A stretch of 63,621 bases of DNA, counting the filler, from Hausera hauseri (lineage: Eukaryota): the NCBI GenBank assembly GCA_046269625.1. It is 12 parts of 12 records of this genome, joined end to end, with 100 filler letters (N's around TTAATTAATTAA, not from the genome) between each part and the next. Parts side by side here need not be neighbours in the genome. Positions count along the whole stretch, not along the records: positions 4,137 to 13,389 come from JBJURY010417699.1; 11 more parts are not named here. One strand, 5' to 3'. Positions within the stretch are counted from its first letter, which is position 1, and every line of letters begins with the position of its first letter. The translations under genes and the position numbers were made by a program. The notes under the pieces were generated by a model that saw nothing but the letters and a program-made list of their open reading frames with translations, made no database searches and had not been told where the DNA came from. Positions 1-63,621 of the stretch are shown here, piece by piece.

Positions 1-1779
1 ACTTTTTCTTTTGCCTTATATAGTTTTTATGTCGCTGTGTGTGACGAATAAATCCATAAAACATAACTAAAATCCATATTTTCCTAATGAATTTGTCTAA
101 AACCGCATAAAAGTTCATGTGTTCAAAGTTCACATGTACGTAGAAAATTCGTTTTCCTCTTCTGTGCGTTGATGGAGATGCATAAAAACTTTGCGACACA
201 CATATCCATAATCAGTAACTGATGACCGATCGATTGAAACCCATTATGTTTAATTTGGACGACATTTTTTTCCGTTTTTTTGCCGATTTCCAACGTTTCT
301 CTTCGCACTTCCGTTCCGGATCGGGGTTTTTCCATTCGGACACCGTCATCGCATAGCCCGCGTCTTGGGCTTTCGTTCCATATACTACTCGACACGGGCC
401 GCCTTCATCAGTGCACGCACACACGTGCGTCTATGACGTCATCGGTGCATCGTGCACCAATCTTTTCGGTGCCGTTTGGCTATTCACAGGCTCACTGTTT
501 TGGTACCATCAACCGTTGGTCGCCAACGATTTTCACTTCCCCACAAACCATATGCGGGTTCTGCATCACTTTTTTGCCTGAACTTCTTTCTTCCGCCAAG
601 CATCTGATCGACTTCTTTCCTTCGCCATTCGATGCGTCTTCTGTGCCCCATCTATGTGCACCACTTTCTTCTAACATCCGCATTTTCCGTGCACTTTCCC
701 TGCTTCCGGGGTGCACCGTGCACCGGCGCACGTATTTTTTGAAATCTCCGTGCCGGAATCTGCCAGGCCGATTCGTGTGTGCGCATCAAGCACGCTTCCT
801 ATTGGCTGCAGGGTGACAGGGAAGTGATCAAGAACCCGCATTTTTATACTACTCATAACCGACCTCTTAATTGCTTTTTCATCATTTGACTGACGATCAC
901 CATTGCAGAAGCAAATCGCGATGAGCAAGCACGACGACAAGAGATGATAGAAATGCAAAGAAATGATTTGGGTAATTATCAGGTTTACTACTATCATTGT
1001 TGTTGTGAAATATTTACCATTTACATAAACTATCGCAATAATTTAAGATAAGCAGAACCTTAGTTAGACGTATCTCTTATAAATAAGATGCTGTTATACA
1101 CTTGTTGAGAAATTAAATAACAATCAAGCCGGCATTTTCTAATATTCTGTTTCAATAAAATTTTGACTATGGAAAATTAATAATTAAATAAGATTTGCGT
1201 ATTATGACATAAACATGATGATAATAGTGTGCAAATGTAGGTTTATCCTCACCATCCCAGGTAGAGGAGGTACGGTAACCATGAAAGATTAATATATGGT
1301 GTGAGGATATAATTGAGAACTGAAATTCTAAACTTAAATTAAAAACATTTTTAAATTTTAAAATTCGACAATGAATTTAAATTAAAAATGAATATTAAAA
1401 GTATAATTTAATTTTGGAATTGTCGGAAAATTTGTTTCCAAATGAGTATTTTGATAGACAATAAAATTTTCAACAACTTGTTTTACTTTGCAATGAGTAA
1501 CTACAAACGATCAAATTCCGTTTTAGCGGACATACCAGGGGGCGGGGATTTTCCAACCCTACCCAAGCTGGGCGACGATGTGGACGGCGCGGATACGCCC
1601 ACGGCCAAAATATGGATTCCAATAAATCAATAAGTCGACTGTGCGTGACGGCCGTTGTCATGGTAACCATTTCCATGGTAACTGACAATCGATCTAGCGT
1701 AAAAATCGATAAAGAGATCTTTGTGAAAATCGATAACATACACTGTATTAATCAATAAATAGATCAGTTGAAGGTGTAA

Positions 1780-2420
1780 TAGATAGTGTTCAGGTATGTA
1801 CATCGACATGTGCACTTGAAGCATTTGATGCACTATTTGACTAGGGTGCAAATCAATAATGTTAATTTTCCGATAACTTCAATATGGATGATTCGAACTT
1901 GTGAACAAGTGAAATAGATCACGAAAACTGTGCTCTATCTAACTCTGTAAGCCAGTTTTAAATCGTTGCATTGGTTTTTGAATAATGCCGATTCGAAATT
2001 TGGTTGTGCCGAACCTACATAATTTTTTGTGTCCTAGAAGATCAAAAATCGAAAAATCTTCAAGCGTAGACAGATAGGAAACCATATATGGAGATTCCCA
2101 ATAATGTGTCAGATTTTAAAAATGTTTACGATTCGAATATTTACCGAATTTACCTCGAAAACTAGGTGAACCGTAAATTATTCGAAGCACTTGACCATTC
2201 TGTTGTATTCCCCGTATAGGAAAGCTTTGTATGGTAATACAATTTGTACGGTATAATGCACGGTTGTCCATTATATTGACATAATATATTGCACAATTCA
2301 ACGGTACTTGTTTGTTTAATTAACTGAGAAAACAAAAACCTGGACCTTTAAGTTGAAGCCAGAAAAAATCGAAAAATCTTTAAGAGTAGACACAGGAAAC
2401 AGTATATGGCGAATCGGATT
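1780..2420 (-). repeat. Dispersed non-coding repeat, an inverted homolog of 57.4-58.2 kb; contains a ~60-bp direct duplication (~2036-2098 / ~2361-2416)
   Basis: gtgcaaatcaataatgttaattttccgataacttcaatatggatgatt (1846-1893) aligns to the reverse complement of ~57670-57718. agacagataggaa also matches the reverse complement of ~57481-57493. The motif aaaaatcgaaaaatctt...gtagaca..ggaaac..tatatgg occurs twice. Confidence 0.65.
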
Positions 2421-2653
2421 ATGACGTCACGTGTTCAAAAAACAGTTCACAAATTGAATATTCAAAGATTTGAATATTTGAAAATCGAAGTTCACACAAT
2501 TGACGCATTAAAGCAATTTCAGATTTTGTTAGCAAGATAAGTTCATATAATAGAATTTGAAAATGTTCATGTAAAACATTTTCAAATTTTGTTCTGGAAT
2601 ATTCGAAAAATAATAAATTTAAAATTAAAATTAAAATATAAAAAATAAATACT

Positions 2654-3374
2654 TTAATTTTCCCATCTCAATGGCAGTAGCTGATCTGTATAAATGTTCA
2701 ACATGCATGTATTTGTATCTTGTCGGAAGTAGACACTTTTGCAATTGGATCCTCTGCTGGAGCACCTAGAAATTGGTCAAAATATATCAGGTGATTCAAA
2801 AATATCTCACTTTGATGCACAATGAGTAACAAAATTTGTTTCATACACCACAGACAATCATTCTTCGATTATTGTTGTTCACAACCATTGGCGATATTTC
2901 ATATGCACGAGATGTTGATTGGACTGCGTGGTCCATCACACAAATAAAATCTGTCTGATATGGAACGTGACAACCATAGTCCACCAATACGTCATTGACA
3001 AATAGAACGCAGTCTTCATTTAGCTGAGAATTAGTAGGTTCACTGAGACTCCAATAATGAATTTCTGTGAATGGAGAACCATCGTAATTCATCCATCCAC
3101 TTTTGTTCACCCACCTTTCATTGAGCAAATCTGTTATGCCAACATAGTAAACTCTGTTATTCCAATGTAATAGAAATATATTGGCCAAATCTGGTCCCAT
3201 GGGTAAATGGCCGCCGATTTCTTGACAAAATGTAGCTGCAGAAATGGCCGTTTGTAGACCTGCAGCCTTCTTCAAATAATACGTTTTTCCATTCATCACC
3301 TTAACTTCTGTTTGACATAAAGTTTGTCCAAACAACTGCAGTATCAAAATGGTCAAGTAAACAAGAGCAATCAT
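2654..3374 (-). CDS. Secreted C-type lectin domain protein with a C-terminal PAN/apple-like module; 45-bp intron at 2766-2810; frameshift near 2850 (pseudogene or sequence error)
   Basis: Hydrophobic signal peptide MIALVYLTILILQLFGQTLC. CTLD motifs AATFCQEIGGHL, YVGITD, WSLSEPTN..EDCV, DYGC..FICV. After the frameshift and a GTGAG...TTTCTAG intron the reading is THCAS(R)CSSRGSNCKSVYFRQDTNTCML. Confidence 0.8.
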
Positions 3375-4036
3375 GGATGGAGTAATGACAAGTATGTTGA
3401 ATAAGTATTTATATAAAACTACGTAATTAATGTTAATTTATGGTAATGTCTCATTGATCGGATCAAGGTTTTGTTAGTTCATCAATTCCTGTGACTCATT
3501 TTCTTGAATAACAATTCAAATAGGCCTATAAAATAACACTGACCAAACGTCTACTCTGGTCAGGAATCTTCTATCCTCAATCCATTTATTGAGTTTAATT
3601 ATAAAAACTTGAAAATGTCACATGAACACAAAACATTCACGGAATTCATGCAGATTAGTTGAATGAATTATTGATTCATTTGCCATACATGTACAATACA
3701 TGTATTATATAAATTAGTAAACGTTAGGTAAATTGATTATTCAATAAATATATAAATTGTAAATATTCATAAAGGGCAGTTATTATTTATGCATTGCAAC
3801 TAAATTTGGAGTTATGAAAAGTACCCCATTTTATCCATCAAAATTAACATATCCAAAAATAGATCTGTATCGCCAGACTCCAATTTACATGCTGTCATCT
3901 CATTAAAAATTGTGTAAAATCTTGTAAGCATGAAGGCTGTGTGCAAAAATCGTAATCAAAATTAACTGCTAAAAAGACGGCTGGAAAGTATTAAAATAGT
4001 TTTTAAGTTTAAAAAATGTGTATTAAAGGAAATAAT

Positions 4037-4136
4037 NNNNNNNNNNNNNNNNNNNNNNNNNNNNNNNNNNNNNNNNNNNNTTAATTAATTAANNNNNNNN
4101 NNNNNNNNNNNNNNNNNNNNNNNNNNNNNNNNNNNN
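4037..4136. other. Artificial contig linker (N44-TTAATTAATTAA-N44). The same linker recurs at 13390, 17567, 21627, 25734, 29794, 34270, 40375, 45489, 50662 and 55538
   Basis: The same 100-bp N-padded six-frame stop cassette occurs 11 times, and sequence content changes abruptly across each one. Confidence 0.98.
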
Positions 4137-7100
4137 GTCGAAAAGTGGCTTTGGCACCAGGATGGTGCAACAATGGATGTTGTTGAATGCTTCTTTTTGA
4201 AGCGATTCAGAAATGATGACTTTGGGATTATTAGGTTTGGAGATGTCAAAAGCCACACCGTCGATGGTCTTGCACAATTTGAAAGATTTAAGTATGTCAG
4301 GAGGTGGCTGGTTTTGTTGAAGTTTGGACTGAGGGAAAATTGATGTAAAATCAATCGAGCTGACCAATCGGGACAAAAAGTCAGCTACAAAATTGTCGAC
4401 TCCGTTTAGGTTTTTAATTTCAAAATTAAATGCAAACAAATACGATATTTGATCCTCCCTAGGTGGAGAAGGCGATTTCATGTAAGAATTTGAAGCAATG
4501 ACTTGTGGTCCTTTTGTACTGTAAAGGTTAGTGCGGTTAACAGATGCTTAAATTGTTTTACGGCAAGGACCATTGCAACCAACTCTCTGTCAAAGGTGGA
4601 ATATCTTTGCTCTTGTACTGTGAATTTTCGAGAAAATAATTCTAATGTCTCATGGGATCCATTTTTGACTTGATGAGGACAGCACCTGCATCTGTTGTGG
4701 ATGCATCCGTGGTTAAAAAGAATTCTGCATGGCAGTGTGGATAGGCCAGGATTTCAACCGTTTTTAAACTGTCTTTGAGGTGATCGAAAGCATTGACTAG
4801 CTTGGTGGTCCATTGAATAAGCTGTTTTTTTTGCCAGAGCTTAGTGATGCAAATGGAGCGGTTAGAGTAGAGCAGTGTGGAACATACTTATGAATAAAGT
4901 GTAGGTTCCAAGGGAAGAACGCATTTCTGTTGATGTACGTGGTAGCTGTATGATTTTGAGCTGTGTGATGCGCTCTGGCTGAGGTGAATGTCCGGAGGAG
5001 CTGATAACATGTCCTAGGAAGTTAATTTTTTTTGAAAAAATTGGCATTTGAAAAAATTAATTTGCAAGTTGTTTTGGTGCAAGGGCTGAAAGATTAAACG
5101 TAAGTGCTCGGAGTGTTGTTTCGAGGAAGATGATGCAATGAGGATATCATCGATATACGAATAAGCAAAGTCTAAACCAGAGAGAATTGTATCAATATGC
5201 CTTTGGAACGTCTGGAAAGCGTTACGGAGTCAAAAGGGCATGAAAAGGTATTCGAAAAAGCCGAAAGGCGTAATTGCAGCCGTTTTCGGAATGTCTGCTG
5301 GGGCCACCGGAATTTGGTAATATGCTCTGTGTAAATAAATGCAGGAAAAGATGGTCGAACAATGGCGCATGTGAAGGATATTGTTAATTAGTGGTAGAGG
5401 GTAGACATCCATTGTTGTTATGGTGTTGAGTTGGCGGTAATCACCGCACGGGTGAAAGGTGCCATCTTTTTTCGGAACCACATGCAGTGGTGAAAACCAA
5501 GGGGATTTGGATCTTCTGATTATTTCTGATCTTTCCAGTTTGAGGAACTCAACCTCCACTGATTGTTTGCGTCGAGGCGATAGCGAGCGGATCTTTTGAC
5601 GAATTGGTTTTGGATGTGCTGTTACTATGTGATGAAAGGTGTATTGAGGTGGTACGAATGGTTTGTCCTTTTGCAACATACTCGTGCAGGAAGACGCAAT
5701 TTATTGCTGTAAGTCAGAGGGCAACGATGAAAAGTTATTAGGCGGTGTCGATGCATCGTTACTGGATGCAGTTGCGGTATAAGTTGTAGACAAGGTGTTT
5801 TGACTGGGTGGTATTTGGTGCAGGATGTTTGTGTTGAAGGCAGTGTTGGCAGCTGCAGTATCAGTAATAGGTTCCTTAATAAAAATTCCTGCATAATGAA
5901 TAATTATAAAAATAATTTAAATCGGAAGTCCTTTTTTTAGTATTGACTTGTTGGAAGCGATCGCCCGGGTAGTCACCGAAATTCTGTTAATTTGATTAAA
6001 ATTATGTCCGCTCTTTAAGGAACATCGTTTGCAGTTTACAAGTAACTTATAGTGGGACAGAAAGTCTGAACCCAATATAGGTGTGCGTACATTGGCTACA
6101 GTAAATTTCCAAGTGAATGTGTTTGGGAAATTTGGAAGAGTAAAAGTTAATTTGGTAACACAAAAAGTTTGTAAAGGTTAACCGGACGCCGTGAACAGCT
6201 GCTTTTTTGAAGTGAAATTGTTCTGGATGTGCTGTGTTGGTGGTAGCAAAATGATTGCTGCGCCGGTGTCTATTAGAAAATTAATGTTTTGCTTTGTTGA
6301 AGTGACGAATGCCGCTTCCAAAGTGAATACAGCAAAAGAGATGTGTCGGTTATCTTTTTGTAGGTTGTTGCCTTTGCTAGAACTTGCCGTGTGTCCTAGC
6401 GAAAAAGTCATACTTTTGTAGCTGGTGAGTTTGGCCTACTATTTTGTGTGGGTCTATTAGTGTTGATTTTATTGTGCGTGTTGTAGTTACAACCAGGTAG
6501 GCATTTTTTTGCTTTTGTTCCAAATTTTGCGTGATAGATGCAAACGATGATGCTTATATTAAAATCGGGGGAGTAAAATTTACAACCGATGCAGCATTTC
6601 TGAGCATTGTTACCAAATTTTTGTGGTAGTAGCTAAAAGACGACCGCACGGGCGAAAACAACCATCTTTGTCGTTGATGAAATACATTAGGGGAGGCAGC
6701 CCTAGAAAAACCTCGTCGATGCAGCGTTAATGCATTTAATTTCTCGTTTATGTTATTAATTGTCTTTTGTAAAATTTCGTTTTCTGTGTGTAATTGCGAA
6801 ATTTGTTGCTACACCATTATATTTTGTTGTTGGTTGTTTGTTGTTAATGCCGCAGAGACAGTTGGTGCTGTGTGTGAGTGTAGCACTTCATAGGCTTTGT
6901 CTGCCAATTTGGCTAACTTTTCCATTGCCGTGGAATCCTCGACCACAGTGAGCAAAGCTCTTATTTGAAGGGGAAATGCGTTTAAAAAGTGACGACGAAG
7001 AAGTTCTGGACTATGCTCAGGTGTTACGCCAATGGCACTGAGGTGAGACAAAGATGTGCGCAAGAATTCAGAATGCTTCTGAAGGTCCATGGCGTTGTCA

Positions 7101-7845
7101 TTGAAGAACCTTTGAATGATGGAGTCGATTGACGGCTCTGTGAGCTTAAGGACGGCATTATAAAGTTGAGCATATGGATCGGTGAGGTGAAAGATACCGA
7201 TGATGTTTGTAATTTGGATTTTGATAGAAGTAGGTAAATGAAAAAACAGGCTGTTGGCTTTGGATAAGGGGTCGATGACGTTTTGTGATTGGAGTCAGAA
7301 TTGATAAAGTTTCAGCCATGTTTGAGTAGAATTTTGGCTGTCAAGGTGAATTACTCCCCAATTACTAGGTGAATGAGTGGGGAGTAGGTGCTATGTCGGA
7401 GTGTTTGAAGTACCTTGTTTGGGTAGATAAGTGATGGAGATCGGTGGTTTGGTGGGTTTGTCCGTGCTATCACTAGTGGGTGATGAATCCATACCACCGC
7501 GGATGCGGAAATGTGTGTGAAGATAGATATTGGATGAAGAGAATTGCAGGGTCCCAAAGAGAGGTACCGTGGAGCCGTGGTGACTAAGACAAAAGTCAGG
7601 TGAGCGAAGAAAAGTGGATATGAAATTGTAGATAGCCGTAGTCTTTAGGTGTGTAACTGCATTTGTGCAAATATGTTTGTTATTTAGAAAAAAGAAAAGG
7701 AAATACAGAGGTCGTGCAGCCGAGAGCGTGTCGTTGGGCGGCAGCGAATGGTGCCGTTTGAGCCAAAGGTATAGGGTGGGCGGCCGGGGCTTCCGCCTCG
7801 CCGCGGCGAGTTGCAAATTTCGGGGTAGTCGTGATCTCCGCATGT
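4137..7845 (-). mobile_element. Ty3/Gypsy LTR retrotransposon (CsRn1-clade-like), decayed, copy 1: UBL-gag-PR-RT-RNaseH-IN start, cut by the contig end
   Basis: Gag helical region (ELLRRHFLNAFP...LAKLADK) and two CHCC knuckles. Protease FLIDTGA; RT SPWFSPLHVVPKKDG/CGDYRQLN/YIDDIL; RNase H TTDAS and ADFLSR; integrase HPGAKAT. Many stops and frameshifts. Confidence 0.95.
7493..7708 (-). other. Ubiquitin-like domain (72 aa) fused in frame to the N-terminus of Gag, copy 1
   Basis: LYFLFFFLNNKHICTNAVTHLKTTAIYNFISTFLRSPDFCLSHHGSTVPLFGTLQFSSSNIYLHTHFRIRGG|MDS. Length, beta-beta-alpha-beta-beta hydrophobic pattern and the LHxxxRxRGG terminus match ubiquitin LHLVLRLRGG. Confidence 0.75.
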
Positions 7846-7849
7846 AAAA

Positions 7850-9850
7850 TCTCCTCAACTGTCACTTCATGTTCACTACGCAACAAGTCCATTTTACGGA
7901 CCAATGATGAATTGTTCGCGTAATCCATTGGCGATGGGTCGGCCTCAACGATTACGGCAGTTTCAGGTTTATTACTCCATGCAATAATTTTCTCTGCCGA
8001 TAAATTAAGTCGTCTCTTGAGTTTGTGTAGCATCGGTACAGAGTGTTTGAAAACATTTGTCATCACTTTTTGATACGTTGGTTTTTATTTTGCACCCTTC
8101 GCGTTTCAGCTATATGATTTGAAAAGCAGAGTAAGGTGAAACAACGCTGTCTGCCAAGTCCTGGCAAAAGCCAACGAAATAATTGCGCAACAGCGGGTGA
8201 GGATAAGACATAAAGTATCAAAATATTTGACAAAATCAAATTAATATGAGCTTGATTTTGTATCATACGTTCAAGTTTCCCAAAGAACGTTTCAGGGAAA
8301 TGACCAACAACAGAATGTATCTTTAGTTTCGGATTGCTGTAATAATTGACAACCATTTCCAAAGCCATATCCGAATTCTTTTGTGAAACATTGTCATCAA
8401 TTGTTATAATACTCTGTAATGACATGATTGATGTTGTCGGCGATAAATGCCGCAATGAATGTGACTCATCTTCCTTTTTTACTTGATGACTGTCAGCAAT
8501 AATTGTTAGAACTTCTTCAAGTGAAGAGGAACAAGCCCGAAGTATTCGTGAGCTTACCTGGATGGATTCAAGAGACAATGTACAGTCTTCGAGTTTTTTG
8601 GATTTGCTATTTTGTCTATGTCATCCATAATGATTCCAGGATCGGATAATGATAATGAGTCGGGCACGGGGTTGGACTGAACCTTTTCCACAAGTTTGTC
8701 GTTCAATGTAACACTCGTTTCTGTTGAGGTATCGTCGTTATTTCAGGAGAAATCAAGCATATTATAGCTGACCGTATATCGAAACTTCTGTTCCTGAATA
8801 TCTTCAACGCTCGGGTACCGGAGTTTGTGAAGACAACGATCCAACTGGGAATCCGATTCCAATTTCATAGATGTTAATGTATTAGCACTGATACTTCGAG
8901 ATAGTTGTGAGTGCGGTATAAAATTAAAAGAATCCCCTGAATCAAATGATAAACTACCTACAGTTCTTACAGATCTTGGAGTACTGACTGAGTCGGAATT
9001 TCGATTCAAAGAAGGTCCAGTGACAGGTATTAAAAAGCCATTATAAATATAATGCGTAACGGCTTCACGTATTAGAGGATGAGACACTTGATTAACTTGG
9101 CGATAAGGATGCAGATAAGTGGAAAAGAGCTGCAATTATGGACATGTTCTAATGAATGTGCTATTCAATTGGTCGAACAACACTACATGACAGAAATATG
9201 GCAGTTTTTTGGAAGACTGGGCTTGAGCGCACTGAGCGCCGTTGGCAGTACCGGACAGAAACCGGATTAAAGTGCAGCGCTGTATGCAACGTCTTCATTT
9301 GTAACAGTTTACGTTAATAGGAGTAAAACGGTAACTCTGGTCTCTTTACCCAAATGACTGTCTCTATGAAGAAGCGGGATAAGAGGGTTAAGAAGAGGAA
9401 AAGGATCTCGGAAAATTGAAAAATCGATTTCACTGCAAGGATTTTGCAACAGAGGTTCATTACTGACTCGCACGCAAATCAGCTTCAGCAAATGAAAAGA
9501 GGGCGATCTTCAATTGTCGGCTTGACCTGATACTGTATTCATTAAGAAGACGGAGTAATGGTTCAAGAAACACTCTATGTCGTAACGCACTCGTGCGATG
9601 GTAGGCAATAATTGCTGCAAAGAGACGCAACTGTTGACGTTTCAATCGTTCCAAGGCATCTCCAGAATGGTGGAAACTCAAACCGTAAACCTTGTTGAAC
9701 AAATCTTCCTGAATTGAATACATAAATATTGGAGAGATATTCTCAGATGTCGATGAATTTTCCTCATTTGGTCTCAAAGTCGCCTCAAATTCCCCAGTTT
9801 TACAAATGTCCACACATTTGATTATTCCCAAAATGGTACCGGTTAAAGCT
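7850..9850 (-). pseudogene. FHIP1: FHIP1/FAM160A (FTS- and Hook-interacting protein) homolog, frameshifted, 3' end abutting the Gypsy copy
   Basis: LIPLLHRDSHLGKETR, FCPVLPTALSAL..SLP, HPLIREAVTHYIYNGFLIPVTGPSL and GHFPETFFGKLERMIQN match FAM160A motifs. Split over several frames with no obvious introns. Confidence 0.8.
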
Positions 9851-9904
9851 AACAGAGGGCCGCCGCAAGTCGTACTGAACAGGCAGCCGGTATCGACGTA
9901 CAAA

Positions 9905-10371
9905 ACATCAGTATCAATTCCAGTTACTCAACAATCATTTGACAGACTAACACCACCAAATTCACTCTAATCTATATTGTCTGCATAAATAAAAAATGTG
10001 TCTGGTTCCAGAAATAAAAATAAACTCTTCTTAACATCACCAGTAACATTTAACAATTCTGCCTGATGTTACTCTGATCGTCTCCATATAAATTTTTATA
10101 AAGGGTACCTCCGATATGGTTGATAACATTTTCCACGTTCAACACAGCCTGCAGGCCCGCTGTTTATTATTAAAACTTTTGCAAACAGGTCCAATGCTCG
10201 TTTTGATCTAGCAGCTGATATTCCTGCAATACCACCTCCAATGACCAAATAAGATTCTTCTGTTGGTAAATTAGATGCAGTTTTAATTTCAGATGCAGCA
10301 CATGTCTCTTCTGCACGTTCCTTTTCAGTACCATTCTGCAAACCAACTTCATGCTTCTGTTTGTGACTCAA
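9905..10371 (-). pseudogene. AIFM1: Apoptosis-inducing factor (FAD oxidoreductase) N-terminal fragment with in-frame stops
   Basis: YLVIGGGIAGISAARSKRALDLFAKVLII...PYRRYPL and downstream KKSLFLFLEPDTFFIYADNID*SEFGGVSL parallel AIFM1 [29 protein letters not shown]...PYMRPPL...ERSIYFQPPSFYV...ENGGVAV. Confidence 0.8.
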
Positions 10372-10749
10372 TTGTTCCTCTAGTTATATTAACTTGTTCT
10401 GAATTATTCTTCCATTTAATAAATGATTTCTTTTTATCAAAATATATCGAACAATGGAATTGAATAAATTTATTTTTATAAACTTCATAACCTTAAAATT
10501 ATACACTCAAAACTGAAATTGATGCAAAAACATTTCTAGTAAAGTGTATAGGCATTGTTTGATGAATACCAAAGTTACATGCAATTATAAAACAATAGTT
10601 TTGTAAAGACAGTCTAACATGCAGATCAGAATGTTTAAGATTCACAATGGAAAAAAATGTTACCTTCGTGAAAAAATCCTTGTCCGTGCGGCTTGAAATA
10701 AACTGGTATATTTTCTGACTCCATTTATTAATTGGCAATTCCATCGGAG

Positions 10750-11040
10750 TCGAAACGATATATTGACTCATGTCAGAACCGCCACCGACTAACACTTTAA
10801 AAGGGGCCACAAATAGGCTTGAGCCAAAAAATTCCTGCAATGCGTCATTTGGATCTCTAGAGGTGAAGACATTATTCAAGTCAAGTAATTCAAATTCATC
10901 GCTGCTGTCGTAAAAACGAGATGACCGAGCAAGATCTGCGGTCCCATTTAACCCTTCATGGCCATATCTATCATAAATTTTGTGTTTGTTATCATCTGAT
11001 AATATTTCATAAAATTGACTAATTAACTTGGACATTTTTC
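10750..11040 (-). pseudogene. DnaJ class B (DNAJB6/B2-like) fragment lacking the HPD part of the J-domain
   Basis: YEILSDDNKHKIYDRYGHEGL...FTSRDPNDALQEFFG; 5'-truncated. Confidence 0.75.
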
Positions 11041-11454
11041 GGTAACTGATAGTTGAAAAATATCGATATCCAAAATCATCCGAATAATATAACAAAAATG
11101 GCGTATAAAACATTAAAATTCAAGAGTTTGCTAAATTTTTTATTTATTAAAACAAATCATTTTTCAAGTTTGAAAGCATGTATTTACAAACAACAGCAAA
11201 AAAGAAAAAAAATCAGATAAAATCAACCTGCAACTGCAGTTATAGCCACTAAAGATAGATATTGAGACTCTGGATGAGAAACGGTTGTCAAATCACTCTC
11301 ACAAACACTAGTGGAAATTTGATTCTGAGGTGTTTCTACGACACCGAAAACGTTACCAGCACAGGATTTGTCCCGATAACTATCGTCAGACATTGTCGCG
11401 ACCCTTGAAAATCCACCAGAACTGGTAACTCAAGTCAAATCGGAAATCGCCGAC

Positions 11455-12185
11455 CGAATAAAAAAGGATGATTTAGTGCTTCATCTGGATCAATTATCAA
11501 CATTTTTTGCGGTAGGTCAAGAAATTTCTAATAATCGGCAGGAGAATAACCGGGTACATTTCATCGACGGCCGTGAGGCTCACCGGTATTAAAACCTATT
11601 ATACCACTCCATTTCCTACTAGATACCCCTTGGAATGCAATTTTTTTGTTCTTTTTACGATGAACTTTAGGTCGATAAATATATTTATTTGGCGTCGAAT
11701 TGCATGAAAATCTTTCAAAATATCTTAGTCCTTTCTTTCCTCTGTCTATCACATTGAGCGGTGGAATTTCAACAACTTCTAGAATTCTCAAAATTTGTTC
11801 ATGCTCAAACTGTTCTATAAACATAGGTTGTTCAATGTGGAGTTCAGCCCTAACGACCACGTCTATGGCATGCGAATAATCGAGATTGAGAATTATTTCC
11901 GAAGACTGATAAAATCTGGATTGAATGTAATAATATATGCGACGCTTTGTATGACATGAACTACCAAAGTCAACGACTTTTATGGCTGATCGTCGAGGAT
12001 GAAGCAGAAGAATGTTTTCAGTCTTGAGATCGCAATGTATAATTTGAACTTGAGTCTTTGCGACAAAAACCAGGGCCCGACAAATTTGTTGAGAGAACTT
12101 CCTAGTAAGGTTTAACGAAACACCGCGGAAATTTGTGTTTTTAAGCAATTCATATAAGGTATACGTTAGCAGCTCAAAGTATAAT
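11455..12185 (-). pseudogene. DYRK1A: DYRK1A/minibrain kinase fragment (C-lobe only), degenerate
   Basis: FELL..TLYELLKNTNFRGVSLNLTRKFSQQ, IIHCDLKTENILL, DFGSSC, YIQSRFY, GEPHGRR*, then YSPADY*KFLDL. N-lobe absent, MWSLGC segment deleted, stops present. Confidence 0.9.
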
Positions 12186-13489
12186 TTTCAACTGCATTCA
12201 TTTTTAGCCTGCCCAGTAGTATCTCCAGCAAATGGTTTGTAGATTCTGCTTAAATCCTCGAATCGCAAGATCGGGGGCCCGCCTATGGGCCCAACGCGGC
12301 TACAACGGACGCCCAGCCATGCTTGACCAAATAGGCCAAAGGGTACCGGCCGCTGTGGGCACCACACAGAGAAATTTATAAACAATCAGTTATGCAATTT
12401 CGAATATTCAAATGGAAATGCGCAAGCTGTTTTTCCCCAGTCAACTCTTCATTACCATCGGCAGTCCATTCATTTATTTCAGCATCCAACACTTGATAAT
12501 TCTCAGCTTCATTGTTGTATTAATCAAGCAAGAAAACAAGCCATTCCTCAGGAAGTTCAACCTCAAAGTACTGTCTGTGTGGTGCCTTCGTGCGTTGAGG
12601 CACCTTGGCCTATTTCGTCTGGACAAAATCACGCGCGTTTGCTTCGTCCCGGTTGCACCATTTTCCGTGTCTTGCTTCCTCCCTCGGATGGCTTTGATGC
12701 AGTGACATTCGGTCAGTATGGACAATTTAACGATCATTTTGTTTGGAACCACCTCAAAACGAATTAAAATTTCCCGTTATGGATTTTCAAATCATTGCAG
12801 GATTAAAATGAATTAGAATTCGTCTCCGACTCACCCTATCTAGTAATTGATGACGCTAAAATAACCACAAGATCAAATCAATCACGGAGAATGTTTCGCA
12901 ATCAAAATGATCAAAATCATCAATCTGAGGAAACAGTGAAATTCATCAGGGTCCATTTTCCCTCAGCCAATTGATGCATTTTAAAACAAGTTTTGTTTAT
13001 AAGAAGAAAATGAAAATTCTTTCTCACATTTGCTTCAACGCTTCTAGGTGTGTGGTTCGGAATTGCATTTAAAGTCAAATATGAGAATTCCTATGCTGCT
13101 AGTTGTTCATTTTTATCCGTGCTCTATCAATGATTATTCATGTTCAGTACATTCGAAGTTTTGAAAATTCATACATATCACATCAGACACCGTGTTTGAT
13201 TGACAGTTTTTGGTTTTGTTTTTTTTACATCTTACCTAGTTCGCTACTGACGACCAGTTTAATAATTATTCTTCTGAAATATATCAGAAAATTCAGTTCT
13301 TGCTAGACAAATGTCGTTCTCTCATTTCCACAGCAGTTCTCTCTTTCTCCGTGGTCCCAAATTTATTTTTTTGCAAAAATTTATAAAACNNNNNNNNNNN
13401 NNNNNNNNNNNNNNNNNNNNNNNNNNNNNNNNNTTAATTAATTAANNNNNNNNNNNNNNNNNNNNNNNNNNNNNNNNNNNNNNNNNNNN

Positions 13490-16400
13490 TAGATTTGCAA
13501 CTTCTACAAATTTTGCATGGCGCAGAAACACGAGGAGCAGAATTGCCACAGTGTAATGCAGCATTACTTTGGATACCAACACCATAGGACTCAATACTAC
13601 GTATGTCCTGCATGTGAGTAGTGTGCCGGACCGGTTACGAGGAATTTTACAACCAACATAAACAACGTATGGATTCGTTCACAAAATCGAAGAAAGAAAT
13701 ATTCAACAGTAATATGCTAATGACGACAAGTGTCCCAAAAGCAAATCAGATGTGAGGTTCCTATGCTTATTGCACATCCAAAGCACATAATCCGCAAAAG
13801 TGTCATGAAACGATGCAGCGGTAGTATGGACATATCCAAAAGGATCCAATATTACATATGTCCGGGATGCGAGACTGGATGTGGTGCAGATTACATACTG
13901 TTCTATTATGATCCCAAGCATCATTTGAGTCACTTCGCATCAAAATCAAAGAAGGCCATTTATAATGAGTAACATAATATTAATAAATCTGCTTCGCAGT
14001 ATGATGCACCGCAGTATGATGCTTCGCAATATTATGCTTTGCATTATCCCTCTGGATCTGGTACAGCAGCTGCAAAGCATATTATGGAATTGAAACGCGC
14101 AGTCGCATCATGAGCATCAGGCCCATCAGGCGCAGCAGCACTAGGCACGGCCATATCACGCGCACTGGCTCCATCAAAAAGCCAAAGACAGCGGCCAGTG
14201 GATGCGGCATCATTAAAGACAAAATGCGGCAGATATGTTATTGAGGCAACTGATCAAATAACCCTCCGAGAGTTCCTCTTATACACAAAGGAAGAAACAG
14301 AGGGGATTCTTCAGTACAACATGGCTGAGCTCAAAGCCCTTAAGGTGAATATGAAACTGGAGGCCACATACATCAATGTTGATATCGAAGAATCCAAAAG
14401 TGCCTTCAGGACCAAAAATAGACCCATACTAGGAAAACGGCAATATAGTGGAATGACTTAATGAGGAACATAGGAAGCTGATCCGTGAAGCCGATGAGAG
14501 CCAGGATAAGAAGAGTGGATGAACTCTGGCAACCATACAGAGACTGAAAATGTATGTGCACAAGTACTCTCCAATGCGGGGCAGCTCCTATATACAGCTT
14601 TCAGACTGGATCGTTAATAAAAAGGCATGCATCAATGTCCTTAATGATGACAACAAGTGTCTCATGTATGCTATTTTATGTAAACTCGCACGGGATCAAA
14701 AACATGCAGCAGATTGAGTTTGGATATATAAGGATGTACAGCACAACTATGACTTCCAGTATATCACATTCCCTCCATCCATAGATGAAGTCAAGAAGTT
14801 CAGTCGAATTAACATGTCCATCAACATTATTGGATTGGATAATGGGGACAAATTCTATCCCCTGCATGTATGCGATGTTGAATTGGAAGATCATAGAGAT
14901 ATGCTCCTGCTAGACGATGGAGAAAAGAAACATTATGTTTGGATCAAGAACTTTGAGTGTCTAGTCAGATCCCAAATGACGAAACACACAACAAGAATAG
15001 AAATATGCAAACGATGCTTTGCCCATTTCAGCAGCAAGTTAACTGTGGAGAAGCTGAAGGAGCACAAGATGTACTGTGACAGCAATTACTGCATCAGGCC
15101 AGAATTCCCCAAGGAGGACTACATTGAATTCAAGGAGTTCGAGAAGAAGATCAAGGTCCCAATAGTAATCTATTGCTACTTTGAAACTATTCTCAGGCCA
15201 GTTCACAGCTGCAGCCCTATTCCTCAACATAGCAGCACAACGGCATACCAATATCATGAACTCTCATCATATTGCATGTATGCCAAAGAACTGGACAATG
15301 AACCATTTTTATTCAGAGGTCCAGGTGCAGCAGAACATTTTATGAAACGACTTGAAGACATGGCTCATATGCTTGAAAACATGCTTCAGCAACTTAAGGA
15401 TAATATGAGCATGTCAAAGCAGCAAGAATAAGAATGGCTCAAGGCAACAATATGTTACTTGTGCGACAAGTCCTTCACCGAGGATAATCATAAAGTCAGG
15501 GATCATTGCCATTTTACAGGCAAATATGGAGGTGCAGCATGCAACAACTGCAATCTGCGTTGCAAAACATGCACATATGTGCCCGTGGTGTTCCACAATC
15601 TCAGTGGATATGATCTCCACTTCATTGTTCGGGAACTGGGCAACATTGATGGAAACATTGATGTCATTTCCAATAGTGAGGAAAAATACATCACTTTCAC
15701 TAAGCATGTTGGAAGAATCAGGCTTCGCTTCATAGACAGTTTCAGTTTCATGTTGTCTTCACTGGATAGTTTAGTGAAAAACCTCCCTGCCGAAGAACTC
15801 AAGGAGACGAAGCGATTCTTTCCCACTAACTTTGACTTAGTTAAAAGGAAAGGAGTGTTTCCCTACGACTATATAACATCATGGGAACACTGGATGAGAC
15901 CTCATTACCGCGCAAGGATGGTATTTATAGCCAGTTGTTGGACTGTGATATCAATAATGAGAATTACCAGCATACTCAGAACGTCTGACAGGCATTCCAT
16001 TGCAGGACAATAGTGGAATACAGCGACGTATACCTCAAGACGGACGTGCTGCTTGTGACAGATGTCTTTGAGAGTTTCAGGGATGTTACAATGAAGAGCC
16101 ATGCATTGGATCCGGCTCATTTCTTTACGGCTCCAGGGATGAGTTGGGCAGCAATGCTGCAGTATACTAGTATTAGGCTGCAGATCATTAAGGATTATGA
16201 TATGATCTTTATGATCGAGCGATTCATTAAAGACGGAATATGCCAGACCATTCATCGGTATAATGAGGCCAATAACAAGTATATGGCCGAATACGACTCA
16301 ACAAAGTAATCCTCGTGTATATCATACATGGATGTCAACAACTTGTATGGATTGGCAATGAGCGTCTCATTGCCATATGATAACTTCAAATGGGTTGAGA

Positions 16401-17491
16401 ATCCTGAAAATATCCATATATTGGACCTAGATTCCACTGGAGATACGGCCTACATACTGGAGGTAGATATGGAATATTCGGCTTCTATACGCGCAAGGCA
16501 TTAACAGCTGCCTTTCCTCCCTTAGAGCGGGTCTCCGCCCCATGGAAAGCAGAGAAAGCTGCTCTGTCATCTGGATAATAGGGAGAAGTATGTAGTCCAC
16601 TACATCAATCTCCAGCATGCAGATAGACATGGACTTCGTATTACCAATATCCATGGGGCCCTGGAGTTCAGCCAGTCCATGTGGCTGCAGTCATACATAG
16701 ATCTCAATACGAAGCTGCGGACAAATGTTAAGAACGACTTTGAGAAAGACCAGTTTAAACTATATAACAACAGCGTTTTTGACAAGACCATGGAGAATAT
16801 CCGCAACAGGATCAACATCGAGCTGGTATGTGACTGGAAGCGAGCAAAGAAGATCATTGCCAAGCTTAACTTCCACAGCAGCACAATATATACGGAGAAC
16901 TTGGTAGGCATCCATATGCTAAAAACAGCATTGGTATTCAACAAGCAATATTGTATCTATCAAAGACCCTAATGTATAGATTCTATTACGATATAGTGGT
17001 CCCCAAGTTCAAGTCCATGCAGCTGATGTATATGTAAACCGATAGTTTCATCTATCAGATCCATACAGAGGACATTTATAAGGACTTTGCCGAATTGGTC
17101 CAACATATAGATACCTCGGATAATCCGAGGGAACATCCGAACTATTCAATGCCAACAAAGTCCTAGGGAAATTCAAAGACGAAGTGAATGGAGCAATCAC
17201 CTCGAGAAATGTGGCTCTCAGATCTAAAATGTATGCCCTAGATGCATGTAGTCAGATCAGAAAGAGAGCCAATGGCGTTCAAAGAGCGAACTTAGGCAAG
17301 ATCACTTTTGTGGATTATGAGACTTCTGCATGAGCAGACTCACATCATCGGAAATGAGAAGGATCCAATCTAAGGACCATAACATCCAAACAGTAACTCT
17401 GCATAAGAAAAGCCTACATTGGATAGATGAAAAGAGGCGGATCCTGAGTATTTGAATCCATACACTACCTCACGGACTTGTGGCACTGTAA
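13490..17491 (+). mobile_element. Polinton/Maverick-type protein-primed family B DNA polymerase pseudogene, copy 1, with a Cys/His-rich N-terminal region
   Basis: GSSYIQL..WIVNKKACINVLNDDNKC, HYVWIKN, DHCHFTGKYGGAACNNCNL, FHNLSGYD (ExoII), KGVFPYDY, YLKTDV (ExoIII), YMDVNNLYG (motif A), KLYNNSVFDKT (motif B), YM*TDS (motif C), LGKFKDE. Many stops and frameshifts. Confidence 0.9.
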
Positions 17492-17666
17492 ACATTCTTA
17501 TTGTTAATAAATGTTGTATAAAAATATCGTGTTGTCTTCTTGATCAAGTAATGTGGGATATATGATNNNNNNNNNNNNNNNNNNNNNNNNNNNNNNNNNN
17601 NNNNNNNNNNTTAATTAATTAANNNNNNNNNNNNNNNNNNNNNNNNNNNNNNNNNNNNNNNNNNNN

Positions 17667-20600
17667 CGTTCGTTCGTTCGTTCGTTCGTTCGTTCGTTCG
17701 TTCGTTCGTTCGTTCGTTCGTTCGTTCGTTCGTTCGTTCCTTCTTTCATTCGTTCATTCGTTCGTTCGTTCTTTTTTTTGTTCCTTCGATCATTTGTTCC
17801 TTCGTTCCTTTGTTCCTTCGATCATTCGTTCCTTCGTTCCTTCGTTCCTCGTTCCTTCGTTCCTTCTTTCCTCCGTTAGTTCGATCTTTCGCTCCTGCAA
17901 TCGTTCTTTCTTTCGTTAGTTCGTTCGTTCTTTTATTCATTCGTTCGTCCGTTCCTTCGTTCGTTCGTTCTTTCATTCGTTCTTTCGTTCCTTCCTTTTT
18001 TCATTCTTTCATTCGTTCGTTCGTTCGTTCGTTCTTTCCTTTGTTCCTTCGATCATTCTTTCCTTCGTTCGTCGTTCCTTCGTTCATTCTTTCCTCCGTT
18101 AGTTTGATCTTTCGCTCCTGCGATGGTTCTTTCTTTCGTTAGTTCGTTCGGTCTTTCATTCCTTCGTTCGTCCGTTCCTTCGTTCTTTCTTTCGTTCTTT
18201 CGGTCTTTCCCGCGTTCATTCGTTCGTACTTTCGATCTTTCTTTCGTTCGCTCGTTCGTTCGTTCATTCCTTCGTTCCTTCGTTCTTTTGATCGTTCCTT
18301 CCTTCCTTTGTTCCTTCGTTCGTTCGTTCGCTCTTGCATTTCTTCTTTCGTCCGTTCGTTCATTTGCCCTTTCATTCCTTCGTTCGTTCGTTCGTTCTTT
18401 CGTTCGTTCTATCGTTCCTTCCATCGTTCGTTCGTTGGATCTTACGTTAATTCTTTCTTTCGTTCGTTCTTTCGTTCCATCGTACGTTCTTTCGTTCGTT
18501 CGTTCCTTCGTTCGTTCCTTCGTTCGTTCGTTTGTCCCTTTGTTCTTTCCTTCGTTCGTTGGTTCTTTCATTCGGTCGTTTGTTCGTTCGATCTTTCTTT
18601 CTTTTGTTCGTTCGTTTCTTCGTTTGTTCCTTCGTTTGTTCCTTCGTTCATTCGTTCCTTCGTACCTTGGTTCTTTCGTTTTTAGTCCCTTCATTCGTTC
18701 TTTCTTTCACTCCCTCCTTCCTTCCCTCCTTCGTTCCCTTGTTCGTTCCCTCGATCGTTCTTTCGTTCGTTCGTTCAATCGTTCGTTCTTTCCTTTGTTC
18801 CTTCGATAATTTGTTCCTTCGTTCCTTTGTTCCTTCGATCATTCGTTCCTTCGTTCGTTTGTTGTTTCGTTCGTTCTTTCGATCGTTCATTCCTACCTTT
18901 GTTCCTTCGTTCGTTCGTTCGGCCGTTCGTTCCTTCTTTCCCTCGTTCATTCTTTCGTTCGTTCGTTTGTTTTTTCGTCCGATCGTTCGTTCGTTCTTTC
19001 CTTCGTTCCTTCGGTCCTTTGATATGTCGTTCATTCTTTCGATCATACTTTCCTTCCTTTGTTCCTTCGTTCGATCTTTCTTTCGTTCGTTCTTTCGTTC
19101 TTTCCTTCGTTCGCTCGTTACTTCGTTCTTTCTTTCATTCGTCTGTTTGTTCCTACCTTCGTTCTTTCTTCCGTTCGTTCGTTCTTTCGTTCCTTCGTTC
19201 TTTCGTTTCTCCGTTCTTCCGCTCGTTCTTTCGTTCGTTCTTTCGTTCGTTCGTTTTTTCGTTCGTCCGTTCTTTCATTCGTTCTTTCGCTCGCTCGTTC
19301 GTTCTTTCGTTCCTTCGTTCTTTCGTTCTTTGCCTCGTTCGTTTGTTCGTTCGTCCGGTCGTTCTTTCCTTGGTTCGTTCGTTCGTTCTTTCGTTCGTTC
19401 GTTCGTTCATTCTTTCTTTCTTTCATTCTTTCGTTCGTCCGTTCGTTCGTTCTTTCGATCGTTCCTTTATTTTTCTTTCGTTCTTTCTTTCCGTCGTTCC
19501 TTCGTTCCTTCGTTCCTTCGTTTGTTCGTGCGTTCGTTCGTTCGTTCTTTCTTTCCTTCTTTCTTTCGTTCTTTCGTTCTTTTATTCGTACCTTCGTTCC
19601 TTCGTTCTTTCGTTCATTCGTTCATTCATTCATTCGTTTTATCGTTCATTCAATCGTTCTTTCTTTCGCTAGTTCGTTCGTACATTCGTTCATTCCTTCG
19701 TTCGTTTGTTCCTTTGATCCTTCTTTCCTTCGTTCCTTCATTCTTTCTTTCGTTCGTTTGTGCGTTCCTTCGTTCGTTCTTTTTATCATTCATTCCTTCG
19801 TTCTTTCGTTACTTTTTTCCTTCGATCGTTCTTTCCTTCATTTCTTCGTTCCTTCTTTCCTTGTACCTTCTTTGCTTCCTTCATTCTTTGTTCGTTCCTT
19901 CGTTCCTTCGCTCCTTCCTTCTTTCGTTCCTTCGTTCATTCATTCTTTCGTACGTTTGTTCTTTCCTTCGTTCTTTCCTTCGTTCATTCGCTATTTCGTT
20001 CGTTCGTTCTTTCGTTCGTTCGTTCTTTCTTTCGTACTTTCGTTCTTTCTTTCTTTCTTTCTTTACTTCATTTGTTCATTCTTTCATTCTTTCGTTCGTT
20101 CGTTCGTTCGTTCGTTCATTCGTTCTTTTTTTAGTTCCTTATTTCCTTCGTTCGTTCTTTCCTTCCTTCCTTCGTTCCTCCGTTCTTTCTGTTGTTCCTT
20201 CGTTCGTTCCTTCATTCCTTCTTTCGTTTCTTCATTGGTTCCTTCGTTCTTTCGTTCTTTCCTTCGTTCTTTTCTTCGTTCGTTCGTTCTCTCGTTCATT
20301 CTTTCATTTGTTCCTTCGTTTGTTCGATCCTTCGTTCGTTTGTTCTTTCGTTCCTTCGTTTGTTCCTTCGTTTCTCAGTTCTTTCGTTCCTTCGTTCCTT
20401 CCTTCTTTCCTTCGTTCTCTCTTTCGCTCTTTCTTTCGTACGTTCACTCGTTTTTTCCCTCTTTCTTTCGTTCGTTCGTTAGTGCTTTCTTTCTTTCGTT
20501 ACTTCTTTCCTTCGTTCCTTCTGTCCTTCGTTCCTTTGTTCCTTCGTTCGTTCGTTCCTTCTTTCGTTCTTTCTTTCGTTCGTTCCTTCTTTCGTTCGTT

Positions 20601-21626
20601 CTTTCTTTCTTTCTTTCGTTCGTTCGTTTGTTCGTTCGTTCATTCGTTCTTTCGTTCGTTCCTTCTTTTGATCGCCCGTTATTTCTTTCGTTCTTTCGTT
20701 TGTTTGTTCGTTCTTTTATTCTTTCCTTCGTTCTTTCGTTCGGTCCTTCCTTCGTTCGGTCGTTCATTCGTTCGTTCTTTCGTTCTTTCTTTCTTTCGTT
20801 CGTTTGTGCGTTCGTTCGTTCCTTCGTTCGTTCTTTCGTTCGTTCCTGCTTTCTATCTTTCGTTCGTTCCTTCGTTCGTTCTTTCGCTCGTTCTTTCGTT
20901 CTTTCGTTCGTTCTTTCGTTCGTTCGTTCTTTCGTTTGATCTTTCGTTCGTTCGTTCGTACGTTCTTTCAATCGTTCCCTCGTTCGTTCCTTCTTTCTTT
21001 CGTTCGTTCATTCGTTCTTTCGTTCGCTCTTTAGTTCTTTCGTTCATTCTTTCATTCTTTCTTTCGTTCGTTCTTTCGTACATTCGTTCGTTCCTTCTTT
21101 CGTTCGTTCGTTCGTTCTTTCATTCTTTCGTTCATTCGTTCGTTCGTTCGTTCGTTCGTTCTTTCTCTCGTTCTTTCCTTCGATCGTTCGTTCGTTCTTT
21201 CGTTCGTTCTTTCGTTCTTTCGTTCGTTAGTTCGTTCGTTCATGCTTTCATTCATTCGTTCGTTCCTTCGTTCCTTCGATCGCTCGTTCGTTCGTTCCTT
21301 CGTTCCTTCGATCGTTCGTTCGTTCGTTCGTTCGTTCCTTCTTTCCTTCGTTTGTTCGTTCGTTCGTTTTTTCGTTCGTTCTTTCTTTCTTTCGTTACTT
21401 CTTTCCTTCGTTCCTTCTGTCCTTCGTTTGTTCGTTCGTTCCTTCTTTCGTTCGTTCTTTCTTTCTTTCGTTCGTTCGTTCATTCCTTCGTTCGTTCGTT
21501 CGTTCTTTCGTTCTTTCGTTCGTTCTTTCGTTCGTTCGTTCTTTCGTTCGATCTTTCGTTCGTTCGTTCGTACGTTCTTTCAATCGTTCCCTCGTTCGTT
21601 CCTTCTTTCTTTCGTTCGTTCATTCG
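17667..21626 (+). repeat. 4-kb degenerate tetranucleotide array (TTCG/TTCC/TTCT/TTCA)n that fills the whole contig
   Basis: Pure (TTCG)n for ~70 bp at the contig start, then variant units. Higher-order duplications with periods of ~223 bp (17891/18114) and ~612 bp (20959/21571). Confidence 0.97.
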
Positions 21627-22419
21627 NNNNNNNNNNNNNNNNNNNNNNNNNNNNNNNNNNNNNNNNNNNNTTAATTAATTAANNNNNNNNNNNNNNNNNN
21701 NNNNNNNNNNNNNNNNNNNNNNNNNNTCATAATATTCTTACTCATCAATCACATACACACAAACATGAATTATTGATTGATAAATTGAATGCTAAATTTT
21801 CCAATTTACAAATTTGATATTAATAAACAACTAAACATGAAACGAAAAAATATGACGAAAACACGACTGACAACTCTATTCAATATAAATAACAAAATTC
21901 AAAAAATTCTACTGTTAAAGTACGAACAACGAGCAATTACGTCACGATGCAACACAGCATAGCACAGTACAGTACAGTACTGCACAACATAGATACGATA
22001 CGAAATATTCAAATAATTCTCAATCCATCGTCGCACGTTCTCTCATCTAGTCTCATCAATACGACACCGAAACAAGAACAACAAAACGGTGACAAACATG
22101 GGTTAAAAATAATACTCGTTATTATTCTGACTCATCCGGCACTAGTGTAAAAATAACTGATCGATAAATGAACACAATTTTATCAAATCTGAATTAAAAC
22201 AAAAAATCATACAATTTATTTGGTATCATAGAGAGAGAGAGAGAGTGAATGAGAGAACAAAAAACGAAATATACGAAATAATCCTACTGGGGTAAAGAAA
22301 GTTTTTGTTATAACACAACGCAGTTTTTTTGTTTGTTTAAAATATATAATCACAATTTTCCTGTTTTATCGTCTGTCATTTCAAATGCAGTTTCCATTTA
22401 TCCTATTTATACGTTGCTA

Positions 22420-23901
22420 TCAATTCATTTCCAAACACGGTTCATTGCAAAACGAATTCTGAAAATCTGACGTTGACAACGGCTCATCTTCCGTATTGAT
22501 GACATCATCGGTATTGATTACCGAATTGTCTTCCACAGAAATGCTATTGTCTCTCTCCTCTGATGATAACACTTCATCTTTAACGGACGACAGATTGAAA
22601 CCATTTTCACAGCTTCCAGAATTGTCGAACAATTCGTTGTAGTTCGTTGTAATATCCGACTGATCGATCACTAACGTATACGGCGACAGTTTCCCATTGG
22701 TGTCCAATGAATCGGTCGGTGTCTGAACGGCAAGTTCGTTCTTGACGTCAATCGTTGACATTTCCATGAGTTTACTGTTCTGCATTCGTTCAAGATATTC
22801 CAGACATTCGGATGACGATAATTTCACAGTGATGTTTGATTTCGGCTCACAGCCGGGATGGCTGACTTCGATATGTCGTACGAGATGATCTTTCCGATAA
22901 TACGCTTTACTGCACACGTTACAAATGAACGGTTTAAAGCCGACGTGTTTCAACGAATGTCGTTGGAGATTCGATCGTTGCGTAAAGTTCGCACTGCAAA
23001 ACGTACAGCGAAACGCCCGATGATCGGAGAACGTGTGTTTGCAGAGAGCATTCAACGAATTGAACTGTAATTTACACTGGTTACAATTGAATACTTTACT
23101 CGACTTTTTTTGACCGGATATCGGTGTCAATTTACGTGCCTTAACTATCGTCGTTTGATTGCCGATTGAAGGTTTGTTCGTTGGCCACATCGGCTGGTTC
23201 GGATTGAAATATTTCTCCACTTTAACGTCGTTCTCCATCGGATTGTGTTTCTCCTGTTTGAACAGGGTGAGATCGAGTCCGTTCGTCGTGTCCATTGCCG
23301 ACGAATCTGGGGGGATTCGACACGGTTTCTCCGCTTTCCGTTTACGGGAAACGGATTCGTTGTTAGGATTTTCAATGGGCGTAAATCTCGGTGTATTAAT
23401 GGGAATCTGTTGAAATTGATGGATGGAATTTATGTTGGTGTTGTTGTTAATCATGTTCGTATTTCCATCGGATGTCGAATTCAATCGAGATAAAGCTGAT
23501 GTTGATAAATTGAGAAATGCCTGAAGATCTTCAACAGTACCCGGAAAAACTGATGGTTGCGGTAGAAAAACTCCGGCACTATTCGATATGGCTGTGGCGG
23601 TTGTGATGGGATTGAACACCGATGTTGATAAAACATTCGTCAACAGCGAATTCAAGTTCTGATTATTCGCAACATTAGTATTGTTATTATTATTGATATT
23701 CGTATCATTTAATACAATCGATCGTTTCGGATCATTGTCAGATTCGATCAAAATGATCGCATTAACTCGAATGGTTTTCTTCATCGGTAACGATTGATAA
23801 ATACTCTGCAAAATTCGTTCTTTAATTATCGTTTCCTCGTCGGGATTTTCTGGTGTTTTCGGTATCAATTTAACGGTATTGTTAATTGAAAATGGAAACA
23901 T
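22420..23901 (-). CDS. C2H2 zinc-finger transcription factor (3 fingers), 493-aa ORF; possibly the last exon of a longer gene
   Basis: Fingers CNQC..HTFSDH, CTFC..HSLKH and CNVC..HIEVSH with linker HVGFKPF; basic RKRK motif; intact frame. TTTTTTCGTATTTAG immediately before the ATG resembles a splice acceptor. Confidence 0.9.
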   Translation of the reverse strand: MFPFSINNTVKLIPKTPENPDEETIIKERILQSIYQSLPMKKTIRVNAIILIESDNDPKRSIVLNDTNINNNNNTNVANNQNLNSLLTNVLSTSVFNPITTATAISNSAGVFLPQPSVFPGTVEDLQAFLNLSTSALSRLNSTSDGNTNMINNNTNINSIHQFQQIPINTPRFTPIENPNNESVSRKRKAEKPCRIPPDSSAMDTTNGLDLTLFKQEKHNPMENDVKVEKYFNPNQPMWPTNKPSIGNQTTIVKARKLTPISGQKKSSKVFNCNQCKLQFNSLNALCKHTFSDHRAFRCTFCSANFTQRSNLQRHSLKHVGFKPFICNVCSKAYYRKDHLVRHIEVSHPGCEPKSNITVKLSSSECLEYLERMQNSKLMEMSTIDVKNELAVQTPTDSLDTNGKLSPYTLVIDQSDITTNYNELFDNSGSCENGFNLSSVKDEVLSSEERDNSISVEDNSVINTDDVINTEDEPLSTSDFQNSFCNEPCLEMN

Positions 23902-25833
23902 CTAAATACGAAAAAATAAACATCAATATCATCATCAACATGAACTAGAAAAATAATAACCGAAAACAATAGAGAAAAAACAATCCGAGTTGTTGTTTGA
24001 AACGAAGGAAAACAGAGGTAGTTTTGTAGAATAATACAAGTGGATTAATTGAATGATGAAGACAATTATGTGCCTTTACAGATTTATTGTCCATATCGCA
24101 CACTATCGGTATTCTTAATAATCGAATACATACTTACACTGATAATGCTGGGTACAAACTTTATCGAATTGGCACACAGACACTCAAACAATTCAACAAT
24201 ATCTGTATAAACTACCTTAACGTGTCGATTAGGATTTTCGCATTTTGTCCTATTATTCTAATCGCGACTACTTACCAAACCAATCAATAATAATACAAAT
24301 AGTAATCTTACTATTACACAAATTCAACCAAAACGGCTCTCACTTGCAATTTTAGCTTCAATCCTATGACAAATACCTGTGGAGGTCTGGTCAAACCAGT
24401 ATCATTTGGTACGATTGAAACAAACACACAACGTCTCTCTCTCTCAATTATTCGATTTCCATACGACATGCGTACACTTCGCAAACGATTGTGTCGGTGT
24501 GTCTTTGTGTTGATGGTGGCGGTATGTGGAGAAAACATTCTCCAACATTTTACGTATGAGCCATCTTCAAATTAGCACTCATGACCACAAAAAATACATT
24601 TTCTAACTAAAATCTCATAGCTTAACAGAGTCGCCATGTTGAATAGATTAATTTGGCCATACTTACAAAACAGAAACGACGATTAAAAAAACGGAAATCT
24701 AATACTGGTAATTTGAGATTTCAGTATAGTGAATTGACACGATCCTAATTAACATTTTCGCTAGCTCGTTACTTGCAAATTTTGACCCATGTCCTACTAC
24801 AAAATTAGCAAAACGATAATACTAATACATATGTGCCTCATTCGTTTCAATCATTCACTCGCAGTTTTCTCCTTGATGATCAAGGTTCAATCATCCTACT
24901 TAACAATTCGGTACATATTTGTATAACACAAACTCGAGTTACATTATTTTCATTCTTGTCTTGGGATTGTGTCGAATAAATACGATCTTCATTCGGTTAT
25001 CAGTGATTTTTGTAAAAAATATCAAAATATACGATTACTGTAAAAACGTTTCGTCAAATTCTAAATTCCAATAAAACAACAACAACAATCTTAATATAAA
25101 ACATTTCTAATATGTATAAAATAAATTCAAATTGAAATCAGATAAAAATTCGATAACAATAATCTTTACTTACTTTAGAGCATATAAAAATTAAAACTGA
25201 AACAAAATATATCTGCTACGTGCTTCCTCACAAATTGGGTAGCATAGGGGTAATGATGTGTGAGGGCCGGACAGCGTGTTTTCTATTGTTTGATTTTGTC
25301 TGCCAGAGTAGCACACAGCACTGCATCATCTCATCAACAATTCTGTGGCTACATTTAGACTAATAACCTATAGCACAGCCCATCGAGAGGCTGTGACGTG
25401 CATTTGTTACTAAGCCCAAAATCTAGAACAACTACTCTCACATCTCAAACGTGCATTTGTGTGCTTTGTGCCACTTCTCATTGTTAACAATTGCACACCT
25501 GGATGCTTCAGAATTAGTCGTGTGTCAGAGTACGCGTGTATGCAGATGAAGATATTCAATTTTATTACTGTGTCCGATTGTTTGACGTAGTTTTATTACG
25601 ATTTACAGCAGATTTTTTTTCTACAAAAAAACGGTGCTGTTTGTGCTTGTTTTTGGAACTAACCGACTATGTACGATGATGATAATGATGGTGATGGTGA
25701 CGATGAACAAATACAAACACTTACTCATAAAAANNNNNNNNNNNNNNNNNNNNNNNNNNNNNNNNNNNNNNNNNNNNTTAATTAATTAANNNNNNNNNNN
25801 NNNNNNNNNNNNNNNNNNNNNNNNNNNNNNNNN

Positions 25834-26290
25834 ACATCAGTGGGGCTAAATACTTGGGCATTATTATCCGTTATTTTAGTCAAAATCAAGGACAAGTTAT
25901 TTCGACATTTCTTGGACTTGTTGCTTTAGAGAAAGGAGATTCGAGATCAATAGCCGGGGCTTTAATCGAGATATTAAAGCAATGTGGAATAAAAATACGT
26001 AACTTAATTGGTCTAGGTACCGATAATGCTTCAGTCATGACTGGTGTGAATAACGGCGTACATAAGATTTTGCAAGAAGAATACGGTCTACCTCATCTTG
26101 TCTTAGTGCGCTGCGTCTGTCCTTCATTACAGTTCGCGGTTTTAAACGCATCAAATGCCAAGAAATATTGAATTTTTGATCAAGGAAACATATAACTGGT
26201 TTTCTATATCACCTAACAGAAGAGAAGCTTACAGACAAATTTACGAAACCATTAACTGTGGTGAAGAGCCATTAAAAATAACTAAAATGT
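25834..26290 (+). mobile_element. hAT-superfamily transposase fragment
   Basis: KYLGIIIRYFS...STFLGLV...LIGLGTDNASVMTG...RCVCPSLQFAV...ETYNWFSISPNRR; frameshifted and truncated. Confidence 0.85.
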
Positions 26291-26574
26291 GTTTAGCAAA
26301 ACAAACAGGTGCATTTATTTTAAACACGTTTCTAAGATAATGCCTAGCTTTTCTCTTAAGCAGTTATTTTTCGTGATTATTCTGTGTTAATTATCCGTAG
26401 TTGGCACCATCATGCTAAAATTAAACTTGTTAACAATTTGTTATTTGACTGTAATAGAAATGTAACGTGTCTGAAGTGTAATAGTGGCTTATATATGAAA
26501 ACATTTGCATTTACAAATCCAGTTTCCTACTCCTGGATTCAACACTGGAAATGTCGTCACTACATCTACCAAAG

Positions 26575-27889
26575 TGATTTGTAGTGAAAGTGCATCTGTG
26601 ACTGCTTCAATGGTCAGTGATTGGCGTGAAAATATTCTCTCATCCATAATGCGAAAATATTCCTCAAGCGACATTTTCTGTTGCGACGAAGCTGCACTAC
26701 TATGGACGTTGGTCCCACACAAGTGCTTAACATTCAAGCATGATCCATGTCATGGTGGAAAGCATTCAAAAGAGAGTATATCGATGCTTGTTGGGGTACG
26801 CATGGTGGGAGAAAAGCTTCCTATTTTGGTTATTGGTAAATCAACTCATTCAAGAGCATTCTAAAATCAGATCGTTTCTTTGGAATACATCAGCAATCGA
26901 AAAGCTTGGATGACTCGAGCAATCTTTAAGGAATACATACGAAAACTTGATCGTCAATTTGCAAACCAAAAGCGAAAGATTGCTATGGTGGTGGACAATT
27001 GCTCTTCTCACCCAAAAATTTCGGGATTACTGGTGGTAAACTTAATCTTCCTATTTCCTAACACAACAACATAAACGTAGCCAATGGACTGTGGAATCGT
27101 TAACAGCTTGAAGTGTGCTTACTGCAAAGATCCAATGAAAAAGATAATTATTTCGCATGATTTCAAAATCAATTTCAACCCTACACTTTTGGAATGCTTA
27201 CACTAGCTTCATAAAAGTTGGCAGTCTGCTGTTTCAGTTACCACAATTGCTAGCACTTTCAGAAGTGTATTGTCTGTTGATGAAGACGTTGTCACCATTG
27301 TGAGGAAGTGGAGGTTATTCGGCTCAAGCAGATGGTGAAATGGATAATATTTTGACCGCTTACGCCGTGCCTTTGAAATACCCTAAGGATTTAACTGTAA
27401 CCGACTACATCAACGTTGACAAAACGGTGGAGACAACTGATTGTCCTTCAAATGATGAAATTATACAATCTATTCAAGCCACAAATTCAGGTAACAGTGA
27501 TGATGACGATGAATTGGCTAAGATTGAAGAACTTGCGCCATCTCCAGCTGAGTCACTTGGTATGCTACAGAAAATTCGGCTGACTCTAATGAAGTACTCG
27601 CATCTGATTTTCAGCATGTGGATGCCATTAACCTATGCTTATTTATCATTGCCTTACAATCCAAAAAACAGGTAACAATTGATAAGTTTTTTAAACGTTA
27701 AGATGAAAATATTAAATGACTATAAATGACATTATTAAAAGGATTTGTTACACTTTTAATATGCTTAGTGTTTTTGTGTTTTGCTTTGAACGTTGCATGG
27801 TTTTCTTTATTTTCCGGATATTATGGAAAACCTGTTAATATGAATTTTTCAACTGGCAAGAGGCACTTCATAATAACCGGCCTAGACTA
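26575..27889 (+). mobile_element. Tigger/pogo (DDE_1) DNA transposon remnant with a probable right TIR
   Basis: DIFCCDEAALLW, HGGKHSKES, KLPILVIGKS, NRKAWMT..IF, VDNCSSHP, FPNTT..PMDCGIV and C-terminal QVTIDKFF. A TIR-like ttcataataaccggcctagacta ends at ~27889. Confidence 0.88.
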
Positions 27890-29893
27890 TCTCAAATATA
27901 CCCCATTTGTTTACTACAATATTTATTCAAGGTACTTAATATAGAAAAAATTGTCCACATCAATGCTGCCGATGTGGACTACCGTTGACTACTATAAACG
28001 AACCTTAGAAACCGACCGATTAGCAAATATCGATAAAAATAAGGTTGAATCAATTGAATTGTAATTCATAATGGTTAGTAAACTTCATGCTTGAATAAGA
28101 ATTATAAATAAACTCGCTAAATCATTTAGATAATCCAGACGAAAAGGAAGTTTCACATTTGATTCACGCGGTTCTTTGGAGAATCGTACGATTGATTGAC
28201 TTCTTGTGTATTTATAAACTTTGTTCAGGACGTACCCAATTTGTATCAAGCATAATGATTTAACTTTTATAGCTTTGTTTAAAAAATTTTGTAGCTGATG
28301 TTTATTCGACATAATTCGAAAATCACCAAATTTAGAATTAGAATTTGTATCTGTTGTGACCGCGCGCGGTTTCCGATTTTTTCACAGAGCATTTAAATTG
28401 TTAGATCGAACATTTGAGTTAAATTAAGAGAGTTCGTGAAGACAAAAAGATAAAATTATGCGAATCGACCGGACTCATCCGACAATTTAAAAATATTTAA
28501 TTTAACGTTTGTTGGCGTTTAAAAACGTTAAAAGTGCCATTTTTGTTTTAAAAACGCTTTTAGCAGTAATTTAAAATGTCGAATGCCTTTTCCAAACAGA
28601 TCAATGTTAAATGTACGATTCTCGGGACATCGCTTGTCTTCGTTATTTTATATCCATGCTGATATCATTTGCTATTTCTATAACTTCTTTTCTCGTTGCC
28701 CATTCTGTCTTTAAAAGTAATTCTCAGAATCCCGCGAAGACATCGGTTCTCGAAGCCTCCAACAATGCTTTCAATTTTTGCGTCCGTCTTCAAGTCTCGT
28801 TTCGTAAAGCAGGCCAGACATAACCCAGGTTTTACAGGGACTTTGGCATTTATGTTGTTTATCCTGGATTCCAGACGTTTTGGCGTTCATGGAAGGTTGG
28901 TGTCGCCTTTGCGACTCTGTTCGTTATTTCTACAATAGATGTCCGGTTATCCGAACTATACAAAACTTTAGAGAGCTGTGTATGGCCAGCACGAAAGAAT
29001 ACGGAACTAGGAACAAAGAATGTCCAGCACCAGCCACTCATAGCCCCCAAAGACATTCTGTTATCATCAATTCATATAAAGTTTAGGGTGCCATATGTCG
29101 CTGAAATTGCATTTCCTACTCATATGTGGACTAATTCCCTGACACTCTTGGTGTTGTGAGCGATAAACAGAGAGAAAGCGTTTCCATCAGTATATATCAA
29201 TAAAGGAGAAACTCTACCAAATCAAACGGGATCCATCCATGTTGACTGATATTGCTGGTCAATTAAAATATCTCAGAAAAATACAATAAACGCAGACCGT
29301 GTAAAAGCAGGTTATGACAATGTGTAAATAAGAACATGTCTTGGTGCTTAGCGATACTAACAGCCGGATCTTCCTGAAATGTAATACTGGGATTATCATA
29401 AAAACAAGACTCGCCCAACAATTTGTATGGTTATATTTGTTTTCAGCACACCAACATTTATTAGAAACGAACCTTTTCATTCGAAAAGCAAAAATAAAGT
29501 TAAAATGTGTTGTCCCGTGTAATCGAATAGATACAGGAGGCCACAGCAGTTGCAATAAAATTTTAAAGAAAGACAAAGGAAACAGGAGAGACTACCGAGT
29601 CTTCAGGCATGGGTATCTACTCCGTACAAAATGTTGTTTCCTTTGGACATTAGAGACGATGCTGACATTGTTTTACTGTTTGGCCTTTAGCTTTCGAGGC
29701 AAGAAAAGGTCACTGATTCTAGGTGCACCCATGTATAACACTAATCATACACCCAACTGTGTACGTCAGAACTTTGTATAAGACTATGCTGCTNNNNNNN
29801 NNNNNNNNNNNNNNNNNNNNNNNNNNNNNNNNNNNNNTTAATTAATTAANNNNNNNNNNNNNNNNNNNNNNNNNNNNNNNNNNNNNNNNNNNN

Positions 29894-30441
29894 GCTAAGC
29901 CAGGTTTTGCTAGAATTTTCGCGATCGATAAAATATTTGGTGCACTGAGAAGAAGTGTGTTTGGCTGGCGGGATGGAAGATGTATAACTGGTGAAAGTAG
30001 ATGGCGTGGTTACGGTCGTTGATTTTTTGTGAAAAGTAAAAGATGATGGTTTAGAGGTAGTCTTGTAAGTAGTGTCAATGGTGGGCAAAGAATCCATGCC
30101 ACCACGAATGCGAATGTGTACATGAGTAATGACATAACGGGATGAAGGAACAAAAAGGTGACGAAAATCGACGTTAATTACAGGTAGGTGAAAATCGGAA
30201 ATATTACAGAAACGTAGTACATAATGGTGTAAGAAATGTGCGTCAATAGAATACGTTGTATTGAGTGTGAGTAATTGACGATTATTGACGAGGAATAAAA
30301 TGGAAGGCGTCGGTGTAGATCCTAATGGCTGACGTGGTGATGGAACGGACCATGGCGTGGGACCTACTGACATAGGACAGACGGTCGGATAGTGTTCACA
30401 CTGTGACGTACCTGAAAATCCGGGATAACCAAATCCCCTCC
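29894..30441 (-). mobile_element. 5' part of the same Gypsy family, copy 2: PBS-like site, UBL domain (30098-30304), S/T-rich linker and Gag start
   Basis: SILFLVNNRQLLTLN...ISDFHL...YVITHVHIRIRGG|MDSLPT..., then IDRENSSKTWL, homologous to copy-1 Gag LDSQNSTQTWL. TGGTTATCCCGGA at 30419-30431 resembles the tRNA-Trp PBS TGGTGACCCCGA. Confidence 0.8.
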
Positions 30442-32479
30442 AAAAACTCTCGGTTGAAGAAATAACTTTAGGGGTGATGAAAGTATTATGGAATTATGTG
30501 GACAAATATGTGAATTTTCAAAGTATAGGGACTTTATGCGACAACCACTTCTGGGAGCTCTGTTAAGAAGGGGCGGTGTTGTGTCAACGGTGGTAATATA
30601 ATGAACGAAAACATGTGATAAACAAGACATAGGAATCGTTAAAAAAAGCAAAATAAAAAAATTGTTGCCAGACGAATAGTATACTATGACAAATCTCACC
30701 CCATCGTGCACTGGTTTCTCCACGGTTGGCAGTATCGTTTTGCATTGTGTGCACAGCAAATCGACTTTCTCACGTCGTGTCGTCCTACGAGCGACCTGCG
30801 TACTCAACGGCTCTTTAAACAAACCCACCAGTTTGTTATATGTTGTCTGGTTTTCATCGAATCTTGTCTGCTTGGCACCTTTGACAGACGTCTGTAATCG
30901 ATCTTTTTACTTACTCCACTCTGCAGTCTAAAACGGATAACCTCACTGGTCAACGGCAGTTTTTGTTGTTGTTGCAGCTGCTGTTTCATCTGCGATGGTC
31001 TCAGAGGCCCTTTATTACAGACTTTGATGTCGATTAAACGATTGGATGATTCCGCATGGTGACTTAGTCGATTCTTAAACAATGGGCACCTATAAGATGG
31101 ATCGGACTCCATATAGCCCATCGAAACCTTAAGATTTTCAGTAGAAAAGCTGGACAATATAAGCAGTACTGTGGAATAGTTCATTGAACAGCCGAATGAA
31201 ACATCGGACATTATTTTACACTTTTTACCATTTATTTTATGCTGTTTTCAAAATTTTGCAATACTATCACATGTTTCCTTTTATCTATAGGTATTGATCT
31301 GTAGTAGTAACCGAGAATGTCTCGGAAAAATCTGTTGGAGTTTATCAGTAATCGCTTCTCGCCAATTCGAGTTAGAGCATTTTGTACTTTATTATATAGT
31401 ATAAATGTTGCCGATTTAACAGGGCCCACATGTAAATGATCGAGGAACTGAACTACATGAATGCGGTATGTTGACGCCGGATTTTCATTAGGAAATGTTT
31501 TAGTGTTGAACAATATGTAAATTTCTGACGTTTTTGACAACCTGAGAAAATGTTTTGATAGAACAAGATAAAGTACTTGGGCATGTCGAACACCGTCTCA
31601 CTCGACCTTCAACGCATGTTCCATTGGCAAACAGTAAAATGACGTATCCATCAAAATTAAATTGTTTGTCTGGATGATTCCACAACATTCGTATCGAATG
31701 ATGATTGGTAATAACATTGATATTGGTAACACATCGACTAACTGTCTTTAATGAAGAACAGTGAGGAACGATACAAAAATCTCATAGATGTTTTCTGTAA
31801 CACCACGGATAATTAAAGCGTTCGTAAAGCATACATTTTCCGATGGGGTGTTTAACCTTGAGTTCTGATCCAGATTACTATTAAGGGATATATATCTTTT
31901 GATAGTTGTTCAGCGTATACCGATGTCATTTGAATAGAAACAATCATATGGCAATGGTAATCTGAAAATAGAATGTTGTACGAATTGACGAAATATGTGT
32001 AACCATCAACAGTCCAGACCTCCGCAGAAGGAGCGTACCATGTAATATCCGACCCGCCCAACATGATACGATATTGCTCGTCATTACTATTAAGTTCGTA
32101 CTCATTTAAATTGGCACGATGCAATGTCTGACAGATTTTCTGACGTAACGTGTGACATCTTATTGATTTTGGGAGAAAAATAACTTTATTTTCAGGACGT
32201 TTTGAGTTGTGTTTAAAAACAAAATCGGGTCTTTCGCGATATTTGGCGACTTTTTTGTGTCAAGTTATTTCCAATACATTTGTATCGACAGCTTTCACCA
32301 AGAACTCGAATGATTTATATTTTCTTGTATGTGAAATAACGGCGCGATCCAGTTTCAATGCCAAGAATATTCGACCAATTATTTAACGGATATATATCAA
32401 CCATATATATTGAATAGGCTTTGAAAGTGATGATCGGAAATACAAAGACATATTATTCGTAGTTAGAATACTGGCAATT

Positions 32480-34260
32480 TTATTTCCAGACTCATTATTG
32501 GTTGAACTTATCGACTCATTATTCAACTCTTTCATTTCTTCAAACTTCTTATCGAATTTTTCTTGACAGTTACAAATAGGCATAGTTGTTGCAACACAGT
32601 AGTGAACCATTCGTTTCGACTGATTAACAAATATAGGATTGTATCCTGAACTGATCCTCTGTCTATTACTAAAGGGAGGATCAGTTCCAAGTATAGGTTG
32701 TATTAAAGTAGATTCAATATTATTACTCGTACTATCCACGGAGGATATTCCACGCTTTGATGCGGAAATTAGAAGTTTTCCTATCATCTGGTTTGGTCTA
32801 GAACCAAACAAAGGAGACGTCTAAATATGATCCGGGCTACAACAACGATCAGTAACTTCGTTACTACTACTACTTGCTGTTTGTTTCACCGAATATTGTG
32901 GGGATATGAGCTTTTCGTGTTTCGAACTTATGATATCAACATTTTGATAAGGAGATCGTTTGAATTTATTTGCATTACATGTTTTATTATGAGAAACATT
33001 CACTTTATATTTTCTTTTTCTAGCTCTCTTACGTGAAGAAAGCCGTTCTTCTTTAGGGTCAAATTTGCTGGACTCTGTTGATGAAAGATCCATTTTTATT
33101 CTTTCACTATGTGAAGTATATCCAGCAGATGAAAGTTTAGAGAGTTTCACAGAAGGCTTTCAATTTCTAATCAAGGATTTTGTTGAAACTCAGGGAGATC
33201 TTAAAACTGATGATTTTGCAGAAAAATTATAACAGAGAGATTTCATATTTACAGAAGATGAGGAATTATCTGAATCATCATCACTTTCTTCCGATGAATC
33301 TGATTCTGATTCTGAGCGCATATTAATTTTTTACTTGATCTCCCTGATGTGCTCTTGTAACTTGAGACTGATTTATCTGCGCTGATGTTATTTATGCGTC
33401 GTTTCGGTAATGGTCCACCGTTCCTTGACGATGTCCGCTTTTTACCTTTGGAAATTATAATTGATTTTGTGAATTTTCTTGATGGTATTTTAACATTGAT
33501 TATTTCTGGTGGAAGAATTGGTTTCCGGCTTCTTTCTGAAGTTGATGACCTCCTGCTTGAAAGACTATTCAATAAAGAATAATTACTTCCATTGGCTAAG
33601 TTGTGATCAGTTATTGAAATACCACTAGCACAACGTTCAGCGAGATAAATCTCATCCGTATATTCTTCTTCAGTTGGTGGTAAATCACTTTCCCCTGAGG
33701 AATGAGTACAACAGCCTTGTTCAAGTTTTTCTTTCAACTTTTTGACTTCATTCCATGATCGATCGAGTCCAATTCCAGGTTTTATATCAATTTCTTCCGG
33801 CCTCAGATGAAAGGATTTAATGTCATGCTTTTTATAAACGATCTATTGTGATTCCATCCGAAAAATCTAACCTCATATCCGTCATTTCTATCCAATAGTA
33901 ATTTCGCGGGCCAAAAATATAAACTTCCAACTTGTCGAGCCCATGTCAATTTGTGAGATGGTTGACATGGTTTGGTAACCCATTCCGCCATTTTCGCTTT
34001 TGTATTTATGTAACAATCAGCACACAATTCAACTTCGCAAATTTCATCTTTAACTTCTCGGAGCAAAACACGAGCTGGGTCAGCTTTATCACTATAAATT
34101 CCATGTAAAATATATACGTCATGAACAATAATGTCTGCATCTTCAACAAAATCATTTAGATAAACATATCGACCATCCTTTATTTTACGTTGAATTAATT
34201 CCAAATCACAATATCTATACACGAGATATTCGTTTTTAACGATTTCTCCTCGAAATACAA
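32480..34260 (-). pseudogene. ZMYND11: ZMYND11/BS69-like chromatin reader (bromo-zinc-PWWP) fragment, frameshifted, no MYND finger seen
   Basis: DLELIQRKIKDGRY..F..D...IVH, ELCADCY, WVTKPCQPSHKLTWAR, YFWPAKLL, YEVRFFG..HNRS, then a low-complexity S/K-rich region and CNCQEKF across several frames. Confidence 0.8.
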
Positions 34261-34369
34261 TGGTTAACANNNNNNNNNNNNNNNNNNNNNNNNNNNNNNN
34301 NNNNNNNNNNNNNTTAATTAATTAANNNNNNNNNNNNNNNNNNNNNNNNNNNNNNNNNNNNNNNNNNNN

Positions 34370-37300
34370 TTGCCATTTTCACACACGATTTGGATAATCC
34401 GCCTACAAATGTTATCTTGGTTGCCAATTCGACAAGCCATCCGCAAATATAAAAATGCAAGACACTTGCATTTATCACATTAATTTCGGTCCAGAGGCAA
34501 AAATCTGTCAACCCGGCTGCAAATTTTACAAGCCATCAAAAAACTAAATGGTCCCAGACGACCAACGGCATGTCGACTGGAAACCCAATAACCACAACTG
34601 CTGTATACAAATAGCGAACGCATTGTCAGTGTAATTTTCACTCTCGAGGCGGAGCCACTACACTCTGACATCTCGATTTTCTAATCGACATTGGTGCAGC
34701 TTTATCGCTGACACCTAGTGCATACGCTAGACCTACGATGGTCTCGAATGCATCGCTCAAAGCTGCCAATGGCACGCGAATAANNNNNNNNNNAGGTACA
34801 CTGTACCTACAATTTCATCTACAAGGCCGACCATACGCCTGGTCATTCATATTGGCCGACGTCATGCAACCAATCCTTGGTTCTGACTTCCTAGATCACT
34901 ACGATGTCACAGTTGATTGCCGAAATCAACAACTCACCAGCGGGAGCAATCCACTACCTCCACCCGCATTCACACTAACCATAAACGCGGTCACGGGCAT
35001 AACAATGACAAATCCCATTGATATCGCACCATTGCTCCAAGCGCAATACCCTAACTTTTTGAAACGCTCAACAGAACCAACACAGAAAGAGGTGAAAACT
35101 TCACACTTTGTAATCACATCATGTAATAGACCGATTTGGCAACCCCGGATGGAGCTTGACTCTGTCAACAGAGCAGCTGCGAAAGCCGAATTCCGACACC
35201 TCGAAGTAGCAGGCATCACACGCCGCTCTAAATCGCTATGGGCATCACCATTGCATATGGTTCTCAAAAAGGACTGTTCATACCGGCCTTGTGGTGACTA
35301 TAAAATGTTAAATAACGTCACCATCCACGATTCATACCCAACGCCGTTGATAACCTACATATTGTATCGCCCACATGGTGCCGCAATATTCAGCACAATC
35401 GATCTAGGAAGGGCATACCAATATATCCCAGTTGTTACCAAAGACATTCAAAAAACGGCCGTAATAACTCCTATTGGTTTGTTCGAGTATCTACGCATGC
35501 TATTCCACTTACGGAATGCAAGTCAAACATTCCAACGCCACATAGACCAAGTCCTCATCGACATGTCTTATAGGTGACATATTGATTGCATCACCTGATA
35601 AAGCGACTCACAAAACACACCTCGAACATGTGTTTCATAGGTTGAATGATAACAACTTACAGTTGTGCTGGGACCCGATCGTTAGTTGGGGAATCTGGCA
35701 AAAGTCCGATCCGAAATCAAATTAGTGTAAATAAGAGGGTGTGTGCATGTGCACGTACATAGAATGTATGTATGTATGTATATGTATGTGTGTAAAATTA
35801 ATTGGGTTATGGAGGGCAGAGTTTGTTTAAGGGAGGCATAGGTGTCTGAATATAAAGTTATGTATGGGAAATAGTCCACATCCCGGAAACTGAGAATTAA
35901 TTCAGATGATTAATAATTAATTCACGTGCTATAAGCCCATATATCGATTCATGTATCTACCATCTCTCTGAGTTTCTCACCCAGGGCTGGAGACCTGGCG
36001 ACGGCCCATTAATGGTAAATCCAAGTAGAAATGAATAAAAAAATCAAAATAACAAAAATCAATTAATTCAAATATTTAAAATTTAAAAATTCTAAGTTAA
36101 AAGCGACAATGAAAATAGAAATTGAGAGATCCGTGTTGGATAAAAGAATCAAAGTAAACTCGAGGGAATCGTGCCATATATTTTGTAAATCACAGTGGAA
36201 TTCAATTTATGTGATACTGAATGCTATAAAACAAAGAATCAAGGAACAAGTATTAAAAAAATGTGAAAGAAAAGCAAAATTGACGAGATTAAGTATAAAA
36301 TATTGGAGTTATATTATCATATGTCAAACTTACAACGTCAAACCGACATTTACAGATTGTCCTTTTATCACCAGAGAAACCTTTCACGAATTATTCCATC
36401 AAAAGATTCAAATACCACTAAATTTACGATTGATGACAAGTCTGACATATATATTACAAAGTCACTAGAATTCTATTGATTGTTTCTATTTCATACCGAG
36501 CGAAAGTTCATTGGAATTTTCTCACATTGCGTTACGATTTGCAAAAAGATGTCAGTGATATGGGAAATATAGCAAAGTTCACCACCGTCATAAAAGTCTA
36601 GTTGGAAGGTCAAGCTTGACTTATCAATCGTTCAAATTCCACTCAGGTCTTACGAAATTTATTATTGTGGACATCAGTGATCGTTACGAAATTCTTTGGG
36701 GGATCAACAATGCTCTCCTCTATGTCTGGGAGTAACGAGAATTCGGGTTGAAAAATCGTATTCGAGACGTCATGGTAGCCGATGCCGTCTTTGTGGGGAT
36801 CTGGTTATCGATGGTGGGATAGAAATTAGAACGATTATTTTGGTAAGAATTAGTTTAAATAATATCATTAGTTACTGTTATTTTGGTTTTACGGGTATCG
36901 GCTTGGAATATAAATAGGGGAAACCGTTGGTATGTCTGAAAGGGTAGGGGCTGGTAGACCGGAATATGAAAAAGTGGTGAGTATGCCTGGTGGAGTCATA
37001 ATGGTCGGGTCGGAGAATAAGATCGAGGGTAGACCTTCCCTTCAGGTGATTGAATGTATCCGACGAAAGAAATTGGTACCGAAAATTAAAGGTTCAAAGG
37101 AAAGAAGAGGGTAATGAGAGGTGAGATAATTTGTAGAATAGATTCTGAGATAAATGGGCCCAGTAAGAAACTTAGATAGATACTCGCGTCGTGCGGTGAA
37201 TATCGTTCTAGTCCATGAAATATTTAAAAAAAAACGGTGTGTGGTTAGAGTTGAATTGTTACATATCTTTTATGTAGAGTCTCCAAGGTGAACATAAACA

Positions 37301-38950
37301 AATGTTCAATCTTCAAAATTGAAGCCGTATTTCTTGGACTTCGGTTAACACCTCATGGCCACAGTGCTCTACCTGAGTGACTAGAAAATACCAAACAAGT
37401 ACCAAAGTCATCCATAGTGACTGGACTTCGCAGCTTCATTGGCACGATGAATTTCTGCCAAAGCTACATTCCACACTGTTCGGAAATACTGTCACCTCTA
37501 TCTGCTCTAAACCAAGGACCCAAGAAATCCCAGGTAACCTGGACGGATCAATCTGAACAGGCATTTGCCAATGCAAAAATGGCGCTTCTTCACATACCTA
37601 CACTGCACTATCCCAAACGAGATGCACCGTTTATCTTAACAACAAATGCATCCACAATCGCTCCAGGCACTATGCTTGCCCAATCAAGCTATGGAAAAAA
37701 TGCCCCCATTGAATTCTTTTCCCACAAATTCAATTCGCCTGAGCAACGTTATTCAATTTTTGACCGAGAAATACTAGCCATAATTCTCAGTATCAAACAC
37801 TTTTGACATTTCCTCGAAGGAAATGTGTTCACAATTCGCACGGATCACAAACCACTCATTCACATGATGAGTATGAAAAACCCATCGCCTCGTCAAAAGC
37901 GGTGTATCATATTTCTGTCGGAATTCTCATTCCAGATAGAACACAATTGGAAAAGATAACACAGTTGCTGATTTCTTTTCCAGAACTGGAATATCGACGA
38001 TATCTTTTGACCCAATTTTCACGGAATAGGTTCTCAGATCGAACCCTCTACATGAAGACGATGTTACGTTCTTCAAAACAGTCGACATAAAGGATAGAAT
38101 ACACTATAATAGCATCCTCAATGGTTGTCCACGCCCCATTCTGGCAAACCTACGGAAACACGCATTTGAAATCATTCAAACATCCATCACCCTGGATCAA
38201 AAGCCATAGCTCGCTTATTGAGCAGTAGAGCTTGTTGGCCTTGCATGCTAAGCAACATAAAGCGGTGGATAAAAGAATGTTCACTTTGCCAACAGTATAA
38301 AGTCAACAAGACAATACAACCACCAATTCTACACTATCCTACTAGCTCACAATTTGAAACCATGTATCTGTATTGTTAAATACACGGATTTCTCGGTTTG
38401 GATACCTAAAAACACTGTAACAGATCAAGGCACCCTGTTCGAATCAGCCAAGTTTAACCAATTAACCAAATCGCTTGACCTAAAGCACATATATATCGTC
38501 CTATCACCGGCAGGCGAATGGTTTGATCAAACGATTTCATCGTACACTCAAATCATCCTTACAAATCTTATGCCACAACAAGAACTGCCTGGATGCATTA
38601 ACCATTGTGCTATTAGGGAGGAGAAACACTCCAAACACTAATACCGATGCCTCTCCGGCACAACTATATTTTGTGCCCACCTCACATTCCCGCAAGATCT
38701 CGTGAGCAATGAGGAAGTAACTGTCATTCCCACCATGAACCAAGCTCAAAAGCATTTCTTGTCAATAGACACGAACCCTACATTACACAACAATCACAGA
38801 AACCACTCATGTCCGAGATTCTACAAGATGCGTCCTTTGCTTGGCTCAAAAGCCAGTAAAGACACTGTTTTGAACCGTACTACGTGAGTCTCTACAAGCT
38901 TATAGAAATCACTGAGCACAACGCCAAAATAACACGCGACAATGATGACC
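34370..38950 (+). mobile_element. Same Gypsy family, copy 4: gag end (two CHCC knuckles), -1 slippery site, PR, RT (interrupted), RNase H, integrase
   Basis: CHFHTRFG*SAYKCYLGC and CIYHINFGPEAKICQPGC; A AAA AAC TAA at 34538-34547; FLIDIGA; WASPLHMVLKKD; LRNASQTFQR; TTNAS/ADFFSR; HHPGSKA..CSLC; TDQGTLFES; IKRFHRTLK. Confidence 0.93.
35664..37285. mobile_element. 1.6-kb TG...CA-bounded insertion (solo LTR or truncated LTR element) nested in the RT of copy 4
   Basis: Removing it rejoins the RT reading RLNDNNLQ|VNINKCS. Flanks agt / aggt resemble a 4-bp TSD. A TGGCGAC PBS-like motif lies near 35996. Confidence 0.65.
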
Positions 38951-41140
38951 TTATAGTCTAGTTGTCGAATGTAAAACTCGCGTTCGGCTATCATGATTCC
39001 GATACGGAAGATCCTATTTAACAAGACGTACCAAGCATGTCAGAAGTAGACAAGCTTTGAGAAAACTACAAGAAAATTGATTCTTTCAATATGGATACTC
39101 TCATAGTATATGACCCGATCCCGGTCCAAGCTGAACGTACGGAACGTACAATACGCAACCAAACCCCTGCCGCACCGGTATCGAATCGCACCAGGAGTGC
39201 ATGAGGTACCCCGACTTCATTGAAACCCTACAGTAACTAAAAAGCAAATGCCTGGTTACACGTAGCATAAACGCTGCACCAAAACAGGTGAGGATCAAAC
39301 CTACAGTGCCAAAATCGACACTCGCTCATGCCATTTTAATAGACGAGTACGCTGCACGCTACCAGGCAACGCGCAATACAACTTGAAACAAGTGCCAAAT
39401 CGGCAAACACCATTCCTCATAGCGCTTTACTGAAAAACATGTTTCCCATGTATTGTCGAGTGTAAAATGCTGCCCACCATGGCGCATTAAAAACTCGCCG
39501 AACAATCTAACAAATCTCGGTTTCAATTTGACACGGTTAGCGAGTCACTCCACAACCATTGTTACCCTCAGTTGTTCCCAACGGCTTCTCTACATCTTCT
39601 AAAGATACGTAGGAATGCAATGAAACACCGACCAACCTTCAGTAAAGAAATAAGCTAATTTTTAATGTAATTAAATCCTAGTTGAAATTAAATAATTCCA
39701 TTGAAATTGTAGCACTCACGTTTATGTAAATGTCAGTAATTTTATGAAAAATTATTGAGTGAGAGAAAATTTTATATAATATTTCCAGTAGCACGTCTGA
39801 AATTTAAGTCATAAAGTCAAGTATTTAATACCTGTAAGTTGTGTAAAGTATTATGTAATGGCTGATTTTTTGTATTGTTTCTATCCAGCATTAACTTCAA
39901 TATATTCACCTAGCTATTGTGTGTGCATCCACCCACAACAGGTCGAGAAGAATGATGATAAACAATTTAGAAAATAAATTGCACCGCGCAAATGTAATGA
40001 AAAGCGATTATTCATATTTACACTCCAAAATATAGATAAAATGTTGATAAACAACAAACGTTACCTAAATTAAATTCCCATGCAACGTCCTCGAATTTGT
40101 GTCACATACAGGTTCATCTGATTTATTAAATAATTTGTTTAATTATTACAATATATAACCTAATTGAAATATAGAATTAGGTCGATAATATGGACCATAC
40201 GTAATATTTCCTGATAAATGTACTGGCAAAAATTAAAAATAAAATCAAACTATATATAATGTTAAGCTAAATTTAGAATATCAATTTTAAATTTTTCGTG
40301 TCAATTATTATCGTAAACAAATTATTACATCAAATGATTCCGAATGCTAATCCCTCACTTCCTGCAATGTATCANNNNNNNNNNNNNNNNNNNNNNNNNN
40401 NNNNNNNNNNNNNNNNNNTTAATTAATTAANNNNNNNNNNNNNNNNNNNNNNNNNNNNNNNNNNNNNNNNNNNNGAGAGGGAATATACAAAGATAATAAG
40501 GAATCATAAGGGAATATATCAGGAATATAGGAAAGGGAAATGGAAAACTCATATATATCTTGTGTGTGCTTGTGTGTTTGTATGTTTGTCCATGTAAGCA
40601 ATATAGGAAAGGAATGGCCAAAATATATGTCGTGTGTCCATGTGTGTGCGGGTAAAATGCGAGTAACTTTGAAAAATGAATGACTAAGATATGTGTCTTG
40701 TGAGTGTGTGTGTCCCACCAGGCGCCCCTCTGATCTGCATTCCTGCAGCAGTAGGCTAATCTCTGCTCAGCTGTCTGATATGGGACTGGAATAAGAAAAC
40801 TTTGCCTCCTGGATCATTCACTTATAACTTTTACAGGAATGTTAAACATTTTAAGTGGATTTTCATTTCAAATTGTTCCAAAGTTGCTGGGTGGTTCACA
40901 TATTTAAAATTCTCTTCATATTTCATCACAGTGTTTCTGAGACCGGCCTAACCGGATGGATTCTCTCGTTACGTCACAGTCTCACCTGGCCGCACCCCAA
41001 TGTTTCAGTACATTCCGACTCAGCATTTGGCACGGAATTAGCCAATCAGTCTTAAGTTTTATATTTATGGCAGAACTGTAGCTGTTCATTGAGGCTTACA
41101 TTTTATTTTCTAAAGGCGCGGGATTCTTCTTTTCATCTTT

Positions 41141-41308
41141 ATTAAATAATTTGATTTTTTCATATTGACCTTATATGACGTCAATTGAATAATTCACTAA
41201 CCTTACATGACATCAACCGAATAATCCGATGTCAAATGTTAACTTTTCGATATAATTTAAATAATCTCGATCAATTTAAATAATTTCGATCAATTTAAAT
41301 AGTTTCGA
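41141..41308 (+). repeat. Direct repeat A (second copy 45322-45488), followed by a ~20-bp tandem tcgatcaatttaaataatt
   Basis: Near-identical ~165-bp blocks visible at both positions. Confidence 0.9.
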
Positions 41309-41623
41309 TAAAAATAATTTCGATATCAATAACCTCGATATAATTTAGATAAAATAATTTCGATATAATTTGGATAACTTATAACTCGAATAGCGGCCGT
41401 GAAATAGGGTTACAGTCAATATACAGGAAACAGCACAATAAAAATGCCCATCATGGAGGCTTAACAATACAAATAAAGGAATGAAAATCAGTGTCAAATT
41501 ATCAAGAGAGTATTTCAGGATATCTTCTTTTCAGAATGTCAAATCAGAGTTGTCGAATGTCAAATCAGTGTCAAATTATCAAGAGTATTTCAGGATATCT
41601 TTTTTTTCAAGATATCCTAACAC

Positions 41624-41726
41624 TGTGAAAACTTAATTCTACATCGAATGGCGTATAAATTAACTTATTTTGTTTTTCAAGTTGTGACGCAGCACAAAAC
41701 TGCACAACTTTTTGTATTTTTTTACA
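41624..41726 (+). repeat. Direct repeat B, 103 bp, TG...CA bounded (second copy 44830-44932, 2 mismatches)
   Basis: tgtgaaaacttaattctacatcgaatgg...ttttaca occurs at both sites. Confidence 0.9.
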
Positions 41727-44319
41727 CTTAGATCGAGATAACATCATATTGTATTGTAGATTCTTGTAGAGAATATATTGTTACATCTTTTTGTCATAAT
41801 AATTTTATTCGAATTCTGCTTGGTTTTAAAATTAGATTGAAAAATCAATTTAAATTTGACTTAGAAACTTTCAAAATGTAATTCTCACAACTTTACACCA
41901 AATTTGCTCCATGAATAATAATTGTACGCGCATGTTTGATATATCATTCTAAAGCCAAGCAACAGGTCTTTATCGTGATATAACTTGTAGTAGCATATGT
42001 ATTTCCAATTTTAACTTATTTTAAACCCGCTTTATTTTTTCTGAAATCATTTTATAATTTACAAATACTCAAAATAATGCATTAGAATGGAAACAGAAAA
42101 ACCTTAAGTGTATGAAGTTACAAAGGATGCAGATATAATTATAAAATATGGTTTATTTCCAAAATTATTTCACAGTATGAGATTGTAAATCGAAAGTTTT
42201 GAGGTAGAGAAAATTAATAATCCTGCAATTTACAGTGAAATGTTAAATTATGTTTTAACCAGCAACAATTATAAAAAGGAATATGATGGAATGTCTAGTT
42301 ATATTCCATGTTGGCTTACTGGATGAGTGATTCATAGTTCAGCTGGAATTCGTGCTCAAATTTTAGCCGTACGTGAATAGCTTATTTGACATCAGTCCAG
42401 ATTCGATGGGAACCTTATATCACCGTGCATCGTTGCTTATTGCTAGGTGATGTGCTCGGACGGACCGTTATATATCAAGGGCTTAACCGCTAGGTTCGGT
42501 CTGCTTTCGATTGAAAACGACACGCAGTTCACAATGGCGAACTGGGCGACATTGGACGAGGCGAACGGACGTGACTAATGTTGGCACTGCATACTTCTAC
42601 GAAAAATAGCTCCTTGACGCAGAGGCTTTCCGATTTTCCTGGAACGTGAGTTCTGCGGCAGCACGGTAACGCTGGGCTAACTGCATTTATTTCCTTTGTA
42701 TTTACATTTGTCAAACCGAAATTCACCCCGAAAGACGACAAGACTCAGTCAAACTCTAATTACTATTTGCCAAATTTTATTTAACAAAATTACAAGATTT
42801 CGAGCGGCTTAAATTACAATCAGACAATTTATTTATTACTAGGATAACTTGGCTAAAATCATGCACAAGGATCGTTGTAAAAATTCGTCTTACTATTTTT
42901 TGTGTGCCTTAAGTTCATCGAGACGACTTATATACCGTTCGGGAGTCGCAAATAAAATCCCGTCGACAATTAAAAAATTCGGTTTTCGGGTTTCTCAAAT
43001 GAACCTCAGATCAGAATTGTTTTTTTTTTTTGAAATTGCTCTTGCAATTATCCAAATGGGCCGCCGGGTCTTCCTACATGAGCCAGAAATCGGAAAGTTC
43101 TGCTCGAGCAATTATCGAAATTGAATTGAGAGTTGGATGGAACAATTATGAGTCAGAGCAATTTTTGGAATTAGAAGGTCGGCAATTATTGGGAATTCCG
43201 CATTTGTGCGAGTAATTAAATTTATGCGGCTCCGACGAGTTATTAACTGGAATTTAGAATTTCCAAATTCCGAAATTAAATACTCCGGGTCATGAGGCCA
43301 TTATTTGTATGGTATAAATGTTATAATTATTATTATTGTCATTATTAATAAGTTTGACATTTTCAATCCTGACTTCAAATGGCGGGATATTCATATACGA
43401 GGATTATATCATCATTATTTCTTTACTAAGATTCCGAAAAATGAGAATACAACAAAATATTTGGCAATCGTTTGATTTTCGTATTTTCAGAAGGGACAGA
43501 GAAATAGAAATATTTCTCCGTTATTTCGCGATAAAATGTCCCGGATGAAAGTATGCACCATTGTGTTGAAAATAGGATAATTTGCACTGTCACTTATCCA
43601 TTATGCGATACGTCACATTGACACTTGCGTATTTCATGTTTTATTTGGGATATTAGTTAATTATTTTGATTAGTCATTTACTTTGCCGCCTTGGCTAACA
43701 ACAATTTACAATCCGCAGGGATGGTGGAGATACCCATATATATTTTTTCATATTGTTTGAATATTCAAAAATCAGAATTGAAATAAAAAAATTGCATACC
43801 TGTTTTTTACAAATTGATTTTTAAATTAAGTTTCAGTTTTAATATACTTATTTTACGTTACTTCGTATTTTGTTTTACTCTTGTCTAATGATGGAAAATC
43901 AGAATTCAGTTCTAAAATCATTAAATCCCCCATGGATGTTTATGTTCAAAATTTCGGGGTGCAAAAAATCGTTGGCTTCAGGGGTCGATTCGAGTACTCC
44001 AAAATGTCGATAAGTTATTTTGATGGTTCTTACTTGATCCTAATTACAGAATGCCGGTTACTAATACCAGAAAATCATATTTGCCGTCAGAGTTATTGCG
44101 GCACACAGGCCAGGCTCAGCCATGATTCGTCGGAAATTTCAACAAAATACAAACAGGGTAAGTCCGGTTAATGTCACTAAAACACCCGGTTATTATTTAT
44201 CACAAAGTGCTGTATGTTTATGAAGTTTTTGAACGGTAAGACCAAACATTTACACCAGTAAATGGTACTTTCCATCGTCTAGTAACGCGCTATCAAAGAC
44301 CAACTCGCCAATAAGTACG

Positions 44320-44670
44320 CCCATTATCACCTCGCCGGAGACAAGCCGTTGAAGCAGAATTTCTAGATCTTAAACGTTTTACAGCATAATCAGAAGATTC
44401 AAGTAACCTTGTTCCTCGCCTCTACATGTAGTACAGAAGAAAGACGAATCTTTTAGGCCATGCTGTGATTACCGACAACTGGATAAACTCACCATTATGG
44501 ACGCTTATCCTTTACTGCTAATTAAAGATATCTTACACAGACTAAATTCTACAACTGTATACTCGACTATCGAAATGGTAAAGGCATACCATCAAATACC
44601 CGTAGCTCCAGATGATATAAAAAAACAGCCGTAGAAATACCTTTCGGCTTGTACGATTTTGCTTCGTTCT
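44320..44670 (+). mobile_element. Gypsy RT fragment (same family)
   Basis: SSPLHVVQKKDESFRPCCDYRQLDKLTIMDAYPL...AYHQIPVAPDDI, then TAVEIPFGLYDF, with stops and frameshifts. Confidence 0.85.
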
Positions 44671-45946
44671 CGAGTTATACACCAAAAACAGAATTACATA
44701 ATCTAACTTTAAATAAAACAACAAATTTATATATAACACTTAGAAATATTTTGAAGTCTATTAAATTTTGTTTTTATCAAGAAAAGTTTTCTTCCTTAAA
44801 TAATTAAAATTTTTCTGAAAATACTATCCTGTGAAAACTTAATTCTACATCGAATGGTGTATAAATTAACTTATTTTGTTTTTCAAGTTGTGACGCAGCA
44901 CAAAACTGCACAACTTTTTGTACTTTTTTACACATATGAGCACATACACACGACCACCGAGCAGCATTTAAAATATCAATAAATCATTTATAATTTTACC
45001 ATTCATAATTTCCTCGGGAATCTGATTAACATTGGAAGCCATCTTTGAACGGATTATCGTGACGTTTTCTTGAAGAGACACTAGATTATTTTCTATACTC
45101 GAATTAACTCAAGCAACCAGATGTCAAGCTATTACCTTGAATCTAAAAGTTGTTTTCTGCGCTGGATTACACGTAAAAATATATGAGAGAGCAAGTTAGT
45201 TCTTTTGTTACAGGTCGCGTATTTATATCTGATTGTTAGTTCGAATGACGTCAATTTAATTCCAAAATCCAATTCTCGAACGTCATTCGAATTTTCAATT
45301 CCAATGTTCAATATTCAATGAATTAAATAATCTGATTTTTAATATTGACCTTATATGAAGTCAATTGAATAATTCATTAACCTTACATAACATCAACCGA
45401 ATAATCCGATTTCAAATGTTAACTTTTCGATATAATTTAAATAATCTCGATCAATTTAAATAATTTCGATCAATTTAAATAGTTTCGANNNNNNNNNNNN
45501 NNNNNNNNNNNNNNNNNNNNNNNNNNNNNNNNTTAATTAATTAANNNNNNNNNNNNNNNNNNNNNNNNNNNNNNNNNNNNNNNNNNNNGTTTCGCAAAAT
45601 TTATTATTTTAAATTTATGTCGATAAACAAAATCCTAAAAATGACCTTGAAAAATTTAATACGAAATTATTATCCACAATGTTTACTTTGTATTTTCAAA
45701 AATTTTCTCAAGCAAACCAAATGTGTAAAATATTTCATGATCATAAAAAATCAAAAATTAATGATTTTGTGAAATTTGTTCACAAACAATAACAACGATT
45801 AAATTTTAATAAAAAATTTTGTTTGTAAAATTTCGAAATTTTCATTTAAAAAAATTTTTTTAGCACATTTAATTTTGAATATTTTGGACAAAAAATTTAT
45901 TTTGTTCCAAAATTCGTAATTTTTTCTATCATAAAATATTTATAGT

Positions 45947-48900
45947 ATGTCCAGCAATCGCCACAGACCGAATTATAGACAACACACTGGTGATCCAACT
46001 CCATTTAACGAACGGGGTATCGGCGATATATCCGCAATCCAGCGAGAACAAAAAGAGCGAGAATACAAACGGAAATACGGAACCGATAACGTAAGTAACA
46101 AACGTCGACGGAGAGATGATGAACGGCATAAAGAATGGGAAGAGAGTGATTGTCGACGATCGTATGATAATGAGCGAATACTTACACCGCGAACTGATCG
46201 GACAAAAATCAATACACCATCTTGTACACTGTGGGATGCGGATGATGATGAAAATGGCGGTTCAGTTAGAACACCGAGAAGACGCGACCCACAGTCCGAT
46301 AGTTGGGATGAAGATAAACATGTGTTCAAACAACCTAATCCTGTGATAAAGGGAAAGGATTTTACACCATCGGTTCGTTCAGACCGATCAAATTGGTCTC
46401 CTAACACAGTTACCGAAGAACTTGATAGAGATTGGTACAATCTGGATGATGGGGTGGAATACAATCCATTCAGCAACGTATCCGATGAACTGACCCATAA
46501 AAAGAAGCAGCAACTTCAACAACAATTGTCGAAAGGGGCTCGCAGTTTGAGAGATGTGAAAGAACGCGAATTTCAAGAGTTCAATCGGGCCTACGAGGAG
46601 AAGAAACTTCTCGATTCTGGAGCAGTAGTAAAACGGTCATTCAACGTCGAAATCGATAATGAAGATACCGGACAAGATTTAATCCATATTCACGTTCACA
46701 ACATTTTACCTCCATTTCTTGACGGACGAATTGTATTTACTAAACAATTCGAACCTATTGTGCCAGTGAAGGATGAAAATAGTGAAATGGCCAAAATTGC
46801 TAAAAATGGCAGCCAAACTGTGAAATATTTTCGGGACCTGAAAGATAAACTGAAGTCACAGAAAAGGAGTTTGGATCTAACTGGTACGTCATTGGGACGA
46901 CTTATTGGAATGGAGACTAAGGATAAAGTTGATAATTGGAACGAATCGAACTATAAAGATGCCATGAAATACTCAGATAAAATGGACCAGGAAGTTACAA
47001 AAGAGGACAGTGAGAAGATAAAAATTACAAGGAAAACTCTGCCGATATTCAAAGTTCGAGATCGATTAGTGAAGTTCATCAGAGAGAATCAAATACTGGT
47101 CATTATTGGAGAAACTGGCAGTGGGAAAACGACACAGTTGGCCCAGTACCTTTATGAAGAAGGATTCAGTCAAAATGGTATCATCGGCTGTACTCAACCT
47201 CGTCGAGTTGCTGCAGTGTCTGTGGCCAAACGAGTGGCTGATGAAGTTGGCACGAAACTTGGAGGTAAAGTTGGTTATTCGATCAGATTCGAGGACTGTA
47301 AAAGTGATGAAACAGTAATCAAATACATGACCGATGGTATCCTACTAAGAGAGAGTCTGAAGGACTCCGATTTAGATGCATATTCGGTCATTATTATGGA
47401 CGAAGCCCACGAACGAACATTAAACACAGATATTCTATTCGGCATCCTTAAAGAGATCGTTCAAAGGCGATCAGATCTTCGATTGATTGTGACATCGGCT
47501 ACCATGGACGCCGAGAAATTTTCCAAGTTTTTTGGAAATTGCCCAACATACACAATCCCCGGTCGAACTTATCCAGTAGATATAAAATACGAAAAGACTA
47601 GTATTCTCGATCCAGTCAGTGCTGCTGTAAATAAGGCAGTCGATACACACATTGGGACTGATACAGATAGTGGCGATATTCTCGTCTTCATGTCGGGTCA
47701 GGAAGATGTCGAGGTAACTTGTGAGAAAATTCGAGAATCATTGGAACAACTTGCTGATAAAAATCCGCCAGAGTTGAAGGTCGAGCCGCTATATTCGCAG
47801 TTGTCGAGTGATCGACAGTCAGAAGTATTCAAGGTAAATAAGGGAGGACCACGGCGATGTATCGTATCTACGAATATTGCCGAAACATCTGTAACACTCG
47901 ATGGTATTCGATATGTCATAGATAATGGGTACTGCAAAATGAAAGTGTATAATTCCCGTATTGGCATGGATTCCCTACAAATGTACCCCATAAGTCAGGC
48001 CAGTTCAAATCAACGTGCTGGTCGAGCAGGTAGAACTGGTCCAGGAATATGCTATCGATTGTATACAATTAAACAATACACCGAAGATATGTTATGCATG
48101 AGTGTTCCCGAAATCCAAAGAACGAATTTAACGAATGTTGTCCTGTTATTGAAGTCACTAAATGTCGACGACTTGATGAAATTTAATTTTATGGATTCTC
48201 CACCTCAAGACAATATCCTGAATTCCATGTACCAGTTATGGATGTTGGGTGCTCTAGACTCCACAGGGAAACTCACAAAAGTTGGTCGATCAATGGCCGA
48301 ATTCCCACTCGATCCATCTCTATCCAAAATGCTCATGACATCTGTTGAACACGATTGTTCGGAAGAAATGCTAACAATCGTGTCAATGCTCAGTGTTCCG
48401 TCCATTTTCTCCAGACCAATGGGACATCAAGAAGAAGCTGATAACGCCCATGAAAAATTCAAAGTTGCACAATCCGATCATTTAACATTGTTGAATGTGT
48501 ATAATACATGGCGTCGAGAAGCATATTCATCGAACTTCTGTAAGAAATATTTCATTCATTACAAGTCCATAAAGCGAGTGAGAGAAGTTCGACAACAGCT
48601 GAAAGAAATCATGCAGAAAATGGACATGGGACTGAGATCGACAGATAATTTCGATATAGTTCGATACTGCATCTGTTCGGCTTATTTCAGTCAGGCCTGT
48701 AAATGGAAAGGTCTGGGCGAATATACAAACTTACGTAGCGGAGTTGTGTGTCACCTTCACCCCACAAGTTCGTTGTTTAGTATGGCATTCAATGCCGACT
48801 ATGTGGTATACCACGAACTCCTTATGACAACTAAGGAATACATGAATTATGTGACCCATGTGGATGCCAGATGGCTCGCTGAACTCGGTAGTATGTTCTA

Positions 48901-49108
48901 CAGTATTAAGGAGAAGGGTGAGTCAGCATGGAGACGACAAATCAAAGAACAAATGACAGTGGATAGGATGGAAAATGAAATGCAGCGAAGTGAACGAGAA
49001 AATTCTGACAGAAATGATGAAAAGCGAAAAGTCGAGTCAGAACGTCGAGCAAATAGCGAACGGAGGGTAACATATGATAGGCCTCGATCAAGTAGATATG
49101 GTATTTGA
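45947..49108 (+). CDS. DHX38: Pre-mRNA splicing DEAH-box helicase PRP16, intronless, 1053 aa
   Basis: Helicase motifs GETGSGKT, TQPRRVAA, DEAH, SAT, TNIAETS and QRAGRAGRTGPG. PRP16-specific LDRDWY and PPFLDGRIVFTKQFEPIVPVKD. HA2/OB C-terminus; intact frame. Confidence 0.97.
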   Translation: MSSNRHRPNYRQHTGDPTPFNERGIGDISAIQREQKEREYKRKYGTDNVSNKRRRRDDERHKEWEESDCRRSYDNERILTPRTDRTKINTPSCTLWDADDDENGGSVRTPRRRDPQSDSWDEDKHVFKQPNPVIKGKDFTPSVRSDRSNWSPNTVTEELDRDWYNLDDGVEYNPFSNVSDELTHKKKQQLQQQLSKGARSLRDVKEREFQEFNRAYEEKKLLDSGAVVKRSFNVEIDNEDTGQDLIHIHVHNILPPFLDGRIVFTKQFEPIVPVKDENSEMAKIAKNGSQTVKYFRDLKDKLKSQKRSLDLTGTSLGRLIGMETKDKVDNWNESNYKDAMKYSDKMDQEVTKEDSEKIKITRKTLPIFKVRDRLVKFIRENQILVIIGETGSGKTTQLAQYLYEEGFSQNGIIGCTQPRRVAAVSVAKRVADEVGTKLGGKVGYSIRFEDCKSDETVIKYMTDGILLRESLKDSDLDAYSVIIMDEAHERTLNTDILFGILKEIVQRRSDLRLIVTSATMDAEKFSKFFGNCPTYTIPGRTYPVDIKYEKTSILDPVSAAVNKAVDTHIGTDTDSGDILVFMSGQEDVEVTCEKIRESLEQLADKNPPELKVEPLYSQLSSDRQSEVFKVNKGGPRRCIVSTNIAETSVTLDGIRYVIDNGYCKMKVYNSRIGMDSLQMYPISQASSNQRAGRAGRTGPGICYRLYTIKQYTEDMLCMSVPEIQRTNLTNVVLLLKSLNVDDLMKFNFMDSPPQDNILNSMYQLWMLGALDSTGKLTKVGRSMAEFPLDPSLSKMLMTSVEHDCSEEMLTIVSMLSVPSIFSRPMGHQEEADNAHEKFKVAQSDHLTLLNVYNTWRREAYSSNFCKKYFIHYKSIKRVREVRQQLKEIMQKMDMGLRSTDNFDIVRYCICSAYFSQACKWKGLGEYTNLRSGVVCHLHPTSSLFSMAFNADYVVYHELLMTTKEYMNYVTHVDARWLAELGSMFYSIKEKGESAWRRQIKEQMTVDRMENEMQRSERENSDRNDEKRKVESERRANSERRVTYDRPRSSRYGI

Positions 49109-49596
49109 GTTTCTTTTAGAAATACATATTTTTTTCGAATAGTTTTGTTGTCAAGGAAAATAACAGTGCAATTTACCTGGGATACAAATATTTGAGCAAA
49201 AAAATCGAATATCCGTTTGTTTAACTGTTGCTATGGATCTGGACTACATTTAAACAAACGGATAATCGATTTATTACTGATTTCAACGTATGACTCTTAA
49301 TGTGAGTTACCATTGGAAATTATTATCATTTAAACAAACAAGATTTGGCTTTGAATTGACAAGATGAGTTAGTAAAATCAAAATACTTCTCAATGCGTGT
49401 GTAGGCTGGTTGACCAATTAGTTAACAATTTTGTGTGCGTGTTACTTAGTCTGATAAAACAAAACTGCATTTCTAATATTGATTTTCACTCTGATTATTG
49501 TTTGGTTGAATCAAACTATAGTGCTAACAAGCAATTTAGTAACCATTACAGAACTTCTAAACTTTGTTTTCACGGATACGAATTAATATTGTTGGA

Positions 49597-50029
49597 ATGG
49601 ATGTTAAATACAGCGTAAGAAAAAATATTCGAACAATATTTGTAATAGAATAATTTCTAGAATTACTGCCCGAATAATCCCGTTGTTGTTCGAGAAGCAA
49701 CTTTTCAGACTGAGAGAAGAAAGATACAAAGAGAAGCATTGAAACGGTGTGACTCGAATTTCCAAAAATACCCGAATGAATGTACAGCACCCGTATTGCC
49801 CAACAATACAATTCGATATCCGGTATATCTATTTAACGTTCCTGAAGAACAAAATCTGCGTCAACACACAGTTTTGAGTCCGATTTATGGACGTAAACAT
49901 CCATTTCAAATTATGCATCGCCATCTTGACAACACCCCTCATGATCAAATGTGGCCAATTTTTCAGTATCAGTTTAAACAACGGCCGGAATGTGCCGAAC
50001 GATTGCGAATACCCCATTTCAAATACTAG
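49597..50029 (+). CDS. Putative small two-exon gene (~129 aa, unknown function); intron 49615-49660
   Basis: ATG GAT GTT AAA TAC AGC|GTAAGA...TTTCTAG|AAT TAC TGC. This 46-bp canonical phase-0 intron joins MDVKYS to the open frame ending PHFKY*. Confidence 0.45.
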
Positions 50030-50497
50030 TTTGAACTTGTTACCTTTTTTGATGTGATCTTCTACTTTTAGATTTTTATACGTTTTACATATGTTATTGA
50101 TGTTTTTATCGTTTGCCGTGCATTTGATGTATTTCTGATGGAAATATATATTTTTGTCATTTTAGTAATCGATGACTGTGGGTATCGACAAAAATATGAG
50201 AATTTGAAATCCATATAACAATATTATACATTCTCATAATATATTTATTTTTATTGATTTTCAATTAACTTATTTTCATACAGCGATAACGGTTGATCTA
50301 CTTTTTCAGGGTTCCACATTTTCCCATTAATGACTATTGGTCGATTTTGTTGGAAATGATGCATTTGCGTAACATTTGTTATGGNNNNNNNNNNCTTATA
50401 TTGATTGTTGTAAATTTGACGTTGCTGGTGACCGTTTCCTGTGATGGAATTGTCAAATTTTCTGGTTCAGTAAAGTGCCTTTCTCAAGTTACACAAG

Positions 50498-50661
50498 TAG
50501 TAGGATGTGAGCATACTGCGCCATACCCCACCTTCTCCCAGGGAAAGAGAAAAGATTTGGTTCGGGATGAGTCATGGGGTAGAAAAAATGCTACACACAT
50601 ACACGGTTTTTAGGGTGGAGATAGGAGACAGTCACAAAGTGGATACACACAAGCATGCGAA
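50498..50661 (+). repeat. Dispersed LTR-like repeat (second copy ~63303-63465)
   Basis: Shared cagggaa.gagaaaaga..tggtt.g...atgagtcat.gggtagaaaaa...tacac.ca...gatacacacaagca. The second copy starts TGTAGG. Confidence 0.7.
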
Positions 50662-50761
50662 NNNNNNNNNNNNNNNNNNNNNNNNNNNNNNNNNNNNNNN
50701 NNNNNTTAATTAATTAANNNNNNNNNNNNNNNNNNNNNNNNNNNNNNNNNNNNNNNNNNNN

Positions 50762-53310
50762 AGGCCGAAAGGCATGAAGATGTATTCGTAAAGGCCAAAT
50801 GGTGTGATGACAGCAGTTTTTGGAATGTCATCAGGCGCTACAGGAATTTGATGGCAGGCCTTATGCAGATCAATGGTAAAATAGATATTGATGTTATTGA
50901 GGCTATGAAGAATATTCTTAATGAGTGGTAGTGGATAGGCATCTGTAATAGTTAGGTTGTTTAATTGCCGATAGTCGCCACATGGCCTATAGGTACCATT
51001 TTTCTTTACTACTACATGAAGAGGAGAAGCCCTAGGTGAATTAGATCTCCGAATGATGCCACACCTTTCCAGTTCATGAAATTCCTGTTCCATAGCTTTA
51101 CGTCTGCGTGGCGATAAAGGTCTGACCTTTTGTTTGATAGGCCTCTGATGCTCCGTTACTATATGGTGATAAGTTGTGGATGGAGGTTTAAAGTTGACGT
51201 CCCTTTTAACTATGCGAAAGCAAGACGTTGTGACGTATGATTTAAGATCGAAGTCTAGAGATAAGAATGATTGAGGCGTATCATTAGAAAGAACAGCTCC
51301 AGTGATTGACGAAAAGCAACTGGCATTGATACTGTCGACGCCTAATTTGAATTTTTGTTTTAGAATAGATTTATGATTGTCGTTCATAACTGAAATACAA
51401 GCGACTTTATCGGAAGTTTTTTTATAGATGGTGAAGCGTTCAACATGTTCACAGATGCGTGCAATGAGCTGCTCGCTAGATTGTCTACGAGACACATGTT
51501 TGGAGTTGATATCGAGTTCCTGCTTAAAAGACAGCCATATTTGCAATTGACCAATAGATCATGTGTTGAAAGGAAATCTAAGCCTATTATGGGAAATTTA
51601 ATGTTGGCCACGTGGAACTTCCAGACAAATTTATCTGGCAGGTTGGCGAATGTAAAAGTCAATTCCGTGGTTCCTGCAACGTGCAACGGTTGACCACTGT
51701 CAGTGAGAAGCGGTGGACAGGAAGTTATAATGGATGTAGGAGTGAAGGACAAGGGGAAAAGCAAAAAGGCAGCTCCTGAGTCTATAAGAAAGTCGATATG
51801 TGAAGTATCTCTGCATAACAGTGCAGCTTTCAACAAAAAGACTGCAGAGACGGTGTTGAAACGGCCATAAAATTGAGCGATATTGCCTGCGCCAGAATGT
51901 GCCGTAAAATCTGGAGGCATTATTAATTTTTTGAAGGTTTTGGAGAAAAGGAAGAAGAGGAAGAAGAGTGATGAGATTTATCGTTTTAATGTTTACAGCC
52001 AGGCACGCATGATCTAGCTTGTGACTGGAACTTATTGTGGTAGACACAAATAGGATTGTCCACAGCGTACCATTCGCTGTAGAACCGACAACTCAAAAGC
52101 ATTTTCTTGTATCCCTTCGAAATCGCGTGTGATAGAAGCATGTCATACGTCCGCCAGGTGAAATGGATCGAGTAGAATGTCTTGACATGCTTCGCTCCTT
52201 TGAAGGTCTGGTTTCACTTCGTCGAGACCCATTAAGATTATTTAGTTTGGTAGTAATGGCCAAAATCGACTGCTGTAACTTATCAAACTGTTGCTGCATC
52301 ATTTGCCATTGTTGATTGAAAAATATTGTCTGTAGTTGAAGTACATATGGTGGCAGCCGCAATTGGGAGAGAACTGTTGATGTGGAGAATCTCAAGGGAT
52401 TTGTCAGCCATTATTGCCAGTTTTTCGATACAGTGGGTTCGTCTACAACGTTTAGTAAGGCTTTGATTGAGATGGGCAACGATGACAAGAAATAACGGCG
52501 AATTAGATCCGCATTATTTTTAGGCGTCACTCCTGGAGCGGTAAGTTGCAGAATGGCCGTTTGGAGAAAATCGAATTGTTTTCGGTTTCTTATTGCGTGG
52601 TCGTTAAAACACTTTTGTATTATATTGTCAATCGAAGTATCCGTGACATGAAGTACAGCTTCACAGAGTGTCTCGTAAGGTGTCGAGGATTGGAGCAGCT
52701 CAGAGATGTTACTAATCTGCTGCTTGACGTTGGCAGGCAGAAGAATTAAAAGACTATTGGCTCGCACAAAAGAATCAGTGATGTTGTTCGATTTTAGCCA
52801 CTGTTAATGAAATTGGAGCTATGGTTTGCTGGAGTTGTTTTTTTGACAAGGAAAAATTGCACACGAGGCAAATTTAACGAAACCAGTGATTGTTGGGAGT
52901 GTGGCAAACGGTGGAAGTTGCCGGTATTCGTGGATTTATCATACAAACAGGATTGATTTAGATCCGATCCATCCTGAAGGCGAAAACGGAGCATAAGATG
53001 GATAATTAGACGTTCACGGCAGACGAAAGACAGGAGTGAGTCGACAGGATGTAAAGTGATACCCCTATATGTGAAATAGAAGTTGGAAATGTTGAATGAG
53101 GAGGATATAGAGGTGCATAGTATCTGCGCTGTGGCGTAGATTGGAGCTTTAATGGTTGCAATGTGTTGATTATTACTGATGACAAGGAAAGAGAGTTGCA
53201 GCGAAGTAATCACAGGAGAATGGTGAAATGCATGGGAAGCTTGTGCGGTTTCCTTCTGTGTTAATAAGAGGTACGGGTGCGCATCCGGGGTGGCGGTGGC
53301 AAGTCATGAT
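50762..53310 (-). mobile_element. Same Gypsy family, copy 3: UBL (52968-53195)-gag (two CHCC)-(-1 frameshift)-PR-RT
   Basis: UBL ends LIIHLMLRFRLQDG. Gag RANSLLILLP...LIRRYFLSSLP. Knuckles CFYHTRFRRDTRKC and CVYHNKFQSQARSCVPGC. A AAA AAT TAA at 51923-51932; FLIDSGA; SPLHVVVKKNG, CGDYRQLN. Confidence 0.95.
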
Positions 53311-53444
53311 TTGGATAAAGGAATATTCAAAGATATTGAGCTTAGAAACCCTTTGAAATGAAAATTAGTGTTTGCTATGAAAGATTTGTATGAGCGCAGA
53401 AAAAAGTCGCACTGGTTGGCGCAAATAAGTGAAAAAAATCTCAT

Positions 53445-54790
53445 CTACCTGTATCTGAACGTTGTTTTACTGAACGCAGTGACAGCATCTTCATTGTGAC
53501 CAAACATTGACGGTGTGATTGTAACATGGAATGATTGCACTGAACAGTTTTCGCCGGGATCGAATGCTGCTGAATTGAAATGGGCACCGTGTGAACTGAT
53601 GTCTTTGTGGTAAGAGGATATTAGTATCTGCTCTTTGAGGAGCCGTTCCTTGAGTTCGAAAATTTTCCGGATCGCTATGGTCACTTTTGCCTGTCACATT
53701 TTGAGACCTGATTTGAGAAGTAAAATCTGACGAACAAGTAACATTGTTCATATAGAGCGTTCGAGCAATGTGTTCAACTGGTACAGTTTTAAATTTGTTT
53801 ATATACTGATTAGTCCAGTTCACAATGAACCCAATTATTGGTGCCGTACTGTCAGTTATGCAACGAGATTTCCAGCTGATACAAACACTATTTGCCATCG
53901 TTCGAATATCACTAATGCTTAGTGCTCGTGGCAAACCATTTTTTATACTTAGATAATAAGATTGTATCCGATGAAATCGTACATTGCACTGCACACATAT
54001 GAGAACGTGGGGAATTGTTCGGCGGACTTAATTGATAGCGAATTGTTTTTAAGAACATCCAATTTTGAATGGTCACTATTCGAAATGTCTAAGAAATCTT
54101 TTCTCCACGTTGGCTTTTGAGCATAACCAGGGACAAATTCACACGGATGAATAATGGAATCGCCTTCTTTAACAGTTAAAATGGATCCAAATGATAGCAT
54201 ACCATGGAAATCGTCAATCTGTGTAGAGTCTTTGTGTCCGCCATCATACGTATTTCTTTCATTGGTTTGAGTACTGTGTAACCAAGAAACACTGATACAT
54301 GTGTTGTTAATTCTGACAGCCTTAACTTGTTCTGGTTCTTCTAGTTTAGCCACTGCAATGGTACAAACTGAACTTTTCGCCGGTGGACCCAGACCTTTCC
54401 TGTTCAAGGCCATAACTCGTATTGGATAACTAGTTGACTCTCTAAAATCATCCAGCGTTACAGTCGTTCTACTTTGAACGTCAAAAACTGGCGTAGGTCT
54501 TTTACACGTAACATTTGTACTATTTCGTCTCGAATTACGAGCAATAATAACCGATTCTTTTATCATATTCGTTTTCTTTGCATTCTCAAAAATAGCAGCT
54601 TCGACCTTTTTTGTATCGCTTTTGTTTGAATGGAAGGAAATGAAACTACTGAATAACCAATTACTCAGAATCCGTATCACATTCACAAAATTATCCTCAA
54701 GAGATCGTGTACCATCAAGTGACGAAATGATCACAGTTTGAACTGTGTAAATAAAATTGTCTGGTGAACCTTTTCCGATGATGAGAATTG
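53445..54790 (-). pseudogene. FN3/Ig-domain cell-surface protein fragments, frameshifted
   Basis: FN3-like LDDFRESTSYPIRVMALNRKGLGP, CISVSW and VCISWKS...PIIGFIVNW. Ig-like EGDSIIHPC...PTWRKD...LSIKS...YVCSA. Confidence 0.65.
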
Positions 54791-57399
54791 ACTCTATCCG
54801 ATTCCAGATATTGTAAAATTAACTCAATTGTCGAATAATAGATTTGTCTGATTTCGTTTAAAACTGCTTTAAGACCTCACAAAACTAAATCAATAACATG
54901 AATCAGTCTGATAAATGGAACTAAAGACGAATTGGTTATTATCGGTACGTAGTTGCGCATGATTGACTGTATGAGACAAAGAAGAACGAAAGAATCGCTG
55001 ATATATTCAGACGATGGCTTCGTTGTATAACTGACTTGGTGGTATAATTCCCGTCAACATTGACGATAATTGAACCCATGGCACATGACCGGATTCTAAC
55101 ACCGCTTGTAAAGTTAGTAAAATCGAACCACAATCCAGTATGCCGAGTAAACGAGAATAATCGGTCATCATAATTGGCACAGTAGTTCTGGCCAATTCAG
55201 AATAGGTTTCGGAATTCCAGGTAATATTACGTAGAAATGTTTGTATTAATATCAAAATGGTTTCTCGAGCAGTTACCAAATACAATGAGGGCGATTTCTG
55301 AAATTCTTAGCTTTGGCAAAATTTTTGTTTAATTCGAATAAGACTTGGTGACATAAGATTCATTCGATCAAAAAGTGTAGGACAAATTTTGATACGTTGA
55401 GTAATATACGCATTTTTAAGCAGCAATGATGATCGAATAATAATTTCTAAAATTGTTCTTACAATACTTAAAACCTGAGAATCTAGCAGACCTGTTGCAT
55501 CATTTAATATTCTATCGATGATTTTAAACCATGCTTCNNNNNNNNNNNNNNNNNNNNNNNNNNNNNNNNNNNNNNNNNNNNTTAATTAATTAANNNNNNN
55601 NNNNNNNNNNNNNNNNNNNNNNNNNNNNNNNNNNNNNGGAGCTTTCGAAAGACAAATATGCCCGAATGAAATTGGACTCGAACTAAAATATCAGCAGAAG
55701 CTTTAAAAAAACCTTTGCGGGAAAATAATCAATCAACTCAATCAAGTACTTTATCGTTCAACATTTCAAACACTCCAGAAACCCCATGTGAAATTATTCT
55801 TTCATAGATTATCCAGTCAGTGAAAAAACTCATTCGCCTTTCGTAGATATTAGTTTGCCAAAACTCGAAAAGAAACTATCATTTTGAACATATTGAATTT
55901 TGGAACAAAAAATTGATTCTTTGACATTGCTAAAAATTCTACCGATTGATATTCTCAGCATTTACAGAATTTTTTTTGATCTCATTGAACCATTTCAATC
56001 CCAAGATTTTCGGTACAGCTTTTAGTCGGTTCAATCATCTTATTTTGTTTATCAATCCGACCTAGCAGCGATTCAGTTTCTAGTAATCTAGTAATTTACA
56101 ACTTTTAAATTCAGTGCGTGCAATTTAACCTTCGTGTGATCTACTTATAATTTGGGACATTTTATTGTGTATATTGATCCCATGTTTCTGCACTACGATA
56201 TCAAACTCAATTTCTTTTGTACATCTGAATCAATTCTTTCCGGACAAAATTTTCAGTCATATCGTGATGCACTAAATTTGCCGTTGCGTTCTTCAATCAC
56301 GGATTCATTTGCTGTCAGTGAAACTATATGTAGTTTATGATAAAATAATTAAAAAAAATTTTGTTTTGTTTAAATATTCAAAAAAAGTTTGAATTGAAAA
56401 TACAAGTGATTTCGTTCCAGCCATTTTGGATTTAAATTTTGTTTTCTTTCACGTTGGAATTTTCTTTATATCATCGTTTTGGAATTTATTTATTTTTTGG
56501 AATTGATTTCATATATATTCGTACATTCGTCGGCCAGTTAAACTATACTGTTTATTGACATTGTAAAATTCCTCGTACACTGTCCTTCACACTACCTCAC
56601 ATGTAGGGCATATATAATACTGAACCCTGTTGAACATATGTCCAAAGTATTTCATCATAATACTATGGAAAATTTCCGGCTCATGAATTGGAGCCAAGCA
56701 CTCTGTGTAAACTTTGCACATCTAATCAAAGCAATTATTTAATGAACACAAATAAGAAAACTAACCATTCGGCGAAGTGAATTTGGAAATAATGAAAAAT
56801 ATAGCTATGTCAACGTGCACTGTCTAATTTTGATAATTTATGCAGTAAAACAAAACACATGTACGGAAATAATCTTGATGCAGTAAAACAAAACACACGT
56901 AAGGAAATAATTTTAATGGTGGGGTAAACTAGGCACTGCATATTGTCGCCATTATGTTATATTGTCAACATAATGTACATTTGGTTTAAAGCATCAAGTG
57001 CATAAACTTGTCACGTAATTATGCCATCGTATTGCTTATCAACATCCTGCGTTTATTTTAATGCATCAAATGATTTAAATATGTGACAGCGCCATATTCG
57101 AATAGGTTTTCATATATGACGAATCGATTAAATCCACCAGATTCTTCGAATAATGCATGCTTGACTGAATAATCGAGTTAGAATCGATAATTCTTCGCGT
57201 TCGAATAATGTTTTCGATCATCTAATATCATATTCACATTCCGCATATATGCTTTCCTACCCAGCCCCGATATTACATTTATCGATTTCAAATTCACATT
57301 TTGCTTAATTCGAAATATTGATTTTATGCCTATATAGTACATTTTCATGGAATAATTTTTATGCACAAAGAAGTTTTCATATACGAGGGATCGATTCCC

Positions 57400-58380
57400 G
57401 CTGTTAGAACTTCGATATTCGAGCCAAAAATATTCGAATTTCGAATTTTCGACTCAAGATTCCAGTTCGCCATAGTCGATTTCCTATCTGTCTCCTCACA
57501 ATGTTATATCGAATTTTGCTTCCCTAGGATATGAAAAACCTATCGGAAATCTGGCCCATTTGCACTTTGAATCGATATTAATCGATAACTAATTAATAAA
57601 TTTAAATTCTAACTGCACATTCATACACTACACCATGTTTGTGATCGAATGCACCCGGTCACATGTCATAATCATCAATATCGGAAATATCGGAAATTCC
57701 ATATTATTGATTTTTGCACACGTGCACACATGCTTTTGCATTGCACACCACATACCAAGGTGCATCTCGATATACTCTATTCATTTCACTTGACACCTAT
57801 CAATTCCATCAATCTTACGCTGCACAACTGCAAAAGTGTGCAAAGTGAAAAAGTGCCCTGGAAACCGTATCCAAGAACACTCTTCACTCGAGTATTGCAC
57901 TGATCGAAAGTACATTAAGTACTGCACCTGCCAGTATATGTGCCATGTTGATATTACTGATTTAAAATTTATAGTGAAAGGCCTGTGGCGGTTCGGTCCC
58001 ACTTGGCAATTATTCGAAAACCACTCAATCGATTTAAATTCTATCTAAACATTCACATAGCGCATCATGTGCGCTACCAATTTCACCCGGTGACGAGTGC
58101 TAATCATCAATATTAGATTTATCGGAAATCCAATATTATTGACTTTTGCACACCTGCACTGTGCACAAATCGATGCGCACTGATGTGCACTATCGATTAG
58201 CACTTTGTCCCGATGGATTCGATCAATACTGCATTGTGCAGCGATCGGTTTGTCAAATGTGCAAAAGTTCCCTTAGCAACGGTGTCTAACCGCAGCGTTG
58301 CTATGCACTCTAACGATAGATAGTGCTCCCTGTGCATTATCAATTGGCACTTGTACAATATCGATTCGCACACCCCCGGT
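57400..58380 (+). repeat. TGCA/GTGCAC-rich non-coding block upstream of pPolB copy 2, with an internal ~430-bp-period duplication (~57600-57730 / ~58032-58168); candidate left inverted repeat
   Basis: tttaaattcta...cacccggt....aatcatcaata...atcggaaat...atattattga.ttttgcaca occurs twice. 58343-58366 matches the reverse complement of 63598-63621 at 21/24 positions. Confidence 0.6.
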
Positions 58381-58427
58381 TGTGGGACCGAACTGCCATT
58401 TACACACTACTCAAATAATTGACTTGT

Positions 58428-61400
58428 TTAGATTTAAAACTTCTACAAATTTTGCATGACGCAGAAACATGAGTAGCAGAATTGCCACAGTGTGACGCCG
58501 CAGTATTTTGGATATCAATACAACAAGACTCAATACTGTGTTTCCTGCATGTCAGGTAGTATATCGGATCGGTTACGAGGAACTTTACAAGCAGCATAAA
58601 CAGTATCTGGATTCCTTCACAATAATATGTCAATGGCAACAAGAGTGCAAAAGCAATTCAGATGTGCAGTTCCTATGCTTAATGCACATCCACAGCACAT
58701 AATCCGCAACAGTGTCATGAAGTAATGCAGCGGTATTACGGACACAAATAAAAAAGGATCCAGTATTATATATGTCCGGGATATGAGACTGTATGCGACG
58801 CAGATTACATACAATTCTAGTATAATCACAAACATCATTTGAGTCACTTCGCATCAAAGTCCAAGAAGGTCATCTTTAATGAGCAACATAATCTTTATGC
58901 ATCTGCTTTGCAGTATGATGCTTCACAGAATTCTGCTTGGAATTACGCTGCTGGTGCAGCAGCTGTGAAGCATACTAGACAATTAAAACCCGCAGCAACA
59001 TCATTTGCAAGAAATGCTGCTGCGCAAATGCTGCTGCGCCTGATGAGTTTAAACGCAGCCAAATCAGGCGTAGCCACATCAGACGCAGATACATCAGGCA
59101 CATATGTTCCACCGAAAAGCCCAACACAGCGGACAATTGATGCTTAAGAGAAAAGTCCGCATATGTGTTATTGATGCTACTGGTCAAACAACCTTCAGAA
59201 TTCCTTGAGTGTACAATGGAAGAGACAGAAGGAATTCTCCAGGACAACATGGCGGAGCTCAAAGCCGTTAAAGTGAATATGAAACTGGAGGCCACGTGCA
59301 TCAATTTTGATGACGAAGAATCCAATATGGCCTTCAAGACCAAAAATAGGCCAATATTGGAAACAACCAATATTTTAGAATGGCTACATGAGGCGCAAGC
59401 GAAGCTACTCCATGAAACCGAGGAGCGCAAGGATAAGAAGAGCGGCTGGACTCTGGCAACAGTAAAGAAATTGCGTGTCTTTATGAACAATTACTCCCTT
59501 ATGCAAGGCAGCTCCTATATACAGCTTCCGGAATGGATCGTTAATAAAAAAGCGTGCATCAATGCCCTTAATGATGACAACAAATGTTTCATATATGCCA
59601 TTTTATGTAGACTAGTACGGGATCAAAAACATGTAGCAGATCGAGTTTGGCTATATAATTATCTACAGCACAACTATGACTTCCAATGTAATAAATTCCC
59701 CCCATTCATAGATGAAGTCAAAAAATTCGTGCGAATCAGCAACATGTCCATCAATATCCTTGGATTGCATGAGGCGGACAAATTCTATCCGTTGAAAATA
59801 TGATGCTGATTTGGAAGATCATAGGAATCTGCTCCTACTAGTCGATGGAGAAAAAAACATCATGTTTGGATCAAGAACTTGGAGCGTCTAGTCAGATTTC
59901 AAATAACAAATCATGAGCACGGAACTGAAATATGCAAAAGATGTTTGTCCCATTTCAGCAGTAAGTCAGCTGTGGAGAAGCTGAATGAACACAAGATGTA
60001 CTGCAGCAACAATTATTGTATGAGGCCAGAATTTCCCAAAGAGGACTACATTAAATTCAAGGAGTTCGAAAAGAAGATCAAGGTCCCTATATATATCTAC
60101 TGCTACTTTGAAGCTATTCTACGTCAAGTTCAGAGTTGCAGTCCTAATCCCCAAAATAGCAGCATAACGGAATACCAATATCATGAACTTTCATCGTATT
60201 GTATGTATGCCAAAGGACTGGACAGTAAACAATATTAATTCAGAGGTCCAGGCGCAGCAGCTCATTTCACAAAGCGACATGAAAATATAGCTCATAGGAT
60301 TCGAGATATTCTGCAGCAGCATAAGAATACATGTTGAAGCAGCAAGAAGAAGAATGACGCAAGGCAACAACATGTTACATGTGCTCCAAATCATTCACTA
60401 AGGAGTATCATAAAGTCAGGGATCATTGCCATTTCACAGGCACATATGGAGATGCGGCAAGCCAAAAACTGCAATCTGCGTTGCAGAACATGTATATATG
60501 TGCCTGTAATGTTCCATAATATCAGTGGTTATGATTCCCATCTCATTGTTCTGAAACTGGGCAGCATTGAAGGAAACATTGAGGCAATAGTGAGAGGAAG
60601 TACATCACATTTACGAAGCATGTTGGGAAAATCAGGCTTCACTTCTTAGACACCTTCCGTTTCATGTTGTCTTCACTTGACAGTTTAGTGATGAACCTCC
60701 ATGCAGAAGAACTCAAGGAGGTGAAGCGATTCTTTCCCACTACATTTGACCCCATCAAGACAAAAGGCGTGATTCCCTATAACCACATTACTTCATAGGA
60801 AACACTGGATGAGACCCCATTGCCGGACAAGAAGAACTTTTACAATATTCTCTCAGATTGTGATATCAGTGAAAAGGACTACCAGCATGACCAGAACGTA
60901 TGGCATGCATTCCAATGCCGAACATTAAGGGAATATTGCGACATATACCTCAAGAGGGACGTGCTGCTGCTGACGGATATCTTTGAAAGCTTCAGAATGT
61001 TACGATGAAGAGCGATGCATTGGATCCAGCTCATTTCTTTACGGCTTCAGGGATGAGTGGGGCAGCTATGCTGCCCAATACGGGTATTAGGCTGCAAATC
61101 ATAAATGATTACGACATGACCTTCATGATTGAGAGAGGCATTAGGGAAGGAATATGCCAGGCCATTCATCATGTATAGCGAGGCCAACAACAAGTATGTG
61201 GTCCAGTATAATCCATCCAAGTAATCCTCATATATATCATACCTGGATGCTATCAACTTATATGGATGGGTATTGAGCGCTCCATTGCCATATGATAACT
61301 TCAAGTGAGTCGAGCATCCTGAAAACATCCCTATACTGCACCTGGATCCCACTGGATATATGGAATACATACTGGAGGTGGATATGGAATATCCGGCTTC

Positions 61401-62421
61401 TATTTACGCAAGGCATTAACAGCTGCTTTCCTCCCTGAGTGCAAGCCTCCGTCCCATAGAAAGCATAGAAAGCTGCTCTACAATCTGGATAGTAGGGAAA
61501 GGTATGTAGTCTACTATATAAATCTCCAGCAAGCTTTTAGGCATGGATTCCGCATCACTGAGATTCATAGAGCCTGAAGTTCAGCACGTCCATGTGGCTG
61601 CAGCCGTACATAGACCTCAATACCAAGCTGTGGACTAATGCAAAGATCGATTTTGAGAAGAACGAATTCAAGTTTTACAACAACAGCTTTTTGTCAAGAC
61701 CATGGAGAATATCCGCAAGACGATCAACGTCGAACTGGTCTCTGAGTGGAAGCGAGCAAACAAGCTCACTGCCAAGCCCAACTTCCACAGCAGCACCATA
61801 TATGCCGAGAACTTAGTCAGCATCCATATGCTGAAAACATCTTTGGTATCCAACAAGCCCATATATGTGGGTATGGTAATACTGGGCCTGTGAAATACCC
61901 TGATGTACAAATTGCACTACGACATCATGGTCCCCACATTCAAGTCCATACAGTTGATGTATATTGATAAAGATAGTTTCATCTATCATATACATACTAA
62001 GGACATTTATGGAGACTTTGCCAAGTTGGCACAGCATATGGATACGTCTGGCTATCCGAAGAAGCATCCAAACTATTCAGTTACCAACAAGAAGGTCCTT
62101 GGGAAATTCAAAGATGAGGCGAAAGGGGCAATCATTTCGAGATGTGTCCAAATTGTACGCAATTGATGTATGTGATCAGATCAAAAAGAGAGCTAGGGGC
62201 GTTAGAAGAAGATCTTAGCCAAGAAGATCACTTTTGCGGATTATGTGAGAGTTCTGCATGAGCAGACTCATATCATATCAGAGATGCGAAAAATCCAGTC
62301 TAGTGATCATAACAATGAGACAGTAACACTACAGAAGAAGAGCCCAGATTAGATGAAGGACAAAACATAGATCCTGGGTGATAAAATAAGCACACAAACT
62401 CAAGGGCATGTGGCACTGTAA
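58428..62421 (+). mobile_element. Polinton/Maverick-type pPolB pseudogene, copy 2, colinear with 13490-17491
   Basis: Same motif series: KKSGWTL, GSSYIQLPEWIVNKKACIN..NDDNKCF, DHCHFTG, FHNISGYD, YLKRDV, YLDAINLYG, YIDKDS, LGKFKDE. Shares the 3' flank ttgtcttc...aagtaatgtgggatata with copy 1. Confidence 0.9.
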
Positions 62422-62631
62422 ATATTTAAATATCGTTATTCTTTTTTAACAAATCTTATAAAATATATCGTCTTGTCTTCTTCATAAAGTAATGTGGGAT
62501 ATAGGATAAGGCCAAGTAAAACTACGTAACGACTGTGTAGGATAAGGCCAACAAATTTCAACACATTTATTTCATAACAATATAACTTTGGCATAACGCT
62601 AAACACTTTTTATAATGTGTGTGCATGTGCT

Positions 62632-62970
62632 TGTGCGGGTATAATGAAGTAACTTGGGAAATGAATTGGCTGTGGTATACGTCTTGGCGTATGCATGTGA
62701 GTGAGTGTGTGTGTTTGTGCAGGTATAATGAAGTAACCTGGGAAATGAATCAGCTATGATATACGTCTTGTGTTTGTGTTTGTGCGGATATAATGAAGTA
62801 ACATGGGAAATGAATTGGATATAATATATATCTGTGTGAGTGGGTGTTTTTGTGCATGTGTGTTTGTGTGCACGTGTGTGCGGGTATAATGACTTAACTT
62901 TGGAAAATAATAGGCTGTTATATGTCTGTGGCTATGTGCGTGCGCAAGTAAAATGAAGTAACACATATGA
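62632..62970 (+). repeat. Minisatellite: ~5 copies of core tgtgcgggtataatgaagtaac.tgggaaatgaat separated by TG-rich spacers; a related copy lies at ~40645-40681
   Basis: Cores start at 62632, 62716, 62781, 62877 and ~62940. Confidence 0.85.
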
Positions 62971-63621
62971 GCTCTCTGCGTTATACTCATATTCCTCACA
63001 TTAGCTAAATATTACCCATATTAATTGTATTTTACACATACGTACTTGCGCGCGCACATACACTCAGACATATATCATACCGTTCGATAAAATCAGTAAC
63101 TCAGCATGATTTATACCATGTTCCGTCATTTACAATAAATTTCAAGGCCTTTAAGGTTGTAAAATATGACAGAAGGACCACGTGAGCTTTTGGAATTATT
63201 TTCCTGGAAATTTTCGTTTAGCAATACTTTTAACTGTGAAACACTTTGAAAAGATACTGAAAGCTAGAACGTTCACACTACAAACAGATAATAAACATCT
63301 CTTGTAGGTAGAAAGAAGGACATGGTGTCAAGACACCCTCAGGGAAGGAGAAAAGAAGTGGTTGGAGTATGAGTCATTGGGTAGAAAAATCGATACACGC
63401 ACGAACAATTAATAAGGCGGAGAAGGGAAACGCACAGTTATGAAAGTGATACACACAAGCACGTGTACTGTATGAATTCGGAGTGGTTTAAAAATGTGAA
63501 TTTCGCGCGAAATATTTTTTAAAATTTTGTTTTAATATTGGAGTAGGGAGAAAATGGGAATTCGGGCACAAACCCCGACGGGGGGGGTTAATCGATTAAT
63601 CGATATTGCACATGTGCCGAT

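What the first reader, a model, noticed from the sequence alone, without database searches (positions are those of the whole stretch)
7850..12200. Train of four unrelated, truncated host-gene fragments running head-to-tail into the UBL-Gypsy element
Seen: DYRK1A (C-lobe only), a DNAJB6-like piece (no HPD), AIFM1 (N-terminal piece) and FHIP1 are all on the minus strand. All are decayed, show no evident introns and are closely packed; AIFM1 runs almost directly into FHIP1. FHIP1 ends ~140 bp before the UBL with no LTR between them. Established: LTR elements can capture mRNAs by template switching, and Helitrons and Pack-MULEs assemble chimeric fragment trains. Inference: this family, or a larger carrier element, serially transduces host transcripts. 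That would also explain how the UBL was acquired.
Basis: partly seen in the sequence, partly recalled or inferred. Interest (0 to 1): 0.72.

Follow-up and report, generated by a model that had tools for sequence, protein, structure and literature searches.

The report
Gypsy family hauling host gene trains
Broken pieces of four unrelated host genes sit head-to-tail directly in front of a jumping gene in a flatworm-like animal, and two distantly related copies of that jumping gene in the same window also have different broken host genes in front of them, so the family likely picks up host RNAs again and again while copying itself.

Summary
One 9.25-kb contig (window 4137-13389) carries decayed, truncated pieces of DYRK1A, DNAJB6, AIFM1 and FHIP, all on the strand of a CsRn1-like Gypsy element whose Gag is preceded in frame by a predicted ubiquitin-like domain. 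Public contigs match the two DYRK stop codons without a difference, so they are not sequencing errors. New here: the window holds two more UBL-gag 5' ends (A and C Gag 43% identical), and both also have broken same-strand host genes upstream (ZMYND11; a titin-like fn3/Ig piece). That is 3 of 3 elements and 6 of 6 identified pieces. Three corrections. The '140 bp gap' is element leader. The UBL is an old, fixed part of the element, not fresh cargo. 'No introns' is weak evidence: the host has a 3.2-kb uninterrupted PRP16 ORF, and the FHIP piece keeps one probable 68-nt intron. No LTR, PBS, TSD or parental locus could be seen. Most likely mechanism (about 0.55): serial RT template switching onto co-packaged host RNAs at the element's 5' end. 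DNA-level capture is the main rival (0.22). The mechanism is known; its family-wide, position-fixed, multi-gene form with a UBL-Gag fusion was not found in my searches.

The parts
11223..12184 (-). DYRK1A piece: kinase hinge to C-terminal stop; two in-frame stops (11563, 11530), deletions, damaged catalytic-loop and activation-segment residues
   Evidence: identical X1 contigs over 11056-11932 (table 8)
11045..11222 (-). AT-rich spacer, likely the DYRK1A 3' UTR (AATAAA at 11148 and 11144), no poly(A) tail
   Evidence: the UTR reading is an inference
10820..11035 (-). DNAJB6-like piece: J-domain helix III-IV and G/F region, no HPD; its frame stays open to 10502 without further recognised homology
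10317..10625 (.). Bin holding an unresolved very high-depth repeat between DNAJ and AIFM1
   Evidence: table 2 (18,320 against 75-100 in the train)
9907..10386 (-). AIFM1 N-terminal FAD-binding piece with four stops; tool-confirmed 10332-10153, the rest by eye against the recalled human sequence
9766..9906 (-). Unassigned linker; one X1 contig skips 101 nt of it (9762-9862)
   Evidence: table 5
8165..9765 (-). FHIP (FAM160) piece, collinear with human FHIP1B from about residue 90 to the C-terminal domain, many stops and frameshifts; coding-like continuation to about 7850 not confirmed
8490..8557 (-). Probable retained 68-nt intron (strong donor, branch-like motif, acceptor) exactly where the FHIP frame has to change
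   Evidence: 4% of 300 shuffles give such a site anywhere in the train; pattern chosen after seeing the site
7709..7850 (-). GC-rich leader of the Gypsy element; the cargo abuts it; no LTR and no clear PBS
7493..7708 (-). Predicted ubiquitin-like domain ending in RIRGG, followed in frame by Met and Gag
   Evidence: the fold was modelled on copy C with A and B as alignment rows, low confidence
4137..7492 (-). Decayed CsRn1-like gag (two CHCC knuckles, the first broken) and pol (PR, RT, RH, start of IN), cut by the contig end; high-copy family
12171..12479 (.). Bin holding a short GC-rich high-depth repeat just 5' of DYRK1A; identity unknown
   Evidence: no Rfam match or unusual fold
29894..34269 (-). 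Second case (B): broken ZMYND11 bromo-ZnF-PWWP piece, 3.1 kb of unidentified stop-ridden sequence, leader with a PBS-like 11-mer at 30431, UBL-RIRGG-Met-Gag start
50762..55537 (-). Third case (C): unidentified coding-like stretch, broken titin-like fn3/Ig/fn3 piece ending about 460 nt before the UBL, then UBL (no diglycine), gag, PR, RT

Best explanation
Decayed pieces of four host genes lie head-to-tail on the same strand directly 5' of a CsRn1-like Gypsy element with a predicted ubiquitin-like domain fused to Gag, and they were likely added one after another when the element's reverse transcriptase jumped onto host RNAs packaged with it. Inferred steps: minus-strand synthesis reaches the leader at the 5' end of the element RNA and switches onto a host RNA (here FHIP, partly spliced). 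It copies that RNA towards its 5' end and jumps again (AIFM1, DNAJB6, then DYRK1A entered through its 3' UTR), which gives truncated sense-strand pieces stacked upstream of gag. The chimera integrated, was probably copied several more times as one unit, and decayed as a passenger. Whether a 5' LTR lies beyond the contig end or was replaced by the cargo is open. The UBL is likely an early passenger that became fixed in frame; in copies A and B its diglycine end followed by Met would let a host deubiquitinase release Gag (untested).
For: Shown: identities, order, strand and decay. Three of 3 UBL-gag 5' ends in the window have broken host genes upstream, different in each, although the Gag of A and C is only 43% identical. 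Of 61 gag-strand ORFs around them 6 hit host Pfam families at E<=0.001; of 60 opposite-strand ORFs none do (best 0.006). Cargo abuts the leader with a sharp switch in strand skew in all three. Pieces are truncated inside domains, with no poly(A) run of 9 or more, as described for LTR-mediated retrocopies (PMC5131818, section 5 read). FHIP residues 92-343 take 248 codons for 251 human residues, leaving no room for an intron; the ORF of a relative (P0241) stops inside this stretch in a way that fits an intron there (its DNA was not seen). In run X1, 3 to 7 distinct contigs differ from the window at single positions in FHIP, the linker and DYRK, summed depth is flat (74-99) over AIFM1+FHIP against 6-12 for identical contigs, and one contig carries a 101-nt shorter form of the AIFM1-FHIP linker (the tool warns that summed depth is no copy number).
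Against: One probable retained 68-nt intron in FHIP. The host has long uninterrupted ORFs (PRP16 1057 aa, ZnF 493 aa), so lack of introns is not diagnostic. No LTR, no TSD, and a PBS-like 11-mer only in 1 of 3 leaders (B, 1.7% of shuffles). No parental locus, so intron loss and microhomology are untested. In B the confirmed host piece ends 3.5 kb from the UBL with unidentified sequence between. Three trains are few: random orientation per train has p 0.125, and draft assembly favours elements that are joined to low-copy flanks. No listed X1 contig bridges a gene-to-gene junction (16 of about 12,200 pieces shown).
Confidence: 0.55

Rival explanations
1. The pieces were captured at the DNA level, either copied into the element's 5' region by repair or fork switching, or assembled by a larger Helitron or Pack-TIR carrier that also swallowed the Gypsy. 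An intron-poor host makes them look processed.
For: Probable retained intron in FHIP; uninterrupted PRP16 ORF; high-depth short repeats between pieces; Pack-TIRs capture exonic DNA in animals (PMC8277862, passages).
Against: No Helitron-type 3' end on either strand of the three contigs, no long TIR in 7300-13389, no Rep/helicase or transposase hit among the 121 ORFs. It does not explain why three divergent Gypsy copies all have cargo at the same end on the same strand. Loose donor-like sites in the train are at chance level (2 against 2.2).
Confidence: 0.22
2. Chance piles in a repeat graveyard: pseudogenes or segmental duplicates of a gene-dense block accumulated, and Gypsy copies inserted beside them and later lost their 5' LTR.
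For: Repeat-rich fragmented genome; several diverged counterparts of each piece; Gypsy elements are enriched at planarian synteny breakpoints (PMC11410931, passages).
Against: Four unrelated genes cut mid-domain 140-430 nt apart; 6 of 6 identified pieces are sense to gag; no LTR remnant in any of three; host ORFs recognised in the other contigs are open frames, not debris (a less sensitive control: ORFs of 70 aa or more, 90 of 108 submitted).
Confidence: 0.13
3. The contig is a misassembly of several loci.
For: Short-contig draft; high-copy repeats between some pieces; no listed X1 piece spans the contig or a gene-to-gene junction.
Against: Junctions such as DYRK-UTR-DNAJ and FHIP-leader share no repeat; the pieces are independently decayed; the same layout recurs in two other contigs; all 30 bins have X1 cover.
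Confidence: 0.06
4. These are the functional genes, and the breaks are sequencing errors, tiny introns or a variant genetic code.
For: One frame change in FHIP can be read as an intron.
Against: Both DYRK stops (TGA and TAG) lie in an X1 contig with 0 differences (11295-11695); the kinase lacks its N-lobe and has excess changes at invariant sites; PRP16 reads 1057 aa in the standard code.
Confidence: 0.01

Closest known systems
LTR-mediated retrocopies in metazoans (Tan et al. 2016, PMC5131818; abstract, passages and section 5 read)
   Same: Partial, doubly truncated host sequences joined to an LTR element, no poly(A), chimeras of two or more genes, further multiplication as a unit, and a preferred switch site in one Gypsy family (BLASTOPIA).
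   Different: There the retrocopy replaces part of the internal ORFs between LTR-element flanks, and the Drosophila chimeras join two parents. Here gag-pol is left in place, four genes are stacked 5' of it, and the pattern recurs in divergent subfamilies. Flanking LTRs and microsimilarity were not shown here.
CsRn1 clade Gypsy elements (CsRn1, PwRn1, AgCR; PMC2582038, passages read)
   Same: CX2HX9CX3C Gag knuckle, PR-RT-RH-IN order, flatworm host.
   Different: Two knuckles in tandem, an N-terminal UBL in frame with Gag, kilobases of host cargo 5' of the ORF; the tRNA-Trp PBS is not clearly present.
Burro giant Gypsy elements of planarians (PMC6431247, passages read)
   Same: Flatworm Gypsy elements with host-derived domains, among them a Ubi2/SUMO-like domain.
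   Different: Burro has an N-terminal CCHC Gag, with the host domains kept open inside a polyprotein of about 4,900 aa that has Env homology. Here Gag is CHCC, the UBL precedes Gag, and the cargo is decayed and differs between copies.
Maize Bs1 and yeast Ty1 retrosequences (PMC5131818 and PMC7175516, passages)
   Same: An LTR element reverse-transcribes cellular RNAs; Bs1 carries pieces of three genes.
   Different: Bs1 is one element with one cargo set; here each subfamily has its own cargo at the same position.
Pack-MULE/Pack-TIR and Helitron fragment trains (PMC8277862, passages; Helitron features recalled)
   Same: Multi-gene trains of decayed host pieces; introns may be kept.
   Different: No TIR, Helitron end or transposase found; the carrier next to the cargo is an LTR-type gag-pol in 3 of 3 cases.
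Cellular ubiquitin inserts in cytopathic pestiviruses (recalled, no call)
   Same: A captured ubiquitin-like unit ending in diglycine placed before a protein could serve as a host-cleaved processing signal.
   Different: RNA virus recombination, not a retrotransposon; cleavage here is untested and copy C lacks the diglycine.

Membership tests
CsRn1-clade Gypsy | CHCC (CX2HX9CX3C) Gag knuckle | tested here: met
   6542 (A), 52048 (C), 34371 and 34467 (a fourth copy); definition from PMC2582038
CsRn1-clade Gypsy | Pol order PR-RT-RH-IN, no env | tested here: inconclusive
   PR, RT, RH in that order; IN cut by the contig end, so env cannot be seen
CsRn1-clade Gypsy | tRNA-Trp PBS | tested here: inconclusive
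   2-mismatch site in leader B only (1.7% of 2000 shuffles); 4 mismatches in A and C
CsRn1-clade Gypsy | RT phylogeny with named CsRn1 members | not tested
   no named element sequences were available from the tools
LTR-mediated retrocopy (Tan et al. 2016) | Partial copies, no poly(A) tail | tested here: met
LTR-mediated retrocopy (Tan et al. 2016) | LTR-element sequence on both sides, both LTRs present | tested here: inconclusive
   element on the 3' side in 3 of 3; no LTR found 5' within the contigs; contigs end
LTR-mediated retrocopy (Tan et al. 2016) | Loss of parental introns | tested here: inconclusive
   collinear with proteins; hint of one lost intron from P0241; one probable kept intron; no parental DNA
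LTR-mediated retrocopy (Tan et al. 2016) | Microsimilarity at the junctions | not testable with these tools
   no genome held; no close parental locus in metagenome contigs
Burro elements | N-terminal CCHC Gag with host domains inside one giant open polyprotein | tested here: not met
   CHCC Gag, cargo 5' of gag and full of stops; definition
Helitron | 3' hairpin plus CTRR end, Rep/helicase (features recalled) | tested here: not met
   0 sites on both strands of contigs A, B, C; no Pfam hit; the ends could lie outside the contigs
Pack-MULE/Pack-TIR | TIRs and TSD around the cargo | tested here: inconclusive
   only chance-level inverted repeats in 7300-13389; outer flanks not held
Ubiquitin-like (beta-grasp) domain | Beta-grasp fold; C-terminal diglycine | tested here: inconclusive
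   no Pfam or PDB sequence hit. Three-row model, pLDDT 50: strand order fits, and nearly all of the listed Foldseek rows are ubiquitin, ISG15, SUMO or NEDD8 (best E 0.003, TM about 0.6). The single-sequence model gave nothing significant. Atlas leads 0.86-0.87. Diglycine in 2 of 3 copies

The most novel reading that the evidence does not exclude
A flatworm CsRn1-like Gypsy clade has a built-in capture site at its 5' leader. Each lineage strings together its own multi-gene train of host RNAs there and spreads it as part of an oversized element, and one such passenger, a ubiquitin-like domain, was domesticated by the element as a host-cleaved leader that releases Gag.
Probability: 0.35. Interest if true: 0.75.

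Novelty: new variant of a known kind. Interest (0 to 1): 0.58.

Why it matters
LTR-mediated capture is usually seen as rare single events. A family in which most 5' ends carry different multi-gene cargo would be a natural, high-count record of what is packaged into retrotransposon particles and where RT switches template. It would be a route to exon shuffling and pseudogene multiplication in flatworm genomes, and a visible intermediate on the way to cargo-laden giants such as Burro. A UBL-diglycine-Gag fusion would be a testable case of an element using host deubiquitinases for Gag maturation. In practice such trains also create false gene models and apparent paralogues.

Tried and rejected
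No whole genome is held, so parental genes could not be located. No RNA holder was listed among the 2 runs; this says nothing about expression. X2 holds a share of 0.05 and was not used as evidence. A finer read map of the FHIP, AIFM1 and leader junctions was not obtained, so junction bridging, loose ends at parental introns and the usual 5' neighbour of the UBL stay open. The AIFM1 homolog search scored none of 338 candidates. The FHIP search gave 2 hits: one real (P0241), one repetitive and spurious. Gag scans found no relative in metagenome or viral contigs (0 of 372 and 0 of 263 stretches). The DYRK scan gave 10 distant loci, none parental. Rfam, tRNA and folding tests on the GC-rich spacers were blank. 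No shared LTR-like sequence was found among leaders, spacers and the 3' end of the fourth Gypsy copy. The stretch upstream of the titin-like piece could not be named, nor 32500-30700 in B. Contig 40475-45488 has only an RT scrap and contig 34370-40374 starts inside gag, so neither can be counted for or against. Donor-like sites at the ends of DNAJ, DYRK and the titin piece were considered as retained intron stubs and set aside as chance-level. Five look-ups in earlier findings returned nothing. The wide structural search was busy and was not run. The careful PRP16 tree did not finish; the quick tree was used.
Full report
Setting. The window is not continuous DNA. It is a string of short contigs joined by eleven 100-nt spacers; the finding lies in contig 4137-13389 (A). 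No genome is held. The host is a long-branch flatworm: the window's PRP16 groups with one unnamed protein (P0001, 69% identical), and the smallest larger well-supported set holding it is the ten flatworm-side rows of a quick, midpoint-rooted tree. 'Planarian-like' is my inference only.

The observation. All four pieces are real and lie on the minus strand. DYRK1A: E 2e-58, 70% identical to its closest relative P0121 over 253 columns, plus a match to that protein's C-terminal tail. It begins at the hinge and ends at a stop at 11223, with AATAAA at 11148/11144. DNAJB6-like: E 1e-7, from helix III on. AIFM1: E 3e-5. FHIP. The pieces are dead. The DYRK frame has stops at 11563 and 11530, and 27 of 116 near-invariant columns are changed against 12 in P0121 (p 0.013), while PRP16 shows no such excess (59 against 50 of 394, p 0.41). 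An X1 contig matches 11295-11695 with no difference, so the stops are not errors; X1 may be the source sample.

The element. Downstream lies a decayed gag-pol with a CX2HX9CX3C knuckle, the mark of the CsRn1 clade (PMC2582038, passages), cut in the integrase by the contig end. Its summed X1 depth is 5,000-22,000, against 6-12 for single identical contigs. In frame before Gag is a domain of about 72 aa ending RIRGG-M. Sequence searches do not name it, and a single-sequence model was uninformative. A model built with all three copies (pLDDT 50) has the beta-grasp strand order and retrieves almost only ubiquitin, ISG15, SUMO and NEDD8 (best E 0.003, TM about 0.6). Atlas leads agree at 0.86-0.87. 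I treat it as a likely UBL. It has the element's C-rich skew (-0.41 to -0.47) where the cargo has -0.09 to +0.28, so it is a long-resident part of the element.

The pattern repeats. The window has two more UBL-gag 5' ends. In B (29894-34269) a ZMYND11 bromo-ZnF-PWWP piece (E 3e-29), broken by a frameshift, is followed by 3.1 kb of unidentified stop-ridden sequence, then leader and UBL. In C (50762-55537) a broken titin-like fn3/Ig/fn3 piece ends about 460 nt before the UBL. Gag of A and C is 43% identical, so these are old subfamilies with different cargo. Around the three elements, 6 of 61 gag-strand ORFs and 0 of 60 opposite-strand ORFs hit host Pfam families at E<=0.001. In seven other contigs (90 of 108 ORFs of 70 aa or more submitted; the PRP16 ORF, nine ORFs antisense to it and eight minus-strand ORFs of the PolB contig were left out) the clear host genes are open frames (C-lectin, zinc finger), plus one weak zinc-finger hit in a transposon-like contig. 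Caveats: three trains only (p 0.125 for orientation per train), a less sensitive control, and assembly bias towards elements joined to low-copy flanks.

Copy number. In X1, 3-7 distinct contigs carry another letter at single positions in FHIP, the AIFM1-FHIP linker and DYRK. Summed depth is flat at 74-99 over AIFM1+FHIP, 177-212 over DNAJ, 41-103 over DYRK, and falls to 17 at the contig's far end. One contig skips 101 nt of the linker. This fits several copies of the train or of its modules, but summed depth is not a copy number, parental alleles are included, and only 16 of about 12,200 pieces were listed, none bridging a gene-to-gene junction.

RNA or DNA? For RNA: sense orientation, mid-domain truncation without poly(A), a fixed position at the element's leader, FHIP collinear with human residues 92-343 (248 codons for 251 residues), and a relative's ORF (P0241, from a 1.3-kb contig) that stops inside this stretch as if it ran into an intron (DNA not seen). 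Against: the host has a 3.2-kb uninterrupted PRP16 ORF, so intron absence says little. FHIP also holds a 68-nt segment (8557-8490) with a strong donor, a branch-like motif and an acceptor, at the place where the frame must change and of the length class that fits the change. Such a site appears anywhere in 4% of 300 shuffles and in none of six control regions under the strict pattern; the pattern was chosen after seeing the site, and a looser one is at chance level. A partly spliced RNA would explain both sets of facts; so would DNA-level copying from an intron-poor gene. No LTR was found between cargo and ORF or shared among the leaders. A PBS-like 11-mer occurs in leader B only (1.7% of shuffles, 1 of 3 tested). 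No Helitron end, long TIR or transposase was found in the three contigs.

Mechanism. Shown: anatomy, decay, recurrence in three copies, old UBL. Inferred: RT finishing the minus strand at the leader switches onto co-packaged host RNAs, repeatedly, building a sense train 5' of gag that later multiplies and decays (0.55). Rivals: DNA-level capture (0.22), chance piles or segmental duplication (0.13), misassembly (0.06), functional genes (0.01).

Comparison. Template-switch capture by LTR elements, including chimeras of two or more genes, re-amplification and a preferred switch site, is established (PMC5131818: abstract, passages, section 5). There the retrocopy replaces part of the internal ORFs, whereas here gag-pol stays and cargo stacks upstream. 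Burro elements carry host domains, a Ubi/SUMO-like one among them, but inside a CCHC-Gag polyprotein (PMC6431247, passages), so this is not a Burro. Pack-TIRs (PMC8277862, passages) and Ty1 retrosequences (PMC7175516, passages) are looser analogues. Ten full-text searches (mostly listings and abstract starts seen) turned up no report of a UBL-Gag CsRn1 element or of such trains in flatworms. The library lacks most subscription papers, and I did not open supplements or repeat libraries, where the family may be described.

Verdict. A real feature and a new variant of a known process. The family-wide recurrence makes it more than a curiosity, but the RNA route is not proven. Interest 0.58.

Noticed in passing
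window 45935-49108 (+): Uninterrupted 1057-aa PRP16/DHX38 ORF: either an intron-poor host or an intact retrogene.
   Followed up: partly
window 13490-17566 and 58429-62507: Two copies (78% identical over 4.1 kb) of a decayed element with PolB2 and endonuclease VII hits, Polinton/Maverick-like by recall.
   Followed up: no
window 17667-21626: A whole 3.96-kb contig of a degenerate (CGTT)n microsatellite, about 990 units.
   Followed up: no
window 6650-6490 (-), 34371-34520 (+), 52150-51990 (-): Gag of this family has two CHCC-type knuckles in tandem rather than one.
   Followed up: partly
window 34370-39600 (+): Fourth decayed copy of the Gypsy family, with an unrelated 1.7-kb insert in RT; C-rich skew ends at about 39600 without a recognisable LTR.
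   Followed up: partly
window 12325-12339 and 12605-12619: 15-nt inverted pair 265 nt apart at the high-depth GC-rich repeat 5' of DYRK1A; possibly a MITE. Its X2/X1 depth ratio (about 0.007) resembles the Gypsy family's, unlike the 10317-10625 repeat (about 0.03).
   Followed up: partly
window 2844-3437 (-), 22423-23901 (-), 25836-26861 (+): Open C-type lectin ORF, open C2H2 zinc-finger ORF, and hAT/DDE-like debris (DUF4371, DDE_1).
   Followed up: no
window 32500-30700 (-) and 55537-54820 (-): Coding-like, stop-ridden stretches in trains B and C that no tool named; likely further cargo.
   Followed up: partly

Follow-up and report, generated by a model that had tools for sequence, protein, structure and literature searches.

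A ubiquitin-fold domain ending in Gly-Gly lies ahead of Gag in a clade of Ty3/gypsy retrotransposons and is a likely substrate of host deubiquitinases

Results

An open frame joins a ubiquitin-like domain to Gag

The window, a stretch of 63,621 nucleotides from Hausera hauseri, consists of 12 contigs joined by N-spacers and contains animal genes together with transposon pieces. Contig 7 carries a decayed Ty3/gypsy retrotransposon copy (copy 2), of which the 5' part is present; its frame of 160 codons runs stop-free on the minus strand from 30373 to 29894, the end of the contig. The original prediction had quoted this 160-residue frame, and we recovered it exactly, on the minus strand and up to the N-spacer that closes contig 7. 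The plus-strand reading of 29894-30373 contains many stops.

In this frame we found a ubiquitin-like (UBL) domain, the tail RIRGG, a linker and the first 17 residues of a Ty3/gypsy Gag, in that order. The UBL domain, a predicted beta-grasp, covers residues 22-92 and ends in RIRGG (30098-30310, minus strand; AF2 model with a 21-row alignment, fold matches and profile). Codon comparison, family tallies and profile-to-ubiquitin alignment place RIRGG (30098-30112, minus strand) at ubiquitin positions 72-76, with a predicted cut after the second Gly. The Ser/Thr/Pro-rich linker (29945-30097, minus strand; pLDDT 42-60) starts with MDS, the predicted N-terminus of a released Gag, and leads into the Gag core (29894-29944, minus strand), only about 17 residues of which precede the contig end. 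We identified the end of the frame as Gag by the F-F/Y-L-D...W motif, which opens the core in relatives and aligns with theirs, and by a blastp match to the relative P0235 (E 3e-11 over 136 residues). The claim that UBL and Gag form one frame also held, copy 2 being uninterrupted from the ATG through RIRGG and the linker to the start of the Gag core. From base composition alone, a stop-free leader would arise by chance at about 0.02 per copy for copies 1 and 2, and in both the Gag frame is open and the other frames carry 2-4 stops over the leader. Copy 2 itself is probably no longer functional.

Other element copies and window content

The pol region is visible only in copies 1 and 3; that of copy 2 would lie beyond the contig end. 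Copy 1 (contig 2) has a UBL ending in RIRGG (7493-7717, minus strand), followed by degraded gag, protease, RT and RNase H (4137-7492, minus strand) up to the point where integrase would begin. No integrase Pfam match was found in the last 360 bases of contig 2, which ends at 4137. The copy 1 frame is open from an ATG at 7843 across the junction and meets a stop 33 codons on, before the Gag core. Cys-His motifs lie at 6617 and 6542, the one at 6542 being CHCC. With stops read as X, protease (weak, E 0.004), RT (69.6 bits) and RNase H (42.9 and 51.9 bits) were matched in order. Copy 3 (contig 11), absent from the original prediction, is a UBL-Gag-protease-RT stretch at 50762-53303 on the minus strand. 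It has the best-preserved UBL body (52968-53207, minus strand), with a tail of RLQDG in which GG is lost, and degraded gag, protease and the start of RT (50762-52967, minus strand; CHCC at 52048). The order gag-protease-RT-RNase H, the criterion for Ty3/gypsy (Metaviridae), was found in copy 1, and gag-protease-RT in copy 3. Judged by Gag motif and gene order, the element is a Ty3/gypsy with a CsRn1-like Gag, whose published signature is CHCC, CX2HX9CX3C (PMC2582038).

Contig 8 holds a fourth element piece (34370-35620, plus strand), in which the C-terminal part of Gag, with two CHCC motifs, is followed by protease and RT; the 5' part lies beyond the contig. An isolated gypsy RT fragment on contig 9 (44267-44656, plus strand), 66-68% identical to copies 1 and 3, sits among dispersed repeats. 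The string RIRGGGG at 53277 (plus strand), opposite the copy 3 leader, is probably a chance occurrence. We found no long direct repeats (paired LTRs) in contigs 2 or 7, both of which hold only 5' element parts. The window contains no tRNA gene for primer-site comparison, and neither a tRNA-Trp primer-binding site nor a 4-bp target-site duplication was located in its element copies.

Pieces of host genes were recognized by Pfam: a protein kinase upstream of copy 1 and on the same strand (11561-12187, minus), an FN3/Ig gene upstream of copy 3 and on the same strand (53491-54818, minus), C2H2 zinc fingers (22420-23901, minus) and a C-type lectin (2841-3437, minus). A bromodomain piece, also from a host gene, lies upstream of copy 2 on the same strand (33803-34267, minus). 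Contig 10 encodes an intron-free PRP16 helicase of 1053 aa (45935-49108, plus strand) with self-complementary flanks (45728-45941 and 49199-49275); it groups with three flatworm sequences on a long branch (FastTree, support 99). On this placement, and taking all contigs to stem from one organism, the host is probably a flatworm or some other animal that evolves fast. Two contigs (13490-17566 and 58429-62507) share 78% identity over 4.1 kb and resemble a decayed element of Polinton or related type; DNA polymerase B (PF03175) and endonuclease VII were matched at 15432-16013. Contig 4 (17667-21626) consists throughout of degenerate tandem repeats with long open frames, and matched no Pfam family.

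The start of the copy 2 frame

The open frame of copy 2 extends 40 codons further upstream than the ATG at 30373, to 30493, and is ATG-free between the two positions; frame and context scan place this leader at 30311-30493 (minus strand). The ATG at 30373 has a purine at neither -3 nor +4, and the MDS ATG has purines at both. The ATG at 30373, from which the original prediction started the frame, is thus probably not the natural or family start.

Further upstream, two overlapping open frames (31247-30807 and 30906-30367; 30364-31247, minus strand) lie inside a repeated region, and neither matched a Pfam family, a PDB chain or the leader of a relative. We placed 869 contigs of run X1 on contig 7. 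This run is possibly close to the source sample, is not independent, and has decayed copies mixed in. Its summed depth was 84-2645 over 29894-31207, with a local peak at the junction, versus 10-27 over 31208-33835; 29894 to about 31200 is clearly a repeated region, and depth here does not equal copy number. Of the 12 indels listed (28 more were recorded), at least 7 fall in the frame overlaps (near 30837-30879 and 30392-30402), all frame-shifting, and the one at 30879 occurs in more than half of the local run X1 depth. Since the frame-shifting indels cluster in the two overlaps, the upstream frames probably derive from a single long leader frame that is interrupted in copy 2 near 30879 and 30392-30402. 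This suggests that other copies have an unbroken leader of about 300 codons, although no single run X1 contig shows it. In addition, 25 run X1 contigs extend over the contig 7 ends. Just outside the high-depth region, a 121-codon frame (31235-31597, minus strand) part-matches the UBL profile described below (E 8e-4) and could be either another degenerate UBL or a UBL-domain exon of the host.

Copy 2 carries a damaged ubiquitin-like domain

Searched alone, copy 2 matched no Pfam family, and a word-based search found no homologue among longer proteins. An Atlas search gave a ubiquitin match for neither the copy 1 nor the copy 2 UBL. A PDB search with copy 2 returned weak PCNA rows, which we took as chance, and no ubiquitin rows. 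An independent UBL profile was built from 27 relatives, with the window copies excluded. Against 1198 window frames, this profile ranked copy 3 first (34.5 bits, E 1e-8) and copy 1 second (27 bits, E 8e-6), and copy 2 was absent among the listed matches, down to E of about 10. Its score of 5.9 bits was lower than that of all 27 relatives scored by leave-one-out (8.0-57.8 bits). In a shuffle test, 0/1000 shuffles reached the score of copy 2 with the tail and 22/1000 without it. Copy 2 is the most decayed UBL of those scored. Specifically, it lacks about five residues in the region of strands 3-4, near 30190. At 30189-30190, one run X1 contig carries 13 plus 2 extra bases and eight contigs diverge from copy 2, which fits an in-frame deletion in copy 2.

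The single-sequence model of copy 2 was poor (pLDDT 36), and AF2 with a 21-row family alignment gave pLDDT 71-91. The latter model has strands at 24-29 and 32-38, a helix at 45-56 and a strand at 80-87, a strand-strand-helix-strand order. The 50 Foldseek matches listed were all ubiquitin, ISG15, SUMO, NEDD8, FAT10 or UBL-domain structures (best E 0.015), with 8-19% structural identity to the model. VIA-align gave Z of at most 7.7 and rmsd 2.9 over 71 residues, a level that the tool calls common. Residues G91-G92 align to ubiquitin G75-G76. Copy 2 is therefore predicted to have a beta-grasp fold, in a model that leans on the alignment of the relatives since the single-sequence model was poor. 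Copy 2 thus belongs, in damaged form, to a true UBL family.

The junction is conserved at the protein level

RIRGGMDS is identical in copies 1 and 2, as the original prediction stated (RIRGG of copy 1 at 7507, minus strand). Four of its eight codons are identical between the copies, and the other four differ, all synonymously. For the nine codons up to and including GG, which precede the internal ATG, pS was 0.88 and pN 0.15 (Fisher p 0.002). The next 12 codons after GG gave pS 0.95 and pN 0.14, and ten codons further upstream, compared ungapped, gave 0.70 and 0.61; these windows were picked after the match was seen. The pairwise codon alignment proposed earlier thus showed a junction kept as protein, not DNA, and the synonymous changes, with pS 0.92 over 21 codons, rule out RNA structure or other DNA-level conservation. 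We infer from this pattern that a protease may recognize the junction.

The UBL bodies of copies 1 and 2 differ greatly, at 28% identity upstream of the junction. Their pairwise score of 44 was reached in 28/2000 shuffles, and the score of 86 downstream of MDS in 0/2000. The divergence claimed originally stands as an observation, part of it being decay of copy 2. The conserved signal does not include MDS: the family keeps [R/K]-[L/I]-x-G-G with a variable next residue, Met following GG in only 4/30 relatives.

Variants in run X1 weakly favour synonymous change in the tail, whereas the body shows no such preference. Of 65 variant rows, 40 were listed; none of these fell in the GG or ATG codons, and the synonymous to replacement ratio was 6:5 in the tail (p 0.04; transitions only, p 0.12) and 6:16 in the body, which equals the expectation without selection.

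The UBL-GG-Gag layout is family-wide

Run against 1.84 billion representative proteins, a search profile made from copies 1 and 2 matched 97, and the Gag core was located in 96 of them. This profile included the junction and could favour GG-bearing matches; most best-scoring stretches start downstream of it. GG lies within 75 aa before the Gag core in 31/36 relatives with at least 60 aa before the core, versus 1/113 control windows in Gag bodies. P0165, which had no UBL-profile score, was left out of the 31, giving 30 relatives for the tallies below. Pfam placed ubiquitin just before GG in 10/35 relatives scanned, two of them above the curated cut-off. The 21-row family profile, which includes the three window copies, matched 382 PDB sequences, and the 60 listed were ubiquitin, its fusions and ISG15. 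Its alignment to ubiquitin 6-76 is gap-free (E about 4e-6 for mono-ubiquitin). Median identity among relatives is 18% for UBL bodies and 32% for Gag cores.

In a quick tree of 91 Gag cores, from which 7 matches with short or weak cores were left out, 31/33 GG-bearing rows grouped in a single 37-row branch (support 95), whose remaining six rows are predictions that begin too near Gag to show a leader. The two further GG rows, P0179 and P0192, lie among classical DUF7041 Gags, and the UBL-GG-Gag device may have arisen more than once, with these two as a second Gag lineage. The CHCC motif CX2HX9CX3C is present in the Gag of 26/30 relatives and is doubled in most. All 19 clusters of relatives looked up were 'hypothetical' or unnamed proteins from ENA, JGI or Logan contigs, and the DNA of the relatives was not found among metagenome or viral contigs. 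The Gag of most full-length relatives (P0123-P0235) ends in Lys-Asn within the last few residues, an end that we presume to be expected at a slippery gag-pol frameshift site.

The tail and the residue after GG are restricted

Across the 30 relatives, the tail has Arg/Lys at ubiquitin position 72 (24/30), Leu/Ile at position 73 (29/30), a variable residue, Gly and Gly. The residue after GG was Ser in 13, Met in 4, Asn and Gly in 3 each, Ala and Thr in 2 each, and once each Val, Asp and Gln. Pro, Arg, Lys, His, Leu, Phe, Trp, Tyr and Ile never occurred there (0/30), yet they make up 37% of the linkers, which span 11-47 aa (p 0.003 over 13 tree groups). Pro after GG blocks deubiquitinase cleavage, and the other missing residues are N-degrons. 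This restriction and the kept tail fit a new N-terminus made by cleavage after GG.

Furthermore, no Met occurs between GG and 12 residues into the Gag core in 16/30 relatives, so that in these Gag lacks its own Met and must be made as a fusion. The Ile44 position is Thr, Ser or Cys in 22/27 relatives, and Val70 is kept in 2/30; the family shows neither the Ile44-Val70 hydrophobic patch nor the high identity to ubiquitin of conjugated modifiers. Since this surface is lost and the tail kept, the UBL would be a cleavable spacer and not a degradation tag or conjugated modifier.

Leaders of the relatives contain host-gene fragments

Leaders of the relatives reach 876 residues and, near-copies and one pair aside, show no relation to each other. 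In several protein predictions, partial domains of host genes stand in frame ahead of the UBL: CNOT1 and Rrp44 (P0123 and P0220), histone H2A (P0131 and P0230), SCC3 (P0143), 5'-nucleotidase (P0190 and P0234), RING (P0192) and arginine methyltransferase (P0235). Some of these leaders could be gene-caller joins, though P0123 (996 aa) occupies most of a 3,554-base contig. The motif [ML]VS[EG]V, chosen after it was sighted, was found in 6/30 leaders and no Gag body, with a single occurrence among 132,206 control residues. We take it to be a tRNA-Leu-type primer site translated in frame. The nucleotidase fragment of P0234 falls between this motif and the UBL, so this cargo would sit inside the element.

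Discussion

As a rule, the Gag of LTR retrotransposons is translated from an AUG of its own, and the protease of the element processes it. The sequences compared here suggest a different arrangement: in this clade, Gag is encoded after a ubiquitin-fold domain with a Gly-Gly end, from which a host deubiquitinase likely frees it, giving Gag a defined N-terminus. Translation would start far upstream, within the variable leader, and the deubiquitinase would cut after Gly-Gly during or soon after translation, the UBL acting as a cleavable spacer. Such cleavage would make Gag indifferent to what lies upstream, which would explain the long, unrelated leaders with host-gene fragments. The UBL is less than 20% identical to ubiquitin, and its recognition by a host deubiquitinase is not guaranteed. 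As a tentative extension, the LTR and 5' leader could form a translated cargo bay, with host fragments, primer site, diverged UBL and Gag in one frame; host deubiquitinases would free Gag, and any in-frame capture would be tolerated and carried along.

Other readings of the domain were weighed against release by a deubiquitinase. The UBL might stay on Gag as a folded N-terminal domain acting in trafficking, scaffolding or turnover, or be removed by the element's own aspartic protease, with GG a relic of ubiquitin origin. The element does have a protease, the UBL bodies are too divergent (median 18% identity) for sure deubiquitinase recognition, and no cleavage is described for the internal SUMO-like domain of Burro in the text available to us (PMC6431247). 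We nevertheless consider retention or self-processing unlikely, since GG and Leu73 persist while the body drifts and the residue after GG is restricted as expected of a new N-terminus. To our knowledge, uncleaved UBL domains such as those of RAD23 and Parkin lack a GG end.

Another reading accepts the cleavage and places the function in the released leader-UBL-GG, conjugated to host proteins or acting as a decoy of the host ubiquitin system, with the leader cargo as effector. Cleavage would yield a free GG end, Arg/Lys72 is kept in 24/30 relatives, and several leaders carry fragments of regulatory host genes (CNOT1, histone H2A, RING, arginine methyltransferase). However, the Ile44 and Val70 positions are polar, the leaders are mutually unrelated beyond near-copies and the fragments are partial domains, which makes an effector role improbable. 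For the subfamily of the window copies, the Met after GG could be the real Gag start, behind a decaying, dispensable UBL leader: it is present in copies 1 and 2 and in P0124, its ATG has the purines at -3 and +4 that the upstream ATG lacks, and the copy 2 UBL body is damaged. Both purines follow from the Gly and Asp codons, however, the codons upstream of this ATG are constrained as protein (pS 0.88 vs pN 0.15), and Ser or Thr takes the place of Met in P0123 and P0235, the other close relatives; we regard an internal start as very improbable.

If Gag is released by a host deubiquitinase, the element would work much like a ubiquitin-fusion precursor or a pestivirus ubiquitin processing signal. 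The cellular precursor fusions UBA52, RPS27A and FUBI-eS30 share the UBL-GG|partner layout, and in FUBI a diverged UBL is still cleaved. The top PDB matches of the family profile include the ubiquitin-S27a and -L40 fusions. In the element, by contrast, the UBL is fused to a capsid protein and, with a variable leader ahead of it, is internal. In pestiviruses, cellular ubiquitin C-terminal hydrolases are described as cutting ubiquitin from NS3 (PMC8310069). The cytopathogenic strains BVDV Osloss and CP Rit similarly carry captured ubiquitin before a viral protein as a processing signal, and extra host fragments can sit upstream of it, according to the available text of both reports (PMC8310069, PMC13517609). 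Their ubiquitin is near-native and stems from sporadic recent recombination, whereas the present UBL is highly diverged, has become fixed throughout a clade and stands before Gag, with cleavage predicted.

The nearest layout in the available literature is that of Burro/GYPSM1, a giant planarian gypsy with an internal SUMO-like domain behind Gag (PMC6431247). It is likewise a flatworm gypsy polyprotein with ubiquitin/SUMO-like and host-derived domains, but its Gag is N-terminal with CCHC knuckles, the SUMO-like domain lies between MATH and BCL-2, and the available text describes no GG junction before Gag (PMC6431247). As far as the available text goes, elements of the CsRn1 clade (CsRn1, PwRn1 and Anopheles AgCR; PMC2582038) share the CHCC Gag, the protease-RT-RNase H order and a flatworm-like host; in the present family, CHCC is doubled in most relatives, and Gag lies behind the UBL, often without its own Met. 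The main texts, as available, of PMC2582038, PMC12440569, PMC5408684 and PMC2774666 do not contain the word 'ubiquitin'. No UBL-GG-Gag retrotransposon was found in the literature available, a scope that leaves aside subscription journals, supplements, Repbase, Dfam and GyDB.

For annotation, 'ubiquitin domain' calls beside DUF7041 should be treated as element genes. If the proposed release is true, a Gag that often has no start codon and depends on an enzyme of the host ubiquitin system would be a novel form of host dependency and a novel point at which transposition can be controlled. It would also give retrotransposons a simple route to carry host-gene fragments without harm to Gag. Furthermore, the family would offer dozens of natural, highly diverged substrates that may show how little of ubiquitin a deubiquitinase needs.
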